From assembly GCA_022706085.1 (NCBI GenBank), contig JAKJDF010000001.1, positions 48,394 through 112,393 on the forward strand: a DNA stretch of 64,000 nt, in the 5' to 3' direction. This DNA comes from Candidatus Latescibacterota bacterium (GTDB taxonomy: Bacteria > Latescibacterota > MWCZ01). Below, in pieces: positions 1-64,000 of the stretch. The translations under genes and the position numbers were made by a program. A model generated the notes under the pieces. The model worked only from the letters and a program-made list of their open reading frames with translations. It did no database searches and had not been told where the DNA came from. The number at the start of each line of letters is the position of its first letter. Positions within the stretch are counted from its first letter, which is position 1.

Positions 1-1
1 G

Positions 2-808
2 TGTGAAGGGATCCGGGGCGCAGTCGTTTCGTCGCAGAAGCCTCTCGTCTACTTCCATTCAAACGGAACGTTGTACTCAGTAGACATTGATACCTTCGAA
101 GAGAAAGAAATCTCTCACTTCGAAACAGACCACAACCAACATGGTGGCCGATTTTCGGCGTGGCTCTCAGCCGACGAGCGCTTCTGCTTCGTGTCGGTGT
201 TCGATAAATCGGGACACGAACTCATCGTTCGCCACGCGACCGATGGTTCGGGGACGACTGTGATAGCAAGTGCTGAGGAGATGCGCATCCACAGCATTGA
301 TCCTGCGGGACGAGGGCTTTTTGCATCCCTGAAGGAAAACGGAGGATGGGTCATCTGGCTGGTGGATTTCGAAGGCACGCGCGCCGTGCGGTATGGCGAG
401 AACGTGTGCTCACACCTGAGTCCGCTGGGGAATACCGGAACCCTGCAGGGTTGTGCCGTCTGGCCCGAGCATTCGCTCCTGTTGCTCACCCCCGGACAGA
501 AACAGGAGAACCGGTTGCTCAGCGGACCCGATTTCTGGCATTCCTCGGCGTCGCCCGATGGCCGTTGGATCGTGGCAGATACAAATCGGCCAAACGAAGG
601 GATTTTCCTGGTGAACGTTGCGACCCGGCGAAGTGCGGTGCTGTTGCACCCTCACAACCTCGGTGGGGACGCGCCGTGGTCGCACGCGCATCCGTTTTTC
701 AGCCCCGACATGCGGCATGTCGCGTTCACTACCGATGCGACCGGAAGCGCGCAGGTGTGCCTCTTGGAAATTCCGGCATCGCTGATGGAGCAACTTGCCC
801 TGCCGTAG
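2..808 (+). CDS. TolB-like beta-propeller protein (oligogalacturonate-lyase-like family), 5' end cut by window edge
   Basis: Frame of listed ORF 71..808 stays open back to nt 2 (KPLVYFHSNGT precedes the listed TTG start). Propeller-blade motifs SASPDGRWIVADT and FFSPDMRHVAFTTD. Family call is by recognition only. Confidence 0.5.
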   Translation, partial: CEGIRGAVVSSQKPLVYFHSNGTLYSVDIDTFEEKEISHFETDHNQHGGRFSAWLSADERFCFVSVFDKSGHELIVRHATDGSGTTVIASAEEMRIHSIDPAGRGLFASLKENGGWVIWLVDFEGTRAVRYGENVCSHLSPLGNTGTLQGCAVWPEHSLLLLTPGQKQENRLLSGPDFWHSSASPDGRWIVADTNRPNEGIFLVNVATRRSAVLLHPHNLGGDAPWSHAHPFFSPDMRHVAFTTDATGSAQVCLLEIPASLMEQLALP

Positions 809-850
809 AAACGTCGGGGGCGGTATCCTTTCAGGTGGCGCGCCCGGGCG

Positions 851-1918
851 TCAGGGAACCGGAACCGGTTTGCCGTTGCTCTCAAGGATCGCGTCTATCA
901 CGCGAAGAACGTTGATACCGGTATCGGCGGCCACAGGCACTGCACCCTCTCCCATGAACGCCTCGTACGACAGCGCGATGTTCGTCTGATGACTTGATCC
1001 GTAACACGCCTTTCCCAGAAACGCACCCTCCACTGCGAACTGGGGAGATTCTGGCAGGATGTTTTGTTCAACGATGCTGTTGCCGTCGGCGACGACGAAC
1101 GTATTTTTGCCATCAACGGATCCGCGCAATTCGACGCGGATAACATCCCTCCTGTCCCCGCAGACGGTGCACATGAACCGGGAAAGGATGCCGTTTCTGA
1201 AATGAAGTTCTCCCTCAACCCTGTCTGGAACGTCGATCCCGGGGTGGAGAACCCTGTCTGTCGAACATTCGGCTACAACTTCCGTGACAGGCGAATCCGC
1301 AAGCCACATCACGAGATCCAGGGTGTGGTAAGCCTGATTCGACAGAACGCCTCCCCGCGCTTCCGAATCACGGCCGCGCCACCCCGATCCCGCGTCGTAA
1401 TACTCGGCAGAGCGGAACCAGTCCACGGTCCAGTCTATCCGCGTGAGTGTCCCGAGATCTCCGGCCGCAACTCTCTTTTTCATCCACGCTTTTTCACCGT
1501 TCAACCGGTTCTGACTGATCAAAGAAAATCCGACACCGTTGGATGCGATGGCATCGCGCATCATTCGCGCTTCCGAAGCATTCAGTGCCATCGGTTTCTC
1601 GCATATCACGCTTTTGCCATGTTCTGCGGCCGCAATCGTCGCGGGCGCGTGCAGGTGGTGCGGCAGACAGATGTGGACGACATCGACATCCGCCTGCCGG
1701 AGGAGTGTCCGATAATCTGGAAACACCTCGACCCCGGATGGTATGGCAGACGCGCGCTCGGAAACCGGTTCCGCAACTCCAACGATCTCCACGTCGGGGA
1801 CGGGGTGGATACTGCCGTCTGGCGTCCCTCGCACTGAGTAAAGATGAACCGGCCCGATAGAACCAAAACCGAACACGGCACCCTTGACGGGACGGCGAGT
1901 TATTGGGAGTTTGGGCAT
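851..1918 (-). CDS. Gfo/Idh/MocA family NAD(P)-dependent oxidoreductase
   Basis: ORF 851..1999. Rossmann start VFGFGSIGPVH and EKPMALN motif. Start moved to ATG at 1918 (MPKLPITRR...) because the 27 upstream codons are Arg/Ser-rich and precede the fold. Confidence 0.8.
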   Translation of the reverse strand: MPKLPITRRPVKGAVFGFGSIGPVHLYSVRGTPDGSIHPVPDVEIVGVAEPVSERASAIPSGVEVFPDYRTLLRQADVDVVHICLPHHLHAPATIAAAEHGKSVICEKPMALNASEARMMRDAIASNGVGFSLISQNRLNGEKAWMKKRVAAGDLGTLTRIDWTVDWFRSAEYYDAGSGWRGRDSEARGGVLSNQAYHTLDLVMWLADSPVTEVVAECSTDRVLHPGIDVPDRVEGELHFRNGILSRFMCTVCGDRRDVIRVELRGSVDGKNTFVVADGNSIVEQNILPESPQFAVEGAFLGKACYGSSHQTNIALSYEAFMGEGAVPVAADTGINVLRVIDAILESNGKPVPVP

Positions 1919-2046
1919 GGCGATCCTTTCAAACTGCTGCATGAACATCTGAATCGAAACGAGGCTCTCCTGTTTGGAAGAACGGCAACGCGCTGGCACG
2001 GGTCAACGTGGGCCTTCCGCAGCATGCCCCCCGGAGGAAAGTGAGA

Positions 2047-3468
2047 ATGGTAGCAGTGAGAACTGAAACAGACGCTCTTGGGACGCTGACGCTGGACGCG
2101 AACACGCGTTACGGCATCCATACTGCCCGCGCAATCGCAAGTTTCGGACCTGCGGACCGCCCCGTTCCCCGAGGCCTTATCCATGCGTACGCCGACGTGA
2201 AGCGCGCATGTGCTCGTGTCAATCATCGCCTCGGTTACCTCACCGACGAACAGGCTGTCGCTCTGGAGGCAGCCTGCAGCGAGATGGCAGGCGGATTACT
2301 CGACGAGTGGATCGTTGTTGACGCCTTTCAGGGTGGCGCCGGCACCAGCACCAACATGAACGTGAACGAGGTTCTCGCCAACACCGCATTGCTCGCCACC
2401 GGAAGAAGGTGCGGCGATTACGGCTGGCTTCATCCCATTGACCACGTCAACCTGCACCAATCCACGAATGACACGTATCCGACAGCGCTGCGAGTCGCTG
2501 TCATTCGGCAGCTCCGCGCCCTCAGTGATTCCCTCGTGCGGCTTGTGGAATCGTTCCAGCAGGCGGAAAAACGGTTCGCCGACGTCGCCAAAGTGGGCAG
2601 AACTGAGATGCAGGATGCGGTCCTGATTACGCTCGGACGGGAAATGGGCGCATACGCGGAAGCGTTTTCGCGCGACCGCTGGCGCGTGTTCAAATGCGAG
2701 GAGCGGATTCGCGTATCAAACCTCGGCGGAACCGCCGTTGGAACCGGCATCACTGCCCCAAGGCAATTCATTTTCCAGGCCACTGAGGAGCTGCGCACAA
2801 TCACAGGATTGCCGATCGCCAGAGCGGAGAACCTTGTCGAGGCAACGCAGAATCAGGATGCCTGGGTTGAGGTAGCCGGAATCCTCAAGGCGCTCGCATC
2901 GAACCTGATCAAGATTGGAAATGACCTTCGCCTGCTCTCCAGCGGGCCGCATGCTGGTCTGCGGGAAATCCATCTTCCGCCCATGCAGGAGGGTTCATCC
3001 CTCATGCCCGGCAAGGTAAACCCGGTCATCCCTGAAATGGCAGTCCAGACCGGTATGGCGACGTTCGGGTTCGAACAAATGATAAGCCTTGCCGTATCCG
3101 CGGGGAACCTGGAACTGAATGCCTTCATGCCGCTTGTCGCGTACGCCATACTTACCAGTCTCGATCTGCTGGAACGCGCAGTCGACCGGCTCGCCGGTTT
3201 GTGCGTACAGGGGATCGAAGTAGACCGCGAGCAATGCGCGGCCCACGTCGTCAGAAGTCACGCTGCGGCAACAGCTCTCGTCCCCGTCCTCGGGCACGAT
3301 GCCACGGCGCGGCTGGTGGCGGAAGCAGAACGTTCGGGCAGGTCCCTGAGAGATGTTGCCGTCTCTTCCCGCGCGCTTACGGCCGAAGAATGGGAAGACC
3401 TTACGAGTGTGGAGCGTGTCAACGCCCTGGGTTCGCCCGTGGCGCGCAGAAGAAAGGAGGGGAACTAG
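2047..3468 (+). CDS. aspA: aspartate ammonia-lyase (class II fumarase/aspartase family)
   Basis: ORF 2008..3468. Fumarate-lyase signature GSSLMPGKVNPVIPE. QGGAGTSTNMNVNEVLAN and HQSTNDTYPTA blocks look like aspartase rather than FumC. ATG 2047 has GGAGGA about 9 nt upstream. Confidence 0.8.
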   Translation: MVAVRTETDALGTLTLDANTRYGIHTARAIASFGPADRPVPRGLIHAYADVKRACARVNHRLGYLTDEQAVALEAACSEMAGGLLDEWIVVDAFQGGAGTSTNMNVNEVLANTALLATGRRCGDYGWLHPIDHVNLHQSTNDTYPTALRVAVIRQLRALSDSLVRLVESFQQAEKRFADVAKVGRTEMQDAVLITLGREMGAYAEAFSRDRWRVFKCEERIRVSNLGGTAVGTGITAPRQFIFQATEELRTITGLPIARAENLVEATQNQDAWVEVAGILKALASNLIKIGNDLRLLSSGPHAGLREIHLPPMQEGSSLMPGKVNPVIPEMAVQTGMATFGFEQMISLAVSAGNLELNAFMPLVAYAILTSLDLLERAVDRLAGLCVQGIEVDREQCAAHVVRSHAAATALVPVLGHDATARLVAEAERSGRSLRDVAVSSRALTAEEWEDLTSVERVNALGSPVARRRKEGN

Positions 3469-3522
3469 AACCCGCGCGACGGCGGTGAGCCAACGCGCGG
3501 GCCCCAGGCACACCAAAAACAA

Positions 3523-4506
3523 TCACCGTTTCACTTTTACAGCTTTGCCGAGAGCCGCCGATTCCCAGGCCGCCTCCGTCAACTGAATCACCCGAAGCCC
3601 GCACTCCGCCGGGGATTCCAGCTCCGCCTTCCCCAAAATCGCATCCACGAAGTTGCGGTCCGGATCCGTTCCGCCTGGCATTCGCTGCGGGAGATGCACC
3701 TCACCGTCCTCGCTCACGTACATCGTCGGGAAACCGTTCCGGAATGCGATGATGCCTTTTTCACCCCAGATCGTCACGTCTTCCCACCAGCGCAGCCCTT
3801 CTCCCACAATGCTGAAGGTGCCCTGGGCACCACCCTTGAACTGCACGCTCACTGCCGAGTTGATGTCAACCGGAGTGCCGCAGTTGTCTATCACCGCCGT
3901 GACCTTCTCAGGAACCAGACCGGTAACCCACAGCACAATGTCCACAAGATGGCTTCCGGAATCGTTGAGTTGCCCGCCGCCCGAAAGCTCGGGAATTTGC
4001 CTCCAACTGCCGGCTGTCGCCCTCTTCCATTCCTGGGATTGCTGTGCCGCAACAAACTGGATCTTCCCCAGCTTGCCCTCTGCAATCAGCTCCTTGGCGA
4101 ATCGAAAGCTTCGATCGAAATGGCGCTGATAACTGACCTGAACTTTCAGACCTGTTTCCTTGGCCTTTTTCACAACCGCACGGGCATGCTCCGTTTTGCA
4201 CACCATGGGCTTTTCCGTCAGAACATGAAGCCCGCGGTCGAGCCCTGCCATGATCTGTTCGAAATGCAGCGTGTGAGGTGTGTGAATCTCGATCGCGTCC
4301 AACTTCACCGTTTCCAGCATTTTGCGCCAATCGCTGAACGCCGGGGCTTTCGCCAGTTCAGGGTGGCGTTCCTTGAAAGTCTTCAGGGTGGTTTCATTGG
4401 TATCGCACAGCGCGACGATCTGAGCATCCGGCATTCCCGCAATACGATAGGCATGGCCGTTTGACACACCTCCACAACCGATGAATCCGATCCGAACCTT
4501 TTTCAT
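3523..4506 (-). CDS. Gfo/Idh/MocA family oxidoreductase
   Basis: ORF 3523..4611. Real start most likely ATG 4506 (MKKVRIGFIGCGGVSNGH Rossmann motif). LTEKPMV family motif. Confidence 0.8.
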   Translation of the reverse strand: MKKVRIGFIGCGGVSNGHAYRIAGMPDAQIVALCDTNETTLKTFKERHPELAKAPAFSDWRKMLETVKLDAIEIHTPHTLHFEQIMAGLDRGLHVLTEKPMVCKTEHARAVVKKAKETGLKVQVSYQRHFDRSFRFAKELIAEGKLGKIQFVAAQQSQEWKRATAGSWRQIPELSGGGQLNDSGSHLVDIVLWVTGLVPEKVTAVIDNCGTPVDINSAVSVQFKGGAQGTFSIVGEGLRWWEDVTIWGEKGIIAFRNGFPTMYVSEDGEVHLPQRMPGGTDPDRNFVDAILGKAELESPAECGLRVIQLTEAAWESAALGKAVKVKR

Positions 4507-4553
4507 CTGCTCCCTCCAGAGTGTAACACACGTACGACAACCAACTACCTGCA

Positions 4554-6389
4554 TCAACGAACGCTGGAATGCGTTGTGCGCAGATGCGCCGGCAAACCCC
4601 ACCAGGCCCATGTCTGCAAATGCGCAGCCGCAAAAGCGATTGCGCCGGGATCTCCGTAAAAAACCACTCCCGTGGGTGAATCAGCCGCCCGAACGGCACA
4701 CACCGCACGGCCATTCCTCAAAGCTTCAAAAAAACCTCCGGAGTCGGACTTGTTCCCGAGCCAGAGGGTCCGAGCGTTCTCTCCACGCGGAACGCCGCTT
4801 AACGCAACAACAAAGGGCACCAAACTGCTCAACCGTTCAATTCTGGGACAGGCCCGCACAAGGTCAGTCCCATCATCCAGAGCCGCTGCCACCCCAACGT
4901 CACCGGACAACACCGTCCCTACGGCTTCCGTGAGTGCGTAGATCCCGGCCTGATCCCCCGGTTCGATCTGCAGGACCGGCAGCGCGCCCTGGGCAACAAA
5001 CGGCGCCACGCATCGTTCCAGAAACACTCCCCAGGGGATTCCCGGTTGACCCGCTGCCGCGGCCCACTCACTCTCAGAATTCCGCAGAAGTCCCATTAAA
5101 AGGGATTTCTGCTCTGCTCCAATCCGGAAGGAAACACGGCAGCCGGCCCGCACGTTCCCCGGTAATTGAACGATGACGGATCGCGGAAACGTCTCAACAA
5201 GCCCCGACACCTGCACGCGGTCGGTTGCGCCAATCGCTCTTTCGCCGGGCACAGAATCCGTCCACACAATTTCATCGCCCATAGCCGACAGAGGCAAGCC
5301 ACGCCCCCGCAGAGATCTGAACCCTGGCAACGGATCCGCTGAAGGCACGTACGCGTAATTCACCGAATAGTCGCGGTCTCCATCATGCCGATTCAGTGGC
5401 GGTTGAACGCACACCTTCTCCTTGATGCCGGCTTCAACTCCTCCACAAAGCGAGTTGAGCGCTGCAATCGCATAGTACGTGGATTCCAGCCTGGACCGCC
5501 TCCCCGGCCGATCACCGAATCCCCCGTCCGCGTTCTGGCATGCGTTGACAAATGCCACTGCTCCGAGACTGTCAGCCGGAACGGCCCCCAGCGCACGGAG
5601 AGCATCAATCGCAAGCCATGTATACCAGACGTCACTCGACTGGGTCACTTGCGACGCGGGACGGAACGAAAACCCGCCATCGGGGTTCTGGCAGGACTGC
5701 AACCACGCCCTGACCCGTGGGCGCCAGGGTACCTCGTAACCGAGTTTCGTCAGCGACTGAACCGCGCAATAGGTGTTCCAGAGATGCTCCGTCCACAATA
5801 AGAACGAACCTTCGCTCGTTGAATCGTTTCGAAACGTGGCGACTCGCAGGCTGTCCGATCTCGTTCCCGGCCGGGGGATTTCCCGGAAAAAACCGTTCTG
5901 AGTAAGCCTGTCCACGAAGAACTGCGCTGCGTTTTCGGGAGAGACAGGTTTCGCGCCCGCAGCGGTCAGGAGTTCTATCGCGCGATATGTTGCGCCGATG
6001 CTCCCATTCCACCCGCCATCCGGTTCTTGCGTTGCTCTCAGTCCGGAAACGGTGCTGTCGTCGGGAACGAGTCCCAGCATATGGAGCGCGAGCGCCCGTT
6101 CAGAATACGATTCCGAAAGCATTGCCCCGGCGGGTTGTTCTCGAAGGAACGATGCCGTTTCGACGCGATTCGGTATGGGAGCGCCTGCGGTCCGGAGAAT
6201 CGCCAGTCCGAAAAACGTCCAGTGTACCCCGCGGTAAGGCTGGAAAACCGGACCGAAACCGCCTTCCGGTCTGGCCGCTGATAGCGTATAGGACAGCGCG
6301 GACGCTGCGCCGACTACCGTCGTCGGGCGCTCGTTTCCACACCCGCTGACGGCAACCGCGCAGACGACGCAAAGCAGTTTGCGAAACAT
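4554..6389 (-). CDS. lipoprotein with prenyltransferase/squalene-cyclase-type repeats and an uncharacterised C-terminal half
   Basis: Lipobox MFRKLLCVVCAVAVSGC. Repeated QxxDGG[FW] motifs (QEPDGGWNGS, QNPDGGFSF, QNADGGFGDRPG) in residues ~30-330. Residues ~340-611 match nothing I recognise. Confidence 0.6.
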   Translation of the reverse strand: MFRKLLCVVCAVAVSGCGNERPTTVVGAASALSYTLSAARPEGGFGPVFQPYRGVHWTFFGLAILRTAGAPIPNRVETASFLREQPAGAMLSESYSERALALHMLGLVPDDSTVSGLRATQEPDGGWNGSIGATYRAIELLTAAGAKPVSPENAAQFFVDRLTQNGFFREIPRPGTRSDSLRVATFRNDSTSEGSFLLWTEHLWNTYCAVQSLTKLGYEVPWRPRVRAWLQSCQNPDGGFSFRPASQVTQSSDVWYTWLAIDALRALGAVPADSLGAVAFVNACQNADGGFGDRPGRRSRLESTYYAIAALNSLCGGVEAGIKEKVCVQPPLNRHDGDRDYSVNYAYVPSADPLPGFRSLRGRGLPLSAMGDEIVWTDSVPGERAIGATDRVQVSGLVETFPRSVIVQLPGNVRAGCRVSFRIGAEQKSLLMGLLRNSESEWAAAAGQPGIPWGVFLERCVAPFVAQGALPVLQIEPGDQAGIYALTEAVGTVLSGDVGVAAALDDGTDLVRACPRIERLSSLVPFVVALSGVPRGENARTLWLGNKSDSGGFFEALRNGRAVCAVRAADSPTGVVFYGDPGAIAFAAAHLQTWAWWGLPAHLRTTHSSVR

Positions 6390-6483
6390 GCGGAGGTGCT
6401 CCAGAAATCATACCAAGCGTACGAGCTTCACCGGTGAGCAGCAACCGTGCGCCGTTGTGAACGCCCCACGGTAGTGCGTCATT

Positions 6484-7158
6484 TTGTTAATGTTCCCCTC
6501 TATGCGCTGGCAACCTTGGAAAGGATTGGACGTGGTTTTCAGCAAACTGTCCCCTCGCGGTTTATCGTGCGTATTTGGCGCCACAATGCTGCTGTTTCTT
6601 CCGGGGCTGGCGGGCGCAGTCTCTTATGTCGGCCTTGGCGGTGGTATGTCTCCGCACATCAATACGACCGTCGTTTCCAACTACGCGACAGGATTGGACA
6701 CCGTCAAATTCCGTGGCGGGTACGGCTTTGAAGCGCAGTTTGGCTGGGAAGCAGCACCGTGGATAGATATCGAGGGCGCGCTGCGGTATCACCTCTCGGG
6801 GAAAACCGATACTCTGCGTGCAGACCGCGAAATCGTCAGCGGCCTCGACATCATCGGCGCCGAAGGAGGTATCAGGCTCCACCCCCGCCGGGGCTGGTCA
6901 AACAGTGGACCGTATCTGAGAGGGGGCATTGGCTCCTTTTCCACGACGCTGAGCCTTGACAGGGGTGCGGCATCACAGAACGGCGAGCCGGCGCTTGGGT
7001 ACTATGCCGGTATCGGCTACGTGCGCGAAATCAGCGGCTCCTGGGGCGTCGACCTGCGAGCAACGTACATCCGGTTCAACGCATTTGACATGAACGCCGA
7101 CGGACGGAAGTTTCGCGCGGGGTTTCTCGCCGTGACAGCCTCCCTGGTCGTATTCTGA
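6484..7158 (+). CDS. small outer-membrane beta-barrel protein (putative)
   Basis: Signal-like hydrophobic N-terminus (LLFLPGLAGA), alternating-polarity strands, C-terminus ...TASLVVF ending in Phe. Start codon uncertain. Confidence 0.5.
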   Translation: MLMFPSMRWQPWKGLDVVFSKLSPRGLSCVFGATMLLFLPGLAGAVSYVGLGGGMSPHINTTVVSNYATGLDTVKFRGGYGFEAQFGWEAAPWIDIEGALRYHLSGKTDTLRADREIVSGLDIIGAEGGIRLHPRRGWSNSGPYLRGGIGSFSTTLSLDRGAASQNGEPALGYYAGIGYVREISGSWGVDLRATYIRFNAFDMNADGRKFRAGFLAVTASLVVF

Positions 7159-7164
7159 CCCTCT

Positions 7165-7959
7165 TTACCTTCCCTCCCTCGCGAATGCCCGCGAGTACGG
7201 AAACCGGTCGTTCCGCGGAGTAGCCGAGAGCTGCGACAGGAAATCCGCGATTCGCGAGATACATGTCTCCGCGTACCGAATGCCCTTTTCTGCGTTGGCC
7301 AGGTGAGGGTCTCCCGAGGCCGAATCTTTCGTGAAAAGGTGCCAGGGACGGGCAATCTGAACCCAGCCGGAGTTCATGCCTTCGAAGTCGGTTTCCCGCG
7401 TGGAACCATCCCCCGCGCGCTCCAGATGGACAAGTTCAGTCATAAGGTGCAGTGCCACGCTCGTTTCCATCTCTCCTGAATGGTCATCGAGGTGCGTGAA
7501 GATATCCTTATACACGTCCTCACCGACCGTCCACCAGTTGATGCTGCACACGAACATCTGCGGATTGCGGCATTGCTCGCGAAGATAGCTTTTGAACTCG
7601 TTTCCCCCGTGCCCGTTAAGAATCACCAGCTTGGGAACCCCGTGGCAGACGAGGGACTCGATGAGATCGTCCACGATGAGGTTCAGCGTTTTCTGATAGA
7701 GACTCATCGCGAACGGGAAACCAAGCTGGTTCGTGTCCACGCCGTACGGGATTGTTGGCAACGCGATCGTCCGCGCCCCGCCCTCGTTGGCTCTTCGGCA
7801 TGCCTCCTCCGCAATCGCCTTCACCGAGAGGAAATCCTGCCCGTAGGGAAGGTGTTTGCCGTGGGGCTCGGTCGCGCCAATCGGCAGAACCGCAACTTCG
7901 TATTCGAGCGACCGTACATCCGAATAGCAGCATCGTTCGAGAACCGGTGGGTGGGCCAT
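7165..7959 (-). CDS. creatininase-family amidohydrolase
   Basis: ORF 7165..8190. Motifs LPIGATEPHGKHLPYGQD and VILNGHGGN. Start placed at ATG 7959 (MAHPPVLER...), preceded by GGAGG; upstream codons are Arg/Cys-rich. Confidence 0.8.
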   Translation of the reverse strand: MAHPPVLERCCYSDVRSLEYEVAVLPIGATEPHGKHLPYGQDFLSVKAIAEEACRRANEGGARTIALPTIPYGVDTNQLGFPFAMSLYQKTLNLIVDDLIESLVCHGVPKLVILNGHGGNEFKSYLREQCRNPQMFVCSINWWTVGEDVYKDIFTHLDDHSGEMETSVALHLMTELVHLERAGDGSTRETDFEGMNSGWVQIARPWHLFTKDSASGDPHLANAEKGIRYAETCISRIADFLSQLSATPRNDRFPYSRAFAREGR

Positions 7960-8150
7960 CTTTTCCTCCCTGTGTCTGAGAAGCATGCATCGCTGTTTCC
8001 TTTCAAAGATATCGGTCTCACCCGGCGCGTTCCACCTGTGCCGTTCCGTTGCCAAACGAAGGCGCCTGCGGCGATATTTCAGTTTTGAGTTCTGTTCTGA
8101 AGCACGGATAACCGTCCGGATACCGACGCACCACGCATCACACCCGCCAG

Positions 8151-9215
8151 ATGGAACGAAACATGACGCAACACACACCCCCGCGCGCATTCATCACCGG
8201 TGGAGCGGGCTTTCTCGGGATCAACCTCATCCGTTACTTGCTGCCCAAGGGCTTCAGGATCACTTCGTACGACAAAGCGGATTTCACGTACCCCGAACGC
8301 GACCAGGTCACCGTCGCCACGGGCGACATTCGCGACTTCGACACCCTGAAAGCTGCGATGGCCGGCTCTTCCATCGTCGTTCATTGCGCAGCCGCCCTTC
8401 CCCTGTATTCAGAAAAGGACATCCTTTCCACCGATATTGACGGAACGAGAAACGTTCTGGAAGCCGCCCGTCAGAACGGAATCGAATGGGTTGTCCACGT
8501 GTCTTCCACCGCGGTCTACGGCATTCCGGACCATCATCCGCTCCGTGAAGATGATCCCCTGGAAGGCGTCGGCCCCTACGGCATCGCGAAAGTCGAAGCG
8601 GAAAAGGTGTGCCTGGAGTTCCGCAAGAAGGGCATGTGCATACCGATCATCCGCCCGAAATCATTCGTCGGCCCGGAACGCCTCGGCGTGTTCGCGCTCT
8701 TCTACGAATGGGCCAAAGACGGGAAAAACTTCCCTATGATCGGCAACGGCAGGAACAGATACCAGCTCCTCGACGTGGAAGACCTGTGCGAGGCGATCTA
8801 CCTGTGTATGACCGGCGATCCGGCAAAGGTCAACGACGTGTTCAACATCGGCGCGAGCGAATTCACCACCATGCGGGAGGATTACCAGGCCGTGCTCGAC
8901 CGGGCGGGTTTCGGAAAGCGAATCATCGGATTCCCGGCCGCACCCGTGATCTGGACGCTCCGGTTTCTGGAAATGCTCCACCTGTCTCCCCTGTACAAGT
9001 GGGTGTACGAAACCGCGGCAACCGACTCGTTCGTCTCCATCGAGAAAGCACAGCGCGTGCTGGGTTTCTCACCCCGGTTTTCAAACAAGCAGGCACTTGT
9101 GCGAAATTTCGAATGGTACCTCGAGCACCTGAGCGAATTCGAAAACGTAACCGGAATCAGTCACCGCGCCCCGTGGAAACAGGGCATTCTCAAGCTCTTC
9201 AAGGTGTTTTTCTGA
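8151..9215 (+). CDS. NAD-dependent epimerase/dehydratase family protein
   Basis: Rossmann motif TGGAGFLGINL and catalytic YxxxK (YGIAK). Alternative start at ATG 8163. Confidence 0.8.
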   Translation: MERNMTQHTPPRAFITGGAGFLGINLIRYLLPKGFRITSYDKADFTYPERDQVTVATGDIRDFDTLKAAMAGSSIVVHCAAALPLYSEKDILSTDIDGTRNVLEAARQNGIEWVVHVSSTAVYGIPDHHPLREDDPLEGVGPYGIAKVEAEKVCLEFRKKGMCIPIIRPKSFVGPERLGVFALFYEWAKDGKNFPMIGNGRNRYQLLDVEDLCEAIYLCMTGDPAKVNDVFNIGASEFTTMREDYQAVLDRAGFGKRIIGFPAAPVIWTLRFLEMLHLSPLYKWVYETAATDSFVSIEKAQRVLGFSPRFSNKQALVRNFEWYLEHLSEFENVTGISHRAPWKQGILKLFKVFF

Positions 9216-9229
9216 GCTCTTCGCAATCG

Positions 9230-9312
9230 CCCCGGTGGCGAAACTGGTAGACGCTGCGGACTTAAAATCCGCTGGCCCAAAGCCGTTCGGGTTCGAGTCC
9301 CGACCGGGGCAC
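9230..9312 (+). tRNA. tRNA-Leu (anticodon TAA)
   Basis: Acceptor stem GCCCCGG/CCGGGGC. Anticodon stem GCGGA/TCCGC with loop CTTAAAA. Long variable arm (class II). T-loop GGTTCGAGTCC. CCA not encoded. Confidence 0.9.
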
Positions 9313-9350
9313 TCAAAAACAGCGCGTCACTTGCCGAGGGTCACCCCCCC

Positions 9351-11351
9351 TCACCCCGGCAACCGCGCCGCCACCAGCTCCGCAATGTCCATCACCTTCA
9401 CGCGCCCCTCCGCGTGCTCATCCTTGATCCCGTCGTCGAACATCGTCATGCAGTAGGGGCATGCCACCGCAACAACGTCCGCGTCTTTCCCCAGAGCTTC
9501 CCGCACCCGATTTGCGTTGATGCGGTGCTCAGGCTCCTCTTCCATCCACATCCGGCCCCCGCCCGCGCCGCAGCAGAAGCTCTTCTCAAGGCGGCGGTCC
9601 ATCTCCAGTGGTTTCCGCCCTGTCACCCGCCGCACCACTTCCCTCGGCTCCTCGTACAATCCGTTGTACCTTCCGAGGTAACACGAGTCGTGGTACAAAA
9701 CCTTCCCGTCCGCAACCGGTTTGTCCCCGTCCAGCTTCAGACGCCCTGTCTCAAGCAATTCATGCAGGAACTCCGAATGATGCCGGACCTCCATATTCAT
9801 GCCAAACTGGTGGTAATCGTGTTTCAACGTGGTGTAGCAATGGGGGCAATAGGTTATGATTCTTCTTACGTCGTATTTCTTGAAAAGCTCGACGTTCGTG
9901 TTCGCCATCCGCTCAAACAGATACTCGTTGCCAAGTCGGCGGACGGAATCCCCGCAGCATTTTTCCTCCGTCCCGAGGATCGCAAACTGAACGCCCGCGG
10001 CCTTCAGCGCGCGCACCACCGCGGTGGCCACCTTCTTGTTCCGTGCGTCAAACGCCCCGGCGCACCCCACGAAAAACAGCGTGTCGCATCTCGCCTCTGA
10101 CATGAGCGGCACCGCCAGATCACGCGCCCATTTCGCGCGGTCTCCCGGCGTGATGCCCCACGGATTTGATCGCTGCTCGACGGACTCGAAAAACACGGCC
10201 AGTTCGTGCGGGAAGCTCGCCTCATTCTCCACAAGGTGCCGGCGCATCTTGATGATTTTGGGAACATGCTCGATGAACACCGGGCAGTTCGTCATGCAGG
10301 CGCCGCACGTGGTGCATGCCCACAGAGCGTCCTCGCCGATGGTCCCCTGATGCTCATCGGTTTTGCCGATCAACGGCATCAGGCCCTCAGATCGGTTCCC
10401 CTGCAGAAGCCTCGACCCGTTCGTCAGCAGGTTCACCTTCCCGTCGTGCACCAGAAGGCGCGGGTTGAGAGGCTTTCCGGTGCTGGTCGCCGGGCAGTTC
10501 TGGTTACAGCGTCCGCATTCCGTACACGCCGTGAAATCCAGAAGGTCTTTCCACGAGAACTCATCCACGACCGACACGCCAAACCGCGCGCCCGGTTTGA
10601 ACTCCTCGCGCGGCACCGTCGCCGGATACTCAAACGACCGCGCGTAGCAGTTCGGGATCGCGGTGAGGATGTGCATGTGCTTGCTGTACGGCAGGTAGTT
10701 CAGGAAGCTCAGAACGATCAACCCGTGCAGCCACCAGAACACCCGCGCGGCAATCGGCGTCGCGCTGCCGAACAGACTGCCCATCAACGGCGCGAAAATC
10801 GTCTCGGTGACAGGCATGACGCCCGCCACGCTCATCGTCCCGGACGCGAATTCCGAGCCATAAAGGCAGAAAAACGCCAGCATCAGCGCCCCGATGAGGC
10901 TCAAAATGAGATACCCGTCCCGGCTGTTATACTCGATGTGCGCGGGTTTCAGCACCAGCCGTCGGAAGAACGCGATAGCAACGTTGACCAGCACAATCAT
11001 GCTGATCACGTCAAACAGGAACAGGAGCGCCCCGTAGATGGGTTCTCCGAGCAGCTCAAAGGTTATTGACGGAAAAAGCCCGGCAATCACGAACTCCCCG
11101 TTTGCCAGGAAGAGGATGATGAACCCCCAGAACAGGAAGAAGTGGTTCCAGCCGTACGTCTCCTTCCGCACGCGCCGTTGCCAGAACGCGTACACCAGCA
11201 TGGTCCAGAAACGCCGCAGCAGCTCTCCCGATAGCCTGCCATCCGGTTTCCCCAGCCGGATGAACGACACCAGCCGCCAGACCGACTGCAGAAATGCGGC
11301 TACCGCTATTGCCAGAACAACCGCAAAGATCACATTCTCTGTCTGAGACAT
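9351..11351 (-). CDS. membrane-bound Fe-S oxidoreductase (HdrD/GlpC-like, two CCG domains), probable ETF:quinone-linked partner
   Basis: N-terminal polytopic hydrophobic domain. Two CxxCxxCxxxCP motifs (CTECGRCNQNCP, CTTCGACMTNCP). Two Cys-rich CCG-type regions (EEKCCGDS, KSFCCGAGGG). Lies 5 nt downstream of etfA in the same strand. Confidence 0.75.
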   Translation of the reverse strand: MSQTENVIFAVVLAIAVAAFLQSVWRLVSFIRLGKPDGRLSGELLRRFWTMLVYAFWQRRVRKETYGWNHFFLFWGFIILFLANGEFVIAGLFPSITFELLGEPIYGALLFLFDVISMIVLVNVAIAFFRRLVLKPAHIEYNSRDGYLILSLIGALMLAFFCLYGSEFASGTMSVAGVMPVTETIFAPLMGSLFGSATPIAARVFWWLHGLIVLSFLNYLPYSKHMHILTAIPNCYARSFEYPATVPREEFKPGARFGVSVVDEFSWKDLLDFTACTECGRCNQNCPATSTGKPLNPRLLVHDGKVNLLTNGSRLLQGNRSEGLMPLIGKTDEHQGTIGEDALWACTTCGACMTNCPVFIEHVPKIIKMRRHLVENEASFPHELAVFFESVEQRSNPWGITPGDRAKWARDLAVPLMSEARCDTLFFVGCAGAFDARNKKVATAVVRALKAAGVQFAILGTEEKCCGDSVRRLGNEYLFERMANTNVELFKKYDVRRIITYCPHCYTTLKHDYHQFGMNMEVRHHSEFLHELLETGRLKLDGDKPVADGKVLYHDSCYLGRYNGLYEEPREVVRRVTGRKPLEMDRRLEKSFCCGAGGGRMWMEEEPEHRINANRVREALGKDADVVAVACPYCMTMFDDGIKDEHAEGRVKVMDIAELVAARLPG

Positions 11352-11356
11352 GCTCG

Positions 11357-12712
11357 TCAGCCTTTCTGGTTGCCGGAGTCGGACGGTTTTCCCGCCATTT
11401 CGCGGAATCTCTTCGTAAGAAGAGGCACGATCTGGAAGAGATCACCGACCAGGCCGAAGTGAGCGACTTCGAAAATTGGAGCGTCTTTGTCCCGGTTGAT
11501 CGCGATGATGAGGTCAGCATCCTGCATTCCCACCAGGTGCTGGATCGCGCCGGAGATGCCGCACGCAATGTATACTTTCGGCCGCACCGTTTTTCCTGTC
11601 TGCCCGACCTGCCGTTCGTAGGGCATCCAGCCCGCGTCGACGGCGGCACGGGAGGAGGCCACCGTTCCGCCCAGAACGTCCGCCAGTTCCTGAAGCAGGC
11701 GGTAGTTTTCCGGCCCCTGCATGCCGCGTCCACCCGAAACGAGCACGTCCGCGCCGGCGATATCAACGCGATTGGCGGCACCCTCGTCTTCGCGCACTTC
11801 AAGCACTTTGACGCGTATTTCGTCCTCGGACATGTCCAGAGGCTCCACGACGACGGTGCCGTGCGCGCCGCTCACCGGTTCCGGTTTCGGCATGACGTGC
11901 GGGCGCACGGTTGCCATCTGGGGGCGGTGCCGCTCCGTCAGAATGGTAGCCATGATGTTGCCGCCGAACGCCGGGCGCGTCTGTTCCAGAAGCCTGCCGG
12001 CTTTGTCAATGGCGAGCCCGGTGCAATCGGCCGTCAGGCCCGTGTGGAGATCGGTGGCGACTGCACCGGCGAGATCCCTTCCGAGCCCTGTCGCGCCCAT
12101 CAGCACCACTTCCGGCTTGTACTTGCGTATGAGATCGGAGGATGCCTTGAGGTAGGGTTCCGTGCGGTAGTTCTTCAGAATCGGATCGTCCACGAGGTAG
12201 ACCTTCTTCGCGCCGTATGCGAAGGCCTCCTCGGCCAGGTGACCGATTTCATGGCCCAGAATGTAGGCGCACAGGTCCACCTCGAGGTCGGCTGCCAGTC
12301 TGGCACCCGCGCCGAGCAGTTCCCAGCTTACCGCCGCCGCGCGGCCGTTCTGCTGTTCCACGAACACCCAGACGCCGCGGTAGCTCTGGTCTACCCTGGG
12401 AACCGGCCCCTCCTTCTCGGGCGCTTCTTTCGCGAAACCGAGCCGTGCAAGCTCGGCAAGAACCGCCTCTTCCTCGGGGGTGAAGAACATTTCCAGGGCG
12501 GCTGCGGGGCATACTTTCACGCACTTCTTGCACCCGATGCAGTTTTCGAGGATGATGATGGGTTCCCCCCGATCATTCATCTCGATCGCGTCTGCCGGGC
12601 ATTCCGCCTGGCAGAGCGCGCCGCATGCGATGCATTTGCCCTCGATGAGCCGGGCGCGTCCTCTGGGGCGTTTCGGGCGTTTGGGTTCGCCAAGACTGCT
12701 TTTCTCGGGCAC
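11357..12712 (-). CDS. etfA: electron transfer flavoprotein alpha subunit with N-terminal 2x[4Fe-4S] ferredoxin domain
   Basis: CIACGALCQAECP and CIGCKKCVKVCP motifs, followed by the ETF alpha fold with FAD-binding block PKVYIACGISGAIQHLVGM. Confidence 0.85.
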   Translation of the reverse strand: MPEKSSLGEPKRPKRPRGRARLIEGKCIACGALCQAECPADAIEMNDRGEPIIILENCIGCKKCVKVCPAAALEMFFTPEEEAVLAELARLGFAKEAPEKEGPVPRVDQSYRGVWVFVEQQNGRAAAVSWELLGAGARLAADLEVDLCAYILGHEIGHLAEEAFAYGAKKVYLVDDPILKNYRTEPYLKASSDLIRKYKPEVVLMGATGLGRDLAGAVATDLHTGLTADCTGLAIDKAGRLLEQTRPAFGGNIMATILTERHRPQMATVRPHVMPKPEPVSGAHGTVVVEPLDMSEDEIRVKVLEVREDEGAANRVDIAGADVLVSGGRGMQGPENYRLLQELADVLGGTVASSRAAVDAGWMPYERQVGQTGKTVRPKVYIACGISGAIQHLVGMQDADLIIAINRDKDAPIFEVAHFGLVGDLFQIVPLLTKRFREMAGKPSDSGNQKG

Positions 12713-12760
12713 CGCGGATTTCTCCTTGTTACGGGTTGGCCGGCAGCACCATCGTGCCGC

Positions 12761-13603
12761 CTAGCGCCCGACGGAAATCAGGTCCTTCTCAATCAGCCGT
12801 TTGATCAGAAGCGCAACCGCGCCTTCGGGATCGTTCTCCGCATCCCCCAGGACTTCTCCGCGCGCACGTTCCGGGGCGAAAATCTTTTTGACGTGGGTGG
12901 GCGAGCCTTTGAGGCCGACTCGTGAGAGATTCAGTTGCAAAAACTGGTTATCCCACACGGGGATTTCGGCGGTTTCCGCCATGAGCCGGTTTGGCACCTT
13001 CGGGTAGCGGGGCTCGTTAATCTCGCGCACCAGGGTCAGGCAGGCGGGCAGAAGGGCACGCACGACCTCCCGGCGGCCTTCAAGCTTCCTCCGCACGGTG
13101 ATGGTTCGCTCCGCACCGTTGATGTCCAGAATCCTGTCTACCAGAGTCAGCAGGCAATAGTTCAGTCGGACGGCAATGCCGGGGCCCACCTGAGCGGTAT
13201 CGCCGTCTATCGTCTGCTTCCCGCAGATGACGAGATCCACCCTTCCCTGTTCTTTTTCGACGCGGCGGATGACTTCGGAGAGCACGTAACTCGTCGCCAG
13301 AGTATCCGCCCCGCCAAATACGCGGTCGGATACCAGCACCACATCGTCCACGCCGAGGGCGAGGCACCTGCGCAGGGTTGCCGCCGCGTTGGGCGGCCCC
13401 ATGGTGACCGCAGTCACGAGGCATCCGAACCGATCCTTGAGGCGCAGTGCCTCCTCCACGGCGTGCGTGTCAAACGGGTTCATGATGAACGGCACGCCTT
13501 CACGGATCAGCGTACCCGTTGCAGGGTCCACCTTCACCTGCGTCGTATCGGGCACCTGTTTGACGGCCACCACCACGCGATTCAGCGTTTTCCGTGTTGT
13601 CAT
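12761..13603 (-). CDS. etfB: electron transfer flavoprotein beta subunit (FixA/bifurcating-type motif)
   Basis: N-terminus VVAVKQVPDT. DGDTAQVGP motif encoded at 13181..13207. Adjacent to etfA. Confidence 0.85.
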   Translation of the reverse strand: MTTRKTLNRVVVAVKQVPDTTQVKVDPATGTLIREGVPFIMNPFDTHAVEEALRLKDRFGCLVTAVTMGPPNAAATLRRCLALGVDDVVLVSDRVFGGADTLATSYVLSEVIRRVEKEQGRVDLVICGKQTIDGDTAQVGPGIAVRLNYCLLTLVDRILDINGAERTITVRRKLEGRREVVRALLPACLTLVREINEPRYPKVPNRLMAETAEIPVWDNQFLQLNLSRVGLKGSPTHVKKIFAPERARGEVLGDAENDPEGAVALLIKRLIEKDLISVGR

Positions 13604-13833
13604 ACGGTAGAATCCTCGTGACGTATTCGCTCATGGCGGGTGAGAGCAGTGATGCTGGTATCAGGAGGAACCAAGAGGCAATCCTTTTTCGCACGCCAGA
13701 CCGGGCCGCCGCGGGTGAGTCCTGCCGCGCGGCACGCGCAGGGAACTCCCGGGCGGTGTCGGATGGTTTCCAGAGATTGGTAAAGGTAACGAAAAGCATG
13801 AGGCGGGGCGAAGCCTCCCGTGGAGGTTTTCCT

Positions 13834-13956
13834 ATTTTGAGACGATCCGGCACCCAAAATGCAGGGCAGTGCGGCGGGGAACCGCGTTTTTTCGGGCATT
13901 TTTGGCGCCTGTCTCACGAACCTGTGAAGCGGCGTACAGAATTCTCATTTTGAGAC
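13834..13956 (+). repeat. two copies of ATTTTGAGAC (13834..13843 and 13947..13956), each followed 4-5 nt later by GGCA[CG]
   Basis: Read directly in the 650-bp divergent intergenic region between etfB and the first DUF11 gene. Function unknown. Confidence 0.5.
13848..13863 (+). promoter_or_regulatory. candidate sigma-54 type -24/-12 element (CGGCACCCAAAATGCA)
   Basis: GG and GC dinucleotides separated by exactly 10 nt, with GGCAC and TGC cores. Oriented toward the DUF11 operon, about 395 nt upstream of its start. Confidence 0.3.
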
Positions 13957-13994
13957 ACTCGGCAGGCTTCTGTCGAAATGGCATTGCGGCCTGA

Positions 13995-14013
13995 ATGCCC
14001 TTCAAAAGGGCAT
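13995..14013. promoter_or_regulatory. perfect 8-bp inverted repeat ATGCCCTT-CAA-AAGGGCAT (possible operator or small hairpin)
   Basis: Read directly, in the leader region of the DUF11 operon. Confidence 0.3.
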
Positions 14014-14256
14014 CTGAGAAAGGCAATGATATTCGGCATGCAGATTGCTTTGTTCTTGTGCGCCCGTAGTATTGGCTTTGTGAAAGGCGGCTGAATTGTG
14101 TGCGAAGGCGTTCTCCTGTTGCCGGATCCTCCGGACGGTTTTTGCCCTGCAGCCCGGGGTGGGCTTTGCAGGAAGGCCTTTCAACCGTATTTTGGGGACG
14201 CCGAACGCACTTCGTGTTCGAAGTAGCGCCTGACGCTATGCCGGAGGTCGCACGCA

Positions 14257-16263
14257 TTGCGGTACGGTGATCGTCTGTTTTCGAACGTCGCACGCGTTGC
14301 GCGGGAGCAACGCCTCGGACGTCATGTCGCACCGACACTCCTGACCATCCTGCTGGTTTCCGCCCCCTCGGCGTTTGCCCTCGCCAACTACACGGACCCG
14401 TCCGGGTACCCCACGCCGTGGCCAAGCGTGTTAACCACCAGCGCCTACACGCGGCTCGGCGTCCCGGAGGCGGACAAAACCGGTCAGACTGACGGGTCCA
14501 AAGGCGCTTCGCCACAAAGCTCCAACGACTTCTCCTCGGGCCCTCTCAACGACCAGCCGTCGTTTTTCTACTACGGGAACGGCACGATCCTCTACTTCCG
14601 CTTCCGTGTCGGCGGGCCGCCGACCGCACTCACCGGCAGCGGGCAGCCCTTCACTTCCGCCACGTGGAACGTGTTGATGGACACGGACGGCGACGGATGG
14701 AAGGAGTTCGTCGTCTTTCTGGATGGCACCAGTTCAACCGTTCAGCCGGACGACATCGTCATTATCTACGAAAACGTGAACAGCCAGCGGTTCGACATGA
14801 ATCAGGTCGGAATCTGGCGGCAGGACTGCGCGGGACCCAACGACAACGTGGACGGCGCATCCGGCAAAAGTTCGACATGGGACACCGACCCCGATGCCTA
14901 CGTGTGGGATTTTGGCAGGACGCGGGTGGTGCAGATTGACCGGACAAAACCGGCGGGAAGCCAGAACAGCGAATACTGGATTGACGTGCAGGTGCCCGTT
15001 GAGGCCTTTGACGCAAGGTCGCTTACCCCGCCAGGTCCGCAGCTCACCGCGTCGAGTTTCTTCTCCATTGCCGCAACCACAAGCGCGAGCAACACTGATC
15101 CCACGCACAAGGACCTGCTGTACAGCGGGGATTTCGCGCTGGCGGACGTTCCGTTGCCGGGCGGAGACCTTTACGATGGGTACGGCACCCGAATAGACGC
15201 GCCGATCATCGCCGGGCTTACCCAGACGGGCTGCCCTTCGCCTGATACGCTCAAAGCGACGGTCGCGGATGTTTTGACCGTAGTCGGTGGTCTGACGACG
15301 GACACAATAGATTCGGTGTGGTTTGAGGTTTACTACGATTACAACGGCGACTGGGCGGAGAACGACCCCGGCCAGACGTGGACCCGCATCGGCGCAGGGA
15401 CCCGCACGGGAATCGGGCAGTTCCGGTACGTCTGGGATGTGTCGCAGGTGTCCGCCGGCAATTTCCTGATCCGGGCGGTAGCGCGCGACAAACAGAATAA
15501 CACGACGTATTCCACAAGCAACCCGGCCGGCACGACGTACCTCGTTGCGAAGTTCACCAACACCTGCAGCGCCATTGCCGTACTCAACACGTCAACAAAA
15601 TCCGTTTCTGACCTCAACGGCGCACAGACGCTTCCGGGCGACACGCTGCTGTACACGATCGTGATCCGTAACACCGGCGGCGGCAGCGCTACAAGCGTGG
15701 TGCTCAAGGATACGGTCTCCGCGTATCTCAACTACGTCGTGAACTCCGCCGCGCCGACGCCTGCGGCGACTACGCCGGCGCTGCAGTGGAACGTCGGTAC
15801 GCTGGCGGCGGGTGCTTCGGCGACGTTCACGTTCCGCGGAGTAGTGAAAAGCCCGATCGCGAACCAGACGGAAGTCCTTAACAAAGGCTGGATAACATAC
15901 AACACCGGAGCCATGACGGGCCTTTCCCGTCTTGTCACCGCCTCGATCACGGTCACTTCTCAGCCGATGGCCACGTGTTCAAAGAGCGTCAACAAGAGCA
16001 CCGCGGCGCCGGGGGATACACTGACCTACACCGTGACGTATGGAAACAACGGCACCGATACGGCCACGTTCCTCATCATCTCGGATACGGTGCCGACTCA
16101 GACCAGTTATGTCTTAAACAGTGTAACGCTCAACGGCGTGCCGAAGACCGACGCGGCTGACGCGGATCAGGTGACCGTCTCCGGGGGCAACATAAGTGTT
16201 TCGGTGGGAACCGTTCCGGTGGGCGGGAGCGGAACGTTTTCGTTCCGCGTGAGAGTGAAGTAG
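14257..16263 (+). CDS. secreted DUF11-repeat protein 1 with a unique ~260-aa N-terminal domain (candidate tip/adhesin)
   Basis: TTG start with GGAGG 9 nt upstream. Signal peptide ...LLVSAPSAFALA. DUF11 cores (LPGDTLLYTIVIRNTGGGSATSVVLKDTV; APGDTLTYTVTYGNNGTDTATFLIISDTVP). Ends ...GTFSFRVRVK. Confidence 0.8.
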   Translation: MRYGDRLFSNVARVAREQRLGRHVAPTLLTILLVSAPSAFALANYTDPSGYPTPWPSVLTTSAYTRLGVPEADKTGQTDGSKGASPQSSNDFSSGPLNDQPSFFYYGNGTILYFRFRVGGPPTALTGSGQPFTSATWNVLMDTDGDGWKEFVVFLDGTSSTVQPDDIVIIYENVNSQRFDMNQVGIWRQDCAGPNDNVDGASGKSSTWDTDPDAYVWDFGRTRVVQIDRTKPAGSQNSEYWIDVQVPVEAFDARSLTPPGPQLTASSFFSIAATTSASNTDPTHKDLLYSGDFALADVPLPGGDLYDGYGTRIDAPIIAGLTQTGCPSPDTLKATVADVLTVVGGLTTDTIDSVWFEVYYDYNGDWAENDPGQTWTRIGAGTRTGIGQFRYVWDVSQVSAGNFLIRAVARDKQNNTTYSTSNPAGTTYLVAKFTNTCSAIAVLNTSTKSVSDLNGAQTLPGDTLLYTIVIRNTGGGSATSVVLKDTVSAYLNYVVNSAAPTPAATTPALQWNVGTLAAGASATFTFRGVVKSPIANQTEVLNKGWITYNTGAMTGLSRLVTASITVTSQPMATCSKSVNKSTAAPGDTLTYTVTYGNNGTDTATFLIISDTVPTQTSYVLNSVTLNGVPKTDAADADQVTVSGGNISVSVGTVPVGGSGTFSFRVRVK

Positions 16264-16277
16264 GAAAGGAGCGTGCA

Positions 16278-16859
16278 ATGAGTAGCGACACGGGCATCAG
16301 GCGGGGAGGTTCACGCGCGTTGAGCGCGTTGATCCTCCTGATTGCCGCGTGTGGTGCGCTTGCGGTCAGCCAGCCCGCACGTGCTCAACAACCGGCAGCA
16401 AACGGCGTGTCCATCACCATCACCGACGAACTCGTCCTGCCCGCGGGTGATCCGCGAATCGGGAAAGCGGTGAGGGACAGCGCCGGTAACCTCATTTCCA
16501 GACCGGGTGACATCATCAAGTATACCCTTACCGCCGTGAACAATGGCACGGAGCCGGCGTACGGCGTGGAAATCGTGGACCCGATCCCTCGGGGAACGGA
16601 GTTCGTCATCGGGAGCGCCGCCGGCGTCGGGATGACGATCACGTACAGCGTCGATGGAGGCAGGTTTTTCCAACCTGCACCCATCATGTATGACTTCCAG
16701 AAGCCGGACGGAACGATTGAGAAGCGGCACGTGCCGGCCGACCGTTACACGCACATCAAATGGCTGGTGAACGAGCCAATCAGGCCGCGATCCAGAGCAG
16801 TCGCCACCGTTCGGGTAAGAGTGTCCTTGCCCGGAGCAGCAGAAGGGGCAGGACAATGA
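16278..16859 (+). CDS. secreted single-DUF11-domain protein 2
   Basis: AAGGAG RBS. Signal peptide ending AVSQPARA. DUF11 core RPGDIIKYTLTAVNNGTEPAYGVEIVDPIPRGTEFV. Confidence 0.75.
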   Translation: MSSDTGIRRGGSRALSALILLIAACGALAVSQPARAQQPAANGVSITITDELVLPAGDPRIGKAVRDSAGNLISRPGDIIKYTLTAVNNGTEPAYGVEIVDPIPRGTEFVIGSAAGVGMTITYSVDGGRFFQPAPIMYDFQKPDGTIEKRHVPADRYTHIKWLVNEPIRPRSRAVATVRVRVSLPGAAEGAGQ

Positions 16860-16948
16860 CGACACATCGTTCACGGTTTTTTTCACGAGAGCAAACGCGC
16901 ACGAGCTCACACAATACCCCGGAACCACTCTCTGAAAGGAGGAGCGCC

Positions 16949-18685
16949 ATGAAGGCACTCAGGGGTCGAACATGGTGGTTTCTCGGGTTGCTGCTGGCCC
17001 TTGTTCCTTTCGGAACGTCCTGGGCCGCCGGCACACCTGCGGGAACCGTCATCAGTAACTTCGCGACCTTGAGCTACAGGGACGTGAACGGCAATGCGTT
17101 GCCGAACATCACCTCGAACACCGTCACCACCGTGGTGGCGCAGGTTGCCGGCGTGGATGTCTCGCCGGCCACGTCGTCCCAGTCGGTGGCGGAAAACTCG
17201 TGGGTCTCGTACACCGCGACAGTCACCAACATGGGCAACGGCACCGATTCGTTCACCCTCACCACGTCAGCCCTGTCTTCCGGCTGGACGGCCGTTATTT
17301 ACGGCGACCCGAACAATAACGGGGTTCTGGACGCGGGTGAGATGGTGCCGGGCAACGTTGTCAGCACCATCGCGAGCCTCCCGGCGGATAGCGCGAAGCA
17401 CGTATTCGTGGTCGTGAACGTGCCGCTGGGTGCACTGGATGGTTCGTCACAGGCAGTCACGCTGACCGCGACCTCGCAGTTCAACACCGGCGTCTCGGAT
17501 GCGGGCGTGTACACGTCCACCGTCTCAACTGCCGTGCTGTCCATGACGAAGTCGGCAACTCCAGCCGACCCGAAGCCGGGTGACATCGTGACGTACGCCA
17601 TCGTGGGGAATAACACCGGCACCAGCACGGCGTACGGTGTCGTTGTCAAAGACATCATCCCCAGTGGCGTGACCTATGTTCCCGGTTCCACGCGCATCGT
17701 CATCGGTCCGGGCGGCACGTATGATACGGCTACGCCGATGACGGACGCGGCGGATGCCGACCCGGTGGATTACGGCGTTACCGCAGCCGGTCAGGTGACC
17801 GTCAACTGGGGCAATTCCCCGGCCGGACAGACCGGAACCATTTTCATCCGCGTGCAGGTGAACGCCGGCATCGCGGCGGGAACGGTTGTCTCCAACCAGG
17901 CCAGTGCTACGTACAGCTCCACGCCGGGAGGCGACCCGCTTCCTGCGGTGAACAGCACGCCGGGTGATATCACCGTTGCCGCGAAACCCATCATCACACT
18001 GTCGAACACTTCGCTGGCGCTCACCGGCCAACCGGGTGACAGCCTGACGTATGCCTTCAGCCTGACAAACAGCGGCAACTCGAACGATGTGTTCGACTTC
18101 ACGACGTCCTCCACGCAGGGCTTCACCAATCAGATCTGGCTCGATGCCAACAACGACGGCATCGCCGGGAATGATGGCGACGTTCTGCTGACGGACACCG
18201 ACAGCGATGGCAAGGTCGATACGGGCTCAATACCGGCAGGTACCGTTGCCCATATCATCGTGGCGCTGGTGGTAACGCCGGGAACGGCGGACATGGACGT
18301 GGACGCCACCACGGTAACGGTCGCGTCTTCCGTCGATCCGACGGTTACAGGCACGGTTACGCTTACCTCCACCGTGCACGCGCCGGTGCTTTCGATTGTG
18401 AAGTCCGTGTCTCCGACCGGCTCACAGCCGCCCGGCACGGTGCTGACGTATACGGTCGTGGTGTCGAACAATGGCCATGGCACGGCGACGCAGTTGCAGA
18501 TCGTGGACCTGATCCCCACCAACACAACGTATCAGGCCGGGACGATCAAGGTGAACGGAACCGCGCGCACCGACGCCGTTGACGGGGACAACGCCGAACT
18601 GCAGGGTGGCAGCGTGGTCGTTCGCTTCGCCACGATGGGCGCAGGCTCGAGTAACACGTTCACGTTCGACGTGAAGATTGACTGA
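16949..18685 (+). CDS. secreted DUF11-repeat protein 3 (candidate fibre shaft subunit)
   Basis: ORF 16760..18685. ATG 16949 has AAAGGAGGAG upstream and gives signal peptide MKALRGRTWWFLGLLLALVPFGTSWA. An alternative ATG 16856 overlaps the stop of protein 2. DUF11 cores KPGDIVTYAIVGNNTGTSTAYGVVVKDIIPSG and PPGTVLTYTVVVSNNGHGTATQLQIVDLIP. DxDxDG-like loops. Confidence 0.8.
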   Translation: MKALRGRTWWFLGLLLALVPFGTSWAAGTPAGTVISNFATLSYRDVNGNALPNITSNTVTTVVAQVAGVDVSPATSSQSVAENSWVSYTATVTNMGNGTDSFTLTTSALSSGWTAVIYGDPNNNGVLDAGEMVPGNVVSTIASLPADSAKHVFVVVNVPLGALDGSSQAVTLTATSQFNTGVSDAGVYTSTVSTAVLSMTKSATPADPKPGDIVTYAIVGNNTGTSTAYGVVVKDIIPSGVTYVPGSTRIVIGPGGTYDTATPMTDAADADPVDYGVTAAGQVTVNWGNSPAGQTGTIFIRVQVNAGIAAGTVVSNQASATYSSTPGGDPLPAVNSTPGDITVAAKPIITLSNTSLALTGQPGDSLTYAFSLTNSGNSNDVFDFTTSSTQGFTNQIWLDANNDGIAGNDGDVLLTDTDSDGKVDTGSIPAGTVAHIIVALVVTPGTADMDVDATTVTVASSVDPTVTGTVTLTSTVHAPVLSIVKSVSPTGSQPPGTVLTYTVVVSNNGHGTATQLQIVDLIPTNTTYQAGTIKVNGTARTDAVDGDNAELQGGSVVVRFATMGAGSSNTFTFDVKID

Positions 18686-18720
18686 CGAGCAGCAGAGCAG
18701 ATGAGCTGAGTTGAATCAGG

Positions 18721-18752
18721 CTCCTCTCCCGCCTTTCGGGGCGGGAGAGGAG
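18721..18752 (+). terminator. 13-bp perfect stem-loop (CTCCTCTCCCGCC-TTTCGG-GGCGGGAGAGGAG) between protein 3 and the giant gene; attenuator or mRNA-stabilising hairpin candidate
   Basis: Read directly. Not followed by a T-run, so not a canonical intrinsic terminator. Confidence 0.45.
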
Positions 18753-18789
18753 CGCAACGACGGCAAAGAAAAAGAATCGAGAAAGATAG

Positions 18790-21700
18790 ATGTTCTCGCG
18801 TCTTCGGCTACGGGTGTACCTACTGGTCGCCGCCATGTGCATGGCAGCGACCAGTGTGTACGCCGTGACGCCGCCGGGAACGCTGATCACGAGCCAGGCT
18901 TCCGCTACGTATTTTGATAACGGCGGCTTCCAGTTCTCCATCCTGAGTAACACCGTTGTTACGCCGGTTCTCGGCGCCGTCGTCGGGACGGACGGTACGA
19001 TAGCTCAGAACACGCAGATCGTCGCCGGCGAACCCATTACGATCATTGTTACGGACCCCGACCGCGATTACCTCCCGAACGCGATTGACACGGTGCATGT
19101 GACCGTGGTGAACTCGCGGACGGGCGAAACCGAAACCCTTGTGCTGTACGAAACCGGGCAGGGCACCGGCGTGTTTTCCGGTTCCCTGCCCACCTATTAC
19201 GGTCAGAGCGCAGGCGCTGACGGTGATGGGACGCTGTTCGCGCAGCCGGGGGACGTGTTGCAGACGTCCTACGCCGACACGGCAACGTCGACCGGCGGCA
19301 CGGCGACGGTGACCGGCCAGACAAGCGTTCTGCCCACCTGGATCAAGCTAACGCCAGAACCGCACACCATCGTCGCCAACGGAACCGATCAATCGCGGCT
19401 GACCGCCCGGGTGACGGATGACCTTGACCGGCCGCTGCCGGACGGGACGATCGTCGTGTTTACGGCGGACAAGGGCAAGTTCTCGAACGGGACGCAGCGG
19501 ATCGAGGTGCCGGTAGCAGGTGGCAACGGGGAAGCAGTCACCGTGCTCACCGCACCCATTCTGGCGGCGAATGACACGGCGCGCGTGCTTGCGTCGTATC
19601 GCGGGTTCGATTCGGACGTGATCAAGTTGATCATCCTGCCGGGCGCCGTTGCGGTGCGCGTGTATGACCAGACACGAGACGTTGAGGTGAGGGCGAGTGA
19701 CCCGGCGCTTCTTGTTGAGGTGACGCTCGAAGGAACCACGGTCACCGGCGACCCGGTTTCGATCCACGTCACGGTGGACGAGAATGGCGTGTTCGTCGTG
19801 CCGGATATTCCGCCCGGCAACTATGAACTGCACGTCGTTGTGACGAGCCGAACTACGGGCGAAGTCGTCATGGACGGCGTGCTCCAAACCATCATCGTGA
19901 ATATGGACGGGTCGACCTCGCCGCCGCGCAACTCCGTAAGCGGGATGGTGCATGCGCGTAATGAGGAGTCGGGGGCGCGGTATGCCGGCGCGACGGTTGA
20001 GCTTTTGGACGCCAGCGGCAACGTGGTGGCGACCACGATCCTCGACGCCATGGGCAGGTACGAGTTTCAGAACCTGCTGCCGGGGGCCTACTCCCTGCGC
20101 GTGAAGATGGAGGACGGCGATACCTTCACGGTGCCCGTTTCCTCGCGCACGAACAACCTCGGCGAAGTGGTGTTGAACGCAGACGTGCTGATTGATCCGT
20201 TCGGGCGGGTGTTTGATGCCGTCACTACCGCGTTGATTCCCGGGTCCACGGTGACGCTGCGGAACCTTGACGAGAGTGTGCTGGCGATCCCGCCGCTGAG
20301 TGGAACCGGCGTCCCGCCGAACGTGAACAACATCAACCCGTTCGTCACGCCAGCCGACGGCCGGTACGCGTTCCTGTTCAGCTCATCACAGGTAGGGACG
20401 GTGGCGAATCCGGCGCGGTACATCATGACGGTAGATCCGCCATCCGGAACCACGTATCCGCCGCGCAGGATGCACCTGACGGTGCGGCCGACGGCGGAAG
20501 GTTCGTCGACGATCATGATGACGGTGGCCTCCGGCGACGGCCTTCAGATCGCGCGGCCAAACTCGTTCGGGCTCACCAACGGACCGGTCACGGTTCCGGA
20601 TATCGAGACGGTTGCCTACAACGTGCCGATGTTCGCGAAAACACCGATTCTGAAGTTCTCGAAGCTCGCGTCCACCGACACGACCAGCTACGGTGAGACG
20701 GTTGACTTTGCGATCGTGGTGAAGAACTTGGGGAACGACATCGCGCCTGCGGTCACCGTCACCGACACGCTGAACAGCGGGTGGAAGCTCGTTTCGTCGG
20801 ATGCCACATCGTCGAGCGGGGGTATGCTGAGCTGGGCTGTCGGCGACCTGCAGCCGGGCGGGAGCGATACGCTGCATGTGCGCGCCGAGGCGATGGACCA
20901 GGGCGTGATTCTGACGAACGCCGCGTGGGCGCAGTTCACGGGTGGGCTGCCGATCTCCTCGCAGGCGGATGTGGTCTCGCGCAGCGCGTCGTCGATATCC
21001 GTCACGAAGGCAGTCGTGACGCCGCCGGCACTTGTGGGAAAAGAGATTCACTACGAGATCCGTTTGAAGACCCCGCCGGGGTACGCAGGCAAGATCACGG
21101 TTGAAGACCCCCTGCCGCCCGAACTGGTGTACATCGTTGGAAGCAGCGTTCCGGCTGCGACGTACGATGCGGGTACGCATACGCTTACGTGGGATGTCTC
21201 CGGCGCCACCACTGACACAGTGCGGGTGTTCAGATTCGCCACGGAGCCGCGCACCGACCTGTCGCCGGGGGACTATCCGATTCCCAACACGGCGACGGCA
21301 AGCGTGGGAGCGTTCAAAATCGGCTCGAACCGGGCGGACGACCTCGTGACGGTGCCCTACTTCCGAATCACGAAAACGTCGGACATCACCAGCGCGGAAA
21401 CCGGCGATTTCGTGGTGTACCGGATCGCGCTGGAGAACCTCAGCGCGTCCGACAGCCTGTCGAACATCGTGGTGCGGGACGTTATGCCGTTCGGTTTCGA
21501 GTATGTGCCCAACACGGCGCGCCTCGACGGCGTTCCCGCTCCGCCGGACACACTGCGGGACCGGCAGATCATCTGGAAGGTTTCCGGGGTAGGCGCCGGC
21601 AGAACCCGCCAGCTCACCTACCGGCTCGTGCTGGGCATGGGGGCGGGCGCGGGAGACGGGCGGAACACCGCAACGGCAACTGCGAAGACCTCGCGTGGGG

Positions 21701-24700
21701 CGACACTGGCCGCCGGCCCTGCTACGGCGAGGGTGTTCGTCCGGCCTGCGCCGTTCAGCAGCGATCAGGTGGTTCTTGGCCGCGCGTGGGTTGATCTGAA
21801 CGGCAACAAGGTGCACGATGAAGGTGAACCGGGTGTTCCGGGCGTGGTACTCCTGATGGAAGACGGCACGCGCATCATCGCCGATAGGTCGGGCCGATTC
21901 TCCATTCCGGAAATCCGCGCCGGCGACCACGCAATCCGGCTTCTGGAGCACAACATTCCGGACAGCCTCGAGCCGGTGATTCTGGGCGTGAGGTCTACGA
22001 ACGATCCGTGGGTACGGTTCGTAAGCGTATCCGCCTCAGGGATGGCGAAGGCGAACTTCCCGTTCCGGGTGAAACCTCGTGCACCGGCCCCACCGCCACC
22101 GCCGCCGCCTCCTCCGCCGCCACCGGCACCGCCCGAGTCGCTCACCGTGGCGGTCACCATTGAGCGGGTGATCGTTCCGGATTCGATTACGATCCCGGCG
22201 TCGGAGACGATCATACTGGAGTCCGGCGTGACGTTTGCAACCGGGAAAGCCGATCTGCGCCCTGAAGGAATCGCGGTGCTGAACGATCTGCTCCCGAGAA
22301 TCAAACGAGCGCAGGGCCGTCAGATCACGGTGAGCGGACATACTGATCCGCGGCCGATCCGCACGCGGCAGTTCCCCAACAACATGGTTCTTTCGCTGGC
22401 GCGAGCTCGTTCGGTGCGCAACTGGATGGTGCAGAACGGCGTGGATTCGACGCACATCGCGATATTCGGGTACGGTCCCGACCGGCCCATAGCACCAAAC
22501 ACCACGCCGGAGGGGATGCAGAAGAACCGCCGCGTGGAGATCAACCTTGATTACGGAACCGAGGCGCGGACGATTCCTGCCGGGACCGCCCGTGTGCGGC
22601 TCGCGATCCGCACCTCGGAAAATGCGGCACGCGATACATTCACGATCTCGCAGCCTCTTCCGGAGGATATTGCGCGTCCTGCTCCGGATTCGTTGCAAGA
22701 TCGTACCGTGCAACACGGAGACTCCGTGTGGGCGAAAATCGGCCGCGAGACTTCAGTGTTCACCGATCTGCCCGCCCCTGTGGTCACCCACCGCACGTGG
22801 GGCGCGATTCCGCTGCGCCGCACGAGCGAGCACCGGGATGGAACGATACGCGAGACGTGGAACGGTAGTATCCGCGTTCCCCTGCCGGCTGATTCGGGCG
22901 CTTCGGCGGTTCCGCAGAGTGGCCCGGTTCAGACAGGGCAAACGCCCGCGGGTGCGCCGGCGGGAATCAGTTCCGCTTCAGCCGTCGCTGCCTTTGGAAC
23001 AGCGACCGAAACGGGGCTCACCCCGGCGAATGGCGTGGCGCAGACAGGTGCTTCGGCTGCTATCTCAGACAGCGCAACGCGGGCACTGGCGCCGCCAATC
23101 GAGCTGCGACAGGCGCCCACGCCGAGAGAACGTGTCCAGCGACCGGGTCAACTGGTGTGGATCGAGTACCCGACCGCAGACAGCACAGTGAGTTATCGTG
23201 ACCGCTTGACACTGATTGCGCGCGGACGCGCTGGAACGCCGATGACACTCCGGCTGAATGGCAGGGAAGTCACGACGCTCACTGTTCGCGCGGATTCGAA
23301 GGCGGATTTCCTCAACATTGCGGCGCCTTCCGGCCCTGTGACGCTCACCGTTACGCAGACGCTGCCGGGCGGGCGGGTTTTTGCCGACAGCGTTTTCCTG
23401 CACGTGGTGGGACCCGCCGCGCGGGTGACTCTTGACGTGAGCCCTTCGACCCTGCCGGCTGACAGTCTCTCGCAGACGGAGGCGGTCGCGCAGGTGCTCG
23501 ACGAGTGGGGTATGCCGCTGGCAGACGGGCAGATCGTCACTTTCGAAATCGATAATGGTTCGATCCTTACACCGGATCTTTACCCCGACGAGAGGGGAGT
23601 TCAGGTCCAGGTAAGAAACGGATACGCCTCCGTACTCATCCAGAGTTCCGCGACAGTCGGCGAGGCAACGCTGACCGCGAATGCGTCGAACGTCGTTGCC
23701 AGGGCAACTCTGAATTATGCCGTGCCGTACGAGAGATTTACGCTGGTGGGTCTGGCTTCCGGCCAAGTCGGGTGGAAAACGAATGCCGCGGCTCCGGCCG
23801 GAATCAATTTTGGCGAGGACTTCGAGAAGGGCGCGTATGGAAAAGGCAAAGTGGCATTCTTTGGTCGCGGAACGGTGCGCAACAACTACCTCCTGACTAC
23901 ATCGTTTGATTCGGATCGGCGGTTTGACGACCAGGTGTATCGTTATCTGACGCCAGAACGAGCGTATCCCATCCATGGCGACGCCAGCTCGATTTTCTAC
24001 GAAGCGCCCTCCGCGAGCAAGTTCTTCTTCCGGCTCGCGAAAGAACGGAACTACCTGCAGTACGGGGATTTCGCGCCGGATCTTTCGCAAGCTGAGCTTA
24101 CGGCGTACCGGAGGACCTTCACGGGCGTGACCGCCGCAATGCGTAACCGGCGCACCGCGTGGAGCCTTTTTGGCGCCTTCACCGAGCAGGCGATACAGGT
24201 TGACGAGATTCCGGGCGAGGGGATTTCCGGGAATTACTACCTGTCGGCGGCACGTCGTGGCGTGCGCGTGGTGGAAGGAAGCGAAAGGATCGTCATTCAG
24301 ACGCGCGACCGTATTCATCCGGAAAACATTCTGCGCGAGGAAGTGCAATACCGCTTCATCGATTACGAGATAGACTATCTCGCCGGCACGATCCTGTTCA
24401 AGAAGCCAATCCCCAGCCGGGGTTTTGACGAGAACCCGATTTTCATTGTCGCCACGTACGAAGCGTCGCGCGCGCTTCAACGGCACACGGTGGGCGGTGG
24501 CCGATTTGCGCTTCATTCCGGCGAAAAATGGGAGGTCGGCACTTCGGTTGTGGGCGAAGGGCGATCCACGGGTGACTACTGGCTTAGCGGCGTTGACGCC
24601 AGTTATCGGCCTCTGCGAAACATGTTCGTCAATGCGGAGCTGGCGAGGTCGGATCTGGCGCAGACGGGATGGGCGTGGAAATTCGGCGCGCAGGGCCGGT

Positions 24701-26145
24701 ACGGGAGCACCCTGAATTATGACCTCTCGTACAGAAGCGCCGAGCGCGCGTTCTACAACCCGAGCAGCACCTCCGCCCTTCCCGGCGTTACGAAGATGCG
24801 GGGCAAAGTGACGTGGTCGCCGGTTGCATTTGCCAGCTTTACCGGGGAAGCATTCCGATCTGACGACGTGATCAACGGTGAAGTACGCAACAGCGGCGCC
24901 CTCGGCGGGACGTATCGGTGGCGCACGCTGACCGGACTGGTCTCCACGGAACTCACGAGTGTGGACAGGGCTGGTCAGGAAACGCGCACCGGGGTGCTGA
25001 GCACTGGTCTGGAGTGGGCGGCGTCCCGGACGCTCACCCTTAAGGCGGAACGCGACCAGAACTTCCTTGACGAGGACGTGGCGTACCGACCGACACTGAA
25101 CCGCGTTCAGGCGCGTTGGTCGCCGTTGCAGCGTCTGGACGTTGTCGCGGAGCACGCGTTCCGCGACTATAACGTGATGGACTCCAGTTACACTGCGATC
25201 GGCCTGCAATCCCGTGTAACAGACAACACGACGGCATACGCCAACTACAAACTTGACGGCGGGATCAACGGTCAGAAGAACGAGGCGATAGTCGGTCTGC
25301 GGCACCGGTTCATGCCTTTGCCGTATGTATCCATGAGTACAGGCTTCGAGCGGATGCAGACGCTGAGGGGCAATCGCTCCGCCGATTTCTACTCCTACAG
25401 CATCGCCGGGGAGTACCTGCCTCCCGAGTCTTTCAAAGCGAGCGCACGCTTCGAACAGCGCGAGGGCCAGACTCTCGACAAGATGGTGGCGTCGGGAGCG
25501 TTCGACGTTGTGCTGGTTCGGAACCTTTCCCTGCTCGCCAAGCACACGTATGCGGGCGAAGCGACGTTGGCCACGGGGACATGGAATCGGATGCGGAGGC
25601 ATCATTTCCTGTCCGGTCTCGCGTGGCGGTCAGAGCGGAGCGATTATCTGAACGTTCTGGGCAAGTACGAGTACAAAAAGCAGTATAATGGTATGTTGAC
25701 GCCGGCCACGGACCGTTCAGTCCACATCGGATCGCTGGAAGGTATGCTGGAGCCGCGCTCTCAGCTTGAGGTGTTCGGGCGGTACGCGTTCAAGGTGGCC
25801 CAGCTTTCCACCGAGGGAGTGTCCTCGCGGTCGCTTACAGACCTGTGGATGGGGAGCATTCGTTACGAATTGCGGGAAACCTGGGATGTGCTCGGGGAGT
25901 ACCGTTTGATCAGCCAGCACACTGCCAACGATCTGCAGCATGGAGCTTCGGCGGAAATAGGCCGTGTTCTCGGTGGCAATGCACGAATCGCGTTCGGTTA
26001 CAACTTCGTCGGGTACCACGACAGCGACTTCGCCGGGCTCTCGTACTGGGGTCAGGGACCCTTCATGAGGATCCAGGTCAAATTCACTGAGCGCGACGTC
26101 GCCGGGGGGGTGGACGGCCTCCAGACCTTCTGGCGGGGCAGGTGA
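18790..26145 (+). CDS. giant (2451 aa) envelope protein: signal peptide, Big_1-like and CarboxypepD_reg-like Ig domains, three DUF11 repeats, SdrD-B-like domain, poly-Pro linker, OmpA-like domain, Big_1-like domain, ~790-aa C-terminal beta-barrel
   Basis: Signal MFSRLRLRVYLLVAAMCMAATSVYA. DUF11 cores (YGETVDFAIVVKNLGNDIAPAVTVTDTL etc). OmpA block GKADLRPEG...ITVSGHTDPRP...NMVLSLARARSV...NRRVEINL. C-terminal alternating-strand region ending GQGPFMRIQVKF. Confidence 0.85.
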   Translation: MFSRLRLRVYLLVAAMCMAATSVYAVTPPGTLITSQASATYFDNGGFQFSILSNTVVTPVLGAVVGTDGTIAQNTQIVAGEPITIIVTDPDRDYLPNAIDTVHVTVVNSRTGETETLVLYETGQGTGVFSGSLPTYYGQSAGADGDGTLFAQPGDVLQTSYADTATSTGGTATVTGQTSVLPTWIKLTPEPHTIVANGTDQSRLTARVTDDLDRPLPDGTIVVFTADKGKFSNGTQRIEVPVAGGNGEAVTVLTAPILAANDTARVLASYRGFDSDVIKLIILPGAVAVRVYDQTRDVEVRASDPALLVEVTLEGTTVTGDPVSIHVTVDENGVFVVPDIPPGNYELHVVVTSRTTGEVVMDGVLQTIIVNMDGSTSPPRNSVSGMVHARNEESGARYAGATVELLDASGNVVATTILDAMGRYEFQNLLPGAYSLRVKMEDGDTFTVPVSSRTNNLGEVVLNADVLIDPFGRVFDAVTTALIPGSTVTLRNLDESVLAIPPLSGTGVPPNVNNINPFVTPADGRYAFLFSSSQVGTVANPARYIMTVDPPSGTTYPPRRMHLTVRPTAEGSSTIMMTVASGDGLQIARPNSFGLTNGPVTVPDIETVAYNVPMFAKTPILKFSKLASTDTTSYGETVDFAIVVKNLGNDIAPAVTVTDTLNSGWKLVSSDATSSSGGMLSWAVGDLQPGGSDTLHVRAEAMDQGVILTNAAWAQFTGGLPISSQADVVSRSASSISVTKAVVTPPALVGKEIHYEIRLKTPPGYAGKITVEDPLPPELVYIVGSSVPAATYDAGTHTLTWDVSGATTDTVRVFRFATEPRTDLSPGDYPIPNTATASVGAFKIGSNRADDLVTVPYFRITKTSDITSAETGDFVVYRIALENLSASDSLSNIVVRDVMPFGFEYVPNTARLDGVPAPPDTLRDRQIIWKVSGVGAGRTRQLTYRLVLGMGAGAGDGRNTATATAKTSRGATLAAGPATARVFVRPAPFSSDQVVLGRAWVDLNGNKVHDEGEPGVPGVVLLMEDGTRIIADRSGRFSIPEIRAGDHAIRLLEHNIPDSLEPVILGVRSTNDPWVRFVSVSASGMAKANFPFRVKPRAPAPPPPPPPPPPPPAPPESLTVAVTIERVIVPDSITIPASETIILESGVTFATGKADLRPEGIAVLNDLLPRIKRAQGRQITVSGHTDPRPIRTRQFPNNMVLSLARARSVRNWMVQNGVDSTHIAIFGYGPDRPIAPNTTPEGMQKNRRVEINLDYGTEARTIPAGTARVRLAIRTSENAARDTFTISQPLPEDIARPAPDSLQDRTVQHGDSVWAKIGRETSVFTDLPAPVVTHRTWGAIPLRRTSEHRDGTIRETWNGSIRVPLPADSGASAVPQSGPVQTGQTPAGAPAGISSASAVAAFGTATETGLTPANGVAQTGASAAISDSATRALAPPIELRQAPTPRERVQRPGQLVWIEYPTADSTVSYRDRLTLIARGRAGTPMTLRLNGREVTTLTVRADSKADFLNIAAPSGPVTLTVTQTLPGGRVFADSVFLHVVGPAARVTLDVSPSTLPADSLSQTEAVAQVLDEWGMPLADGQIVTFEIDNGSILTPDLYPDERGVQVQVRNGYASVLIQSSATVGEATLTANASNVVARATLNYAVPYERFTLVGLASGQVGWKTNAAAPAGINFGEDFEKGAYGKGKVAFFGRGTVRNNYLLTTSFDSDRRFDDQVYRYLTPERAYPIHGDASSIFYEAPSASKFFFRLAKERNYLQYGDFAPDLSQAELTAYRRTFTGVTAAMRNRRTAWSLFGAFTEQAIQVDEIPGEGISGNYYLSAARRGVRVVEGSERIVIQTRDRIHPENILREEVQYRFIDYEIDYLAGTILFKKPIPSRGFDENPIFIVATYEASRALQRHTVGGGRFALHSGEKWEVGTSVVGEGRSTGDYWLSGVDASYRPLRNMFVNAELARSDLAQTGWAWKFGAQGRYGSTLNYDLSYRSAERAFYNPSSTSALPGVTKMRGKVTWSPVAFASFTGEAFRSDDVINGEVRNSGALGGTYRWRTLTGLVSTELTSVDRAGQETRTGVLSTGLEWAASRTLTLKAERDQNFLDEDVAYRPTLNRVQARWSPLQRLDVVAEHAFRDYNVMDSSYTAIGLQSRVTDNTTAYANYKLDGGINGQKNEAIVGLRHRFMPLPYVSMSTGFERMQTLRGNRSADFYSYSIAGEYLPPESFKASARFEQREGQTLDKMVASGAFDVVLVRNLSLLAKHTYAGEATLATGTWNRMRRHHFLSGLAWRSERSDYLNVLGKYEYKKQYNGMLTPATDRSVHIGSLEGMLEPRSQLEVFGRYAFKVAQLSTEGVSSRSLTDLWMGSIRYELRETWDVLGEYRLISQHTANDLQHGASAEIGRVLGGNARIAFGYNFVGYHDSDFAGLSYWGQGPFMRIQVKFTERDVAGGVDGLQTFWRGR
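22090..22125 (+). repeat. twelve consecutive proline codons (CCG/CCA/CCT) inside the giant gene
   Basis: Codons read directly. Flanked by PAPA.. and ..APP. Confidence 0.95.
22225..22548 (+). other. OmpA-like peptidoglycan-binding domain, internal to the giant protein
   Basis: GVTFATGKADLRPEGIAVLNDLL...ITVSGHTDPRPIRTRQFPNNMVLSLARARSVRNWM...GYGPDRPIAPNTTPEGMQKNRRVEINL matches the OmpA C-terminal domain consensus. Confidence 0.8.
23722..26085 (+). other. predicted large C-terminal beta-barrel domain of the giant protein
   Basis: ~790 aa of short amphipathic strands rich in Y/F/W/G/R with Asp/Asn/Gly turns. Terminal strand ...FMRIQVKF. A ~90-aa non-barrel insert is encoded at 24196..24463. Confidence 0.6.
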
Positions 26146-26158
26146 GCTCGAGTAGTTC

Positions 26159-26184
26159 AGAGGCTGAACCCAGAAGCAGCCTCT
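26159..26184. terminator. 8-bp stem-loop (AGAGGCTG ... CAGCCTCT) between convergent genes; possible bidirectional terminator
   Basis: Read directly in the 40-nt gap between the giant gene stop (26145) and the etfA2 stop (26186). Confidence 0.4.
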
Positions 26185-26185
26185 A

Positions 26186-27229
26186 TCAGACTGCTACCTC
26201 TCCCCCGTCCTTCCTCAACAGCTCGATCACTTTCCCCATTACGGCGAACGCGTCGGCGACGTAGAGAACGTCCGCCTTCCCCCTCGCCCACCCGCAACTG
26301 GGATCGAGATTTACGGCGCGCCGTTCGTTGATGAATCGCCATCCCACCACGTGCGGTTCCTCACCGTGGCAGCAGGTTGCAAGCCCTTTGGGATGGCGCG
26401 GCGTGGACCCCGTTTGACCTACCTGGTGCATATGGGTCAGAAGGCTGATCACCTTCTGCCCTTCCCCGGACTGATCCACCAGGGATTTGCTGCTCCCCAG
26501 GGATGCGTGCGTCAGGTCAAGGAAGCTCCGGATCAGGTTCTCGGCTTCCTCGACATGAACTTCTCCGTCGGACTGTTTCTTCGTCCACCCGGCCCCCGCA
26601 ACAAACAGGAGATCGGCATCGGGGCGAATCGTCTGGGTTCCTGCGGAAGCTGGTTCGATTCCGGCGATCCGGGTGCGCGTTTCCACCGGTTCCACAGGTA
26701 GTATGGAGACCTCCGCGTGCCCGGCAGCGCCGCCCCAAGGGTCGAATACCCCCGGCTCGAGAAGCACCACCCACGGTCGCTGGGACCGTGTCAATTCAGC
26801 AACCATCCTCTGCCGATAGTACCACCGCTGGACGAGAAGCGTGCTTTCGTCCACGCGGAGGCCGGTCACGCGCGTGTCAACGCGACCCTTCGCCCGAAAC
26901 GCAGCACCGGGCATGCAACGCGCGGTGCGGGTGGTCTGAGGCGCCAGGACGAAATCCGCTTCGGCAGCGCGAATCAAAGCCGCAGCCGCTGCTGAATCGG
27001 TGGCACACCTTGCAGACGCAAACTCTGGTCCCTGGACGGCAAGAATCCGGGTTGCGCCGCACGAACCGATGCTGTCCGCGGCTTGTTGAACACGCTCGCC
27101 AATCAATCCGACGTCGAGTGCCGCACCGAATGCCTGTGCAAGCTCGCACGCTCCGGACAACGCTTCAAGCGTTGCTTTCCCGAGAACCCCGTTTTCCTCA
27201 ACAAATGCGACAAGAAGAATCTTTTTCAT
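26186..27229 (-). CDS. divergent electron transfer flavoprotein alpha-like subunit
   Basis: ORF 26186..27256, start ATG 27229 (MKKILLVAFVE...). ETF alpha fold with QVGQTGSTPRHP block. The canonical GISGAIQH FAD motif is replaced by CCHGEEPH. Confidence 0.75.
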   Translation of the reverse strand: MKKILLVAFVEENGVLGKATLEALSGACELAQAFGAALDVGLIGERVQQAADSIGSCGATRILAVQGPEFASARCATDSAAAAALIRAAEADFVLAPQTTRTARCMPGAAFRAKGRVDTRVTGLRVDESTLLVQRWYYRQRMVAELTRSQRPWVVLLEPGVFDPWGGAAGHAEVSILPVEPVETRTRIAGIEPASAGTQTIRPDADLLFVAGAGWTKKQSDGEVHVEEAENLIRSFLDLTHASLGSSKSLVDQSGEGQKVISLLTHMHQVGQTGSTPRHPKGLATCCHGEEPHVVGWRFINERRAVNLDPSCGWARGKADVLYVADAFAVMGKVIELLRKDGGEVAV

Positions 27230-27256
27230 TGCACTACCTGTTCCTCGCTGGCTCAA

Positions 27257-28066
27257 TCATCCCCGTATCCACGCGACAATTTCCTCGGCAATCTGTTCCA
27301 CCGGGACATCCTTGACGATGCGAGTGTTTCGTTGCTGCTGTGGGAGTTCCACCTTCACGAACGAAACCCCTTCCGCGCCAACCTGCACCTGCGGGGCCTT
27401 TTGCAGAGCCGGCATGACGCTTCGCATGTTCGCCATCCCGATTTGCGGGTTGTTCGGCGGCTCAGGCAGGTGGCCCGTCGCCCAGCCAACGACCAGCGGA
27501 GGACGATCGCACCTGCTGACGAGGTAATTGCCGCCTTCGACGCGTTCCATGAGACTGATTTCACCGTTCTCAGAAACCGACAGCGAATCAACCGCGAGAA
27601 AGACCTCCCCAATCCCGAGCATTTCGCCAACGACTTGAAGGGTGACACCTGCGTCCCGCGACGCAGACGCGTACCCCCCGAAAAGAAGCAACCGGTTCCT
27701 GTCCAGGTCTGAAATCGCACCTATCGCGTTCGCAAGCGCGGTTGCGGTTTCAAACGGGTCGCAGAAGCCGCTGGCAGACCCGTCAACCGGCACGAAGATG
27801 AACGGAGCTTTCTGTGCGACTGTCATCATGAGTTGCTGCAGTCGCTGCTTTGGACCGACACTGACCAGCCACACTTTCGATCCCGCATTTTCTTTTGCGA
27901 GATGCGCGGCCTCGTACAGCGCGTGCGCGGCCCACGGATCCAGCACGGACGGCAGGATCATCTCGTTTTTGAGCGCTGGCCCCTTCGGTCCGAGATCCGG
28001 CTCGAGGGTCTGCAACGGATCCGGCACCAGACTTCCGCATACAACGATGTGATATCCCGATTCCAT
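27257..28066 (-). CDS. divergent electron transfer flavoprotein beta-like subunit
   Basis: ETF beta-like length and N-terminus (HIVVCGSLVPDP). Lacks the DGDTAQVGP motif (has SASRDAGVTLQVVGEMLG). Adjacent to the alpha-like subunit. Confidence 0.7.
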   Translation of the reverse strand: MESGYHIVVCGSLVPDPLQTLEPDLGPKGPALKNEMILPSVLDPWAAHALYEAAHLAKENAGSKVWLVSVGPKQRLQQLMMTVAQKAPFIFVPVDGSASGFCDPFETATALANAIGAISDLDRNRLLLFGGYASASRDAGVTLQVVGEMLGIGEVFLAVDSLSVSENGEISLMERVEGGNYLVSRCDRPPLVVGWATGHLPEPPNNPQIGMANMRSVMPALQKAPQVQVGAEGVSFVKVELPQQQRNTRIVKDVPVEQIAEEIVAWIRG

Positions 28067-28090
28067 GAAATCTTGTTCCTTCAGAAAGTG

Positions 28091-29986
28091 TCAATTTTCC
28101 GCCGAATGCAAGCCACCTGCCCCCGCGGAAAACCGGATGTTGCCGCGTTCATTGTCTCCCCGCCGAGGTTGTGTGCAGTTCCAGATGCACGCGCCACAGT
28201 GGATGCATTTCTCTCGATCGAAATCCGGAGTTCCGCCTGAAGGTGATGGAGCAATTGCCTGCGCAGAACAGGCTTCGATGCACAGCCTGGTCCCGCATTG
28301 TTCACACACTGCCGGATCCAGAAACACGACGTGGTCGGCATACCCCGGGGGCGCCTGGACTTTGCCGCCGAGGAGAAGTGCATCCTGTTGAGAAACAAGC
28401 AGTTTGCCGTCCAGAGGTATTTCAGGCCACCCCGCCCTTGTCATCAACACGTCGTGCAGAGGAATGGCATTTTTCGCGCAATCTTCGCGTATTCGCTCTA
28501 GCTCCCCACTCGGAATCCGGTCCCTGTAGTACTGGTTCAGGTCTGGTATGCCCTCGCGAGGATGTGCAGTTCGGGTTTTCATGTTCAGCACGCCCCGCGT
28601 AAGACCGGAAACGGCCATACCAACGACACCGGCCACGAAGCCTTTGCGGAAGCCGTCTCTGGCGTGTTGAGCGGTGCGTGCGCCTGTTTCAACCCAGCTC
28701 TTCCGACGCCGGTTGACATACGCAGCGTCGAGGTTCGCCTGCGTAAAGGGTTCCCCTTTTTTCAGCAGATCGATGACGCCTTCGGCAAGCAGGACGCCGG
28801 TCATCCATGCCTCATCCACACCGGATCCCGTAAGAACGTTCGTACTGCCGGATCCTTCTCCGATTCGGGCGTATCCATCGCCTGCCAGGTACGGCTCCCC
28901 GAGGCGACCCGATTCCTGAAGCGTTTTTGCGCCCCATGACCTTAATGTGCCGCCTTCGAGGTGATGCCAGAGGTAAGGATGCAGCATCCAGTGCTGCAGA
29001 TAGCGGTACACCGTCCGGACGGGACTGGCGAAGGTGGACGGAACGAAAATGCCGAGCGACGCGACGCGTTCCGGGTGAACGTAAAGAAAACCGAAGATTT
29101 CGGGTTCCGGGTATCCCAGAGTGTGCAAGACCGTTCCGGGGCAAAGGTTACAATGGTCGGGCAAGTTCACGACCATCTTCATGCCGACCGCCCAATCGTA
29201 CTGATGGTGGCCTTCCGGGAGGCCGAAGTGCTCGTCAAGACGCTGACCCACGGCACCGACCGGACCGTCGCCCACGACGGTAAGGCGTGCGCGAACATCC
29301 ATTCCGGGCATATAGCCGGCGTCGGGTGCGCCATCCTTCTGGACGCCCTGATCCGCGATACGCACACCGACAACCTGTTTCCCTTCGAGGATCGGCTCTC
29401 CGACGGGCGTCCCCGGCCAGATCTGAATCATTCCTGAGGTCGAGACCTGGTCACTCACCCACTGCATGAACTGCCCGATCGACATGACAAGGCCGCCGTG
29501 CTTTCTGAGAAACGGCGGAGTGAAAGGCAATTCGAATGCGGACCGGCGGTAAGGGAGTGCCCATCGGAGGCCCCGAATCGCGCGGTCGGCAATTCTTAAG
29601 CCCAGCGACCGCCTGCTCGCGCCATGCGGATCGAGCAGATACACGATTTTTTCCTCTGAGACCGGATGGGCCAGCGGTATCTTGGAGGGATTCATGTCGG
29701 GAAATGTGTATCTGATGGCTCTGGCTTGCGTGACAAGTCCGGACACCCCGAAATTGACGTCGTCAGCACGCTCGTAGCAGACAACCTGAAGCGGCATTCC
29801 GGGCATGACTGTGCTCTGAACGTGCGGCTCCCCGGACGCCCGTTCCATCTCGCGAGCGAGGGTGGTCAAGAACCCGCCCATGGCAGGGCCGAACCCCACG
29901 CACGCTATATCCACTTCGAGACTCAAGCGGTTGACCGGATTTTGTGTCCCTGTTTCCAGATCGGATTCCATCGCGTTTTCTTCCAA
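28091..29986 (-). CDS. ETF-ubiquinone oxidoreductase-like flavoprotein (FixC-FixX-like fusion) with two C-terminal Cys clusters
   Basis: FAD dinucleotide motif DIACVGFGPAMGG. ETF-QO/FixC-like core. C-terminal CEQCGTRLCIEAC and CIHCGACIWNC. Confidence 0.75.
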   Translation of the reverse strand: MEENAMESDLETGTQNPVNRLSLEVDIACVGFGPAMGGFLTTLAREMERASGEPHVQSTVMPGMPLQVVCYERADDVNFGVSGLVTQARAIRYTFPDMNPSKIPLAHPVSEEKIVYLLDPHGASRRSLGLRIADRAIRGLRWALPYRRSAFELPFTPPFLRKHGGLVMSIGQFMQWVSDQVSTSGMIQIWPGTPVGEPILEGKQVVGVRIADQGVQKDGAPDAGYMPGMDVRARLTVVGDGPVGAVGQRLDEHFGLPEGHHQYDWAVGMKMVVNLPDHCNLCPGTVLHTLGYPEPEIFGFLYVHPERVASLGIFVPSTFASPVRTVYRYLQHWMLHPYLWHHLEGGTLRSWGAKTLQESGRLGEPYLAGDGYARIGEGSGSTNVLTGSGVDEAWMTGVLLAEGVIDLLKKGEPFTQANLDAAYVNRRRKSWVETGARTAQHARDGFRKGFVAGVVGMAVSGLTRGVLNMKTRTAHPREGIPDLNQYYRDRIPSGELERIREDCAKNAIPLHDVLMTRAGWPEIPLDGKLLVSQQDALLLGGKVQAPPGYADHVVFLDPAVCEQCGTRLCIEACSAQAIAPSPSGGTPDFDREKCIHCGACIWNCTQPRRGDNERGNIRFSAGAGGLHSAEN

Positions 29987-30018
29987 TCGCTCTCAAATCC
30001 GCGCCACGACACCAATGT

Positions 30019-32220
30019 TCAGACAGGGTAGTCGAGCGCTTCGGGAATAGAAACGCTCGTGAGGGCTCTGGCTGCCCTGTCCTTGGCGAGCGCGGAACCA
30101 GAAAGGCAGGCATGCAGGCGCTTCTGCAGCCGCTGAAAAGTCTCAAGCCCCTCATGCCCGGCACACGGCCCGGCTTTGGTTGCGCGCGTGCCGTCAACGC
30201 CCATTGCGTCCGCAGTTCCCGCGATCCCGGCCGCAGAACCCGGAACGAGAGATTCGGCGCTCACGAGTTCCTCGTCGGTCAGACAAGCGCCCGGGTCTTT
30301 CCAGCCTGGATGCCGGTTGTACCCATACACCAGCAGGGAACATACGCGCGATGTCTCGCCCGCCGCCCGGGCAGCCTGAACGTGGCAGAGGTCGCTGAAA
30401 AACCGGACGTACCCGGGCAACGCATCGGCATCAAGTCCGGCTTCTGCCCCTCTGGCAGCCAGCTCGATGGTGTCGAGTATCTGGCAACGGCTCGCCAGCA
30501 GCCAGCTCAGTGCATCCGCCACAGGGAACGTAACACCTTGTCGCTGATCCTTGAACAAAGGCCTGCCGTCGGCGTCTTTCCCTTCCAACAGATAGGTCAG
30601 TGACCAGAGCCACAGTTCCATTGCTGACGCCAGGGTGCACGCCCCTGTTTCGGGGTATTCTGAGGCGGCACCGCGCATTTCGCGTATCCACCCGCGAAAA
30701 ACGGCGAGGAATAGTTCGTTCGCCATGGTCACGCTCAGCTGACGTCGCTGAACCGCCTCCGGGCCTTCGTACGTTGCCTCGAGCTGTGCATCCATCCACT
30801 TCATGCCGAGAAACCCCGGACAATCCTCCGTGATGCCATACCCGCCCATCAGGCTGACTGCTTCCCTCATCATGTTCGCACCATGGCCGGTGTTCCACAG
30901 TTTCGTTGCGGGGCACAGCACGTTGGTGATGGCGTCCGTAATGGCGAACCGAACCAGTGTATCATCCGGGAGAGAAGTTGCCCGGGCGAAACCCCGGCCA
31001 GACTCATGTTCTGCCGACTCCTCCAGGAACTGAACGGCCCGTTTCTGCGCCTCCATCATGGTCCGCATCTGTGCTCTTCCCGGGCCGACATTCATATCGC
31101 GGAGCAGCCGCTCCGTTTCCCGTTCCAGCGGGTCGAATTCGTCAAAAAGCCGCGCGGTTGCAAACCCCAGCGAGGCGCTCGCTTCGCCCGTCGCCCAGAC
31201 ATCAACGAGCCTGTGAAGCGGGTCTTCTTTCATCTGCAGGCCGAGGTCATGTCGCGGAGTCCCTTCGGCGCCCGAAGCTCCTCCGCGGAAGCGACCACGT
31301 TGGTACCGTATGACCGGCTCGATCGCGGAAAGCAGCTTCGCGGAGGTCATCAGGCCCACTGTTACACGTGTACGCCGGAACACTGATTCGATGATCTGGC
31401 TGTGATTCCACTGGGGAACGATCACACCGTCTTTCACGGAGTATCCCCCGATGATCCTGCTGGCGGGAATATCGAGACTGAAGACTGGATCGGTGGTGGA
31501 TGAAAGCTGATGCACCAGCTTCTTTGTCGGGGTACCCCTGTCGAAAACGCCCGGGTCGCCTTCTTCGAGGATTACCATGCAGGAGCCTTTTATGCGCGGG
31601 TCGTCAGAATCGACCGCCGCGCACACGAAGTTGGCAAAACCCATGTTGGTGATGAAGCGTCCCCGCTTCTCGACGTGGAGAATCGGCTCCTCTCCGTCAT
31701 TCCATCTGGCGATTCGAACCTTTCCACCGAGCACTCCGGTGTCTACCCCGACGTACGGTATTGGTTCGGTCAACGCAAATGCCCCACGCCACGCTTTTCG
31801 TGTATCACCCGGCGCAGGAGGAACGCACAGCTTCATATAATGCGATCTCTGTTCTTCGGTTCCTTTTTCTTTGATCGGCTCCAGCGCCAGATTCCCGGCG
31901 AGGCTCCCGGTGGCAGCTCCTCCATCAACCCAGGCCAGCTCGAATGCGAGCAGGGCCAGAGCGAAGTTTTTCGGTCCTTCAATGTAACCGCCATCCTGGG
32001 GATCCATGAATACCGAAGTGATCCCGGCTTCGTCGAAGGCCGTGAGCATCTGAGCCTTTTCTTCCGTCCATTCGTGCGTGTTGCGCGCCCCTGAAGCCAC
32101 AAGCCGCGCCACGAGACCTCGAGCCACGGAACGAGCTGATTGAACGAGCATCTGGAGGTCGAACCGGTCAGAAAATCGCCATTGGACCTGACGGATTTCG
32201 TCGCCGGGCAGCGTTTTCAT
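30019..32220 (-). CDS. large (about 735-aa) acyl-CoA dehydrogenase family protein
   Basis: ORF 30019..32250, likely start ATG 32220 (MKTLPGDE...). ACAD-like N-terminal and middle blocks (GAFALTEPIPYVGVDTG). Long C-terminal extension. Confidence 0.7.
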   Translation of the reverse strand: MKTLPGDEIRQVQWRFSDRFDLQMLVQSARSVARGLVARLVASGARNTHEWTEEKAQMLTAFDEAGITSVFMDPQDGGYIEGPKNFALALLAFELAWVDGGAATGSLAGNLALEPIKEKGTEEQRSHYMKLCVPPAPGDTRKAWRGAFALTEPIPYVGVDTGVLGGKVRIARWNDGEEPILHVEKRGRFITNMGFANFVCAAVDSDDPRIKGSCMVILEEGDPGVFDRGTPTKKLVHQLSSTTDPVFSLDIPASRIIGGYSVKDGVIVPQWNHSQIIESVFRRTRVTVGLMTSAKLLSAIEPVIRYQRGRFRGGASGAEGTPRHDLGLQMKEDPLHRLVDVWATGEASASLGFATARLFDEFDPLERETERLLRDMNVGPGRAQMRTMMEAQKRAVQFLEESAEHESGRGFARATSLPDDTLVRFAITDAITNVLCPATKLWNTGHGANMMREAVSLMGGYGITEDCPGFLGMKWMDAQLEATYEGPEAVQRRQLSVTMANELFLAVFRGWIREMRGAASEYPETGACTLASAMELWLWSLTYLLEGKDADGRPLFKDQRQGVTFPVADALSWLLASRCQILDTIELAARGAEAGLDADALPGYVRFFSDLCHVQAARAAGETSRVCSLLVYGYNRHPGWKDPGACLTDEELVSAESLVPGSAAGIAGTADAMGVDGTRATKAGPCAGHEGLETFQRLQKRLHACLSGSALAKDRAARALTSVSIPEALDYPV

Positions 32221-32730
32221 GACGGAGTCACCGTTTGCGGATGAAAGCATCTTCTGGAACCCCTGTAGTGCGTGAGCAACGGAGGAAAAGGCCGGGGAAC
32301 CCTGACTGTTCGCAGATCTGTAATCCTGCGTCTGATCGGGAGGGCGGATGGAAGCCGTGCGGCGCGCTCGTCATCGTTGCGCGCGGGTGAATCAGGTGCG
32401 TATGTTTTGGATTGCGCCGACTGCAATCACGCCCAGGACGTTTATTAAGGTCATAATCCGCGAAGGAGCAGTCAAGGGCGAGCAGTTCCGACGTGCAGCA
32501 CGTTTCGCGATGCGTGGTTCAGGTTGAGTCTGATTGTAGCAGGATTGTTTGATCACGGTTTGTGGTACGATTTGCATTACGCGCTTAATTCCCACGGGAA
32601 ACCCTGTTCTTACCGCAGCTTGACACAGACCTGAGAGCGCTGCGACGCATCGCGTGTGAAAAATACGAGCAAAACAGGGCTGATCTGAGAACACGCGAAC
32701 GGGGCTTCGCTTTCAAATTTCGGATACCGT

Positions 32731-33828
32731 ATGTCGTTTGAGGCATTACCGGCTTGCGTTCTCGGGCTCATATCGCTTGCCGTCGGCGCTCGATTCCTCG
32801 TTGATGGTTCCTCCCGACTCGCGTCGGCACTGGGCATTTCTCCTCTCGTCATCGGACTTACCGTGGTGGCGTTCGGCACCAGCGCGCCCGAGCTCGCGGT
32901 GAGCGTTCATGCCGCATGGGCGGGACAACCTGACATTGCGATCGGCAACGCGGTGGGAAGCAACATCATCAATGTGCTGCTTATTCTCGGCGCATCAGCC
33001 CTTATTACTCCCCTGGTGGTGTCACAGCAACTCGTCCGGATGGACACTCCGCTCATGATCGGGGCATGCGTTCTCGTGTACGTGTTTTCAGCAGACGGTG
33101 TTTTGAGCCGAGTGAATGGACTCTTCCTTTTCGCGTGTATCGTCGCCTACACCGTTTTCGCGATACGAGTGAGCAAAAGAGAATCTGCCGGGGTGGAACA
33201 GGAATACGCGCGTGAATACGGCGAAGCAAAGGGTACCGGTCCCCGGACCTGGGCCCTGATGTTGACGGCTATCCTTGCGGGGCTTGGTCTGCTTGTGCTC
33301 GGTTCGAGATTCCTTGTGGAAGGTGCCTCAGAGATCGCACGTGCGTACGGCCTCAGCGAGCTTGTTATCGGGCTGACAATCGTCGCAGGCGGCACGTCGC
33401 TCCCTGAGATAGCGGCTTCCATTGCTGCGAGTGCGCGGAGAGAGCCTGATATCGCAGTGGGCAACGTGGTCGGAAGCAACCTGTTCAACATGCTGGCGGT
33501 ACTTGGGCTTTCAAGCGTGTTTTCACCGGCAGGAGTTCCCGTCTCGCGCGCCGCTGTTGCCTTCGACATACCGGTTATGATTGGTGTATGCGTGGCCTGT
33601 CTTCCCATTTTTTTCACCGGCTATCGGATCGCGCGGTGGGAAGGAGCCCTGCTCCTCGCTTACTGGTTGGCTTACACAGCGTACACCGTTTTTGATGCCC
33701 GTGGACACGAAGCGTCGAGCCAATTGACCGTCGTGATGATGGAATTTGTCATACCTATCACGTTGATTACGCTTGCGACAATTACGGTACGGCACATGCG
33801 TGAAAAGAACCGTGCGGTTCCTCAGTGA
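32731..33828 (+). CDS. calcium/cation antiporter (CaCA / YrbG-type Na+/Ca2+ exchanger family)
   Basis: Duplicated alpha-repeat motifs GLTVVAFGTSAPE...GNAVGSNIINVLLILG and GLTIVAGGTSLPE...GNVVGSNLFNMLAVLG. About 10 hydrophobic helices. Confidence 0.85.
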   Translation: MSFEALPACVLGLISLAVGARFLVDGSSRLASALGISPLVIGLTVVAFGTSAPELAVSVHAAWAGQPDIAIGNAVGSNIINVLLILGASALITPLVVSQQLVRMDTPLMIGACVLVYVFSADGVLSRVNGLFLFACIVAYTVFAIRVSKRESAGVEQEYAREYGEAKGTGPRTWALMLTAILAGLGLLVLGSRFLVEGASEIARAYGLSELVIGLTIVAGGTSLPEIAASIAASARREPDIAVGNVVGSNLFNMLAVLGLSSVFSPAGVPVSRAAVAFDIPVMIGVCVACLPIFFTGYRIARWEGALLLAYWLAYTAYTVFDARGHEASSQLTVVMMEFVIPITLITLATITVRHMREKNRAVPQ

Positions 33829-33960
33829 CCGGTTCGGGTTGCCCCGGTGCGGGGTGGCCCGGCGCGCGGAATTGGAAACCTACAGACGTAACGCATTTAT
33901 TACATGGAACTTACAGTTTTTACTGGCCCGCTTCTGATTCTCGCACTGAGAGGTCTCTGA

Positions 33961-35145
33961 ATGGCAAGATGTCTGCCCGCAGGTGGCGAAAACCTTTTTC
34001 AGCGCATCAAGCGCGTGCGGAATGAGTACGAAAAAAGAACCGGAAAAGAGGCGATCAACCTCAGCGTTGGCGAACCGGACGGGATACCGACGGTGGCAAC
34101 GCGCGCCGCTGCGGCTACGGCGTGCATGTCTACGGATCGGCGCATGCACCTGTACCAAGACAACGGCGCGCCGGAAGGTTTTGCACGCGCACTCGTGGAG
34201 TACCACGTGGGGCCGGAGATCGCAGGAAGGCCGGACCTGGCATTCCTGCCTATCCCCGGTATCAAACCCATGATCGGGTTGTTGCCTCTTGCGTGCGGTG
34301 CCAACGCAGGCAAAACCGTGGTGGTTGCCGGAATGACAAAGCCAGGATACCCTGTGATTCGCACTTGGAGCGCGTATCTTGGCTGTGCGTACCACGACTG
34401 GCCACTCTACGCGGCAAATGGCTTTCGACCAGAACTCAATGACGCGCCCGCGGGAGTGACGCTTGCAGTGTTCAATTACCCGAACAACCCGACAGGCGCG
34501 ACGATGTCACTTGACAAATGGCGGGAGCTGTGCAGCTGGGCGAAAACACACGGAGTGCGTCTTGCCAACGATGCGGCCTACGGAGGGCTTGTCCACGGCA
34601 GCCATGCTCATTTGTCGCAGGTTGCCGTAGAATTTCCGGAACTGGAGTGGATTGAGCTGTTCAGCGCGTCGAAAAGCCATAACGCCACCGGATGGCGCGT
34701 GGGTGTCGCGTTCGGAACGGCGGATTTCGTCGCGGACCTCACGACGATCAAGGGCAATACGGACAGTGGATTTGTCGCTCCGATGGCAACTGGCGTCATG
34801 CGGGCCATTGAGGTCGACAGGGCTGGACTGGAAAGTATCCGCGCGTTGTATGGCCAGCGTATCGGCATCCTTGTGGACCTCCTTTCGCCGCATCTTGAAC
34901 TCGCCGCGGCGCCTGAGGCCGGTTTTTTCACGTTCTGGCGCATTCCACGCGAAGCGTTCGGCCATCCTGTCCACACCGCGGACGAATTCAACGCGTTGAT
35001 GATCGAGAACTGCGGTATCGTGGGTGTCCCTTACACCGGTTCCGATGGGGAATACATACGGTACGCGGTGTGTTTTCCGGTGGAACGGGAAAACATTCAG
35101 GCCGCAATTCGGTCAGCTCTGGCGTCCGCGGCGCTGAAGCGTTGA
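33961..35145 (+). CDS. class I/II pyridoxal-phosphate-dependent aminotransferase
   Basis: NYPNNPTG block and PLP-lysine block SASKSHNATGWRVG. Confidence 0.75.
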   Translation: MARCLPAGGENLFQRIKRVRNEYEKRTGKEAINLSVGEPDGIPTVATRAAAATACMSTDRRMHLYQDNGAPEGFARALVEYHVGPEIAGRPDLAFLPIPGIKPMIGLLPLACGANAGKTVVVAGMTKPGYPVIRTWSAYLGCAYHDWPLYAANGFRPELNDAPAGVTLAVFNYPNNPTGATMSLDKWRELCSWAKTHGVRLANDAAYGGLVHGSHAHLSQVAVEFPELEWIELFSASKSHNATGWRVGVAFGTADFVADLTTIKGNTDSGFVAPMATGVMRAIEVDRAGLESIRALYGQRIGILVDLLSPHLELAAAPEAGFFTFWRIPREAFGHPVHTADEFNALMIENCGIVGVPYTGSDGEYIRYAVCFPVERENIQAAIRSALASAALKR

Positions 35146-35244
35146 CAGACGTGTGCGGCGAACGAAAGTGCCATTTCTTCCGTTGCACCGTGCCTTTGGA
35201 AGGCTTATATTTCTATAACAATCTTCGAGATTCTCGCGAGTCCA

Positions 35245-35321
35245 GGGGCAGTAGCTCAGTTTGGGAGAGCGCATCCCTCGCACGGATGAGGTCGTCGGTT
35301 CGAGCCCGATCTGCTCCACCA
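35245..35321 (+). tRNA. tRNA-Ala (anticodon CGC), CCA encoded
   Basis: Acceptor GGGGCAG/CTGCTCC with the G3:U70 wobble typical of tRNA-Ala. D-arm TAGCTCAGTTTGGGAGAGC. Anticodon loop CTCGCAC. T-arm GTCGGTTCGAGCCCGAT. 3' ACCA. Confidence 0.9.
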
Positions 35322-35330
35322 ATTTTTTTG

Positions 35331-35366
35331 GCAGGACTGATGTCAGAACGAACGGCTCAGTCCTGC
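35331..35366 (+). terminator. 10-bp stem-loop GCAGGACTGA ... TCAGTCCTGC downstream of tRNA-Ala
   Basis: Read directly. Preceded by a T7 run rather than followed by one, so its role (terminator or processing site) is uncertain. Confidence 0.35.
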
Positions 35367-35402
35367 TTACATTATTGAGTCCCCGAGTATCGGCTTCATG
35401 TC

Positions 35403-35523
<121 letters not shown>

Positions 35524-35552
35524 CGCATTCACCCGACACACCGAGGCCGGCG

Positions 35553-37250
35553 ATGGCAGATGAGCGCTTTCGCGTTCTGGCACGCAAATGGCGTCCGGCC
35601 ACGTTCAGTGAGGTTGTCGGTCAAGAGCATGTGTGCCGAAGCCTGACGAACGCGATTCGCCTCGGGCGTATCCACCATGCGTTTCTCTTCAGCGGCCCAC
35701 GAGGGGTCGGCAAAACCACTGTCGCGCGCATCCTGGCAAAAGCGTTGAACTGCGTCGACGGCCCCACCGCGACTCCCTGCCTTTCCTGCCTATCGTGCAA
35801 ATCCATCGCGGACGGAAGCAGCCTCGACGTGATGGAAATCGACGGAGCGTCGAACAACAACGTTGATCAGGTTCGGGATCTTCGCGAGACACTCGGGTAC
35901 GCAACTGCCCAGAGCCGATATCGCGTTATCATAATCGACGAAGTGCACATGCTTTCGAAGGCTGCGTTCAACGCTTTGTTGAAATCGCTCGAAGAACCGC
36001 CGCCGCACGTAGTCTTCATTTTCGCCACCACGGAAGCAACAAAAGTCATCCCGACCGTCCAGTCCCGATGCCAGCGTTACGACTTCCGGCGCCTGAGCAC
36101 TCGAGACATCCGCGACCAGTTGACGATGATCTGCCGCGAGGAAAAGGTAGACGTCGAACCGGCAGGGATCGACCTGATCGCGCGGTACGCTGACGGCGCC
36201 ATGCGGGACGCGCAAAGTCTGCTGGACCAGGTGATTGCCGCGACGGAAGGTCACGTTACCGCTTCGGAGGTTGCCGACCTCATCGGCGCGGTGGAACGCA
36301 CCGTGTTTTTCGACCTCGTGGACGCAATCGCGAGAAGGGATGTTTCGGCCACCATTTCTGCGGTTGCAGACACGGTGTTCCGCGGAAGAAGCCTGGCGCA
36401 GTTTCTGTCGGGGCTAATGTCGCATTTGAGGTGTCTGCTGGCCTGTGCGGCCAATGCCCGGAATGCCTTGAGCGATTTCGAGCCGGAAGAGCTTGAGCGG
36501 CTTTCCGCCCAGGCACGTAAGTTCTCTGACCGGGACATTTTGAGGATGTTGTCTCTTGCGGCGGACGCGGAATCGCTTCTGGAAAAGTCCGCCGTGCCGC
36601 AGGTTCGTGTAGAACTTGCACTGCTCAAAATGGTTTACATGGAGAAATCCGTTGAGCTGGCGGACCTTGTGGGTCGATTGGACACGCTTTTGACCGGTCC
36701 ATCCGCGGCGCCGCCTGATCCTGTCGCACGGGGGCCTGCTCCGCGTGAGGCTGCCAGAGCGCGAACAGAGACCATCTTTACGCCTTCGGCGGCTCCCGCA
36801 AAAGGAATGGCCGCCGACCTGCCATCCACTGACAACGCACCGCCGGCCGGGCGGAGATCCGAGGAAGACCGGCCCGGAACACCGGGTCTCGGTGTGTTGA
36901 CTGCCCGCTGGCCGGACATCGTGGAATCCGTGAAATCGGCCTCCGCCGCGGTGCCCTGGTTTCATCAGGTCCGTCCGACGGGAATCGATGGCGACACGGT
37001 GATTCTGGAAGTCGATGGAGCATTCTTTGCCGAACGCGTTTCACGCATGGAGGAAAGCCTGCTTGGCGCGATTCGCGCTCATTTTCCGGCCGTACGCCGC
37101 ATATCCGTCCGAGCCGTTGACAAGAGCGGCCGGAACAGCGACGTTTCTGAAACCGTGCGCCGGGGCGGTTCGCTGATTCAGGGCGTTGTCGAAGAAGAAC
37201 CGGTCATCGGAAAGCTGATCGAATCACTGGGTCTTGAACTGATCGAATGA
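35553..37250 (+). CDS. dnaX: DNA polymerase III subunit gamma/tau
   Basis: RKWRPATFSEVVGQEHV, Walker A GPRGVGKTT, IIIDEVHMLS, zinc module CVDGPTATPCLSCLSC. Confidence 0.9.
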   Translation: MADERFRVLARKWRPATFSEVVGQEHVCRSLTNAIRLGRIHHAFLFSGPRGVGKTTVARILAKALNCVDGPTATPCLSCLSCKSIADGSSLDVMEIDGASNNNVDQVRDLRETLGYATAQSRYRVIIIDEVHMLSKAAFNALLKSLEEPPPHVVFIFATTEATKVIPTVQSRCQRYDFRRLSTRDIRDQLTMICREEKVDVEPAGIDLIARYADGAMRDAQSLLDQVIAATEGHVTASEVADLIGAVERTVFFDLVDAIARRDVSATISAVADTVFRGRSLAQFLSGLMSHLRCLLACAANARNALSDFEPEELERLSAQARKFSDRDILRMLSLAADAESLLEKSAVPQVRVELALLKMVYMEKSVELADLVGRLDTLLTGPSAAPPDPVARGPAPREAARARTETIFTPSAAPAKGMAADLPSTDNAPPAGRRSEEDRPGTPGLGVLTARWPDIVESVKSASAAVPWFHQVRPTGIDGDTVILEVDGAFFAERVSRMEESLLGAIRAHFPAVRRISVRAVDKSGRNSDVSETVRRGGSLIQGVVEEEPVIGKLIESLGLELIE

Positions 37251-37309
37251 GAGTGTGATCCCCGATTTCTGCGAATCGGGCAGATACCAGAACTGGAGCA
37301 CACGAGGCG

Positions 37310-37663
37310 ATGTTCGGAAACCTTGGCAACCTTGCCGCGTTCGTCAGAAGCGCTCAGGAAATGCAGAAACGCGTTGCGGATGTTCAGGAGGTCCTGAAGG
37401 CAGCGAAAGTCGAGGGATCTGCGGGTGGTGACCTGGTCAGGGTCACCGCAAACGGTAACGGAGACATCGGACGCATTTCCATTGACCCCTCTCTCCTGAA
37501 GCCGGAGGAAAAGGAAGCGCTCGAAGAACTGTGTCTGGCCGCGGTGAATCAGGCAATTGGGCGCGCCAGAGAACTGGCGCAGGCTGAAATGGCCGGGCTG
37601 ATGGGCGGTCTGGAACTGCCGCCGGGGTTGTTGGACCCGTCGATGCTGAACGGGAGACCGTAG
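37310..37663 (+). CDS. ybaB: YbaB/EbfC family nucleoid-associated protein
   Basis: About 117 aa, MFGNLGNL...QEMQKR... start, GGDLVRVTANGNGDI core. Conserved position between dnaX and recR. Confidence 0.85.
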   Translation: MFGNLGNLAAFVRSAQEMQKRVADVQEVLKAAKVEGSAGGDLVRVTANGNGDIGRISIDPSLLKPEEKEALEELCLAAVNQAIGRARELAQAEMAGLMGGLELPPGLLDPSMLNGRP

Positions 37664-37667
37664 CGAG

Positions 37668-38258
37668 GTGGATGCAGTTCTCGACAATGCGGTGCGGCAA
37701 TTCATGCGTCTACCAGGAGTTGGGAGGCGAACCGCACAGCGTTACGTGTACCATCTTCTTCGGCAGGGAGGCGAACAGACCCTGGCTCTGGCATCCGCCG
37801 TAGAGGCACTGCACACGAAAATCAGGCTCTGCAGCGTGTGTTGTTCACTCGGGGAAAGCGATCCGTGCGGCATTTGCACGGATTCCCGGCGGGACGCTTC
37901 TCTGATCTGTGTCGTGGGGGAGACCAGCGAAATCCCGGTGATAGAAGCGACTGGCAGATACCGCGGGCGGTACCACGTTCTCGGCGGTCTGCTCAACCCG
38001 GCGGCAGGAATCGGACCGGATAAGCTGACGTTCTCCGCCCTGCTCCGGAGGATCAATCCACAGGTGGCTGAAGTCATCGTAGCGCTGGATGCCAGCGTCG
38101 AGGGCGACACTACCGCGCTTTACATATCGCGGCTTCTGAAACCGACCGGCGTGCGCGTCACGACGCTCGCACGCGGATTGCCCGCCGGCGGCTCGCTTGA
38201 CCATGCGGACAAGGTTACGATCGGGCTATCGCTCGATGGACGGGTTCAACTTACGTAG
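37668..38258 (+). CDS. recR: recombination protein RecR
   Basis: GTG start. HhH LPGVGRRTAQR. Cys4 zinc finger CSVCCSLGESDPCGIC. Toprim block ICVVGE...DGD. Confidence 0.9.
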   Translation: MDAVLDNAVRQFMRLPGVGRRTAQRYVYHLLRQGGEQTLALASAVEALHTKIRLCSVCCSLGESDPCGICTDSRRDASLICVVGETSEIPVIEATGRYRGRYHVLGGLLNPAAGIGPDKLTFSALLRRINPQVAEVIVALDASVEGDTTALYISRLLKPTGVRVTTLARGLPAGGSLDHADKVTIGLSLDGRVQLT

Positions 38259-38292
38259 GACGGGCTTGTAGAAGCTCGCGTTGCAGGATTTT

Positions 38293-38880
38293 ATGGCGAA
38301 AATCAGAGAATTCGGCGAATCTGCCAATCTGATCACTCTGGCCCGAATTGTTCTTACTCCGCTGTTTGTGTGGTGGTTCACTTCGGCCGACTGGCGGCTG
38401 AAGGTCCTGGGATTCGTCGTGTTTGTGGCTGCCGCAATCACGGATTGGTGGGACGGGCACCATGCCAGAAAACACAAAACCGTATCGAATCTTGGCAAAT
38501 TCCTCGATCCCCTCGCGGACAAACTGCTCACCATCGCCGCGATGTTGACCCTTGCCTACGAGCACCTTGTTCAGCTCTGGATGATTCTGGTGATCTTCGC
38601 GAGGGATTTCTGGTTAACCTGGCTGCGCGTGCGTGCAGCGAACGCCGGAAAAGCATTCGTGACGTCTCAACTGGCCAAGTTCAAAACGGCGGTACAGATG
38701 ACCGCCATCATCACGATTATCGGGCTGTGGTGCATCTACAGCATCGCCAGCACGTATCAGGTCTGGCCCGAAATCGTTCCCGAATACTGGCTTGTCGCGC
38801 TGTTCAACGTGATGATTGCCGCAACAATGTTACTGGCACTCGTGTCCGGTTTCCAGTATCTCCGTCGGAGCACAGCTTAG
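38293..38880 (+). CDS. pgsA: CDP-diacylglycerol--glycerol-3-phosphate 3-phosphatidyltransferase
   Basis: CDP-alcohol phosphatidyltransferase motif DWWDGHHARKHKTVSNLGKFLDPLADK. ATG 38293 preferred over TTG 38281. Confidence 0.85.
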   Translation: MAKIREFGESANLITLARIVLTPLFVWWFTSADWRLKVLGFVVFVAAAITDWWDGHHARKHKTVSNLGKFLDPLADKLLTIAAMLTLAYEHLVQLWMILVIFARDFWLTWLRVRAANAGKAFVTSQLAKFKTAVQMTAIITIIGLWCIYSIASTYQVWPEIVPEYWLVALFNVMIAATMLLALVSGFQYLRRSTA

Positions 38881-38889
38881 GAGCCGAGG

Positions 38890-39396
38890 ATGACAATCCG
38901 GCGGGAGTACGACACGCGAGGCGTGAACGCCTTCCAGTCAGTCTCCACGAAGCTGGTCGCCACGGTTGCCGGCGCCGGGTACTCTCCGGTTGCGCCGGGC
39001 ACCGCAGGTACTCTCGTCGGATGCCTGGTGTTGTTCATCCTCGAGCCTGATTTTTCTTCTGGCCCTTTTCTCGTCACCATTGTCGTTGTGTACGCAATCG
39101 GCGTTCTCGTTAGCTCGTGGGCCGAACGCGTGTGGAAAAAAAGCGACCCCGGCCAGGTATGCATTGACGAACTGGCCGGGTTGCTGGTATCCCTTGCGTA
39201 CGTCCCCGCCAGAGACCCCGCTCTTCTCCTCGCCGCGGCGTTTCTTTTGTTTCGCGTGTTTGACATCATAAAGCCGCCACCCGCGCGCGCGGCGGAAAGC
39301 GCACGGTCCGGGTGGGGGATCATGAACGACGACATGGTCGCCGGCCTCTACACCAACGCGGCGCTGCAAATCATCAGTCGACTGGGCTGGTTATGA
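38890..39396 (+). CDS. pgpA: phosphatidylglycerophosphatase A
   Basis: PGTAGTLVG and FRVFDIIKPPP motifs. Follows pgsA. Confidence 0.8.
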   Translation: MTIRREYDTRGVNAFQSVSTKLVATVAGAGYSPVAPGTAGTLVGCLVLFILEPDFSSGPFLVTIVVVYAIGVLVSSWAERVWKKSDPGQVCIDELAGLLVSLAYVPARDPALLLAAAFLLFRVFDIIKPPPARAAESARSGWGIMNDDMVAGLYTNAALQIISRLGWL

Positions 39397-40718
39397 AACG
39401 GGACACACCGCAACAGAACGGCGAGCCACCCAGAGCCGAAATTATCACGATAGGCAACGAGGTTCTTTCCGGGCGCACAGTGAACACCAATGCCGCTTTT
39501 ATCGCATCAGAATTGGAGCGGGCGGGTGTCTCGGTGGCATGGGTTACCACGGTGGGCGATGTCTCCTCGCACATGCGCGACGCCTTCTTGAGGGCATGGG
39601 AGCGCGCGACAGTGGTGATTGCAACCGGGGGACTCGGTCCGACGCACGATGATGTGACTCGCTCGGTGTTCTGTGAAGTTTTTTCGCGCGGCTTGCGACG
39701 CGACGAAGCGGTGCTGCAGAACATCCGCAGCCTTTTTTCCGCGCGGGGGAGGCAGGTTACTCCCAGAAATGAAGAGCAAGCCCTCGTTCCCGAAGGCACT
39801 GAGGTGCTTCAGAATCGGTGGGGCACCGCGCCCGGAATCCATTGGACCGAGAATGGAAAGCACTGGTTCATGTTGCCGGGTGTTCCGCGCGAAATGCAAA
39901 ACCTGATGACGCACGAGGTGCTCCCCAGACTCAGGGGCCTCCCGGGCGCAAGGATTGTTGTGCGGCGGGAGCTTCACGTGGTCGGAGTGCCCGAATCCTA
40001 TTTGATGGACCAGATTGCAGATATTCACGGAATCGAACACGTTGCGTCGCTTCCCGACTCAAAAGGCGAAGTATGTCTCCGCGTCACCGTAACCGCCGGA
40101 AGTAACGACGAAGCCTGCGCCCGATGCGCACGTATCGTCTCTGATCTTGAGGCAAGGCTCGGGGACGCGATCTACGGGTACGATGGCGACACCCTGGAAG
40201 TCGTGGTGGGCAGGTTGCTCGCCGAACGAAACATGACTATCGCAGTGGCGGAATCGTGCACAGGTGGCTTGGTGACATCTCGCTTGACGGACGTACCCGG
40301 GAGTTCCAGATACCTTGTTTCGGCAGTAGTGGCATACGCGAATACCGCCAAAACGGACTTTCTTGGAGTGCCGCTGTCAACACTTACCGCGTATGGCGCG
40401 GTAAGCGCAGAAACAGCAGCCGCCATGGCCTCAGGAATACGAGCCAGGTCGCAGACGGATCTGGGAGTTGCAGTAACCGGGATCGCGGGACCGGGTGGAG
40501 GTTCTCCCGAAAAACCTGTCGGGCTGGTGTACCTGGCGGTGGCGGACGACGAGGGAGTCGAGGTGGTGCGCGAATTATTCGGCGACGACCGTCTGCTCAC
40601 CAAAGCACGGGCAGCTGAAACCGCACTGGCGCTGGTTCGGAAGCGTCTGCTTCGCAAGACGGGAAATCCCGTCAGGCAGGAGAAGCTGAAAGACCGGGAG
40701 GGGAACAGGGCGACATGA
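39393..40718 (+). CDS. cinA: CinA family protein (MoCF-binding domain plus nicotinamide-nucleotide amidohydrolase PncC domain)
   Basis: ORF 39312..40718. ATG 39393 overlaps the pgpA stop (ATGA). EIITIGNEVLSGRTVNTNAAF start, C-terminal AESCTGG motif. Confidence 0.85.
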   Translation: MKRDTPQQNGEPPRAEIITIGNEVLSGRTVNTNAAFIASELERAGVSVAWVTTVGDVSSHMRDAFLRAWERATVVIATGGLGPTHDDVTRSVFCEVFSRGLRRDEAVLQNIRSLFSARGRQVTPRNEEQALVPEGTEVLQNRWGTAPGIHWTENGKHWFMLPGVPREMQNLMTHEVLPRLRGLPGARIVVRRELHVVGVPESYLMDQIADIHGIEHVASLPDSKGEVCLRVTVTAGSNDEACARCARIVSDLEARLGDAIYGYDGDTLEVVVGRLLAERNMTIAVAESCTGGLVTSRLTDVPGSSRYLVSAVVAYANTAKTDFLGVPLSTLTAYGAVSAETAAAMASGIRARSQTDLGVAVTGIAGPGGGSPEKPVGLVYLAVADDEGVEVVRELFGDDRLLTKARAAETALALVRKRLLRKTGNPVRQEKLKDREGNRAT

Positions 40719-41419
40719 ATGTCCTTATAGTGACCGCACACCCCGACGACATGGAAATTCTGTGCGCCGGAACCGCCATCCGTTATAAGTTGAGGGGAGA
40801 CAGCGTGACGATCTGCCACGCGTGTACGGGTTCTCTCGGACACATGGTAATTCCGCCGTCTGAGTTGGTCCCCATGCGCTGGGAAGAAGCTGAAAAGGCT
40901 TCAAAAATCGCGGGGCTGCAGCACGAGACACTCGGAGTGCCTGATCTCCAGGTCGCGGAAAGAGATGAGGTTGTTTGCCTGCTCGCATCGCTGATCCGCG
41001 ACGTGCGCCCGGATGTGATTATCACCCACGATCCGAACGACTACATGCCGGACCACAGCGATCTCGCCCACCTCGTGCTGAAAAGCAGCTTCGTGGCGAC
41101 ACTCCCCCATCACGAACACGTCAACGGCGAGTGTTTCCCGGTGGTATCCCCGGTTTTTTTCATGGACACCGTCATGGGAGTCGGCTTTGTCCCCGAGGAA
41201 TACGTGGACATCACCGACGTCTTCGACACTAAGAAGGCCATGCTGGCCTGCCATGCCAGTCAGGTTGACTGGCTCCGAGACCACGACGGGATCGACGTAA
41301 TTGAGAACATGCGGATCTGTGCCCAATACCGCGGGCTTCAATGCGGGAAGAAGTACGCGGAAGCGTTCCGCGTGAATCGTACGTGGCCTCGGGTGACAAC
41401 AGAAAGGCTTTTGCCGTAA
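40715..41419 (+). CDS. PIG-L/LmbE family deacetylase
   Basis: VLIVTAHPDDMEILCAGT and ITHDPNDYMPDH motifs. ATGA overlap with cinA. Confidence 0.8.
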   Translation: MNVLIVTAHPDDMEILCAGTAIRYKLRGDSVTICHACTGSLGHMVIPPSELVPMRWEEAEKASKIAGLQHETLGVPDLQVAERDEVVCLLASLIRDVRPDVIITHDPNDYMPDHSDLAHLVLKSSFVATLPHHEHVNGECFPVVSPVFFMDTVMGVGFVPEEYVDITDVFDTKKAMLACHASQVDWLRDHDGIDVIENMRICAQYRGLQCGKKYAEAFRVNRTWPRVTTERLLP

Positions 41420-41445
41420 AACCGGCCCGGCAAAGCGAGGGGCAT

Positions 41446-42012
41446 ATGGGTACGTTGCTTCCCACAAGGGACGAGGCATGGGCTCTCCTCTGCGAATGGA
41501 CGTCATCTCCGGGCCTGCGCGCCCATGCGCTGGCGGTGGAAGCCGCTATGCGTTTCTACGCCCGGAATTCGGGGCAATCGGAACAATACTGGGGTAACGT
41601 CGGCCTGCTTCATGACTTCGACTATGAGCGCTACCCGGATGCGGCGGATCATCCACTGAAAGGCGCGGAGGAACTACGACGCCGCGGGTATGACGAGTCG
41701 TTCGTGCGCGCTGTTCTGAGCCATGCGGACTACCTCGGTCTGGCCCGGAACACGAACGCGGAAAAGACGCTGTTCGCTGTGGACGAGTTGTGCGGACTCA
41801 TCATGGCGACGGCGATGGTTATGCCGAGTCGTTCACTCGCAGAAGTCACCGCGGAAGCAGTGCTCAAAAAGATGAAGTCCAAAGGGTTTGCGCGGAAGGT
41901 GAACAGGGAAGACATTGTCCGCGGAACTGAGGGGCTGGATATCCCCCTTGAAACGCACGTATCCAATGTCGTCCGGGCGCTGCAGGGGATCGCACCGACG
42001 CTCGGTCTGTGA
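41446..42012 (+). CDS. HD-domain hydrolase (HDIG-type)
   Basis: ORF 41341..42012, start ATG 41446. H...HD motif (AHALAVE...GLLHDFDYE). Confidence 0.7.
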   Translation: MGTLLPTRDEAWALLCEWTSSPGLRAHALAVEAAMRFYARNSGQSEQYWGNVGLLHDFDYERYPDAADHPLKGAEELRRRGYDESFVRAVLSHADYLGLARNTNAEKTLFAVDELCGLIMATAMVMPSRSLAEVTAEAVLKKMKSKGFARKVNREDIVRGTEGLDIPLETHVSNVVRALQGIAPTLGL

Positions 42013-42035
42013 CTTCGGGTGGGAAAGGCATCACC

Positions 42036-43151
42036 ATGGCAACACCTGTCATTATGCCGCAGATGAGCGATACGATGACAGAGGGCACGCTCGTACGGTG
42101 GCTCAAGGCTGAAGGAGATGAGGTTGAGGCCGGTGATCCTATTGCCGAGGTAGAAACTGACAAGGCCATCATGGAACTTGAAGCACCGGCTCGGGGAACG
42201 CTTCTGAGGGTTTTTGTCCCGCCGGATACGGTGGTCTCCTGCGGGACGCGTGTTGCGTTGATCGGAGTTCCGGGGGAACAGGGAGAAGACGAGCCCCCTG
42301 CCCATCCGCCTTCAACCGAATCGCGAGTACACGCTTCGCCGGCCGCGCGGAAACTTGCCTCCCGCAGTGACATAGATATCCGTCAGGTGCCAGGTTCCGG
42401 ACCAGGCGGACGCGTCGTTCTCCGAGACGTCGCCGCCGCCGCGGCGGAAGTTCTCAAGGAACCCGCGGCGAACTCGCGGGAGTTCCCCCGGCAGCGATCG
42501 GTGATGGTTTCGCGCCTGGTATCTTCTCACCAGGAAATACCCACATTTACGGTGACACGCACCATTCGGATGGACCGCGCACTTGCATTTCGTAAGCTCC
42601 AGACAGAAAGTGGCGCGTTTCCGGAAGGACTCGGAATCACAGAGCTGTGCGTTGCAGCTGCAGCGCGGGCTTTGGGAGCGGAGCCACGATTGAACGCCCG
42701 CTACGCCGACGGCCGCGTAATCCTTCAGGAGGCCGTCAACATCGGGATTGCGGTGGGATTGGAGGATTTTGTGGCCGTCCCTGTCATTCAACGATGCAAT
42801 GCGCTGACACTGAAAGAGATTGCGGCGGAGTTCCGACGAATCACTGCAGCCGCAAAGGGGGGCTCCCTGTTGCCGGATGATACACGAGGCGGTACGTTTA
42901 CGGTATCGAACCTGGGGATGCTGGGTGTCGATCAGTTTTCGGCGATCATCAATCCCCCCGAAGCGGCGATTCTTGCTGTGGGGACTATACGCAGGGAGAT
43001 TTCTTTCGAGGTGGACCGTATCGAAGCCCGGAACGTGATGTCGGTCACTCTTACCGTGGACCATCGGGTCGCGGATGGGCTGCATGCCGCCCGCTGGCTC
43101 CAGGAATTCGCGCGGGTTCTGGAGAATCCGGACCAGACGCTCGCGATCTAG
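42036..43151 (+). CDS. 2-oxoacid dehydrogenase E2 component (dihydrolipoamide acyltransferase), single lipoyl domain
   Basis: Lipoyl-lysine block VETDKAIMELEAP. E3-binding-like ASPAARKLA. Catalytic LTVDHRVADG. Confidence 0.85.
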   Translation: MATPVIMPQMSDTMTEGTLVRWLKAEGDEVEAGDPIAEVETDKAIMELEAPARGTLLRVFVPPDTVVSCGTRVALIGVPGEQGEDEPPAHPPSTESRVHASPAARKLASRSDIDIRQVPGSGPGGRVVLRDVAAAAAEVLKEPAANSREFPRQRSVMVSRLVSSHQEIPTFTVTRTIRMDRALAFRKLQTESGAFPEGLGITELCVAAAARALGAEPRLNARYADGRVILQEAVNIGIAVGLEDFVAVPVIQRCNALTLKEIAAEFRRITAAAKGGSLLPDDTRGGTFTVSNLGMLGVDQFSAIINPPEAAILAVGTIRREISFEVDRIEARNVMSVTLTVDHRVADGLHAARWLQEFARVLENPDQTLAI

Positions 43152-43243
43152 ACGGACACGGGTTGGCAACGCGTTTTCGTATATTCTGGTGCGCGTGACC
43201 AAACGGGAAGAATCATAATCTTGCCTAGAGGGGCCCTTGGACA

Positions 43244-43576
43244 ATGGAAGAACACGAAATCGTTGCTGCTCTCGCCGAAAACCGACTTCATGAAGAAGTC
43301 GACGCAATCGAACAGACGGGTGCGCTCCATGGAATCCACCAGGTGCTCTTCTCGCGAGCACTGGGGCTGGGGATTCCTCGCGCTGAACTTGTGCGCAGAA
43401 TCGATGACGCCACATTCCAGGTCGCGCGTTCCTCAATGCTGGACATTAACGAGCTCAAACTCATGAACCGAAAAACACTTGAGGGGTATGACCCCAAACT
43501 CGCTCGTGACGTATACCGCGCGCAGATCCATGTGATGATTGACGCGTGCGCAGAAGCGGCTGCGAACGCCGGTTGA
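43244..43576 (+). CDS. hypothetical 110-aa protein, paralogous to the N-terminal domain of the next gene
   Basis: Aligns over its full length with residues 1-110 of the ORF at 43658 (e.g. GIPRAELVRRIDDATFQVA vs GIPRVELVKAIDDSTFDVA; EGYDPKLARDVYRAQIHVMI vs EEYDPRLAVEVYRTQINVMI). Confidence 0.6.
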   Translation: MEEHEIVAALAENRLHEEVDAIEQTGALHGIHQVLFSRALGLGIPRAELVRRIDDATFQVARSSMLDINELKLMNRKTLEGYDPKLARDVYRAQIHVMIDACAEAAANAG

Positions 43577-43657
43577 AAAGGAACGGCTCGGAATGACCGT
43601 GGATCACTGAAATTCGAGCTTATTCAAAAAGCATTTCCCCTTGCCCAGGGAGGTACC

Positions 43658-44377
43658 ATGGAAAAAAGAGAGATTTTGACGGCGCTCGAAGAAGGACGCC
43701 TTCGGGGCATCATCAAGTCGTTCAATTCAACGCGAGAACTCGAACCGGTTCACCAGGCACTGTTTCACAAAGCACTCGAACTGGGCATTCCGCGGGTGGA
43801 GCTTGTCAAAGCAATCGACGACAGCACGTTCGATGTGGCAAAACAGGCGATGCTCGATCATCGAGATCTCAAGCAGATGAGCAGGAAAATGCTTGAGGAG
43901 TACGACCCGCGACTGGCGGTGGAGGTGTACCGGACGCAGATCAACGTCATGATTACCGCCTGCGAGACAGCGATGAAACAGCGGGCGATCCTCAAACCCG
44001 AGGAGCGCCTTTTCAATACGGACGCCTACGGTCAGACTCTTTCGACGGCAGCGGCAGACGGCCATCCGGAAGTTGCTGTATTTACGGGTCTTGCGAAGCT
44101 TGACGGCGACACAGTGACGTTCGGGCGGATCGGGGCGGACAAGGCGTACAACAATCTCAAGGCGAACCCTCACGCCGTTTTCACCGCTGTCGGCCCGAGC
44201 AATGATCCGACAAAGTATGCGTTCATCACCATAGACGCCCATCTGGACAAGGACATCGCGGAAGGTCCTGAGCTGGACGAGTTGCGGAAACGGCTTGGTT
44301 CGCCGGTGGTGAACTGCATGGTGTTCTCGGTAAACAGAATCAACGTGGTGCATCTCCCGAAACCGAAGCCAGCGTAG
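43658..44377 (+). CDS. two-domain protein: unknown N-terminal domain plus pyridoxamine-5'-phosphate-oxidase-like (FMN-binding split-barrel) C-terminal domain
   Basis: GGAGG RBS. The C-terminal ~110 aa (AVFTGLAKLDGDTVTFG...ANPHAVFTAV...YAFITIDAHL) resembles PNPOx-like split barrels; this assignment is tentative. Confidence 0.6.
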   Translation: MEKREILTALEEGRLRGIIKSFNSTRELEPVHQALFHKALELGIPRVELVKAIDDSTFDVAKQAMLDHRDLKQMSRKMLEEYDPRLAVEVYRTQINVMITACETAMKQRAILKPEERLFNTDAYGQTLSTAAADGHPEVAVFTGLAKLDGDTVTFGRIGADKAYNNLKANPHAVFTAVGPSNDPTKYAFITIDAHLDKDIAEGPELDELRKRLGSPVVNCMVFSVNRINVVHLPKPKPA

Positions 44378-44382
44378 CGGGT

Positions 44383-45003
44383 ATGCCCTTTCAGATCGTT
44401 GCGGCTACACGCAACCGAGGCAAGCTGCGGGAGATTCAATCCCTGTATGGCGATCTGCCTCTTATGTGGCGGCCGATGGATGACATAGGAAGTCCGCCGA
44501 TTATCGAGGAAACCGGCACGACGTTCCAGGACAACGCGCTTCTCAAAGCTCGAGGCATTGCGAAGTGGAGCGGCTTTGCGGCGCTGGGTGAAGACAGCGG
44601 ACTGGAAGTAGATGCGCTGGCAGGCGATCCCGGCGTTCGGTCCGCACGCTTCGCCGGGGAGCACGCATCGGACAAGGAGAACATCGCTCTCCTGTTGCGC
44701 CGACTCGAGGGCATTCCCCGGGCCGAGCGCACCGCACGATTCATCTGCGTCGTGGCGCTCGTCTGGACGGACGGCACCGAGGTGGTTGCGAAAGGAACCT
44801 GCGAAGGGCATATCGCGGAAGAGCCCGCGGGTACAAGTGGTTTCGGATACGATCCTCTCTTCATCCCTGAAGGACAGGTGGCGACCTTCGCTGAACTGGG
44901 CGAGACGTTCAAGAACACCGTGAGCCACCGCGCCAGAGCGTTGCGAGGACTTCGTCCCTGGTTGGAGGGACGGATCAGATACGCAGGTCGTGCTCCCTCG
45001 TGA
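44383..45003 (+). CDS. rdgB: non-canonical purine NTP pyrophosphatase (RdgB/HAM1 family)
   Basis: VAATRNRGKLREI, EETGTTFQDNALLKA, GFGYDPLFIP, SHRARAL motifs. Confidence 0.85.
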   Translation: MPFQIVAATRNRGKLREIQSLYGDLPLMWRPMDDIGSPPIIEETGTTFQDNALLKARGIAKWSGFAALGEDSGLEVDALAGDPGVRSARFAGEHASDKENIALLLRRLEGIPRAERTARFICVVALVWTDGTEVVAKGTCEGHIAEEPAGTSGFGYDPLFIPEGQVATFAELGETFKNTVSHRARALRGLRPWLEGRIRYAGRAPS

Positions 45004-45791
45004 TGGAACTGTACGTTCTTGCGAGCAGCAGCGCCGGGAATGCGATAGCAATCCGGAACGGGCAAGGCATCATGCTCGTCGATGCAGGTCTGAGTGTGCG
45101 ACGCATCGAAGAACGGTTGCAAACTGCCGGGTGGCACGCGCAAGACGTGAGGTGTGTCCTCCTCACCCACGAGCACAGCGATCACACGCGGGGAGTCGGG
45201 ACCTTCGCGCGGCGGTACCACGTTCCCGTTTACGGAACCCCCGGAACGCTGGAGGCAATCACCGACCAATGGCGCGGAACTGAGAGGCTGTGCGCCATTG
45301 CAGCAGGGTCACGGACCGTCATCCACGGGTTTCAGGTGGAAGCGTTTTCCGTTCCGCACGACGTGGCGGATCCGGTTCAGTTTGTTGTTCGTGACGGCCT
45401 CGTGTCCATCGGGATCGCAACCGACCTGGGCACGGTTACTTCCCTCGTTCGACAGAAGATGCGAGCGGTGGACCTTGCAGTCGTAGAAGCGAACCACGAC
45501 GCAGAACGACTGAGGTGGGGCCGATATCCGTGGAATGTCAAACAACGTGTAGGCAGCTCTCAAGGGCACCTGGACAATGAGCAGGCCGCCGAACTGGTGC
45601 GCGATCTGGCGCGCGAAGGCGTCCCTCACATAGTCCTTGCGCATCTGAGCCCTCGGCATAACGACGCCGAACACGTGGAAAAAGCTATGGCGAACGCACT
45701 TGCCACTGTGGCACAAAAACCGGTGCTGACTATCGTTCCCCCCGGTGAAGGAAGTCCCGTAATCCAGATTCGAAAGGCCGTGCGTTCATGA
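45003..45791 (+). CDS. MBL-fold metallo-hydrolase
   Basis: LLTHEHSDH metal motif. ATG 45003 overlaps the rdgB stop (TGATG). Confidence 0.75.
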   Translation: MELYVLASSSAGNAIAIRNGQGIMLVDAGLSVRRIEERLQTAGWHAQDVRCVLLTHEHSDHTRGVGTFARRYHVPVYGTPGTLEAITDQWRGTERLCAIAAGSRTVIHGFQVEAFSVPHDVADPVQFVVRDGLVSIGIATDLGTVTSLVRQKMRAVDLAVVEANHDAERLRWGRYPWNVKQRVGSSQGHLDNEQAAELVRDLAREGVPHIVLAHLSPRHNDAEHVEKAMANALATVAQKPVLTIVPPGEGSPVIQIRKAVRS

Positions 45792-46810
45792 GTTGGACCA
45801 TACTGGTCACCGGCGGCGCGGGGTTCATCGGGTCCAATTTCGTACGCTACCTATTGCGGGAATACCCGGATTACCGCGTTATCAACCTCGACAAGCTCAC
45901 ATATTCCGGCAATCTGAACAACCTGAAGGACGTCGCGCGGGACCCTCGATACGAGTTCGTTCAAGGAGACATCACGGAGGAATCCGTGGTACTGCCGCTT
46001 GTGCAGCGTTCCGACGCAGTCGTCAACTTTGCTGCGGAGAGCCACGTGGACCGATCCATCGCGGACCCCGGGGTGTTTCTCCGAACGAACGTCGAAGGGC
46101 CACGCGTGTTGCTCGAGGCCTCCCGGGAGAGTGGAGTCAAGCGTTTTGTGCAGATCAGCACGGACGAAGTGTACGGCGAGGTGATGACGGGGTCTTCCCG
46201 GGAGACGGATCGACTGGCGCCGAGGAGTCCTTACTCCGCGAGCAAAGCAGGAGGCGAACTACTCGTCCAGTCCTACCACGTAACTTTCGGTGTGCCGACG
46301 CTTATCACCCGGGGATCGAACACCATCGGGCCGTACCAGTACCCGGAAAAAGTGGTGCCGTTGTTCATTACGAACGCGCTCGACGATCGTCCTCTGCCCA
46401 TTTACGGGCCGGGGACGGCAGTGCGTGACTACATCCACGTAGTCGACCATTGCCGTGGAATCGATCAGGTTCTGCATCACGGGATCGAAGGCGAGGTGTA
46501 CAACATCGGCGCTGATAACTCGGTGAACACGGTTGACCTGGCATCCGCCATTGTGGATTACCTCGGCAAACCGCGTGCGCTCCTCCAGCACGTACAGGAC
46601 AGGCCGGGCCACGACCAGCGGTATTCTGTTGACTCGGGCAAACTTCGCAAGCTGGGATGGAGCCTTTGCTACACGTTCAAGGATGCGCTGGAGGAAACGA
46701 TACGCTGGTATCGCGATAACCGCGAGTGGTGGGAACCCATCAAGAAGGGTGAGTACGCGCGCTGGTATGACGAGCACTACAAAATCCATGAGACGCCGCA
46801 TGAATCGTAG
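45788..46810 (+). CDS. rfbB: dTDP-glucose 4,6-dehydratase
   Basis: TGGAGFIGSNFVRYLL, YSASKAGGELL (YxxxK), DKLTYSGNLNNL. ATGA overlap with the upstream gene. Confidence 0.9.
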   Translation: MSWTILVTGGAGFIGSNFVRYLLREYPDYRVINLDKLTYSGNLNNLKDVARDPRYEFVQGDITEESVVLPLVQRSDAVVNFAAESHVDRSIADPGVFLRTNVEGPRVLLEASRESGVKRFVQISTDEVYGEVMTGSSRETDRLAPRSPYSASKAGGELLVQSYHVTFGVPTLITRGSNTIGPYQYPEKVVPLFITNALDDRPLPIYGPGTAVRDYIHVVDHCRGIDQVLHHGIEGEVYNIGADNSVNTVDLASAIVDYLGKPRALLQHVQDRPGHDQRYSVDSGKLRKLGWSLCYTFKDALEETIRWYRDNREWWEPIKKGEYARWYDEHYKIHETPHES

Positions 46811-48419
46811 GAATATTCTGACGCTGCTTTCCTTAACCGCGCTGTTTTTTTCAACGCGGATAACCGCTCTGACGCCGTGGGCCGGTGACGAGGAGGAACG
46901 GCAGGATATGGCACCGGTTTCTGAAGAACGGGACCGGACGGCTCAGCAGGGCGTTTCCCGCGCAGTTTCGGGAACTCCTCTGGACATGCGAGTAGATCGG
47001 GAGAAATACCGTCTCGATCCGGGGGATCGTGTCCTCGTGAGCCTCTGGGGAGCTACGAACAAGTCATTCGAACTGGTTGTCACACCGGAAGGCGACCTTC
47101 TGGTTCCCGCGGTAGGTCCCGTTGCGGTAGCGCGGCTTTCCCTCGCAGAGGCCGAGCGCACTCTCGCCCGGCAGGCTGCAAATGCGTACCGCAACACACG
47201 CATCACCCTGAGTCTGGTGGCGCTGCGCGAGTTCCGTGTCCACGTTGCGGGCACGGTGAAGAGACCGGGAACCTATCTCGGAACACCCGCGGACAGGGTC
47301 AGCTCCGTGATACGCCTCGCTGGAGGGTTCGCCGACAGCGCCTCCATGCGTCGCGTTCAGCTCCGCCGCGCGGGCTTGCCGCCGAGGCTGATTGACCTCC
47401 AGATGTTTTCTGTCACCGGCGATACGACGGATAACCCTTCCCTGGAAATGGGTGACGTAATCACCGTGCCTGTCCGCGGGGACTCGGTAAGTGTGTGGGG
47501 CGCAGTGCGCAAACCGGGAGGATACGAATACCGCCCGGGGGATACGGTTCTGCGTCTGATCAGGCTGGCAGGAGGCCTGCGAGATGATGCCCAGACCGCC
47601 GAAGTGGAATGGTCGAGCTTTCCGGTCGATTCCGCTCCCACGGTGGTGAACAAGGTGAGACTGGACCGTCTTTTTGCGGCCGGATCCGACACGGTGGTGC
47701 GTCCCGGCGACAGGTTGATGGTGTATCCCGTCGCGGAATGGCGACGCAGGCAGTCGGTAACGGTAGAAGGCGAAGTTCGCTTTCCCGGCGAGTACTCGAT
47801 TATCGAAGGAAAAACGAGGATTTCTGACGTTATTGCGCGCGCCGGTGGGCCCACCCGGAGTGCGTCCCTCGTCGGCTCCCGCATCCTGAGGCGACGCGTG
47901 CAGGCGGAACCGGACCAGGAGTTCCTCAGGTTGTCGAGGATGCCCGTGGCGGACATGAAGCGCGAGGAATACGCCTATTTCAAAGCCAGATCACGCGAGC
48001 TGCGCGGGTACCTTTCTATCGACGTCGGAACTGCTCTGGAAAGCCCCGGGGGCGTTGACGATGCGCCGCTGGTGGATGGCGACCTGATCGTGATTAACCG
48101 CGCGCGTGCCACCATCGAAGTCGCAGGGCAGGTCAGAAGGCCCGGGCTGATCGAGTTCGACGAAGGAAGGTCCACGCAGTTCTACATCGACCAGGCGGGC
48201 GGAGTGCTTTCAAATGCTCACAGGAGGGGCATTCGAGTCATCAAACAGGGCACCGGGCTCTGGGTCAAGCCATCCCAGGACCTGCGCCTGGAACCTGGAG
48301 ATACGATTTTCGTCCCGGAAAAAGAATCAATCGAGTGGTGGGAACTTTTCAAAGAGGGACTTCTCGTCGTGTCGCAGATTGCTACGACCGTGTTCATCAT
48401 CCAGAGCGTGGTCCATTGA
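46800..48419 (+). CDS. polysaccharide export protein (Wza-like: Poly_export plus SLBB repeats)
   Basis: ORF 46533..48419. Start ATG 46800 (or 46788) gives signal MNRRNILTLLSLTALFF. YRLDPGDRVLVSLWG...VTPEGDLLVPAVGPVAV motif. Repeated SLBB-like units (VTVEGEVRFPGEY, IEVAGQVRRPG). Confidence 0.8.
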   Translation: MNRRNILTLLSLTALFFSTRITALTPWAGDEEERQDMAPVSEERDRTAQQGVSRAVSGTPLDMRVDREKYRLDPGDRVLVSLWGATNKSFELVVTPEGDLLVPAVGPVAVARLSLAEAERTLARQAANAYRNTRITLSLVALREFRVHVAGTVKRPGTYLGTPADRVSSVIRLAGGFADSASMRRVQLRRAGLPPRLIDLQMFSVTGDTTDNPSLEMGDVITVPVRGDSVSVWGAVRKPGGYEYRPGDTVLRLIRLAGGLRDDAQTAEVEWSSFPVDSAPTVVNKVRLDRLFAAGSDTVVRPGDRLMVYPVAEWRRRQSVTVEGEVRFPGEYSIIEGKTRISDVIARAGGPTRSASLVGSRILRRRVQAEPDQEFLRLSRMPVADMKREEYAYFKARSRELRGYLSIDVGTALESPGGVDDAPLVDGDLIVINRARATIEVAGQVRRPGLIEFDEGRSTQFYIDQAGGVLSNAHRRGIRVIKQGTGLWVKPSQDLRLEPGDTIFVPEKESIEWWELFKEGLLVVSQIATTVFIIQSVVH

Positions 48420-49597
48420 TGGATACACACACGGAGAACAACCTGGCAGCAGAAGGCGGGAAAATGGCCTTTGCCTCGTTCCTTGCGCTTCTGTGGCGAG
48501 GCCGGCTGGTCATCGCGGGAACGTTTTCTGTCGTCATCGCTGTCGTGACGATCGCGGTTTTCGTGATGACACCATCGTTTACGGCGAAAGCGTCGTTCAT
48601 GCCGCCTCCGGACGACGCCGGCAGCGTGTCATCGTTCCTGCGCGATCCACTGAGCGCGGTTCTGAAGCGAGGTTCTGGCGGAGCCGTGCTGGATCGTCTG
48701 GCCAGTTTCCTGAACAGCCAGACCACCAGAAGGATCCTGGTAGAACGATTCGGCCTTCAGCCTCATTACAAGGCGCGAAACCTCTCCGAAGCGATGATCG
48801 CTCTGGAAAAGCAGACCAGGGTAGTCGTAACAACCGAAGGGACCATCGAGCTTGCCGTTACGGACCGCGACCCAAAACTGGCGGCGGCGCTTGCGAACTG
48901 CTATCTGGACGTTGTCGACAGTCTGTTTCGTGACGCGCAAACCAGCCACGCTCGCCAGATGCGCGAATTCCTGGAGCGCCGTCTCAACGAGAACCGGCGT
49001 GCACTTGCGGAAGCGGAGTCCACGGCAAAGGCATTCAGCCTCAGGTACGGCGTGGTAGCGTTGCCTGAACAGGTTGCCAGCCTGGTGGACCTGATGGCCA
49101 CCATCGAGGGCAAGATCATGGCGCTGGACGTGCAGATCGGCGCGGCACGGCAGGTGCTTGGTCCGGATCATTTCTCCCTCCGGGAGCTGACGAGTCAGAG
49201 GGAGCAACTCGCGGCGCAGAGGAAAGCCCTTATCGAGACGAAAGGGCGAGGGACTTCCGACCCGTTGTTCGCGTTTCGAGAAGTGCCGGAAAGGGCTCTT
49301 CAGTGGGCTCGTATCGAGCGGGAAATCAAGATACAGACCTTGATCCAGGAACTTGTCCTCCAGCAGTACGAGGTCGCAAAACTGGAGGAACAGAGGGACG
49401 TCTCGTCTCTCACGATTATTGATCGAGCCACCCCACCGGAAATCCGGTCATGGCCCCGCAGAGGGAGGATTATCGCGATTTCCGCCGCAATTGCGATCGT
49501 CTGGGGAATTCTGCTGGCGTATGCCCTTGAGGAGTACCCCCGGTTGCGCCGGCGCGTCCGGGAAATGAACGATCTCCGTTCCCGCTCCGACGCCTGA
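48419..49597 (+). CDS. polysaccharide chain-length determinant (Wzz/GumC-like), no kinase domain
   Basis: ORF 48335..49597. ATG 48419 overlaps the upstream stop. N-terminal TM (VIAGTFSVVIAVVTIAVFV), long coiled-coil region, C-terminal TM (IIAISAAIAIVWGILLAYAL). Confidence 0.7.
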   Translation: MDTHTENNLAAEGGKMAFASFLALLWRGRLVIAGTFSVVIAVVTIAVFVMTPSFTAKASFMPPPDDAGSVSSFLRDPLSAVLKRGSGGAVLDRLASFLNSQTTRRILVERFGLQPHYKARNLSEAMIALEKQTRVVVTTEGTIELAVTDRDPKLAAALANCYLDVVDSLFRDAQTSHARQMREFLERRLNENRRALAEAESTAKAFSLRYGVVALPEQVASLVDLMATIEGKIMALDVQIGAARQVLGPDHFSLRELTSQREQLAAQRKALIETKGRGTSDPLFAFREVPERALQWARIEREIKIQTLIQELVLQQYEVAKLEEQRDVSSLTIIDRATPPEIRSWPRRGRIIAISAAIAIVWGILLAYALEEYPRLRRRVREMNDLRSRSDA

Positions 49598-49613
49598 CGG
49601 AATCTATGCCGGC

Positions 49614-51044
49614 ATGAACACGCGGCGATTGACCGGAGAAGCGGCTGTCTACACCTTCGGGATTGTGCTGGACACGCTCGCTCCGTTCCTTGTCCTCCCC
49701 ATCCTTGGTCGGTACCTCACCCCCGGGCAGTTTGGACTTGCCGACGTCATTACGGCGACCGCGGGGTTGACCTACTTCGCGGTCGGGTTCAACCTCGACC
49801 AGGCGCTGACTCGGTACTACTACGATGAAGAGGATGCGCACCGCAGGCGACTAGTCACCACACACCTCGCGATAGTATCCGTATCCGGCACGGTGTTCCT
49901 CGTTCTGGGCGTCATGGGACTGCACGCATTCCGTGACGGTCTTCAGGATCTGCCGGCATGGCACTGGGCGTTGTTGAGTGTTCCCCTCATGGTGATGAGC
50001 GACCAGGCCGCCACACTGTTCCGCCTGCAACACCAGCCGTTCAAGCAACTCGGATTGTTGAGTGTGCGTGCGTTTGCTTGGGTCTTGTTCACTTTTTTTT
50101 TCCTTGTCTGGTGGCGTGCCGGGATTTCTTCCATTTTCATCGGAAGGGTCGCGGGGGCTGTTTTCGGGTTGGGTGCCAGCGGATACGCCCTTCGTAGTCT
50201 GTACGCGCTCCGCGGAAGCCTTCGCTTCGCCATCCGGGCGCTGAGGTTCTCGCTTCCCACACTTCCTGCGGCCTTCGCGAGCTGGGGCCTGGTAAACGCC
50301 GCCCGGTATTTCCTCGTAATCGGGGCATCTGCGGAAGAAACTGGGTACTACGGAGTCGGGGTACGCCTGACGTACATCGTTTCGACGATAGGTATCGGCG
50401 TTGTGATGGCATGGGGTCCCTTTTTCATGGGAATCAAACAAGAACCCGACGCGAGGGAAATCCAGGCGAGAGGGTTGTTGTACTTCATCGCCGCGAACGT
50501 GGTCTGCATCGTGCCGCTTCTGATGTTCGCACGCGAGGCAGTGCTTCTCCTCATGGGCAGCCAGTATCTTCCCGCAATCCGGCTGGTCGGCCCGATGCTG
50601 GCGGCAACCCTTTTCTCGAACCTGTCGCTGTTCCTGTTTGTCCAGATTTCCGTTTCTGAGCGCACCCACTGGCAATCGGTGAGCTACGCCATAGGCCTCG
50701 TGGTGATGGTGATCGCGAACGTGCTTCTTGTTCCCGCCATGAAAGGGATGGGCGCCGCCATTGCCATGCTGTGCGGGCACCTCGCCACCGCGGGAACCAT
50801 GTGGTTCGCAGGGCAGACCGTGTACACCGTGCCAGTGTCTGTCACCCGCGTGGGTATCCTCATTGTGGTCCTGACGGGGTGCCTGGTGTCTGCGCCGGCA
50901 ATGACGACATGGTTCGGCACAACCTTTCAGGGGATTTCGGTCAGGGCCCTCCTCACTGTGCTGTTGTGGTCGGCCTGTCTTGCCGCAGTGGGCCCAAGGG
51001 ACGTAGTGAGGTTCGCCCGAACGATGGTGGGAAAGAGAACATGA
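49614..51044 (+). CDS. oligosaccharide flippase (Wzx / MOP superfamily)
   Basis: About 12-14 hydrophobic helices, typical polysaccharide-biosynthesis-protein N-terminus. Position in the locus. Confidence 0.7.
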   Translation: MNTRRLTGEAAVYTFGIVLDTLAPFLVLPILGRYLTPGQFGLADVITATAGLTYFAVGFNLDQALTRYYYDEEDAHRRRLVTTHLAIVSVSGTVFLVLGVMGLHAFRDGLQDLPAWHWALLSVPLMVMSDQAATLFRLQHQPFKQLGLLSVRAFAWVLFTFFFLVWWRAGISSIFIGRVAGAVFGLGASGYALRSLYALRGSLRFAIRALRFSLPTLPAAFASWGLVNAARYFLVIGASAEETGYYGVGVRLTYIVSTIGIGVVMAWGPFFMGIKQEPDAREIQARGLLYFIAANVVCIVPLLMFAREAVLLLMGSQYLPAIRLVGPMLAATLFSNLSLFLFVQISVSERTHWQSVSYAIGLVVMVIANVLLVPAMKGMGAAIAMLCGHLATAGTMWFAGQTVYTVPVSVTRVGILIVVLTGCLVSAPAMTTWFGTTFQGISVRALLTVLLWSACLAAVGPRDVVRFARTMVGKRT

Positions 51045-52513
51045 ACGTTGCAGGCCGCTTTTCCGGAGGAGCGGACTTAGTCCACCAACTGGCAATCGCC
51101 GGTGCAACATCCGCCGTTCTCCTCGGCGCCGTGATCGTGTTGCCTCCGGAAGTATCCGCGTTTCTCTTCTACGTGTGTGCTGGCGCGATCGTTCTCTCCA
51201 TCTGGATTGTTCGTTCCGTTACCCGCGAAGACGGATCAGGATTACTCGTCGGAGCGCTCTGTGCTCTCATTCTGCGCGCCGCCCTGGCCTGGTGGGTGTT
51301 CGACCATCCGGAACGCTACTCTGACACCCGCCTCTACTGGACACTGGGGAACAGAATCGCCTCTCTGTGGGAACCTGGCCGCATCCTTCCCGTGGAAATG
51401 GTGAAGGCAACCGGGACAAGTTCCTGGGGGTTCTTTTTCTGGTCAGGCCTGCACATTTCCATCCTCCGGACGCCCCTCCTGCTTGTCGCCGCGAACGGGA
51501 TCGCCGGAACCGCGGTCGGAGTGATGGCTTACCACATTGGTCGTCATGTGTGGTCCCGGGAAGTTGGGCGGCGTGCAGCGTGGCTGGTCTGGCTATCAAC
51601 CTCCCAACTCATCGTCGACGCACATCTTCTCCGCGATTCGGGGGCAATCCTGTTTGGCACCGGCGTGGTGTACGGTTCATTGCTTCTGGCGGACCGCTTG
51701 AGCCTGCGCGGGTTGCTCTGGTACGGGATCAGCTTCTTCCTGCTGATGCAGATGCGCAGTTACATCGCGATGGTCGTGGCGCCAGCTTCGCTGCTCGGGG
51801 TCCTTATCGGTGCCCGGGGGCGAAGGGTCTCCCTTCTTCTGATCTACGTCGCGGCCGGGGCGGGCGCGGCCTTCTTCCTCGCCTCAACGGACTTTGTACG
51901 AATCCTTACCGCTCTCGGCAGGAAAAACGTCATCGCCGACATGCTCTACCTCACGCAGGTAGGGCTGAGCGGGATTCGTCCATCTGCGTCGTACTTCTCA
52001 GGGGTACACCTGTCGACGCCGGGCGAAATGGTAGCGTTTCTTCCGCTCGGAACCATGCGTGAGTTGCTGTCGCCACTCCCGTGGATGCCGATCGAGATGG
52101 ACAGGTGGTACATCCCTGAAGGCCTGCTCCGGTGGACGTTGATCCCGTTGTTTGTTCTCGGGGTCGCGGAAGCTTTCAGGAGAAACGGTCGCATTGTCGC
52201 AACAGTGGCCCTGGTGATGGCCGCGGAGATGGTGATCTACTCTATTATCGAACTCGGCGGAAACCCGAGGCACAACGCGCAGTTCTTCCCGTACGTGTAC
52301 ATCTTCGCGATGGTCGGGCTGTCGGTCGCGCGGGAGCACGCACGAGCACTCTGGTTCATGTACGGTGCGTTGAGTATCGGCATCTGGACGTTCGCGGTCA
52401 CAATCTCCTTCCTGCGGTTGATCTTTTTTCCTCTTGGCGCAGCGATTGCCATCTGGCTCAGCTTTGTGGTGTATTGCAACCGAAAGACTCTCTTTCAGGA
52501 GAGCGCGGAATGA
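51041..52513 (+). CDS. polytopic membrane protein, candidate polymerase (Wzy-like) or membrane glycosyltransferase
   Basis: ORF 50771..52513. ATG 51041 overlaps the wzx stop (ATGA). More than 10 hydrophobic segments. Function inferred from context only. Confidence 0.45.
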   Translation: MNVAGRFSGGADLVHQLAIAGATSAVLLGAVIVLPPEVSAFLFYVCAGAIVLSIWIVRSVTREDGSGLLVGALCALILRAALAWWVFDHPERYSDTRLYWTLGNRIASLWEPGRILPVEMVKATGTSSWGFFFWSGLHISILRTPLLLVAANGIAGTAVGVMAYHIGRHVWSREVGRRAAWLVWLSTSQLIVDAHLLRDSGAILFGTGVVYGSLLLADRLSLRGLLWYGISFFLLMQMRSYIAMVVAPASLLGVLIGARGRRVSLLLIYVAAGAGAAFFLASTDFVRILTALGRKNVIADMLYLTQVGLSGIRPSASYFSGVHLSTPGEMVAFLPLGTMRELLSPLPWMPIEMDRWYIPEGLLRWTLIPLFVLGVAEAFRRNGRIVATVALVMAAEMVIYSIIELGGNPRHNAQFFPYVYIFAMVGLSVAREHARALWFMYGALSIGIWTFAVTISFLRLIFFPLGAAIAIWLSFVVYCNRKTLFQESAE

Positions 52514-53658
52514 CCCGTCGAGTTTTGCATCTCCTTGGCAGCCTTGGCGCAGGCGGAGAAGAACGCCAGACGTTGACCCTTGTCAAGGGCTTGCGCGGGA
52601 GTCGGTGGGAGCCAATCGTGTGCGGCATGCGCGGAGGCGCGCTGGCGGAGGAGTTCGCGGAACACGCAAGAACGATCGTTCTGGAGAAGAGGCACAAAAT
52701 TGACCTTGCCGTGCTCGCGCGCATTCGGGCAATTATTGATGAATTTCGGCCAGCCGTGTTGCACTGCCACCTCTCCACCGCCAATACGTGGGGCAGAATC
52801 GCGGCGTTGGTGAAGCCAGACAAACGCCCGGCTGTCGTAGTCTCCGAAGGAGGCATTGAAACCTGGAAGACGGCGGTTCACCTCGCGATTGACAGGTTGC
52901 TTCTCGGCGTGACGGATGCGGTGGTCGGAAATGCACAAGCCATCGCACGGTACCTCATCGATAACGACCGGATCCCGGCACGTATCGTGCGCGTGATTCC
53001 GAACGGAATTGATCTGGCGCGTGTCCAGGCGAAACTCCACGCAACGGAAGAAGAACGCATCTCGCGAAGAAAGGAACTGGGCCTGACTTCGGATCATTTC
53101 GTTGTCGGTCATGTCGGCCGTTCGTGTGCCGTGAAAGGCCTTGACACGCTGGCCGCGGTGGTCGAGGAAATGGTTCGCCTGAACCCTGATTTCCGCCTTG
53201 TACGCGCCGGTCAGCCACCGCTGCCTGATGAAGTCGAACCCGCGGAAGCGTTCCGTCGTGACGTCGAGGCGCGAGGCGTCGCGGACTACGTGATCTGGCA
53301 TCCGTACACCCCCGACATCTCTTCCGTGCTCATGATCCTTGATGCCCTGGTTCAGACGTCGCTCAGCGAGGGTCTGCCCAATGCGATTCTCGAAGCGATG
53401 GCGATGGGCGTTCCCGTGGTGGCAACGGCTGCGGGCGGTACATCGGAAATCGTTCGGCACCGGCAGACGGGGTGGCTCACGGAAATCGGAGACACCAGAG
53501 GGCTTTCCGAGGGTCTCGCGCACGTACGGAATGATCCCGGGGAGAGCCGCTTGTGGGCGTCTCGAGCGCGAGCGATGGTGGAAAACGACTTTTCGCTCTC
53601 ACGTATGGTGGAGAATTTCTGCACGCTGTACGACCGCGTCGCCGGACTCCGCTCGTAA
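52510..53658 (+). CDS. glycosyltransferase family 4 (GT-B fold)
   Basis: ORF 52132..53658. ATG 52510 overlaps the upstream stop. GSLGAGGEERQ N-terminus and EGLPNAILEAMAMGVPVVATAAGGTSEIV (EX7E) motif. Confidence 0.85.
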   Translation: MTRRVLHLLGSLGAGGEERQTLTLVKGLRGSRWEPIVCGMRGGALAEEFAEHARTIVLEKRHKIDLAVLARIRAIIDEFRPAVLHCHLSTANTWGRIAALVKPDKRPAVVVSEGGIETWKTAVHLAIDRLLLGVTDAVVGNAQAIARYLIDNDRIPARIVRVIPNGIDLARVQAKLHATEEERISRRKELGLTSDHFVVGHVGRSCAVKGLDTLAAVVEEMVRLNPDFRLVRAGQPPLPDEVEPAEAFRRDVEARGVADYVIWHPYTPDISSVLMILDALVQTSLSEGLPNAILEAMAMGVPVVATAAGGTSEIVRHRQTGWLTEIGDTRGLSEGLAHVRNDPGESRLWASRARAMVENDFSLSRMVENFCTLYDRVAGLRS

Positions 53659-53802
53659 GCGCCACGTGCAACGCCGCGTGAATCCAGCGCATTCCCGTTG
53701 ACGGCGCATCGCCATGGAACGATCATTTTTACGGTGCGAACCCGCATCGGGCTTACTTCAGGCCAATACCCACCCGGCATCTTCACCAGTACGAGTTCCA
53801 CA

Positions 53803-54732
53803 ATGGGAAAAAGACCACTGGGATGGCGCATACGCGTTCCGGCTACGACGGCGAACCTCGGCCCGGGTTTTGATTGTTTCGGGCTCGCGCTTCAGAGGTA
53901 TCTGAGTCTTTCCGTCACGGTTCGTGGAGAAAAGGGCGCCTGGCACATCACGCTGCATGGCGAGGGGGCAGGTATTCTGCCTCGTGACCGCACGAACCTG
54001 ATATACCGTGCACTCATACTCGGGTCTGAGAGTGATGCGGAAGCACTTCCCGGAATCTCTATCCACATGGAAAACGACATTCCTCTCGCACGCGGTCAGG
54101 GTTCCAGCGCGGCGGCGATCGTGGCCGGAATGACGGCGGCGCAATTGTTGACCATGGGAGAGATCGATCCGGACCAGCTTATCAATCGAGCCACCCTTGT
54201 CGAGGGGCATTCAGATAATGTGGCGGCCGCTGTTAAAGGTGGGCTTGTCCTTACCAGGGAGAGCCTTTCAGGAGTTGCAATCCGTCCGATTCCCACGCGC
54301 GACGGCGCGTTATTCGTTTCGGCGGTACCGGAATTCGAGCTGACTACTCACACGTCGCGTTCGGTCCTTCCTCAGCAGGTACCCCTGGGAGATGCCGTTT
54401 TCAACCTGCGCGCCGCCGCCTGGATGGCTTCCGCTTGGGCAGCCGGGGATTGGGAGGCAGTCGGGAACGCGATGGAAGACAGATTGCACCAGCCGTATCG
54501 AGCGCCGCTGATCCCGGGGTTCGACGACGTATGCAGGGCGGCTCGAGCGGCTGGAGCGCTCGGTGCGTGCTTGTCCGGTTCGGGCCCGGCGATAGTCGCG
54601 CTGGCGCTCCATTCATCGGACGCTGTGGCCCGCGCCATGGAGCAGGCATGGGCGAAACATGGTATTACGAGCCGCGCGGAGGTGACCCACGTGGACACCG
54701 ACGGATTAACGGTCGCCCCGCTGGAAGCCTGA
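53803..54732 (+). CDS. thrB: homoserine kinase
   Basis: ORF 53698..54732, start ATG 53803. PATTANLGPGFDCFG and GHMP-kinase motif PLARGQGSSAAAIVAG. Confidence 0.85.
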   Translation: MGKRPLGWRIRVPATTANLGPGFDCFGLALQRYLSLSVTVRGEKGAWHITLHGEGAGILPRDRTNLIYRALILGSESDAEALPGISIHMENDIPLARGQGSSAAAIVAGMTAAQLLTMGEIDPDQLINRATLVEGHSDNVAAAVKGGLVLTRESLSGVAIRPIPTRDGALFVSAVPEFELTTHTSRSVLPQQVPLGDAVFNLRAAAWMASAWAAGDWEAVGNAMEDRLHQPYRAPLIPGFDDVCRAARAAGALGACLSGSGPAIVALALHSSDAVARAMEQAWAKHGITSRAEVTHVDTDGLTVAPLEA

Positions 54733-54744
54733 GGATTGCCGCAA

Positions 54745-54978
54745 ATGGGACGCAGAAAGGATTATCCGCCCCCGTCTTCGGTCGGGGACGAGAGAAAGTG
54801 GGCAAAAGGCGAGTGGTGGGAGTGGCTCGCCATATTCTTCTCGATCGCGGCGCTGTGGCCGGTAATCCTTCGGTGGGATGGCATCATTTGGGATCTTGCG
54901 CTCCTCGTCGCCCTCGTGCTGATGATCCTGGTCTTCTTCCGAAGGGCGCGCCGTATGAAACGGTCGTGGAAGCAATGA
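54745..54978 (+). CDS. small (77 aa) two-TM membrane protein, unknown function
   Basis: GAGGA RBS 9-10 nt upstream of ATG 54745. Two hydrophobic helices (WLAIFFSIAALWPVIL, LALLVALVLMILVFF), basic C-terminus. Confidence 0.5.
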   Translation: MGRRKDYPPPSSVGDERKWAKGEWWEWLAIFFSIAALWPVILRWDGIIWDLALLVALVLMILVFFRRARRMKRSWKQ

Positions 54979-54997
54979 ACGGCACGACACTCCTCGG

Positions 54998-57112
54998 ATG
55001 AACGGATCCAGTTTTCCCTCCGCCGGTTGGGAAATCACCTTCCGCGAGGGGTGGTGGTTGTGGAGCGCACTCGGTCTCGCGCTGATCCTGCTGGCTGCTT
55101 TTTCCTACCGGAGAACGATCCCATCCGTTCCGCGAAGGAGCAAGGCGCTCCTCTTTGGCCTGCGGCTGCTCGCGCTTTGTGCGTTCCTTCTCGCCCTTCT
55201 GAACCCGCGGCTGGAACGCCGGGGGACGGAGCCGCGCCCGCGGCGCATCGCCCTTCTGATCGACGAAAGCCGGAGTATCGCACACGCCGGGCAGGAATCG
55301 GCTGTGCGCTCAATCCTTGCCAGTGCACCGATGAAACGCGTGTCAGCTCTGGCGGACGTGGTCGCCTTCGGCTTTGCAGACACAGTCCGCGTCCTTGACG
55401 AAGTCACGTTGTCCTTCCGCGGGCCCGCGACGGAAATCGGTGAGGCAGTTCTGAGCCAGCGGCGTGTGTTCCCACCGCCCGACGCAATCATTCTCATTAC
55501 GGATGGATCCAACACCTCCGGGACGGAGCCCGTCCGTGCCGCACAGGAGGTTGCCCTGCCGACGTACGTCGTGGGGGTGGGCAATCCACACCCCCGACCC
55601 GATGCGCGCATCGTGGGTGTCGCTGCGCCCCCTTACGCGGTCGAGGGTGAACCGGTGTCCGTCACCGTTACATGGGAACATACGATTCCGGGCCTGCAAG
55701 CCTCCACCATGCGCCTTTTGCACCAGGGCAGGGAAATCACCCGGGCAATCGTTCTTCCTCAGGAAACAGGCGCAAAAGCAGACGTAGATTTGACCTTTAC
55801 GCCCTCAACGCGGGGGACGCAGACCTACACCGTGGAACTTGAGGGAGTCCGCGGCGAATCTCACACAGAAAACAACCGGCGCATGTTTTCGCTGGAAGTA
55901 GTCAAGGCGAAAAAGCGCGCTCTCATCATAGCGGGAGTTCCGAACGCCGATATCGGCTTCTGGAATCGTTTCTTCGGCGCACGCGAGGACTACGACCTTT
56001 CGATCTGGTATGCAACGCCTTTTCGTCGCGTCGCTGCACTCTCCCCGGACAGCGTCCTGGGGGCGGACCTCATTGTATGGCTCGACCCTGCCGCGAACAC
56101 ACTGCCTCCCGTCACTCAGGATGCGGTTGTGCGTGCAGTCGAAGAAGGCTGTGGACTTCTGTGTGTCCTCGGAACGAACAGCGTGTTGCCTCGCCTGCGC
56201 GAAATACTTCCTGTCGAGTGGACAGGTGCCAGATTCGAACCGGGGCAGTTCGAAGTCAGGCTTGCGGCTCCACTTTTCGCACACCCCATTTCAGGAATGG
56301 ACCCCGGGTTTGCGGAATGGTCTTCCTGGGAGTCGGTACCTCCTTTGCCTGGGTTGGTCTCCGGACTGAGGCCGCGCCAGGGCGCAACCGTTCTCGTCGC
56401 TTGTGACGCGGGTCCCGTTGCCGTGGCTGGACACGCCAAAAAGGGTCGTGTCCTCGTGTTCGGAGGGTCGGGTTATTCGCGCTGGGACATTCTGCCCCGG
56501 GGAATGGGGATCGAGAATCCGGCGGGAACGGCCTTCTGGAAGGCCGCGATCCGGTGGTTGGTCTCACGGGAAGCGTCACAGATGGTCCGGGTTCAGACAG
56601 GACGCCCGTTCCACCGCCTCGGTGAGCCGGTCCGCGTGGACGTGTTCGTCTCCGATGAGGCTTCAAAGCCCGTGGACAACGCATCAGTGATCGTGGCAAC
56701 TGACGGACCGGACAACTGGACGGGGTGCGCATCGCTCTCTGGCCCCGGCAGGTATACGGTCTGGATACGGGGACTGCTGACGGGAGCCCATACCCTTCGC
56801 GCAGAGGCATTTTCAGGAACCAGGTCTCTGGGAACCTCCGAAACCCGTGTGCTTGTCGACGCTTCAAGCGCGGAAGATGACATCGTGCAGATGCAGGCGG
56901 ACGTCCTGTCGCGGATCGCATCCGCGCATCCGGGATCGAGATTCGCCAACGCACGGGATGCGGAGCAACTCTTGGCATCAATCCCTCTGTCCCCCGTTTT
57001 TGAATACAGCGAACGCACCGTTTCGCTGGGCTCTGCCGGGTGGGTTCTATGTGGCATCATCCTCTTGTTGACCGCGGAATGGGGCTTGCGCCGTACGCAC
57101 GGGCTGCTCTGA
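54998..57112 (+). CDS. BatA-like double-TM N-terminus plus vWA domain (intact MIDAS) plus CARDB-like and GATase1-like domains, with C-terminal TM anchor
   Basis: N-terminal two helices (WLWSALGLALILLAAF, LLFGLRLLALCAFLLALL). MIDAS DESRS and ILITDGSNT. C-terminal helix GWVLCGIILLLTAEW. Confidence 0.65.
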   Translation: MNGSSFPSAGWEITFREGWWLWSALGLALILLAAFSYRRTIPSVPRRSKALLFGLRLLALCAFLLALLNPRLERRGTEPRPRRIALLIDESRSIAHAGQESAVRSILASAPMKRVSALADVVAFGFADTVRVLDEVTLSFRGPATEIGEAVLSQRRVFPPPDAIILITDGSNTSGTEPVRAAQEVALPTYVVGVGNPHPRPDARIVGVAAPPYAVEGEPVSVTVTWEHTIPGLQASTMRLLHQGREITRAIVLPQETGAKADVDLTFTPSTRGTQTYTVELEGVRGESHTENNRRMFSLEVVKAKKRALIIAGVPNADIGFWNRFFGAREDYDLSIWYATPFRRVAALSPDSVLGADLIVWLDPAANTLPPVTQDAVVRAVEEGCGLLCVLGTNSVLPRLREILPVEWTGARFEPGQFEVRLAAPLFAHPISGMDPGFAEWSSWESVPPLPGLVSGLRPRQGATVLVACDAGPVAVAGHAKKGRVLVFGGSGYSRWDILPRGMGIENPAGTAFWKAAIRWLVSREASQMVRVQTGRPFHRLGEPVRVDVFVSDEASKPVDNASVIVATDGPDNWTGCASLSGPGRYTVWIRGLLTGAHTLRAEAFSGTRSLGTSETRVLVDASSAEDDIVQMQADVLSRIASAHPGSRFANARDAEQLLASIPLSPVFEYSERTVSLGSAGWVLCGIILLLTAEWGLRRTHGLL

Positions 57113-58800
57113 TTCTTTCAGCCGCGTGCGCAACGTTCTCCTCTTCCGCGGAGGCACGGCGCGGCGTAGCGGAGTCCTGCCCCTTGGTGATCTCTGAAAT
57201 CATGGTCAACCCCAGTGGCACCGAAACCGCTCGTGAATTCATCGAGTTGTTCAACGTTGGAACGAATTCGGTGAACCTCGGGGAATACGTTGTTGGCGAC
57301 ACAAACGAAACGGACGCGATTGTCGCGGTTTCGTCCGGGCTCATCCTCAAACCGGGGCGGTTCGCTCTGATACTGGACCCGGGGTATTTCAGCGCGAACG
57401 AGCCCTACCACGACATTCCGGCTGAGGCTCTTGTCGTCACGATAGGAGACGCCGCGTTCGGACGAGGAGGCCTCATAAACAGCCGCGCTAACACGGTTGT
57501 GCTCCGTTCTTCGGGTGGTTGTGAACAACGCGTTTCATACCTCCCGGAGGCCGTGTTCCCGGCGCTTTCGCTGGAAAAAATTGATGTGCGGGGGCCTGAT
57601 ACGCCGGACAACTGGGCAGTCAGCCTTGTGCCCGACGGCACACCGGGCCGCCCGAATTCACGCCGCAGAAACGCGTGCGACGTTTCCATCAGGAATGCCA
57701 GCGCAAGTCCCGATACTCTGCATCCTCCCGAACAGCTTACCGTACGATTCGATCTCCTGAACGCGGGGACCGACACCACAGGGCCATTCCCCGTCATATT
57801 GTTCGCTGACCAAGACGGGGACTCCGTCCCTTCAGCCGTGGAGGACACGCTCATCCGTTGGAACGTGAGATCTCTGCAACCGGCGGAGACGTTCACCGGG
57901 GTTGAAACCATGCCGGTATCACGACCGTTTGTGGGCCCGCTGGTGCTCGCCGCCATGCTGGCAGGAGACGAAAACTCGAAAGACAACACGCAGGCACTGA
58001 GATGCGTCGTAGGGCTTCCAGCCCGATCCATCCTTATCAATGAGATCATGGCCTACCCCTCGGAGGGCGAAGGGCAGTGGGTGGAGATCCTGAATGCTGG
58101 AGCCGACCCTTTGTCACTCGCGGGATGTCTTTTGAAAACTGCTACGGGAAGCGGCGCAGTAGATTACGGGCCGTTGCTGTATCCGGGAGATTACCTTGTG
58201 GTCGCCGAATCGCCGGAAGGCGTCCGGACGCGATACGGAATGGGTACACTTGTTTGTGGCGTCGCCGGCGGTTTTCCGTATCTCAGCCGAAGTGCTTCAT
58301 CCTCGCGGCGCGTAAGTTTTGTGGACGCAACAGATGTCTCCATTGATCAAGCACATTATCCCGTTCCGGAACAAGGTCGTTCACTGGAGCGAGCCGACTC
58401 CGCCAGCGACGGCAGCATTCTCGAGTCATGGTCGCCATCGTGGGCATCGGCGAAAGCGACGCCGGGGCTGCGCAACAACGCTTCCTATCCGCTGCCCCGA
58501 GGGTTCGAGTGTGTGGCGGACCCGGTACCCGCAACGGATACCGTTGGAATCAGAATAGTGACGCCTGAGCACGGGGCTTCGGTCTCGCTGACCGTTTTTG
58601 ACATGGCAGGGCGGGAGATACGGACCCTGCTCACCCGTGAGCGCATTCCCGCAGAATCGTACGTCCGCTGGGACGGAATGGACGGCAGCGGCCGTCAGGT
58701 TCCCACTGGTGTGTATATTCTCCACATCGAGGTTGTTTCGCCCGAGGAAGGCAAGTATTTCCGGCGTTCTCAACCTGTGGTGATCGTCCGCCGTAGATGA
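57079..58800 (+). CDS. secreted protein with two lamin-tail domains and a T9SS/FlgD-Ig-like C-terminal sorting domain
   Basis: ORF 57040..58800. Signal MGLAPYARAALILSAACATFSSSAEA. LTD motifs LVISEIMVNPSG...EFIELFNVG and ILINEIMAYPSE...WVEILNAG. CTD SLTVFDMAGREIRTLL...WDGMDGSGRQVPTGVYILHI. Confidence 0.7.
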   Translation: MGLAPYARAALILSAACATFSSSAEARRGVAESCPLVISEIMVNPSGTETAREFIELFNVGTNSVNLGEYVVGDTNETDAIVAVSSGLILKPGRFALILDPGYFSANEPYHDIPAEALVVTIGDAAFGRGGLINSRANTVVLRSSGGCEQRVSYLPEAVFPALSLEKIDVRGPDTPDNWAVSLVPDGTPGRPNSRRRNACDVSIRNASASPDTLHPPEQLTVRFDLLNAGTDTTGPFPVILFADQDGDSVPSAVEDTLIRWNVRSLQPAETFTGVETMPVSRPFVGPLVLAAMLAGDENSKDNTQALRCVVGLPARSILINEIMAYPSEGEGQWVEILNAGADPLSLAGCLLKTATGSGAVDYGPLLYPGDYLVVAESPEGVRTRYGMGTLVCGVAGGFPYLSRSASSSRRVSFVDATDVSIDQAHYPVPEQGRSLERADSASDGSILESWSPSWASAKATPGLRNNASYPLPRGFECVADPVPATDTVGIRIVTPEHGASVSLTVFDMAGREIRTLLTRERIPAESYVRWDGMDGSGRQVPTGVYILHIEVVSPEEGKYFRRSQPVVIVRRR

Positions 58801-58989
58801 CCGATGCCGGGAGACCTCGTTTGGTCAACGAGAATGTACCTATCGGTACGTTGTGTACGGCGGGCAAGGTTCTGTGCTCCACATGTGTTGCCCTTGGGAG
58901 GGGCTCTTTCGTGCGTCGCCGGCCACCGCAGTTTTTCCGGCACGGGAGTTGCGGGAGGATTGTCCCGAAAGGGGCAGGAGTGGAATGAG

Positions 58990-60243
58990 ATGAGAATGGG
59001 GAGCCTTTTGCACGTTGCCGTGATTGCGGTTTTCGGGATATTCGTTTCTCCCCGCGGTGCAATTGCCCAGGGCGGAGGCGGTCCTCAGCAGGGCAGCGTT
59101 GCAGGAGATCCTCTGCCAGCGCTTGCAAAAGAATGGCAGCAATCGTTCGACGCAGCACGTCAGACAAACAACAGCGAAGCGCTGTCTCTGCTATCACGAG
59201 CGAGAACGCTGTTGAACCAGGCAGAGACCCTTCGGCGCAGGGGTGAAACAGCGCGCGCTGCCGCGAATGCTGACGAAGCAAGGCTCCTGATTCTTCGGGC
59301 GAACCAGATCCTCAGGACCCCGCCCGGTCGTTCCCCACAGATAGATGCCACGCTGCGTGACGCAGAAACTCTGATGCAGAATGCGGTTGCACAAGGCGCT
59401 CCACCCGATCAGACGGCGCAGGTGAGATTGCTGCTGGATCAGGCGCGCAAGGCGCAGACCGAGGGCCGCCATGACGCCGCGGTGCGACTCTCCGCCACTG
59501 CCCAGACTCAGGCCCGCCAGCTCTGGCAGCGCGCGGTAGCATCGCGCCAGCTCAGACAGCGATGCAGAGTACTGGAATCGGCCGCCGAACCGATGGTGCG
59601 CCGCGCTCGCACGATGGCCGACGCCAACGGGGGGGATGCCGTAAGGAGCGCGGCCGAAAGGGCACAGCAGTTTCTTCAGTTGGCTCAGAACACCGATGAA
59701 GCAGTCCAACCGGCGGCGAAAGCCCGACTCCTTGAACGGGCGATGCAGAATGCAGAGGCGGTTCTCAAAACACTTGACGCCGCAACGTATTCCGCCCATC
59801 TCGCGTCGCGGAGTATTGCTGACGCAGAGGCCGCGCTTGCGCGGGCGGACGAAGTCGCGTCCGGGGACGCAACCACGAACGAGGCGAGCGCGGAGCTGCG
59901 TCGAGGCCGTGTGGTGATCGCGAACGCCCGGCAGGAACTCGCATCGGGAAACGCGATCCGAGCAAGAGCACTCGCGGAGGAAGCGCGTCAGATCGCCGAA
60001 CAGGTTCTGCGGACCGCACTGGGAGAAGTAACGGAAGCGTCGGTACGCACGGCGCTCCAGCAGACGGATGTTTTGATCGAACGTGCGTCCACGGCATTGG
60101 GGAACGAGACAGACCCGTTGCTCATGGAGGCACGAAACCGACAGGCAGATGCGCGACGGATGCTCGCCGATGGGGATCTTCGCAGAGCTCTGGCCCAGAC
60201 ACGAATCGCCGCACGCCTTGCGCAACGAATCAATGCTCGCTGA
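58990..60243 (+). CDS. secreted all-alpha Ala/Arg/Gln-rich repeat protein, unknown function
   Basis: ORF 58804..60243, start ATG 58990 gives signal MRMGSLLHVAVIAVFGIFVSPRGAIA. About five 60-70-aa helical-hairpin-like repeats. Confidence 0.55.
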   Translation: MRMGSLLHVAVIAVFGIFVSPRGAIAQGGGGPQQGSVAGDPLPALAKEWQQSFDAARQTNNSEALSLLSRARTLLNQAETLRRRGETARAAANADEARLLILRANQILRTPPGRSPQIDATLRDAETLMQNAVAQGAPPDQTAQVRLLLDQARKAQTEGRHDAAVRLSATAQTQARQLWQRAVASRQLRQRCRVLESAAEPMVRRARTMADANGGDAVRSAAERAQQFLQLAQNTDEAVQPAAKARLLERAMQNAEAVLKTLDAATYSAHLASRSIADAEAALARADEVASGDATTNEASAELRRGRVVIANARQELASGNAIRARALAEEARQIAEQVLRTALGEVTEASVRTALQQTDVLIERASTALGNETDPLLMEARNRQADARRMLADGDLRRALAQTRIAARLAQRINAR

Positions 60244-60685
60244 CACAATCCCCAGCGGTTTTCCGCGGCTTGGGTTCCCGACTTCGTCGGCGGAGCGGCT
60301 TCTCCGCACTGGATGGAGCCTGCTTCTGGTAATCGTCTGCGCTGTTCCGGCGTGTTTTCCGCCCGCTCGCTCGCCTGATGTGTTCCCCGACAGCAGATGC
60401 GATGAAAGCACCCTTGAGGCAGCCTCTGACTCGCCGGCGTCAGTCAATCTGGACGAGGATTTCGCTCTCTGGCGCGAGACGTACGAGCTAACACGTGGCG
60501 CCTCGTCCGATTCCATCTGCACTGCGAAGGCGGATGCCATTGCGTCCGAAGCGGAGACGCAGTGGTTGCTGGGAGATCGCGAGCAGGCCGAGATTCTGTG
60601 GGGTGAGGCGTTTGACCTCTTGTCAGGCACGTGTGCAGACACTATTCTTGTGGGGCCGGTTCTTCACCCCCCTGATTCCCGGTAA
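60233..60685 (+). CDS. hypothetical small membrane/lipoprotein-like protein
   Basis: In-frame ATG 60233 within ORF 60083..60685, overlapping the upstream stop by 11 nt. Hydrophobic segment WSLLLVIVCAVPAC. Weak evidence. Confidence 0.35.
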   Translation: MLADTIPSGFPRLGFPTSSAERLLRTGWSLLLVIVCAVPACFPPARSPDVFPDSRCDESTLEAASDSPASVNLDEDFALWRETYELTRGASSDSICTAKADAIASEAETQWLLGDREQAEILWGEAFDLLSGTCADTILVGPVLHPPDSR

Positions 60686-60734
60686 ACAACGGCCTGCCGG
60701 CCGTACTGGATCGTCCACTCCAAGGGCGCGCCTT

Positions 60735-62006
60735 GTGGTACAACCCCGCGCGAGTTTCGTTCGCTTCCTCTTTCTGGTCCTTGTCTTGCTGTCAGGCCCG
60801 TGTGTTGCGCGCGCAGGCGATGCGTGGGAGACCACGTACGAGTTGCACGCAGCCACCGAGGTGGCGGGCGAAGGGTTTCGGATTGTGGAGGCTGAAACGA
60901 CCGAGGTAACGACGGACGCGTACGGGCAACTGCGCGTGGTGTCGTCCGGTGCTTTTGGCTCCTGGGGAAACATCACTCTGGACAACCGATTCGCCGCGGG
61001 AATGAGTTCACTTCGGTACGACTTCCGGGGAACCGCGGAAAGGAAGAACACCTCGCCCGTTGGCATCAACCTGGACGGAACGTTCAGCGCCAGGCGCTTC
61101 CACGGCGCGAACAGTGTGTCACGAAGTTCGTACATCGAAACGTCGGGAGAGGTCGCCGCGCTCTCGCCACTTCCGCACGCGTACCCCGGGACCTGGGGGT
61201 CCGTTCACTCGGTTCGAGGAGTGTGGTACGACCGGACCTCGTCCGTGTACACCAACGCCATCTCGCACTGGCACGGTCTGGCGCTGGAGACCACACGGGA
61301 TCTCAGTACATGGACTGCGAAAGCCGGCGTGGAACATGAGTTTGTTCCGGATTCATCGGAACTGGGATACTGGGGTTTGTCAGGCAACTCGTTCGCGATG
61401 TGGGTGCCCTCACTCGATTGGCTGGTTTCGGGTGGTGTGATTGCCGCGTGGAAAGACTACCCGGCGCCAGGGACACATCCCGACGAACGCTCCGCCACAA
61501 TGCACGCGCGCGTGACGAGACGTCTGAACCCTTCGTGGTCGCTGGAAACCGGAATCAATGCGGCTTTACTGGCCTTCCGCCCTGCGGGTGAAGTGTTCCC
61601 CAGCACCCGTAATCTGGAGCTTCTTGCCGAAGCGAAGTGGGAACCCGGCCTTGTCAGCACCCGTTTGGGAGCGGGCGCGGGAATGCAGCGATCACCCAGT
61701 TCGCCGGCAGACGAATACTCCGAGCGTTTTTTTCAGGCCGGTTGTAATCTGATCTCGCGCACTTCGGGCTTCTCTGATGTGAGTATTCGCGCGGGCAAAA
61801 GGATCTTCCGACATCCTTCCGCAGCCTATTCCACCGAGTACGTATTCAGCGAGTTCACCGCGCTTGTCAGCGGGGCACGCCTGTTCGGCGTGCGCGCCGA
61901 GGCTTTCGTAACGTTCCGTTCCGAGCACCACCAGGACGACAAGGAGAACGCGAGGAATCTGTTTATCACCGTGGACATTTCCCGGGTCATGAGCGCCCGT
62001 CGATGA
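60735..62006 (+). CDS. putative outer-membrane beta-barrel protein, unknown function
   Basis: ORF 60495..62006. GTG 60735 gives signal (M)VQPRASFVRFLFLVLVLLSGPCVARA. Alternating amphipathic strands through to the C-terminus. Confidence 0.5.
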   Translation: MVQPRASFVRFLFLVLVLLSGPCVARAGDAWETTYELHAATEVAGEGFRIVEAETTEVTTDAYGQLRVVSSGAFGSWGNITLDNRFAAGMSSLRYDFRGTAERKNTSPVGINLDGTFSARRFHGANSVSRSSYIETSGEVAALSPLPHAYPGTWGSVHSVRGVWYDRTSSVYTNAISHWHGLALETTRDLSTWTAKAGVEHEFVPDSSELGYWGLSGNSFAMWVPSLDWLVSGGVIAAWKDYPAPGTHPDERSATMHARVTRRLNPSWSLETGINAALLAFRPAGEVFPSTRNLELLAEAKWEPGLVSTRLGAGAGMQRSPSSPADEYSERFFQAGCNLISRTSGFSDVSIRAGKRIFRHPSAAYSTEYVFSEFTALVSGARLFGVRAEAFVTFRSEHHQDDKENARNLFITVDISRVMSARR

Positions 62007-62018
62007 AGTGCGACGGGC
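61995..62018 (+). terminator. 8-bp stem-loop GCCCGTCG ... CGACGGGC spanning the stop codon, between convergent genes
   Basis: Read directly. No T-run. Confidence 0.3.
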
Positions 62019-62072
62019 CGATTAGGTGGGAAGAGAAGATGTTGTGGCGCAACAGGCCGGATGCAGCTGGAA

Positions 62073-63056
62073 TCAGTTGCCCGGATCTGCTATTCGTGCG
62101 TTGTTCGCGCCCCTGCGGAGGAGCGGAGGAAGGAGCAGAAGCGCCAGGAGAAGCTGCGGAATCGCATATGCCGCGTTGTAGGCAGCGCTATAAATCCATG
62201 CACTTTCCCCCAAAGGAGCGTACGCGGAGAAGAAGACGGCACCGGAGATTACGTGTATGCCCCATTTGAGGAAGCTCGCCAGAGTTACGCCGAGAGCCAC
62301 GGAAGTGAGTGGAAGGCGTGCCGCAACCAGTGCAATTCCCGCCAGTGCCGCCGCAAGCAGAAGGAAATTCCCCAACCACTCGTGTTGCTTTGCGCGGACG
62401 ACGTTCAACCCGTAATCCAGCCAATCCCGTGCAGTTTCTCCGTGAGCGGTTGTTACCCCCACCACAGAGACACGCCCCGCAGGGGTGTTGCGGTACGTGA
62501 TGATTTTCGTCTGCAGTCCTCCGAGAATCGTGTCCGCACTGGCCCACATCACGATGCGCGAATCTGGAGATCTTTGCATCTCAATCTCGTCCGTGCGGCT
62601 TACCCGGCGCAATTCGAACCATTGAAGCCCGGCCACAAATACGACCACGACACCCAGAAAAACGGTAAGGCCAGCGCGAACCGAACGGTCGACATTGGCG
62701 CCTCGGAACACCCCGGCCACGCCGCAGGCAGCCATCGCAAGCGGGTAATCCAGAACAACCTGCACCGGATGGACAATAATCGGGCGCAGAAGCAAATGCA
62801 CTATGCCGGAAACGGCCCCGGCCGCCATCGCAGCGCCAGTTCCAAAACGGAATGCGACGTACAGAAGCGGGATCGCTTCCAGGGTAACCGATCCACCCTG
62901 TGGCATGGAAAAGAGCCGCAGGAAACTGAGAGCAACGCTCAACCCAGCCGCAACCGAAATGAGAACGAGTTCACGCGTCCGAATCGTCAAATTCCGTTCC
63001 CCGTGCTTCGTCGCCGTGTATTTCAATGTCAACCGTGGTAATCCGCTGGGCGTCAA
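62073..63056 (-). CDS. thiT: energy-coupling-factor-type thiamine transporter ThiT with a ~125-aa insertion
   Basis: MPQGGSVTLEAIPLL, HPVQVVLDYPLA and HVISGAVFFSAYAPLGESAWIYSAAYNAAY blocks match ThiT/YuaJ. Start uncertain: ATG 63056 overlaps the upstream gene by 86 nt; a TTG at 62978 is an alternative. Confidence 0.8.
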   Translation of the reverse strand: MTPSGLPRLTLKYTATKHGERNLTIRTRELVLISVAAGLSVALSFLRLFSMPQGGSVTLEAIPLLYVAFRFGTGAAMAAGAVSGIVHLLLRPIIVHPVQVVLDYPLAMAACGVAGVFRGANVDRSVRAGLTVFLGVVVVFVAGLQWFELRRVSRTDEIEMQRSPDSRIVMWASADTILGGLQTKIITYRNTPAGRVSVVGVTTAHGETARDWLDYGLNVVRAKQHEWLGNFLLLAAALAGIALVAARLPLTSVALGVTLASFLKWGIHVISGAVFFSAYAPLGESAWIYSAAYNAAYAIPQLLLALLLLPPLLRRGANNARIADPGN

Positions 63057-64000
63057 CGCCCGTCACGGTAAACGTGTATGGACCGTAACGGGTGCTCTCC
63101 CCCTTTGACGGAACTGCTCCAAACTGGTGATAAAGAAAGCCCGCAACGGTCTCGTAACCCTGCTCCTCGGGGAACTCAGCCCCGAGAAGCTGCGCCAGGT
63201 CGGCGATACTCATTCCGGCCGATACCTCAAGTTTCTTTGGGTCCAGCCACTTGTACGGTTGTTCTTCCTCATCATATTCGTCCTGGATTTCACCCACAAT
63301 TTCCTCCAGAACATCTTCCATGGTGACCAGCCCCGCGGTACCTCCGTATTCATCCACGACGATCGCCATGTGCTTTTTCTCTTTGCGCAGTTCCCTCAGC
63401 AAGTCGTCCACCCGTTTCGTCATGGGGACGAACAGCACGTGCGATTCCCGCATCGCGTCCTCCGCGGTGGCAGGACCGCCGTTTGCGCCACCGAATGAAC
63501 TGACCGCGTCGAGGACGTCTTTCGCGTGGACAATGCCGACGATGTTGTCGAGTTTGCCGTCGTACACCGGAATTCGCGAATGCTGAGTCTCGCGGATCAA
63601 TTCCAGGAGATCGGTGAGCGACTGGCTTCGTTCGATCGCCACCATGTCAACCCGCGGAACCATCACCTCTCGAACAAGTGTTTCATCGATACTCATGATT
63701 GAGCTGATCATGTCACGCTTGTCCGCCTCCAGCACACCGTCTACCTCGTCGCCCTCCACAAGTGCCAGAAGCGCTTCTTCACGCGCCTCACGATTCTCAG
63801 GCTGATGCGCGAGATGCGTCAGAATCCTGTCCAGAAGCAATGAAAGCGGGAACGTGAGCACCGCCCATGCGACAAGGAGCGGCGCGGCAAGCCGGAGGAA
63901 AGGCCCGGACATGTCATCGGCTGTCTTGAGGTTTGGAACCACAAAGTGAGTGACCGCCAGCGGAACAAATGCGAGGAGAGCCGCGATACCGTACGCGAGA
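62971..64000 (-). CDS. CNNM/TlyC/CorC-family transporter (DUF21 TM domain, CBS pair, CorC_HlyC domain), 5' end beyond window
   Basis: Frame stays open from the listed start (63942) to nt 64000 with hydrophobic residues. CBS pair (VREVMVPRVDMVAIE..., IVGIVHAKDVL). C-terminal transporter-associated domain (ETVAGFLYHQFGAVPSKGE). Confidence 0.85.
   Translation of the reverse strand, partial: LAYGIAALLAFVPLAVTHFVVPNLKTADDMSGPFLRLAAPLLVAWAVLTFPLSLLLDRILTHLAHQPENREAREEALLALVEGDEVDGVLEADKRDMISSIMSIDETLVREVMVPRVDMVAIERSQSLTDLLELIRETQHSRIPVYDGKLDNIVGIVHAKDVLDAVSSFGGANGGPATAEDAMRESHVLFVPMTKRVDDLLRELRKEKKHMAIVVDEYGGTAGLVTMEDVLEEIVGEIQDEYDEEEQPYKWLDPKKLEVSAGMSIADLAQLLGAEFPEEQGYETVAGFLYHQFGAVPSKGESTRYGPYTFTVTGVDAQRITTVDIEIHGDEARGTEFDDSDA

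Follow-up and report, generated by a model that had tools for sequence, protein, structure and literature searches.

A secreted DUF11 (CLIPPER) gene cassette in a Latescibacterota bacterium: a candidate tip-shaft-base surface fibre with split isopeptide domains and a giant beta-barrel

Four co-directional genes, P1 to P4, occupy positions 14257 to 26145 on the plus strand of the window, the 64,000-nucleotide stretch of Latescibacterota DNA that was analysed, and each encodes a secreted DUF11 protein. ORF calls placed them 14, 89 and 104 nt apart (P1/P2, P2/P3 and P3/P4, respectively), with ETF-type operons on the minus strand on both sides, the same layout as in an earlier note on this DNA. 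The whole analysis was carried out in silico.

14257..16263, plus strand: P1, putative tip subunit, 668 aa, TTG start
16278..16859, plus strand: P2, putative small subunit, 193 aa
16949..18685, plus strand: P3, putative shaft subunit, 578 aa
18790..26145, plus strand: P4, putative base subunit, 2451 aa

The P3 reading frame is open from position 16760, and its signal-peptide start lies at 16949 (MKALRGRTWWFLGLLLALVPFGTSWA before the predicted cleavage site, AG after it). Reading the translations directly, we found a signal peptide with an n-region, a hydrophobic core and an AXA-type site in all four proteins. All four also matched DUF11 (PF01345) in Pfam, with scores of 72.6, 33.6, 60.4 and 118.1 bits for P1 to P4 (cut-off, 24.6) and E-values of 4e-20, 5e-8, 3e-16 and 3e-34; TIGR01451 was matched as well in NCBIfam. 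Both features had been noticed before and are confirmed here, as is the single domain of the 193-aa P2. P3 has the multiple domains ascribed to it, and its length is 578 aa rather than about 579. We rejected the idea that the four genes are fragments of one broken giant ORF, because every piece downstream is preceded by a spacer and starts with a signal peptide of its own, a pattern kept in about 60 loci. A promoter and terminator scan of the locus gave background level only.

Pfam and NCBIfam searches of P1 to P4 yielded no match to models of the T9SS C-terminal domain, ushers, chaperones or sortases, which bears out the earlier observation that the locus has none of them. A PapD-like chaperone gene is absent from the cassette in the window, no sortase is encoded among the neighbouring genes, and no energy source or chaperone for assembly was evident.

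The earlier note regarded DUF11 as having no assigned function, a view that is now outdated. DUF11 is now known as CLIPPER, a CnaA-like isopeptide domain of solved crystal structure (9IFR) in which Lys and Asn form an isopeptide bond with Asp as the catalyst, and proteins that carry it are commonly single-chain fibrillar adhesins (PMC12617251). The triad of Lys (first strand), Asp and Asn (late strand) is present in the intact first domain of P1, the middle domain of P3 and the first domain of P4, and it is mostly kept in the internal intact CLIPPER domains of the same proteins across loci. From the triad, isopeptide bond formation is predicted in these intact domains. We assigned the triad through Pfam family membership and relative position; a PDB profile search with an alignment of the P3 acceptor-plus-donor chimera returned only RspB, at a nonsignificant E-value of 0.46, and did not reach 9IFR. 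In the terminal domains, the strand with the Asn is missing in cis.

The truncation of a terminal domain is seen at the end of P1, the parts of which are as follows.

P1 aa 1-41, plus strand: signal peptide, from the translation
P1 aa 42-436, plus strand: N-terminal domain, lineage-specific, no family match
P1 aa 437-572, plus strand: intact CLIPPER domain, from HMM/Pfam
P1 aa 573-668, plus strand: C-terminal CLIPPER domain cut after strand F, from HMM/Pfam
15973..16260, plus strand: putative P1 acceptor half-domain, strands A to F only, with Lys576 and Asp610, ending at ...GTFSFRVRVK before the stop codon

We built our own HMM of 137 positions from intact CLIPPER domains. The last domain of P1 aligned to positions 8 to 94 of this model and ended at residue 667 of 668; its match to Pfam DUF7927 stopped at position 95 of 132. 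The N-terminal domain had been called unique, and it indeed had no family match; a phmmer search of P1 against the PDB returned nothing. Across loci P1 is hypervariable, ranging from about 280 to 2400 aa with differing domain content. P2 consists of a signal peptide and one CLIPPER-like domain, which apparently also stops just past strand F, and it has no donor strand. A reading of P2 as a lipoprotein, from its LIAAC motif, was discarded, as the family does not conserve the Cys.

P3, whose relatives bear the NCBI name "isopeptide-forming domain-containing fimbrial protein," has a signal peptide, N-terminal donor strands, Ig-like domains (one of them an intact CLIPPER domain) and a C-terminal acceptor half-domain.

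17027..17152, plus strand: putative P3 donor segment, aa 27-68 (AGTPAGTVISNFATLSYRDVNGNALPNITSNTVTTVV...), beginning at the predicted signal-peptidase site, with Asn37
18356..18682, plus strand: putative P3 acceptor half-domain, aa 470-578, with Lys485 and Asp520, ending at ...NTFTFDVKID before the stop codon

The last domain of P3 aligned to positions 4 to 94 of the 137-position HMM and ended at residue 577 of 578. Among 30 diverse P3 homologues, Lys485 and Asp520 were invariant and Asn37 was kept in at least 90%. More than 100 P3s share the loop at which the domain breaks off. In an AlphaFold2 model of full-length P3, residues 31 to 60 formed ordered strands (pLDDT, 88 to 91) with a 4+6 split, as in the G strand of the intact middle domain. 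A Foldseek search with the P3 model gave generic tandem-Ig matches only.

The two kinds of end fit each other. The Pfam DUF7927 match stops at position 94 or 95 of 132, exactly at the C terminus of P1, of P3 and of three foreign P1s. Appending the mature P3 N terminus to the C terminus of P1 or P3 extended the HMM alignment from position 94 to position 134 and added about 11 bits, a gain reached by 0 of 200 shuffles. The P3 donor scored 41.3 on the P3 acceptor, against a shuffle mean of 30.4, a fit as good as that on the P1 acceptor. At the junction, ...TFSFRVRVK followed by AGTPAGTVISNFATLSY aligns seamlessly to the intact domain sequence ...TFTFRGVVKSPIANQTEVLNKGWITY.

We then compared the ends across about 60 loci with dedicated acceptor-end and donor HMMs, local alignments being prone to break at the variable TDAxDGD loop. 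The N-terminal donor motif was found in 0 of 39 P1s, 0 of 55 P2s, 58 of 62 P3s and 38 of 54 P4s, and the truncated acceptor end was found in all 62 P3s, in 26 of 44 P1s and in 0 of 51 P4s; these narrow HMMs gave no hit for 16 of the 54 P4s and 18 of the 44 P1s. The polarity is that P1 has an acceptor end only, P3 has both a donor and an acceptor, and P4 has a donor only. The residues follow it: acceptor Lys plus Asp or Glu was present in 39 of 43 P1s and in 57 of the 60 P3-bearing loci scored, and donor Asn was present in 55 of 59 P3s and 50 of 53 P4s. In one locus (L004), Lys, Asp and Asn have been lost together in all partners. The P1-P3 and P3-P3 junctions of the window have the full Lys/Asp/Asn set.

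Natural fusions point the same way. In one locus (L001), residues 10 to 579 of a giant protein are collinear with P3 (45% identity; E-value, 1e-143), and the protein then continues in frame, ...VTFRTTID followed by NLSLGATVSNTAFVGY, which is a G strand with Asn in cis. A second natural P3::P4 fusion (P0228) has the same arrangement. From these comparisons, the mature N termini of P3 and P4 probably supply the missing G strand of the preceding CLIPPER domain.

P4 begins with a signal peptide and a donor-like N terminus, followed by an Ig/CLIPPER stalk, a poly-Pro stretch, an OmpA-like domain, two Ig-like domains and a giant beta-barrel.

18862..18975, plus strand: donor-like N terminus of P4, aa 25-62 (AVTPPGTLITSQASATYFD...ILSNTVVTPV)
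20620..21693, plus strand: three intact CLIPPER domains of the P4 stalk, aa 611-968
22078..22134, plus strand: Pro-rich linker immediately ahead of the OmpA-like domain, including a run of 12 Pro (aa 1101-1112)
22231..22530, plus strand: OmpA-like peptidoglycan-binding domain, aa 1148-1247, PF00691
23158..23721, plus strand: two Ig-like domains (Big_1/Invasin_D3/GH2_C5-like), which always precede the barrel
23740..26085, plus strand: giant beta-barrel, predicted to lie in the outer membrane, aa ~1651-2432

The P4 donor of the window has Ser at the position where 50 of 53 P4 donors carry Asn. Adding it to the acceptor gained about 5 bits, a value reached by 1 or 2 of 200 shuffles, and the P3-P4 junction in the window, with Ser for Asn, may be noncovalent. 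In the stalk, Pfam matched aa 186 to 272 to Big_1/Invasin_D3 and aa 383 to 452 to CarboxypepD_reg/SdrD_B. The OmpA-like domain attributed to the 2451-aa P4 was confirmed by a full-length PF00691 match (positions 1 to 98 of 98; 64.6 bits; E-value, 1e-17) and has many PDB relatives at E-values of 1e-13 to 1e-18. Its GHTD...NxxLSxxRA motif, with the conserved Asp and Arg of the peptidoglycan-binding site, is intact, reading GHTD...NNMVLSLARARS, and we propose that in this organism the domain would tie P4 to peptidoglycan. It is present in part of the family only (33 ORFs in the locus set, and 13 of 117 fused representatives). In many relatives P4 is encoded by two adjacent genes, one for a stalk/OmpA giant and one for a protein of about 1020 aa with the two Ig-like domains and the barrel. 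The OmpA-like domain lies between stalk and barrel, which counts against the fibre reading: the chain would have to cross the outer membrane ahead of this domain.

The last ~800 aa of P4 had no Pfam, NCBIfam or PDB sequence match. AlphaFold2 modelled this region as a large beta-barrel behind the two Ig-like domains (mean pLDDT, 81), which supports the C-terminal barrel of ~790 aa suggested earlier, at ~780 aa. The model has about 32 long strands from model residue 443 plus 3 earlier ones, giving a barrel of ~32 to 36 strands with a small beta domain inserted; a short helix comes after ..FMRIQVKF, the last strand. Foldseek gave only weak structural likeness (TM, ~0.2), to SprA, SlpA, MtrB, LptD and PapC/FimD. 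No curated family matches the barrel. Its family comprises 6183 clusters at 50% identity, for which a cluster look-up returned no protein names. The barrel probably anchors the proposed fibre and serves as its conduit.

We looked across 78 related loci to see whether the cassette is conserved. The order P1-P2-P3-P4, with the barrel, recurs in about 60 of them, spread over at least 10 diderm phyla; carriers include Latescibacterota, Neomarinimicrobiota, Gemmatimonadota, Lentisphaerota, Desulfobacteraceae, Syntrophales, Acidobacteriota, Ignavibacteriales, Elusimicrobia and others, and among cultured organisms Oligosphaera ethanolica (DSM 24202), Desulfatibacillum aliphaticivorans and Acidobacteria bacterium Mor1. 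No further gene, chaperone, usher and sortase genes included, recurs around the 78 loci. Two loci (L044 and L050) have two tandem P3 paralogues. In six others (L049, L055, L062, L067, L069 and L071), a P2-like gene is the sole acceptor-type gene before P3.

The earlier note had likened the locus to a pilus operon, its genes encoding in turn the tip, small subunit, shaft and anchor/pore. Two grounds it gave for dropping this outline, a lack of synteny elsewhere and a known family for the C-terminal region, do not apply. Synteny and the donor/acceptor polarity favour the outline except for P2, which is acceptor-only, is therefore not an internal link of a linear chain and so does not fit a simple linear order. 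P2 is a probable alternative, minimal cap.

We propose that the locus encodes a fibrillar adhesin split into separately exported pieces that would be rejoined head-to-tail outside the cytoplasm through split CLIPPER domains. Each subunit would be exported by Sec. P1, with its variable N-terminal tip domain, and P3 stop short of the last strands, G and G', of their terminal CLIPPER domain, and the mature N termini of P3 and P4 would be exactly these strands. By donor-strand complementation, the donor strands would enter the incomplete domain of the preceding subunit; since insertion would set the donor Asn beside the acceptor Lys and Asp, an inter-chain Lys-Asn isopeptide would form without a sortase. 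The chain would run from tip to base, N to C, beginning with P1 or, as a minimal cap, P2, continuing with a single P3 or many of them, and ending with P4, whose barrel would anchor the fibre and probably be its conduit, with the OmpA-like domain adding a peptidoglycan tie here. What the analysis shows is the gene order and its conservation, the domain split, the conserved residues, the two fusions found in nature and the predicted barrel. From it we infer that complementation would take place in trans, that the bond would form, that P3 would polymerise, and that the chain would pass through the barrel, reach the surface and act in adhesion. Overall, a tip-shaft-base surface fibre built by donor-strand complementation, locked by self-catalysed isopeptides and anchored by a barrel of ~32 to 36 strands seems to us rather likely.

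One alternative keeps the joints and drops the polymer: P1-P3-P4 (or P2-P3-P4) would be a heteromer of fixed length with one joining per junction, any other P3 being closed in cis. P3 has both ends, AlphaFold2 docks its N terminus within a single chain, and it could complement itself in cis and remain monomeric; the P3::P4 fusions show that one copy is enough in some lineages, and no sequence feature proves homopolymerisation. We nevertheless think this unlikely, given that the P3 donor matches the acceptors of P3 and P1 equally well, that tandem P3 paralogues exist, and that an isopeptide closed in cis would lock P3 irreversibly, leaving it unable to go on to join P1 and P4. It is improbable, too, that the proteins make an envelope scaffold, with P4 acting, like Deinococcus SlpA or OmpM, as a porin or as a tether between outer membrane and peptidoglycan, and the remaining DUF11 proteins as an attached surface or periplasmic layer. 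SlpA is among the best structure matches of the barrel, weak as these are, the peptidoglycan-binding motifs of the OmpA-like domain are intact, and the family is as widespread as an envelope component might be. Most family members, however, have no OmpA domain, P1 varies in size and content as adhesin tips do, the strict donor/acceptor polarity argues for a linear chain rather than a lattice, and the stalks, once assembled, would greatly exceed the width of the periplasm.

A third alternative has no joining at all: four independent secreted or outer membrane DUF11 proteins, ends that are ordinary domain boundaries, and a barrel acting as an autotransporter-like or two-partner-like translocator. 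Single-chain fibrillar adhesins are indeed common among such proteins (PMC12617251), and P4 has its passenger before its barrel, as classical autotransporters do. Yet ordinary boundaries would have to account for the same-loop break in P1s and in more than 100 P3s, for a conserved Lys/Asp pair orphaned from its Asn and an Asn strand likewise orphaned, for the joint loss of all triad residues in one locus, and for fusions that restore the domain in cis; autotransporter, POTRA and TpsB models had no match. We consider this account very improbable.

The proposed fibre shares several traits with chaperone-usher pili of type 1 and P: an acceptor-only tip, a terminal subunit that closes the chain, a basal outer membrane barrel, a diderm host and Sec dependence. 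Those pili have a PapD-like chaperone, which this locus lacks, and their usher is a 24-strand barrel, in contrast to the ~32 to 36 strands predicted here, with no PF00577 match even at an E-value of ≤1 and TM scores of 0.17 to 0.18 against PapC/FimD in Foldseek. Completion of an incomplete fold would be analogous, for which the sequence logic speaks strongly, the fold here being CLIPPER and not pilin, but two strands rather than one would be donated, and the base subunit is fused to, or encoded beside, the barrel. The junction carries the isopeptide triad and is therefore probably covalent, unlike that of chaperone-usher pili.

Sortase pili of Gram-positive bacteria offer another parallel, with tip-shaft-base order, CnaA/CnaB-type Ig subunits, Lys-Asn isopeptides, covalent links between subunits and a wall anchor. 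They depend on a sortase, LPXTG and a pilin-motif lysine, none of which is found in this diderm cassette; the C termini ...RVRVK, ...DVKID and ...FWRGR have no LPXTG-type sorting signal. The link here would come from the autocatalysis of the domain itself after strand insertion, and the anchor would be a barrel with or without an OmpA domain. In the engineered pairs isopeptag/pilin-C, SpyTag/SpyCatcher and SnoopTag/SnoopCatcher, Ig isopeptide domains have been cut so that the separate reactive strand ligates spontaneously. Those are man-made cuts of Gram-positive domains, whereas the cut proposed here would be natural, cross-phylum and for assembly.

A chemical precedent for the proposed joint is known for BsaA of the TasA family in Clostridium perfringens, where a "donor-strand exchange and lock" has been confirmed by mutagenesis: an N-terminal donor strand with Asn and an acceptor Lys with an acid (Glu) form a spontaneous intermolecular isopeptide (PMC11580942). 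BsaA has a TasA-like fold and makes a homopolymeric matrix fibre in a monoderm, with no tip, base or outer membrane component; the cassette fold is CLIPPER, and no TasA/peptidase_M73-type match was found in P1 to P4 with Pfam. Archaeal threads (Saci_0406) combine donor-strand complementation with intermolecular isopeptides and no known enzyme, but the subunit is unrelated, the archaeal host has no outer membrane, and an N-terminal amine is bonded to an Asn of subunit n+2 (PMC9715654). Haloarchaeal "tafi" (DUF1102) are related only as another donor-strand fibre. The Acinetobacter protein B9T28_05395 combines, in a single chain, an adhesive domain at the N terminus with a CLIPPER stalk and an OmpA-like anchor (PMC12617251); here this layout is spread over several genes, with split-domain joints and a giant barrel at the end. 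Of type V secretion systems, only the Big_1/Invasin_D3 Ig domains are shared with P4, weakly, and neither the 12-strand autotransporter barrel (PF03797) nor intimin/invasin PF11924 with LysM matched the cassette. No TIGR04183-type T9SS sorting domain matched any of the four proteins.

More tentatively, the cassette could represent a new pilus class of diderms, in thousands of lineages, in which split-isopeptide polymerisation would proceed without chaperone, usher or sortase and the fibre would be exported and anchored by an unrecognised family of ~36-strand barrels the size of SprA, the T9SS translocon. If the proposal is true, it would define two large families for which curated models are lacking, namely the barrel, with its 6183 clusters, and the shaft protein of ~580 aa. 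It would add a further assembly pathway to the chaperone-usher, type IV, curli, type V and sortase pathways; covalent pili would not be restricted to Gram-positive bacteria; and chains of folded Ig domains would have a possible route across the outer membrane. Protein engineering would also gain many peptide/domain ligation pairs of natural origin that are probably orthogonal. For the carriers themselves, it would offer a way into adhesion and aggregation in little-known and largely uncultured phyla (Latescibacterota, Marinimicrobia, Acidobacteriota and Lentisphaerota) and in sulfate reducers, with cultured carriers available for experiments.

Four co-directional genes on the plus strand make up the locus at 14257-26145, with intergenic gaps of 14, 89, and 104 nt, just as an earlier note made from the sequence alone had placed them. 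ETF-type operons flank it on both sides on the opposite strand, also as claimed there. P3 is 100% identical to a protein named from Candidatus Latescibacteria, which assigns the window to a MAG of that group.

4554-6389, minus strand: prenyltransferase/squalene-hopene-cyclase-like protein, 611 aa
9351-13603, minus strand: first ETF set, comprising a CCG/4Fe-4S protein, ETF beta, and an ETF alpha that carries a ferredoxin domain at its N terminus
14257-16263, plus strand: P1, 668 aa
16278-16859, plus strand: P2, 193 aa
16949-18685, plus strand: P3, 578 aa from its signal-peptide start (ORF open from 16760)
18790-26145, plus strand: P4, 2451 aa
26186-32250, minus strand: second ETF set, comprising two ETF-like genes, a 631-aa protein resembling ETF-QO, and an acyl-CoA-dehydrogenase-like protein of unusual length (743 aa)
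46533-53658, plus strand: polysaccharide export/biosynthesis cluster (Wza-like Poly_export/SLBB protein, Polysacc_synt flippase, GT4 glycosyltransferase), a second surface-structure locus 20 kb away from the fiber genes, where AT skew also dips strongly (-0.25 at 50-52 kb)
54998-58800, plus strand: 704-aa protein with no Pfam match, followed by one of 586 aa that combines a lamin-tail domain with an FlgD_ig-like domain at its C terminus and may be a further secreted surface protein

Each of the four proteins starts with a Sec-type signal peptide, as read from the protein sequences, and Pfam matched DUF11 in all of them, in agreement with the note. P4 further matched Big_1/Invasin_D3, CarboxypepD_reg/SdrD_B, and full-length OmpA (residues 1148-1247), the last also recovered by NCBIfam and PDB sequence searches. 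The statement that DUF11 has no assigned function is out of date. Its Pfam entry, PF01345, has been renamed CLIPPER, and a structure solved in a 2025 survey (9IFR) contains an intramolecular Lys-Asn isopeptide, with an Asp as the presumed catalyst, that confers heat and protease resistance (PMC12617251). The survey describes CLIPPER domains as the stalk units of fibrillar adhesins, one of which carries an OmpA-like anchor (PMC12617251).

The CLIPPER strand-F motif is the last element before the stop codon in P1 (...GTFSFRVRVK), P3 (...NTFTFDVKID), and P2 (...ATVRVRVS, plus 10 residues). The mature N termini of P3 (AGTPAGTVISNFATLSY...ITSNTVTTVV) and P4 (AVTPPGTLITSQASATY...ILSNTVVTPV), in turn, resemble the strands that follow strand F. 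We built a 137-position CLIPPER HMM from ten intact domains of these proteins. The last domain of P1 aligned to positions 8-94, ending at residue 667 of 668, and that of P3 to positions 4-94, ending at residue 577 of 578. The Pfam DUF7927 match likewise halted at positions 94-95 (of 132), coinciding exactly with the C termini of P1 and P3, and did the same in three foreign P1s. When the P3 N terminus was appended to an acceptor end, that is, a C-terminal half-domain stopping after strand F, the alignment reached position 134 with a gain of about 11 bits, which none of 200 shuffles equaled; donor N termini from other loci gave the same extension. The P4 N terminus added about 5 bits, a gain reached by 1 or 2 of 200 shuffles. 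In the hmmalign alignment, the F-G loop ran from acceptor to donor without gaps.

The isopeptide triad is divided along the same line. The acceptors hold a Lys in the first strand (P1 K576, P3 K485) together with the Asp (P1 D610, P3 D520), and the P3 donor holds the Asn (N37). Across 30 diverse P3 homologues, K485 and D520 were invariant and N37 was present in at least 90%. In related loci, Lys together with Asp/Glu was found at 39 of 43 P1 ends and in 57 of the 60 loci in which a P3 end was scored, and the donor Asn in 55/59 P3 and 50/53 P4 proteins. In the same proteins, internal CLIPPER domains that are intact mostly have all three residues in cis, so the junction would act as an ordinary isopeptide domain with its Asn strand supplied by another chain. 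One locus, L004 (an ENA ERZ24794654 contig, genes at 3-1490, 2114-3850, and 3873-10004), was the only one in which acceptor Lys, acceptor Asp, and donor Asn were all replaced together across P1 (A/G), P3 (donor H, acceptor R/G), and P4 (donor S); it appears to be a naturally occurring non-covalent form of the system. The P4 donor of the window has Ser at the Asn position, and its P3-P4 base junction may therefore be non-covalent.

We looked for related loci with a P3 profile in one genome per species and obtained 78, from Latescibacterota, Neomarinimicrobiota, Gemmatimonadota, Lentisphaerota (including the cultured Oligosphaera ethanolica), Desulfobacteraceae, Syntrophales, Acidobacteriota (including strain Mor1), Ignavibacteriales, Elusimicrobia, Verrucomicrobia, and others. 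An ORF and HMM map showed that gene order was constant wherever the contig was long enough, so the four-gene arrangement that the note had proposed to look for elsewhere does recur. The order is a variable P1 (~280-2400 aa), P2 (160-195 aa), P3 (~580 aa), a stalk protein that may or may not carry OmpA, and a barrel either fused to the stalk protein or encoded by the next gene. No further recurrent gene was found in the neighborhoods of these loci, and the cassette therefore appears self-contained, without chaperone, usher, sortase, or ATPase. A variant in Acidobacteriota (L070-L084) has a short P3 equivalent (~295-330 aa) that retains the donor motif and a fused stalk-barrel protein of 1580-1680 aa without OmpA. 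Two loci have two P3 paralogues each (L044, 8131-11701; L050, 7015-12520, which also has repeated P2-like genes), which suggests major and minor shaft subunits.

Dedicated end-specific HMMs gave a consistent polarity. The N-terminal donor motif was present in 0/39 P1, 0/55 P2, 58/62 P3, and 38/54 P4 proteins, and the truncated acceptor end in 26/44, 2/56, 62/62, and 0/51, respectively. Because P1 has no donor and P4 no acceptor, their conserved reactive residues could be satisfied only in trans. P2, with an end like that of P1 and no donor, is acceptor-only, which rules out a role as internal adaptor; six loci lacking P1 have no candidate cap other than a P2-like gene. No family match was found for the P1 N-terminal domain.

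Two natural fusions join the halves. In L001, a giant protein (gene 364-9990) is collinear over residues 10-579 with the P3 of the window (45% identity, E 1e-143) and continues past the exact P3 stop point, ...VTFRTTID|NLSLGATVSNTAFVGYTD...SNEV, into a G strand in cis that carries Asn, followed by more CLIPPER domains. P0228, a representative of the barrel family, has the same arrangement of P3-like module, cis G strand, and stalk/barrel. At the level of sequence, the fused proteins thus show a single domain made up of the P3 C-terminal half-domain and a P4-type N terminus. An AlphaFold2 model of P3 (30 sequences, mean pLDDT 85) was most confident in the truncated C-terminal domain. It had ordered strands in donor residues 31-60 (pLDDT 88-91), with the 4+6 split (E34-37, E39-44) of the middle-domain G strand (E313-316, E318-323). 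The model fits a docked donor, and docking in cis on the C-terminal domain would be the arrangement it represents.

Relatives of the P4 C-terminal region are mostly stand-alone proteins of ~1020 aa with their own signal peptide, encoded immediately downstream of a giant DUF11/OmpA protein; P4 thus combines two modules in one chain. Fusions of this kind are frequent and no artifact, most of the top 150 family representatives being 1600-2450 aa long. No known family emerged for this region: no Pfam or NCBIfam model matched the barrel, even at E<=1, and the last ~800 residues of P4 had no match in NCBIfam or PDB sequence searches. When 1.84 billion representatives were searched with a profile, 6183 clusters passed a cutoff of E<=1e-3, and 2723 one of E<=1e-30. 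In the AlphaFold2 model (29 sequences, mean pLDDT 81), two Ig-like domains are followed by three long strands, a small beta domain as an insertion, and then ~32 long antiparallel strands, with a helix at the end; Foldseek against the PDB gave only weak generic resemblance (TM ~0.2) to the largest barrels known, namely SprA, SlpA, MtrB, LptD, and PapC/FimD. Some members (P0230, P0250, P0282, P0289, P0299) have 150-450 more residues past the barrel, which is therefore not always C-terminal. Shortly before the OmpA-like domain in P4, at 22078-22134, APAPPPPPPPPPPPPAPP contains 12 consecutive Pro, which as polyproline II (~5 nm) is long enough to bridge a membrane or the outer membrane-peptidoglycan gap.

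The split domain, divided triad, polarity, synteny, and fusions, all read at the level of sequence, support and sharpen the note's interpretation of a pilus-like surface fiber. After Sec export, donor strands would enter the unfinished domain of the preceding subunit, and the Lys-Asn bond would then form autocatalytically. The chain would run, N to C and tip to base, from P1 (or P2 as a minimal cap) through one or many copies of P3 to P4, so that gene order would match subunit order. The barrel would retain the fiber in the outer membrane and, because of its size, is probably the channel through which folded Ig domains pass; the OmpA-like domain behind the Pro run would tether this organism's version to peptidoglycan. 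Trans-complementation, bond formation, polymerization, surface exposure, barrel passage, and adhesion are steps that we infer, and we lean, with some reserve, toward the mechanism as a whole.

The cassette would share donor-strand logic, and a predicted barrel at the base, with chaperone-usher pili but has neither chaperone nor usher. Like sortase pili it would form a covalent tip-shaft-base chain of isopeptide Ig domains, although covalency here is predicted and there is neither a sortase nor an LPXTG signal. By the defining features of the two classes it is neither. Isopeptag and SpyTag are the engineered equivalent of split isopeptide joining. Among the nearest mechanistic precedents are the "exchange and lock" BsaA fibers of Clostridium, in which the donor contributes Asn and the acceptor Lys and Glu, as mutagenesis confirmed (PMC11580942), and archaeal threads are a further one (PMC9715654); both have an unrelated fold and occur in cells without an outer membrane. 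The full-text literature, with subscription journals outside coverage, yielded no description of the cassette, the split CLIPPER domain, or the barrel family. The system is best filed with donor-strand fibers that have an isopeptide lock, its outer-membrane component being new, and it may deserve a pilus class of its own if the biochemistry holds.

Follow-up and report, generated by a model that had tools for sequence, protein, structure and literature searches.

Neighbouring Latescibacterota genes with split isopeptide domains: a candidate modular surface fibre of diderm bacteria

Four secreted proteins at the locus

The window, a 64,000-nucleotide stretch of a Candidatus Latescibacterota genome, holds four neighbouring forward-strand genes whose products, P1, P2, P3 and a giant, each carry a signal peptide; surface exposure of the proteins is inferred only. 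P1, a putative tip protein of 668 aa (14257..16263), ends in ...GTFSFRVRVK. Its signal peptide is cleaved at about A41/L42, and its TTG start is uncertain. The N-terminal region of about 400 aa has no Pfam or PDB match and could be placed in no known family. It is followed by a complete CLIPPER domain (15586..15954), which has the triad Lys448, Asp485 and Asn536 (SPIANQTEV) and ends in ...TASITV, and then by a truncated CLIPPER domain (15964..16260), the acceptor, which was recognized by an acceptor-end profile and has strands 1-7 only. This acceptor holds Lys576 (15982-15984) and Asp610 (16084-16086), and the stop codon comes directly after ...FSFRVRVK. At other loci, P1-like proteins vary in length between 278 and 3124 aa. 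The small secreted protein P2 (193 aa, 16278..16859) consists of a single CLIPPER-like domain that stops after strand 7 with ...ATVRVRVSLPGAAEGAGQ, and it has no donor. Its family is conserved in 44 loci with the C-terminus ..F.V.VK before the stop codon. The role of P2 is unknown, with cap, initiator or holder of donor strands as options.

P3, the putative shaft subunit (578 aa, 16949..18685), starts at the ATG at 16949; a longer open reading frame from 16760 was rejected. Behind the signal peptide come donor strands 8-9, an Ig-like domain, a complete CLIPPER domain, a second Ig-like domain and a truncated CLIPPER domain. The mature protein begins AGTPAGTVISNFATLSY... directly behind the cleavage site SWA/A, and this AxA/A site is conserved exactly at the junction with the donor. 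The donor segment (residues 27-66, AGTPAGTVISNFATLSYRDVNGNALPNITSNTVTTVVAQV, 17027..17146) aligns to internal strands 8-9 and represents CLIPPER strands 8 and 9; conservation across the family peaks in this segment, which bears an isopeptide-type Asn37 (17057-17059). The internal complete domain (17522..17986; Lys201, Asp235, Asn316), the reference for the split one, matches Pfam DUF11 over positions 2-108 of 114 and the TIGR04226 isopeptide-forming domain at 39.4 bits against a cut-off of 30. The acceptor (residues 478-578, 18380..18682) has strands 1-7 and carries Lys485 (18401-18403) and Asp520 (18506-18508), each kept in 113 of 115 P3 homologues; it ends with the protein in ...NTFTFDVKID. 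P3 matches a Candidatus Latescibacteria MAG protein at 100% identity and has 547 homologues, some of which NCBI names 'isopeptide-forming domain-containing fimbrial protein'. Nearly all of the best 120 measure 537-613 aa, the exceptions being fragments of 380-492 aa.

The giant (2451 aa, 18790..26145), a putative anchor and terminator, has no truncated terminal domain. It begins VTPPGTLITSQASATY... right behind the cleavage site VYA/V, and its donor segment (residues 26-61, VTPPGTLITSQASATYFDNGGFQFSILSNTVVTPVL, 18865..18972) has Ser35 (18892-18894) at the position where most giants in other loci have Asn. It begins, in order, with the signal peptide, the donor start, and Ig-like, CarboxypepD_reg and three CLIPPER stalk domains. 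The stalk is followed by a poly-Pro linker, an OmpA-like peptidoglycan-binding domain (22231..22551; Pfam OmpA, E 1.1e-17), a low-complexity linker, Ig-like domains and a module of about 800 aa (residues 1641-2451, 23710..26142). In a simple pattern search, the OmpA-type motif (N[RQ]R[VIAT]..., NRRVE type) occurs in large proteins of at least 37 ORFs across loci. The C-terminal module, a probable outer-membrane beta-barrel, recurs in 56 ORFs, in some as part of the giant and in others encoded by a gene of its own (about 1030 aa). Its members give weak matches, mostly to outer-membrane barrel or porin Pfam families; no PDB relative was found by sequence, and the barrel fold is inferred, not shown. 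The giant is a fusion protein; most loci have one gene for the stalk/OmpA protein and another for the barrel protein.

A domain divided between chain termini

The same gene set, namely a variable tip protein, a small protein, a shaft protein of about 580 aa, an OmpA-bearing giant and the barrel module, occurs in 76 loci from 79 genomes of many diderm phyla, and a relative is encoded in 292 species genomes. In the secreted proteins P1, P2 and P3, the last domain has strands 1-7 of nine, and strands 8-9 open the mature sequences of P3 and the giant. This division was the central claim of an earlier note, whose quoted sequences were all found in place, and profile comparison upholds it. When the P3 C-terminus is joined to the mature N-terminus, a complete domain without a gap results: the family profile of P3 478-578 plus P3 27-66 aligns with the internal complete domain colinearly and gaplessly over 139 columns (hhalign probability 100%, E 1.2e-41). 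Pfam models are full-length only across this junction. The P3 acceptor alone covers 2-83 of the 114 DUF11 positions and reaches 2-114 once fused to the donor, while the P1 C-terminus extends from 5-84 to 5-114 with the P3 donor appended, and its DUF7619 score rises from 27 to 41.6 bits. A profile built on the N-terminal segment of P3 also finds strands 8-9 of its internal domain and, at i-E 6.8e-5, the start of the giant. The pattern goes far past anything that chance would give.

One detail needs correction. The note had the truncated proteins stop after the penultimate strand, but the stop really follows the antepenultimate one, strand 7, so that strands 8 and 9 are both missing. That two strands are absent, not one, follows from DSSP of the P3 model and from the nine-strand CLIPPER structure 9IFR, in which the triad Lys715, Asp748 and Asn806 lies entirely inside domain 708-828 and the isopeptide bond links the first strand to the penultimate strand, which carries the Asn (PMC12617251). 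The note would have been refuted if its GTxIxNxA...SNxV segment were the start of the following domain, but curated domain models and 9IFR assign that segment to one domain with the core before it.

Conservation across orthologous loci, a check that the note had proposed, supports the same picture. A donor start and a stop after strand 7 are found in 115 of 115 full-length P3 homologues, and the orphan-segment start and the stop after the core hold across the 76 loci from 79 genomes, with identical breaks in the cultured Desulfatibacillum aliphaticivorans. The roles are distributed as the note had set out: an acceptor end alone in P1, a donor start as well as an acceptor end in P3, and a donor start alone in the giant. 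At the strict profile threshold, no tip-like protein in the 76 loci has a donor start, and no giant in these loci ends in a truncated core. P2-like proteins lack a donor as well. Of 153 donor-like matches, 138 come immediately after a signal peptide and 13 immediately after a core. The remaining two are mis-called ORF starts, also behind a signal peptide, so that no true orphan internal donor exists among them.

Isopeptide residues and competing readings

A point absent from the earlier note is that the N of the xNxA motif in the donor is the isopeptide Asn of the domain family. Since this Asn is on the donor and its partners, Lys and the catalytic Asp, are retained in the truncated domains, complementation is probably covalent in many lineages, as judged from sequence alone. 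In this window, the Ser in the giant donor means that a giant-P3 link would be non-covalent. Lys485 and Asp520 are lost only in lineages with an Asn-less donor, never in sequences keeping Asn37, and joint loss of Asn and Lys in P3 occurred on two independent branches. For the P3 acceptor and donor, Lys occurs with Asn in 41 cases, Lys only in 4, Asn only in 0 and neither in 12. Between proteins, the P1 acceptor Lys and the P3 donor Asn give 38 with both, 2 with Lys only, 3 with Asn only and 14 with neither (Fisher p 9e-9, not corrected for phylogeny). Locus L003 shows joint changes at every one of these positions: Lys, Asp and Asn in P1, P3 and the giant, and Lys in P2. In Bacteroidota loci, the donors of both P3 paralogues lack Asn; at nine loci P3b has Lys and Asp and the giant donor has Asn, and at two further loci both are lost. 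Marinimicrobia loci follow the same pattern, with P3 Lys/Asp kept, an Asn-less donor on P3 itself and Asn in the giant donor. Exceptions to the covariation are L060, L061, L063, L067, L068 and L077. The covariation is based on few independent lineages, and mutual information between alignment columns with average-product correction (MI-APC) showed no enrichment of donor-acceptor couplings.

Several other readings compete with a fibre. Given similar repeats and error-prone metagenome assemblies, P1, P3 and the giant could be suspected to be fragments of a single long tandem-repeat adhesin gene, disrupted by frameshifts or misassembly. Every one of them, however, carries a start codon, a signal peptide and a conserved cleavage site of its own, and this artefact is refuted by breaks at the same loop in 76 loci of many phyla, D. 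aliphaticivorans included. It is also very improbable that no complementation takes place, which would make the terminal domains complete, compact variants of seven strands, like CLIPPER_2, and reduce the N-terminal segments to additional strands in the first domain of P3 and the giant. Seven-strand CLIPPER_2 domains do exist, yet they too have the Asn strand inside the domain, after the core (PMC12617251). The pLDDT of 94-97 that AF2 assigns to the truncated C-terminal domain of P3 fits such a variant; against it stand the homology of the donor to strands 8-9 with a gapless junction alignment, Pfam models cut at about position 84 of 114 and completed by the donor, and a triad that covaries across termini and across proteins. 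No Pfam domain covers the donor together with the start of the first Ig-like domain.

Within-chain closure, in which the P3 N-terminal strands complete the C-terminal domain of the same chain, would make P3 a monomeric adhesin module instead of a polymer, either as a closed four-domain ring or as a discontinuous domain of the RrgA/GBS104 type. It explains the covariation of Asn37, Lys485 and Asp520 inside P3 equally well, and CnaA-like domains tolerate domain insertions and discontinuous topology (PMC12617251). The AF2 monomer of this four-domain chain (mean pLDDT 90, pTM 0.63) models the donor at pLDDT 83-96, with the strand broken just after Asn as in the internal domain; its confident part (94-96) fits docking on its own C-terminal domain, on confidence scores only. 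Strand-exchanging pilins, however, commonly self-complement in AF2 monomers. The single chimera model, made without an alignment, was uninformative at a pLDDT of 46. We regard closure as quite unlikely, given that P1 and P2 are truncated without a donor and the giant has a donor without a truncated domain, so self-completion is excluded for these proteins, which must pair between chains. In addition, the P1 Lys tracks the P3 donor Asn, and Bacteroidota P3b and some Marinimicrobia P3 keep Lys/Asp although their own donor lacks the Asn that the giant donor has. The three intervening P3 domains are each contiguous, not nested, and closure would therefore require a ring of stalk-type domains. An adhesin of fixed stoichiometry, with only P1 (or P2), P3 and the giant in a three- or four-piece stalk of defined length, without P3 homopolymer and with one extra P3 paralogue in Bacteroidota, seems unlikely. 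One P1, one P3 and one giant do add up to seven cores and seven strand 8-9 segments, and the two distinct Bacteroidota paralogues differ in acceptor chemistry, as expected of ordered adaptors. In this window and at L019, by contrast, P3 keeps Lys/Asp although the giant donor has Ser, which leaves another P3 as the only Asn donor for the P3 acceptor. The donor and acceptor are also the best-conserved parts of P3, and the best 120 of the 547 homologues include no natural fusion of P3 with another P3 or with the giant.

Proposed assembly and related systems

We consider it likely that the products of the four genes form a modular fibre on the surface of a diderm bacterium, in which split isopeptide (DUF11/CLIPPER, CnaA-like) domains are completed between chains. 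The best reading, held with reasonable confidence, is a donor-strand-complemented fibre of tip, shaft and anchor, with a self-forming Lys-Asn bond between subunits in many lineages. Completion between chains is an inference drawn from covariation and from the logic of the sequences, and no structural model or experiment shows insertion. In the proposed mechanism, the two-strand N-terminal donor of one subunit would enter the truncated domain of the preceding subunit, giving the order P1 (variable tip, with P2 as an alternative acceptor-only cap), P3 repeated n times, and the giant. Because it has no acceptor, the giant would end the chain, which its OmpA-like domain would tie to peptidoglycan. 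The barrel module is the likely path through the outer membrane and thereby a candidate for an usher-like conduit, a role that is inferred only. Donor insertion would bring P3 N37 beside the acceptor Lys/Asp (K576/D610 in P1, K485/D520 in P3), and an amide bond would then form without an enzyme, as inside intact CLIPPER domains. The P1-P3 and P3-P3 junctions would become covalent, while the P3-giant junction in this window would rely on strand complementation only. Nothing in the cluster accounts for the solubility of truncated domains in the periplasm, a point against the fibre. Evidence for P3 homopolymerization is indirect, and a fixed P1-P3-giant chain would account for much of the data.

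The division of labour resembles that of chaperone-usher pili (type 1 and P pili; FimH/PapG, FimA/PapA, PapH), which have a tip with a groove but no donor, a shaft with both and a terminating subunit, Sec export of all subunits and an outer-membrane barrel protein, here inferred, in the cluster. Unlike those pili, the present proteins have a CnaA-like CLIPPER fold unrelated to the pilin fold, donate two strands instead of one, form four-domain subunits of about 550 residues, carry an OmpA-like domain on the anchor and probably turn the junction covalent. A search of the cluster for a PapD-like chaperone, a known usher family (PF00577), a sortase or an LPxTG motif gave no match. Sortase-assembled Gram-positive pili (SpaA, RrgB, Spy0128) likewise combine multi-domain pilins with CnaA/CnaB isopeptide domains, covalent linkage and a tip, shaft and base; here the pilin motif is absent as well, the hosts are diderm, and the link would be the domain's own Lys-Asn bond, not the Thr-Lys bond that a sortase makes. 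Type V pili of Bacteroidia (FimA/Mfa1) share inter-subunit strand exchange, diderm hosts and tip, shaft and anchor proteins, but their C-terminal donor, proteolysis-activated lipoprotein precursors and different fold do not apply here.

In SpyTag/SpyCatcher, SnoopTag/SnoopCatcher and DogTag/DogCatcher, the triad of an isopeptide domain is divided between two fragments, one reactive residue on the first and the remaining members on the second; when the fragments dock, the fold is regained and a spontaneous bond links the two chains. These pairs are laboratory-made, from Gram-positive CnaB-type or RrgA domains, and in DogTag the Asn is on the small piece, as in the present donor. The system described here would be a natural, evolutionarily conserved version, used for fibre building.

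P1, P3 and the giant contain internal domains that are ordinary members of the CLIPPER (DUF11, PF01345) family of fibrillar adhesins. The split copies belong to this family too, whose intact form in the crystal structure 9IFR is a nine-strand sandwich with Lys on strand 1, Asp, and Asn on strand 8 (PMC12617251). In all described cases, the intact domain is contiguous and its bond lies inside one chain, whereas the terminal copies here are split at the strand 7/8 loop. The Sulfolobus acidocaldarius thread (Saci_0406) is Sec-exported and combines N-terminal donor-strand complementation with an inter-subunit isopeptide lock, without a sortase (PMC9715654), as proposed here. That archaeal thread, however, has a single small subunit without a Pfam domain, and its bond runs from the alpha-amine of the N-terminal Asp24 to Asn57 in subunit n+2 (PMC9715654), whereas adjacent subunits here would be linked through the Lys-Asn-Asp triad of a CnaA-type domain; the tip, anchor and barrel set is also absent there. 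The global CLIPPER survey makes no mention of split domains, and no published description of such a fibre was found, in agreement with the earlier note, whose author knew of none. If the proposal is true, these genes would encode an undescribed, widespread fibre in which each domain is completed by the next subunit, often covalently.

Gene cluster and domain content

The cluster comprises four plus-strand genes, which encode P1, the putative tip (14257-16263, 668 aa), P2, a small secreted protein (16278-16859, 193 aa), P3, the putative shaft (ATG 16949 to 18685, 578 aa), and the giant, a putative OmpA-bearing anchor (18790-26145, 2451 aa). A signal peptide is present on each of the four, and all contain DUF11/CLIPPER domains (PF01345, TIGR01451). 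Family membership is met with TIGR01451 scores of 48-94 bits against a cut-off of 24, and PF01345 scores reach 72.6 bits in P1, 33.6 in P2, 60.4 in P3 and 118.1 in the giant (cut-off 24.6). P3 also matches TIGR04226, the NCBI model of isopeptide-forming fimbrial domains, at 39.4 bits (cut-off 30). Taken from 16760, the longest P3 reading frame includes 63 further codons (16760-16948), some of them shared with the 3' end of the P2 gene; the real start is ATG 16949, as its signal peptide and the homologues show. P3 is 100% identical to a Candidatus Latescibacteria MAG protein, and the N-terminal region of P1 has no confident relative in the PDB or Pfam.

The cluster sits between two minus-strand groups (9351-13603 and 26186-32250), which encode ETF alpha/beta, Fe-S/CCG oxidoreductase, ETF-QO-like and acyl-CoA dehydrogenase proteins. 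With opposite-strand metabolic genes on both flanks, the cluster is self-contained. The sole Cys of P2, Cys25 (16350-16352, LLIAAC), lies in a possible lipobox, and P2 homologues at other loci have ordinary signal peptidase I sites (..AQG). A lipoprotein nature as a general feature of P2 was rejected because the lipobox is not conserved; it may be lineage-specific or fortuitous. Loops rich in Asp, Asn and Gly occur in both Ig-like domains of P3, DPNNNGVLDAGE (aa ~118-130, ~17300-17340) and DANNDGIAGNDGDVLLTDTDSDGKVD (aa ~397-423, ~18137-18217), and by their residues resemble calcium-binding sites; several of the loop positions are invariant across the family.

A CLIPPER domain divided between polypeptides

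DUF11 was renamed CLIPPER and solved (PDB 9IFR) in a 2025 survey of intramolecular isopeptide bonds, as a nine-strand CnaA-like sandwich whose structural domain, residues 708-828, holds Lys715, Asp748 and Asn806 (PMC12617251). The isopeptide bond of CnaA-like folds runs between the first and penultimate strands (PMC12617251). Together, this triad and bond position identify the Asn of the xNxA motif as the isopeptide Asn, on strand 8 of the domain formed by the preceding core, and P1, P2 and P3 therefore end after strand 7, without two strands. The earlier note, whose quoted sequence strings are all present, had these proteins stop after the penultimate strand, which is corrected here. It had also assigned the GTx[IV]xNxA...SNxV segment to the same domain as the preceding core, not to the next one, and 9IFR and the Pfam DUF11 coordinates agree. 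Neither 9IFR nor any other CLIPPER structure was reached by PDB sequence and profile searches with P3, the fused domain or profile A4, so the domain boundaries rest on the published survey (PMC12617251) and the Pfam model coordinates.

The truncated last domain (strands 1-7, the acceptor) and the N-terminal segment supplying strands 8-9 (the donor) complement each other exactly. Alone, the last domain of P3 covers positions 2-83 of the 114-position Pfam DUF11 model and that of P1 covers 5-84; with the mature P3 N-terminus appended, coverage extends to 2-114 and 5-114, respectively. The score of the last P1 domain against DUF7619 rises from 27 to 41.6 bits once the P3 donor is added. A profile of P3 residues 478-578 joined to residues 27-66 matches the profile of the internal complete domain with a probability of 100% and an E-value of 1.2e-41, and the alignment is gapless at the junction ('FxVtID|AGTPAGTxIsNxA' over 'FqVxVN.gVxAGTxIxNxA'), which marks the cut as a clean nick within the strand 7/8 loop. 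A conserved AxA signal-peptidase site generates the donor N-terminus of P3 exactly at this nick.

The AF2 model of mature P3, built from an 88-sequence alignment, has a mean pLDDT of 90. Its N-terminal segment shows the strand pattern of an internal strand 8, including the break just past the Asn, and DSSP assignment of the model gives the strand pattern expected for a CnaA-like sandwich; bond formation itself is only inferred. A chimera of the P3 acceptor, P3 donor and first Ig-like domain, modeled by AF2 without an alignment, reached a pLDDT of 46. Foldseek comparison of the P3 model with the PDB turned up nothing beyond generic multi-Ig matches, among them PrgB, integrin legs and AgI/II. 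P3 ends in Asp578 (18680-18682), and 110 of the 115 homologues likewise have Asp or Asn as their last residue, unlike P1 and P2, which end in varied polar residues; in a complemented domain this residue would adjoin the alpha-amine of the incoming donor.

Conservation of the gene set and covariation of reactive residues

At least 547 P3 homologues were found, and the best 120 of these come from many phyla and span 537-613 aa, apart from a few fragments. All full-length members of these 120 start with a signal peptide followed by 'AGTPAGTxIxNxAxxxYxDANGN...SNxVTTxVxQV' and end with '...FxVxI[DN]' directly before the stop codon. With a 38-sequence alignment subset as query, a search of GTDB with one genome for each species identified relatives in 292 genomes. 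The 76 fetched loci repeat the gene set in the order tip-like, P2-like, P3-like, giant and barrel module; cultured Desulfatibacillum aliphaticivorans DSM 15576 (AUCT01000003.1, 330-352 kb) has the set in a different gene order. The arrangement recognized in the earlier note, an orphan segment at the start and a stop after the core, is thus conserved both among these full-length P3 homologues and, as a gene set, across the 76 loci.

The division of roles holds as well: tip-like proteins have only the acceptor end, P3 has a donor start and an acceptor end, and giants have only the donor start (76 loci, strict donor threshold). Tip-like proteins vary from 278 to 3124 aa, end in a truncated core and lack a donor start at the strict threshold, and P2-like small proteins of other loci also end after strand 7. 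Each locus has one P3-like gene, or two in Bacteroidota. In essentially all loci, giants start with the donor segment right after the signal peptide; a relaxed profile recognizes it in 54 of 71 and motif inspection in the remainder. No giant across the 76 loci ends in a truncated core. Each of the 153 donor-like matches either follows a signal peptide or comes immediately after a core. In the Bacteroidota-type loci (L056-L082), the two P3 paralogues differ in their acceptors, with R/E in P3a and K/D in P3b, the tip proteins measure 2000-3100 aa and P2 has two domains (~360 aa), which suggests an ordered tip-shaft-adaptor-anchor arrangement.

Beyond its donor start, the giant contains Big_1/Invasin-like and CarboxypepD_reg/SdrD_B domains, three CLIPPER domains and an OmpA-like domain at residues 1148-1247, whose membership is met (PF00691, E 1.1e-17, 64.6 bits, cut-off 27.2). 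Shortly before the OmpA-like domain, a run of 12 consecutive Pro (PRAPAPPPPPPPPPPPPAPPE, 22075-22137, aa 1096-1116) is long enough to span the membrane or the barrel lumen; it was rejected as a conserved membrane-spanning element because it is confined to this lineage. The giant is a fusion, with an Ig-like domain and an ~800-residue C-terminal module, probably a barrel, at 23152-26142, and the low-complexity Ala/Gly/Pro/Ser/Thr-rich stretch between the OmpA-like and Ig-like/barrel parts (aa ~1255-1454, 22552-23150) is probably a flexible periplasmic linker that arose through gene fusion. In most loci, the Ig-like/barrel module is a separate gene of ~1030 aa downstream of the OmpA-bearing stalk protein, as in L003 (10778-13825) and L004 (16952-20038), and in Bacteroidota giants the OmpA-like domain stands at the very C-terminus. 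Several homologues of the module give weak Pfam matches, most of them to outer-membrane barrel or porin-type families, and its profile found no confident relative in the PDB or Pfam.

The truncated domains retain the Lys and Asp of the triad and the donors bear the Asn, a point absent from the earlier note. Internal domains hold the full triad contiguously (P1 K448/D485/N536; P3 K201/D235/N316); terminal copies do not, keeping Lys and Asp while the Asn strand lies on another chain. P1 has K576 and D610 and no donor, P3 has K485 and D520 (each in 113 of 115 homologues) with donor N37 (108 of 115), and the giant has neither Lys nor Asp, with Ser35 at the donor position. K485R occurs in just two homologues, which are also the sole ones to have lost D520, and both have N37H. 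On a neighbor-joining tree of 169 sequences, Lys/Asp losses occur only inside clades with an Asn-less donor and never in Asn37-bearing sequences, and Asn and Lys were lost on the same branch twice. In locus L003 all four proteins have changed in concert: Lys has become Ala in P1 and Arg in P2 and P3, Asp has become Gly in P1 and P3, and Asn has become His in P3 and Ser in the giant. Across 57 loci, P1 Lys and P3 donor Asn are both present in 38 and both absent in 14, with Lys alone in two and Asn alone in three (Fisher p 9e-9, no phylogeny correction). MI-APC between the P3 donor and the remainder of the protein (169 sequences, effective number 145) did not enrich the acceptor, and clade-level signal was dominant.

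In Bacteroidota, the donors of both P3 paralogues lack Asn (AGTPAGTVIQSRSR), and the acceptor of P3a has R and E in place of Lys and Asp. In nine loci P3b retains Lys/Asp and the giant's donor its Asn; four loci are exceptions to this pairing, and two further loci have lost both sides of it. In some Marinimicrobia the P3 donor carries Ala at this position, yet P3 keeps Lys/Asp and the giant has the Asn.

Proposed assembly and relation to known systems

Once exported by Sec, each incoming subunit would use its two-strand donor to complete the last domain of the one before it, giving a chain that begins with P1 (or P2), continues with n copies of P3 and ends with the giant. Polarity would be tip first with a terminator that lacks an acceptor, as in chaperone-usher pili. 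Docking would bring Lys, Asp and Asn together, and the amide bond would form by itself as in intact CLIPPER domains, so that P1-P3 and P3-P3 junctions here would be covalent and the P3-giant junction non-covalent. The OmpA-like domain of the giant would fasten the fibre to peptidoglycan, and the barrel module is a candidate outer-membrane conduit. The complementation reading of the earlier note is supported by observation of the split, its exact complementarity, the four signal peptides, the conserved gene set and the residue covariation, with no structure or experiment, and the self-forming covalent lock is a probable extension of it.

Artefactual fragmentation of one gene is excluded by the separate signal peptides and by conservation across 76 loci. 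The possibility that the terminal domains are complete with seven strands and need no complementation is contradicted by the gapless profile junction, the Pfam coordinates and the covariation. The AF2 model, in which the P3 donor is confident, does allow P3 to close within one chain, its own donor completing its own last domain. Such closure is of no use to P1, P2 or the giant and conflicts with the residue patterns of Bacteroidota P3b and Marinimicrobia; acceptor residues kept when the Asn sits only on another protein's donor are hard to explain by it. Completion between chains is rated with good confidence, and formation of the covalent bond wherever the triad is present is considered more likely than not.

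A fixed P1-P3-giant stalk without a P3 homopolymer remains possible. Against it, the P3 acceptor keeps Lys/Asp while the giant lacks Asn, both here and in the homologous locus L019, which leaves another P3 as the sole matching donor. A P3 homopolymer is slightly favored over the fixed three-piece stalk, and a surface fibre exported through the barrel is a tentative idea, with chances just short of even.

Chaperone-usher pili share a similar working logic, but their fold is unrelated: CLIPPER subunits are not homologous to fimbrial-Ig pilins without strand G, and here two strands are missing and donated. No PapD-like chaperone or PapC/FimD-type usher (PF00577) was matched in P1-P3, the giant or the flanks with Pfam and NCBIfam, and there is no sortase among the cluster neighbors. 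The LPxTG and sortase criterion of sortase-dependent pili is likewise not met, as a true LPxTG is absent from all four proteins and the relaxed pattern matched only LPGAA in P2 (C-terminal ends noted in this check were ...VRVK, ...GAGQ and ...VKID). Type V pili, with a C-terminal donor, lipoprotein precursors and proteolytic N-strand removal, also differ, since the donor here is N-terminal, directly behind a signal peptidase I-type AxA site, and a possible lipobox occurs only in P2 here and is not conserved. Gram-positive isopeptide pilins and intact CLIPPER adhesin stalks share the domain family, and engineered split isopeptide pairs are a laboratory analogue. An archaeal thread combines a donor strand with an inter-subunit isopeptide bond (PMC9715654); it (Saci_0406) differs in host, domain family, reactive residues, geometry and components, and the likeness is mechanistic only. 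The global isopeptide survey is silent on split domains (PMC12617251). A full-text literature search found no description of a split DUF11/CLIPPER system, in line with the earlier note, which knew of none; as far as the searchable literature shows, it is novel.

Whether these proteins form an unrecognized, widespread class of diderm fibre, built by two-strand donation to a naturally split CnaA-type domain with a self-forming Lys-Asn lock, without sortase or chaperone and with a new barrel for export, is judged an even proposition. Carriers of the proposed class include Latescibacterota, Gemmatimonadota, Desulfobacterota, Marinimicrobia, Lentisphaerota, Bacteroidota, Ignavibacteriota, Acidobacteriota and others. 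If true, it would be a new class of bacterial pilus assembly in which the donor-strand complementation principle is reused with an unrelated fold and subunits are linked covalently without sortase in Gram-negative-type cells. It would also mean that nature split an isopeptide domain into a reactive 'tag' and 'catcher' before protein engineers did, a natural counterpart to SpyTag/SpyCatcher-type protein glue, and it would offer biotechnology hundreds of natural, mutually specific donor-acceptor pairs, covalent and non-covalent. The proposal makes enzyme-free, ATP-free building of covalent fibres in the periplasm or on the surface directly testable, and it gives a function to a five-module gene set that is conserved in many uncultured phyla and whose proteins presently carry hypothetical or DUF11 annotations.

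Follow-up and report, generated by a model that had tools for sequence, protein, structure and literature searches.

The gene at 18790..26145 on the forward strand of the window (the whole stretch of 64,000 nucleotides analysed here, from Candidatus Latescibacterota bacterium) raises the question of how one polypeptide with the modules of a surface fibre, a putative cell-wall anchor and a very large C-terminal barrel could be arranged in the cell envelope. No other long open frame lies there; it has an ATG start and encodes 2451 amino acid residues. The domain order proposed in a preliminary description, including a poly-Pro linker and an Ala/Gly/Ser/Thr/Pro stretch, is borne out by Pfam analysis and by the translation (Table 1): a signal peptide is followed by Big_1, CarboxypepD_reg, three DUF11 (CLIPPER) and SdrD_B modules, the poly-Pro tract and an OmpA domain, then by a presumably disordered linker of about 90 aa, two Ig-like domains and about 800 aa without a family match. 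The same description regarded this order as a topological paradox, which was not upheld: a widespread module, split in most close relatives, occurs here in one of its fused forms. On balance we lean towards the view that the gene encodes the single-chain form of a widespread three-part envelope machine, whose N-terminal fibre would be exported via its own barrel.

Table 1. Features of the giant gene and of the region upstream of it (positions in the window).
Feature	Position (nt)	Strand	Residues of the giant protein	Basis or details
Upstream gene 1, secreted, 668 aa	14257..16263	+		C-terminal DUF11/CLIPPER, DUF7927, DUF7619
Upstream gene 2, small secreted CLIPPER protein, 193 aa	16278..16859	+		Pfam DUF11, E 5.5e-08
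Upstream gene 3, secreted CLIPPER/CLIPPER_2 protein	16949..18685	+		Pfam DUF11, E 7e-18; DUF7507, E 2e-11
13-bp perfect inverted repeat, CTCCTCTCCCGCC-TTTCGG-GGCGGGAGAGGAG	18721..18752	+		Read from the sequence
Sec-type signal peptide of the giant protein	18790..18864	+	1-25	Translation; ends in ...ATSVYA, followed by VT
Distal fibre part	18865..20625	+	26-612	Pfam
Three DUF11/CLIPPER stalk domains	20644..21684	+	619-965	Pfam DUF11 and TIGR01451
SdrD_B-like domain	21757..22068	+	~990-1093	Pfam SdrD_B, two stretches; C-terminal end ...GMAKANFPF
Poly-Pro tract, KPRAPAPPPPPPPPPPPPAPP	22072..22134	+	1095-1115	Translation
OmpA_C-like domain	22204..22548	+	1139-1253	Pfam and many NCBIfam OmpA/MotB/Pal models
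Post-OmpA beta-rich domain	22555..22881	+	1256-1364	phmmer matches in L003, L004 and L013
Low-complexity Ala/Gly/Ser/Thr/Pro-rich linker	22882..23145	+	1365-1452	Translation
Two Ig-like domains	23149..23709	+	1454-1545, 1546-1640	AF2, Foldseek, weak Pfam
Predicted giant outer-membrane beta-barrel	23740..26085	+	1651-2432	AF2 and strand list
Conserved loop, DSDRRF...YPIHGDASSIFYEAP	23908..24009	+	1707-1740	Alignment A1 and AF2
Inserted small beta-sandwich domain	24181..24429	+	1798-1880	After about the sixth strand; AF2 pLDDT 76
Conserved C-terminal tail, TERDVAGGVDGLQTFWRGR, and stop codon	26086..26145	+		Translation; after the last strand

The N-terminal signal peptide is the only one in the whole chain. 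Behind it, the distal fibre part has an N-terminal domain marked by the motif ETGxGTGVF, a Big_1/Invasin_D3 domain (aa 186-272), a domain of Ig-like type (aa ~285-378) and a pair of CarboxypepD_reg/SdrD_B-like sandwiches (Pfam matches to CarboxypepD_reg and SdrD_B in the giant protein reach E ~1e-16 to 1e-17). The ETGxGTGVF domain is found again in partner proteins at other loci, in some of them in tandem. The differences from the 97%-identical protein P0039 are concentrated in two distal spots, and the Ig-like domain at aa ~285-378 is locally hypervariable, with 20 of the 64 differences lying in aa 301-400. The stalk is recognised by DUF11 in three stretches at aa 619-915 (E 3e-34, 118 bits) and by TIGR01451 (E 7e-24, 83.6 bits). 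DUF11/CLIPPER domains have a CnaA-like fold with an intramolecular isopeptide bond in one solved member, which is absent from some DUF11 domains (bioRxiv 10.1101/2025.04.25.650565); by eye, the first CLIPPER domain of the giant protein has candidate isopeptide residues K (in FSK), D (in VTDTL) and N (in LTNAAW). Across the family, the SdrD_B-like domain is more often than any other the last one ahead of the OmpA or barrel part. It lies 30-60 aa ahead of the first OmpA domain in many loci, and the OmpA-less partner proteins of L007, L059, L073 and L079 stop exactly at it; some partners (L001) have no SdrD_B ahead of OmpA.

With a signal peptide, tandem CLIPPER domains and a putative envelope-anchoring domain, the giant protein has the predicted architecture of a CLIPPER/DUF11 fibrillar adhesin. 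CLIPPER domains have been described as the stalks of such adhesins, one of which, B9T28_05395 of Acinetobacter silvestris, carries an OmpA-like anchor (bioRxiv 10.1101/2025.04.25.650565). Its signal peptide, head, CLIPPER stalk and OmpA-like domain correspond to aa 1-1253 of the window protein and to the partner proteins of split loci, whereas the adhesin in the window is fused to a giant barrel (a neighbouring gene in relatives), a possible outer-membrane route. The same paper gives no route across the outer membrane, and the term 'outer membrane' is absent from it. The locus and its relatives offer a candidate route for CLIPPER adhesins, namely a dedicated giant barrel that is adjacent or fused to the fibre in most of the 80 loci compared.

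The OmpA domain, put at 22225..22548 in the preliminary description, is matched by Pfam PF00691 at 22231-22530 (aa 1148-1247; E 1e-17, 64.6 bits against a cut-off of 27.2, full profile 1-98). It keeps HTD...LSLARA...NRRVE (pattern HTD...LSxxRA...NRRVE), residues which we take, from structures of the OmpA family, to have a role in wall binding. The profile score above the cut-off and the Asp/Arg motif predict a peptidoglycan-binding anchor. The beta-rich domain behind it is conserved only within the fused Latescibacterota clade, as seen when the junctions are compared side by side. The linker that follows sits where split relatives have a stop codon, an intergenic gap and a signal peptide; stand-alone homologues begin with a signal peptide and then xxVxIExP, and fused relatives have linkers of 60-110 aa at the same place with no conservation of sequence. 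The poly-Pro tract ahead of the OmpA domain is a candidate for spanning the gap between membrane and wall or for crossing the outer membrane. Its length is variable (two Pro shorter in P0039), and at other loci its place is taken by 30-60 aa of non-Pro spacer. Its conservation ends at the closest relatives, which, like the partners without SdrD_B ahead of OmpA, is a point against the preferred reading.

The Ig pair was modelled by AlphaFold2 (AF2) as strands in model residues 4-191 with pLDDT 80-91, and its Foldseek matches are invasin, intimin D0-D1 and GH2 C-terminal domains. The second Ig-like domain is Big_1/Invasin_D3-like, with a weak Big_1/GH2_C5-like Pfam match at aa 1548-1635. For the region beyond, searches of Pfam (even at E<=10), NCBIfam and PDB sequences gave no match to the last ~800 aa; homologues have sub-threshold matches to barrel families of Pfam. 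The very large barrel placed earlier at 23722..26085 agrees with the AF2 prediction, which was made with a 35-sequence alignment as input and gave a mean pLDDT of 81.7 (mostly 80-90) and about 38-40 long antiparallel strands connected by short turns. About six strands are followed by an inserted small beta domain and then by 32 consecutive hairpin-connected strands with turns of 2-9 residues; the final strand, GPFMRIQVKF, resembles a beta-signal. The TM-scores of the Foldseek matches of this region (SprA, SlpA, MtrB, LptD and TonB-dependent receptors) lie at ~0.1-0.26, and the best of these weak matches are the largest known outer-membrane barrels (SprA and SlpA). The C-terminal region is predicted to be a very large beta-barrel.

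Two elements of the barrel may bear on its pore. No other stretch of the family is as conserved as the insert domain (mean column identity 68% in alignment A2), in which G361, Y363, R402, D405, Y406 and F417 are invariant in alignment A1; a PDB fold search with it (aa 1798-1880) gave no significant match, and a role as plug or clamp is our guess. The conserved loop has near-invariant D254, R257, P269, G277, D278, S280 and Y284 (A1 columns) at very low AF2 confidence (pLDDT 34-37 at model residues 259-285), and is a candidate gating or partner-binding element. The C-terminal tail is also conserved in homologues, and AF2 gives it low pLDDT and a short helix. A pore several nanometres across would harm the cell if left unsealed, which is another point against the preferred reading.

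The search for split versions, proposed in the preliminary description, proved decisive. With the window sequence as seed, alignment A1 defines an unnamed Ig-Ig-giant-barrel family with 6136 representatives at 50% identity (E<=1e-3); homologues of the module share 25-64% identity at 96-100% coverage. The marks of the family, all of them in the window protein, are the two Ig-like domains, a YPIxGDxS loop, the insert G..Y...R..DY...F and a terminal xKxQxKF strand. Among close relatives, most have the module as a separate protein of about 1030 aa that starts with a signal peptide of its own. Its gene directly follows that of a giant CLIPPER...SdrD_B...OmpA protein (at a 10-nt gap or a 4-nt overlap in L001 and L002), so that fibre and OmpA are on one side of the break and the barrel protein is on the other. 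Full fusions are found in P0039, L003, L004, L010, L012, L013 and P0035, fusions without a clear OmpA in L071, L078 and P0037, and three separate genes for fibre, barrel and OmpA in L083. CLIPPER-like domains occur in 115 of 148 representatives, 106 of 134 complete ones are extended at the N-terminus by more than 300 aa, and the partner proteins reach about 3200 aa. The 80 loci belong to Latescibacterota, Gemmatimonadota, Ignavibacteriota, Bacteroidota, Neomarinimicrobiota and other phyla, and the family is also present in Thermodesulfobacteriota and in the gammaproteobacterium Agitococcus; several genomes have two loci (L061/L080, L016/L018 and L028/L030). Among the members with a named source, Agitococcus lubricus is the only described species and the others come from metagenome assemblies. 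Current source labels of the proteins are "OmpA family protein", "DUF11 domain-containing" and "hypothetical", and Pfam and NCBIfam have no model for the barrel region. The family is uncharacterised, and the window protein is one fusion variant of this widespread module.

The position of OmpA helps to set the topology. Many family members have no OmpA at all, and among the 14 OmpA-bearing representatives it is C-terminal to the barrel in eight. OmpA is therefore found next to either end of the barrel module, and this fits barrel termini, Ig pair and linker on the periplasmic side, as in ordinary outer-membrane proteins. The Ig pair is probably periplasmic also because the first barrel strand starts about six residues after it. 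The sole membrane crossing left to explain is then the one between SdrD_B and OmpA. We assume that the machine would have three parts, namely a stalk like that of fibrillar adhesins, made up of head, Ig-like modules, CLIPPER domains and SdrD_B, an OmpA-type peptidoglycan anchor, and an outer-membrane module made of the Ig pair and the barrel. The lone signal peptide would carry the entire chain over the inner membrane, and the C-terminal barrel would be put into the outer membrane by BAM. The Ig pair, the linker and OmpA would remain in the periplasm, where OmpA would hold the cell wall, and the N-terminal ~1100 aa would reach the outside by way of the presumably wide lumen of the barrel in the same chain, with a single crossing of the outer membrane at the SdrD_B/poly-Pro region. 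The lumen might be wide enough for Ig-like domains that are already folded and possibly isopeptide-locked, and the conserved insert domain and loop might seal or clamp the pore round the stalk. The resulting surface fibre would have a covalent anchor to the barrel and a non-covalent one to the wall. Exit of the fibre through its own giant barrel is what we infer as probable; to our knowledge, no case of comparable scale has been characterised in which a chain of 1100 aa threads through its own barrel.

In its logic this arrangement would resemble that of the autotransporters; the earlier statement that the protein fits neither the classical nor the inverse type holds. Like the classical (type Va) autotransporters, the protein has a signal peptide, an adhesin-type passenger (aa 26-1093) and a C-terminal barrel in one chain, with a distal N-terminus and a membrane-proximal C-terminus, and in the favoured model the passenger would likewise pass through its own barrel. 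However, the window barrel has far more predicted strands and about 800 aa, compared with 12 strands and about 300 aa in theirs, no Pfam match to the autotransporter barrel family (PF03797) was found in aa 1640-2451 even at E<=10, and OmpA, linker and Ig pair lie between passenger and barrel. Moreover, the passenger is Ig-like/CLIPPER instead of a beta-helix, and relatives often encode passenger and barrel separately. The inverse autotransporters (type Ve, intimin and invasin) share a wall-binding domain, a barrel and Big_1-type Ig domains, and the Ig pair has the fold of invasin/intimin D0-D1. Their order is the reverse (wall-binding domain, 12-strand barrel and C-terminal Big_1 passenger, against passenger, OmpA, Ig pair and barrel in the window), their wall-binding domain is LysM and not OmpA, and the barrel-adjacent Big_1-like domains are probably periplasmic here; no Pfam match to the intimin-type barrel was found in the giant protein. 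SprA/Sov of type IX secretion is also a giant single-chain barrel that passes folded proteins, SprA with 36 strands being the largest solved. SprA entries appear at ranks 2, 4 and 27 of the fold-match list with a TM of only 0.17, with no sequence relationship detected, and many of the loci come from Fibrobacteres-Chlorobi-Bacteroidetes lineages, where type IX secretion occurs. Unlike type IX, the family reaches Thermodesulfobacteriota and Agitococcus, and its substrate is part of the barrel chain or the product of an adjacent gene and is not recruited from elsewhere; Pfam matches to the SprA family or to C-terminal Por_Secre_tail were absent from the giant and upstream proteins scanned.

The main alternative is a periplasmic strut, in which the whole N-terminal region would stay in the periplasm, the barrel would be linked to the wall as in SlpA/OmpM or OmpA, and the Ig-like modules would serve as spacer or scaffold. 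We consider it unlikely, although no secretion step would have to be explained. A wall-binding domain followed by a large barrel in one chain is the layout of the SlpA/OmpM connectors, the best barrel fold matches include the 30-strand SlpA (entries 8ae1, 8agd and 7zgx), the barrel module is associated with OmpA at one end or the other, and where OmpA comes behind the barrel the layout is that of E. coli OmpA. The window protein differs from these connectors in having OmpA for SLH, a disordered linker and Ig pair for the coiled coil, and an added 1100-aa fibre, and OmpA is optional in the family. By our own estimate, about 10 tandem Ig-like domains (1100 aa here, up to ~3200 aa in partners) exceed the width of the periplasm by far; arrays of CLIPPER, SdrD_B and Big_1 are typical of surface fibres, and the number and content of the repeats vary strongly from locus to locus, with several paralogous loci per genome. 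A barrel of this size would be unnecessary for a tether, and since many members lack OmpA, tethering cannot be the core function. Self-threading of the N-terminus is favoured over the strut.

Somewhat less likely still is that the barrel is an usher-like platform, which would mainly export and polymerise the proteins encoded upstream into a pilus, with the fused N-terminal region as a periplasmic or basal adaptor. Three genes for secreted CLIPPER proteins do lie directly upstream on the same strand. The first product has a hydrophobic, signal-peptide-like N-terminus (APTLLTILLVSAPSAFA; Pfam DUF11, E 4e-20), and its true start is probably downstream of the listed TTG; the second has the signal peptide ALSALILLIAACGALAVSQPARA; and the third has the signal peptide MKALRGRTWWFLGLLLALVPFGTSWA from the ATG at 16949, in an ORF that opens at 16760. 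Similar genes occur at other loci, those of 600-700 aa like the first being also upstream in L007, L013, L054, L063 and L072. In chaperone-usher systems, the usher has a plug inserted at a position comparable to that of the insert domain, after about six strands. With two-partner secretion and chaperone-usher systems in general, the family shares a barrel gene beside a fibre gene in most relatives, periplasmic accessory domains and this insert. But their barrels have 16 or 24 strands, and the window barrel is far larger. No Pfam matches to POTRA, TpsB, Usher (PF00577) or the PapD-like chaperone were found in the giant and upstream proteins, neither an usher nor FhaC is among the best 50 fold matches, and the fold search with the insert domain gave nothing significant. 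Furthermore, the conserved partner in the loci compared is the giant SdrD_B/OmpA-ending protein, small CLIPPER genes were undetected at several loci, and a polymerisation chemistry (sortase or donor strand) is not evident. Under the preferred reading of export through the protein's own barrel, the three upstream proteins would likely be accessory or co-exported fibre components.

It is improbable that the C-terminal region forms two tandem smaller barrels, or an open or soluble beta structure over-regularised by AlphaFold, instead of one closed barrel. Closure into a single barrel is argued from the pattern of predicted strands, from the fold matches and from covariation, which is weak; the TM-scores to real barrels are low and the hydrophobic/polar alternation of the strands is only moderate; in addition, multi-barrel chains have been predicted (PMC8346858). 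However, the 32 hairpin-connected strands run uninterrupted, with no linker like those which that paper reports between tandem barrels, and the pLDDT is high across the region. The target-normalised TM of <=0.28 to 22- and 26-strand barrels argues against an embedded barrel of standard size, and the last strand covaries best, among non-neighbours, with strands 2 and 1 (effective sequence number ~150). A superfamily of 38- and 40-strand barrels (families 002 and 003), larger than any solved and without assigned function, has been predicted independently from contact maps (Solan et al., PNAS 2021, PMC8346858). The agreement with the barrel predicted here is in strand count only, and the part of the paper considered here links no adhesin or OmpA partners to these barrels.

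That two neighbouring genes were joined by faulty assembly, by a frameshift error in sequencing or by decay into a pseudogene is hardly credible: most close relatives do have two genes at this position, the junction is GC-rich and of low complexity, and among relatives the fused L013 has a stop within the barrel and L026 is fragmented, but the same in-frame fusion recurs in independent assemblies at 97%, 92%, ~64%, ~60% and 42-51% identity, with linkers that have diverged yet kept their length, the alternative frames at the junction hide no stop plus signal peptide, and the barrel part is full length and conserved through the last strand. P0039 is 97% identical across all 2451 aa, with two Pro in the poly-Pro tract as the sole indel, and the junction is also kept in L003 (92%), L004, L012/P0041, L013 and P0035. 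Since near-identical and diverged copies in independent assemblies keep the fusion, the chimera considered in the preliminary description is excluded, and the fusion is real and conserved.

One chain here joins an adhesin stalk, a putative wall anchor and a predicted giant barrel that elsewhere are separate neighbouring genes, which points to an unstudied mode of mounting fibres on Gram-negative cells. We tentatively go one step further, with a confidence that stays short of even: the Ig-Ig-giant-barrel family might be the outer-membrane part of an unrecognised secretion and anchoring system for folded adhesins, of which the window protein would be the self-threading, all-in-one version. Such a system would follow an autotransporter-like logic with an unrelated barrel, the largest single-chain one known, and its adhesins, possibly isopeptide-locked, would be kept attached via OmpA or by covalent fusion. 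Its wide distribution would take in Latescibacterota, Gemmatimonadota, Bacteroidota, Ignavibacteriota, Marinimicrobia and Thermodesulfobacteriota, with some Gammaproteobacteria as well. If true, this would be a new outer-membrane display system and would give a function to barrels beyond any solved size. The split, fused and permuted natural forms are a ready series of constructs for work on topology and mechanism.

The gap of 104 nt ahead of the giant gene contains the inverted repeat listed in Table 1. It has no T-run after it and was not called by the terminator scan, and it is possibly an attenuator or an mRNA-stability element.

The giant gene (18790..26145, + strand) is one long open frame of 2451 codons with an ATG start, and its product, which begins with MFSRLRLRVYLLVAAMCMAATSVYA, a typical signal peptide, carries the features collected in the table. 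The domains named in the preliminary description agree with the Pfam matches, and the poly-Pro tract and the low-complexity stretch it mentioned are both present in the translation. Moreover, TIGR01451 and many OmpA/MotB/Pal models of NCBIfam match the giant protein, the latter all sharing a single OmpA segment, and this OmpA domain retains the motif HTD...LSxxRA...NRRVE, which we take to be the peptidoglycan contact in OmpA-family structures.

Features of the giant protein and of the genes flanking its cluster (model residues are those of the AlphaFold2 (AF2) model of aa 1454-2451)
Feature	Position	Basis
Invasin_D3/Big_1	aa 186-272	Pfam
CarboxypepD_reg and SdrD_B		Pfam, E about 1e-16 to 1e-17
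Three DUF11 domains	aa 619-915	Pfam, E 3e-34
Poly-Pro tract	aa 1095-1115; window 22072-22134	read from translation
OmpA, full-length domain	aa 1148-1247	Pfam, E 1e-17
Low-complexity stretch	aa ~1365-1452	read from translation
Weak Big_1/GH2_C5-like module	aa 1548-1635	Pfam
Two Ig-like domains	model residues 1-191	AF2
About six long strands	after the Ig pair, before the inserted domain	AF2
Inserted small beta domain	model residues ~347-425	AF2
32 consecutive long strands, turns of 2-9 residues	after the inserted domain	AF2
Flanking opposite-strand genes	window 12761-13603 and 26186-32250 (-)	

A search with the C-terminal 812 aa returned 38 proteins, most of them 1015-1045 aa long. The stand-alone homologues that were read carry a signal peptide of their own and, after it, a motif such as QLVKIESP, which corresponds in the alignment to QLVWIEYP at aa 1454 of the giant protein, and in two loci the gene directly upstream of the barrel gene encodes a giant CLIPPER (the current name of DUF11)/Big_1...OmpA protein, at a distance of 10 nt in one locus and with a 4-nt overlap in the other. 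Split versions, which the preliminary description had proposed to look for, thus exist and explain the architecture of the giant protein: since the barrel gene adjoins a CLIPPER...OmpA gene in the split loci, the window protein represents a fusion of a two-gene module. A 90-aa low-complexity linker occupies the place of the stop codon and signal peptide of the relatives, and no stop-plus-signal-peptide arrangement was found in any of the three frames of 22300-23400. In addition, P0039, a protein of Candidatus Latescibacterota annotated as "OmpA family protein" and encoded on a 581-kb contig, matches the whole length of 2451 residues at 97% identity, also across the junction, with two Pro in the poly-Pro tract as the sole indel. 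The same fusion occurs in L003 (92% identical), L004, L012/P0041 (42-51% identical, 2402 aa, same order throughout), L013 and P0035, and all parts lie within one frame in L010. The linkers of the fused relatives are 60-110 aa long and unrelated to one another in sequence. Because the fusion is conserved in relatives with unrelated linkers, an assembly chimera, which had been raised as an explanation, and a recent frameshift are both ruled out, and we conclude with high confidence that the giant gene genuinely joins the fibre, OmpA and the barrel module. These relatives also assign the window to Latescibacterota or a closely related group.

The poly-Pro tract is two Pro shorter in P0039 and forms a slightly different run in L003; as its length differs among near-identical relatives, the repeat is length-polymorphic. 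A conserved membrane-spanning rod was rejected as a family feature, since only the closest relatives have the tract. The giant protein and P0039 differ at 64 positions, 20 of which fall in aa 301-400 (window 19690-19989) and nine in aa 951-1000 (window 21640-21789), the two proteins being almost identical elsewhere. This clustering in the aligned sequences suggests that diversifying selection or recombination has acted locally on two domains of the fibre. Another locus, L006, was considered as fused on account of 568 open codons upstream and was rejected because its OmpA protein sits in another, overlapping frame; a split locus that happens to have a long GC-rich open frame is the likelier reading. 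The fused gene of L013 has a stop codon within its barrel part (10936-10940), and the barrel gene of L026 (9809-12520) is broken into three frames, which may represent pseudogenes or assembly errors in these relatives.

In a scan of one genome per species, at least 448 loci were found, and a HMMER search of 1.84 billion representatives gave 6136 proteins at E<=1e-3, of which 2693 also passed E<=1e-30. The 80 best loci were searched with the window's own domains, and most of them have a giant CLIPPER...SdrD_B protein with one to four OmpA domains, the partner, followed directly by a protein composed of signal peptide, two Ig-like domains and barrel. This gene pair occurs in Latescibacterota, Gemmatimonadota, Ignavibacteriota, Bacteroidota, Neomarinimicrobiota, KSB1 and others. 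The partners that lack OmpA end exactly at the SdrD_B domain; fibre and barrel lie in one chain without a clear OmpA in L071, L078 and P0037, and in L083 each of the three parts, fibre, barrel and OmpA, has its own gene. The complete Ig-Ig-barrel module is present in 134 of the 150 best representatives, among which 106 have more than 300 aa (median 926) before the module and 19 stand alone. OmpA was found in 14 representatives, before the Ig pair in six, after the barrel in eight and at both places in one. Named carriers include Agitococcus lubricus (WP_107864180.1), Smithella, Desulfobacterales and Thermodesulfobacteriota, whose proteins have no annotation beyond SdrD B-like, DUF11 or hypothetical. 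Judged from these sequence comparisons, the giant protein belongs, as one fusion variant, to a large and unstudied family and is not the singular case first supposed.

Lineages differ in how many wall anchors a fibre has. Partners with four OmpA domains in tandem pairs were seen in L008, L009, L014, L015 and L040 (Gemmatimonadota-labelled and similar), and those of most other loci have one or two. In the fused P0105 (2393 aa, barrel module 971-1969), the barrel is followed by TPR repeats (aa 2073-2146) instead of OmpA, so different accessory domains can apparently be attached at the C-terminal, periplasmic end of the barrel. In the Chitinophagaceae group, other giant surface-type proteins adjoin the barrel; in L032 of a subgroup (13093-20526), the barrel gene is followed by a gene for a 2477-aa fn3-domain protein and then one for a DUF11 protein. 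As the giant protein comes after the barrel gene there and not before it, the gene order is not fixed across the family.

The last ~800 aa of the giant protein have no Pfam match even at E<=10 and no meaningful one in NCBIfam; when PDB sequences were searched with a profile, only the Ig-like domain gave a match, and the barrel region gave none. The AF2 model was built from the alignment of aa 1454-2451 with 34 homologues and has a mean pLDDT of 81.7 and a pTM of 0.64; its secondary structure gives a total of roughly 38-40 barrel strands, the last of which, GPFMRIQVKF, is similar to the signal that outer-membrane proteins carry at their C-terminus. In a Foldseek search of the PDB, the matches were the largest barrels known, namely SprA (type IX secretion), Deinococcus SlpA, MtrB, LptD and TonB-dependent receptors, for the barrel at low TM-scores (0.1-0.26), and invasin, intimin D0-D1 and GH2 C-terminal domains for the Ig pair; sub-threshold matches to several barrel Pfam families were obtained from homologues. 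Covariation was analysed with our own mean-field method on 194 filtered sequences, the filtering having removed a gap-dominated signal. In this noisy and weak signal, the last strand pairs best, its neighbour aside, with strands 2 and 1, at a level slightly over the 95th percentile for non-adjacent pairs, which we therefore take only as a hint of closure. The model thus predicts, with good confidence, a single giant barrel at the C-terminus. A 2021 study describes a superfamily of 38- and 40-strand barrels predicted from contact maps (PMC8346858); the present barrel family has no curated model, and the literature searched yielded no paper on it. The inserted domain is the most conserved part of the family. 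The loop YPIxGDxSxxxYxAxS (aa 1707-1740, window 23908-24009) is nearly invariant across phyla and has an AF2 pLDDT of 34-37; this high conservation without a confident fold suggests a site that would be ordered only when bound to some partner.

In known outer-membrane proteins both ends of the barrel are periplasmic; if this also holds here, the placement of OmpA, next to either terminus of the module or in a protein of its own, is as expected. The Ig pair is most likely periplasmic, because the first barrel strand begins only about six residues after it. The topological paradox seen in the preliminary description, with a periplasmic OmpA domain between surface-type modules and an outer-membrane barrel, is thereby resolved: with OmpA at either end of the barrel module, the stretch from OmpA to the barrel can be periplasmic. 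For the N-terminal modules, either a periplasmic strut or threading through the protein's own or another pore had been suggested. The partner proteins are about 900 to 3200 aa long with strongly different repeat content and are found at more than one locus per genome, and this length and repeat variety, the multiple loci and the clustered differences from P0039 favour export. Considering these surface-fibre features of the partners, self-threading is the better of the two options, and the N-terminal part fits better with a surface fibre than with a periplasmic spacer. The CLIPPER domain is CnaA-like and forms the stalks of fibrillar adhesins, with an isopeptide bond in one solved member and an OmpA-like anchor in one Gram-negative adhesin (bioRxiv 10.1101/2025.04.25.650565). 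We assume, with moderate confidence, that the fibre is displayed through the giant barrel. It would leave via the lumen of its cognate barrel, with SdrD_B as the domain nearest the barrel, and would be anchored by OmpA or by covalent fusion. Simple geometry gives an estimated lumen several nm wide, which would have room for folded Ig-like domains; this width would matter if such domains fold and lock before export. The inserted domain and the near-invariant loop left unplaced by AF2 are candidates for sealing or gripping the stalk. If so, the barrel family could represent a new outer-membrane display route, with barrels larger than any solved.

Among known systems, the classical autotransporter is closest in logic, with an N-terminal passenger and a C-terminal barrel in both. 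The OmpA-plus-barrel half resembles SlpA/OmpM or OmpA connectors, and CLIPPER adhesins with an OmpA-like anchor are the described class that fits the N-terminal 1253 aa. The split forms of the family resemble two-partner secretion or usher systems, but an usher-type barrel was rejected for the C-terminal region, as there was no usher profile match and no usher among the top 50 fold matches, and the inserted domain modelled alone (pLDDT 76) had no significant fold match (best E-value 0.35). By the defining tests of each system, the giant protein is neither a classical nor an inverse autotransporter, as had been claimed, and belongs to none of two-partner secretion, usher and type IX secretion. 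Nothing relevant on a described system of its kind was found in the literature, and its first portrayal as unusual is borne out.

The three genes directly upstream, on the same strand as the giant gene, encode secreted CLIPPER proteins, and similar CLIPPER genes precede the fibre/barrel pair in several other loci; their products may serve as accessory components of the fibre or as additional substrates. Between the third CLIPPER gene and the giant gene, which are 104 nt apart, lies a perfect inverted repeat of 13 bp (18721-18752) whose loop is 6 nt long. The repeat has no T-run after it and could adjust the ratio of the upstream proteins to the giant protein. A promoter and terminator scan of 13.5-26.5 kb gave counts at chance level. 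On both sides of the four-gene CLIPPER/barrel cluster lie genes of the other strand for electron-transfer flavoprotein (ETF), ETF-QO-like and acyl-CoA dehydrogenase proteins, and the G+C content has no step across the cluster. Further upstream, two long ORFs overlap on opposite strands (11294-12925, +, and 11357-12712, -), the former (543 aa) without a Pfam match; ORFs 54998-57112 and 60495-62006 have none either. There may be a second cell-surface cluster further downstream in the window, where 46533-48419 encodes a Wza-like polysaccharide export protein (Poly_export and SLBB) and 57040-58800 a protein that combines a Lamin Tail Domain with a FlgD Ig-like domain.
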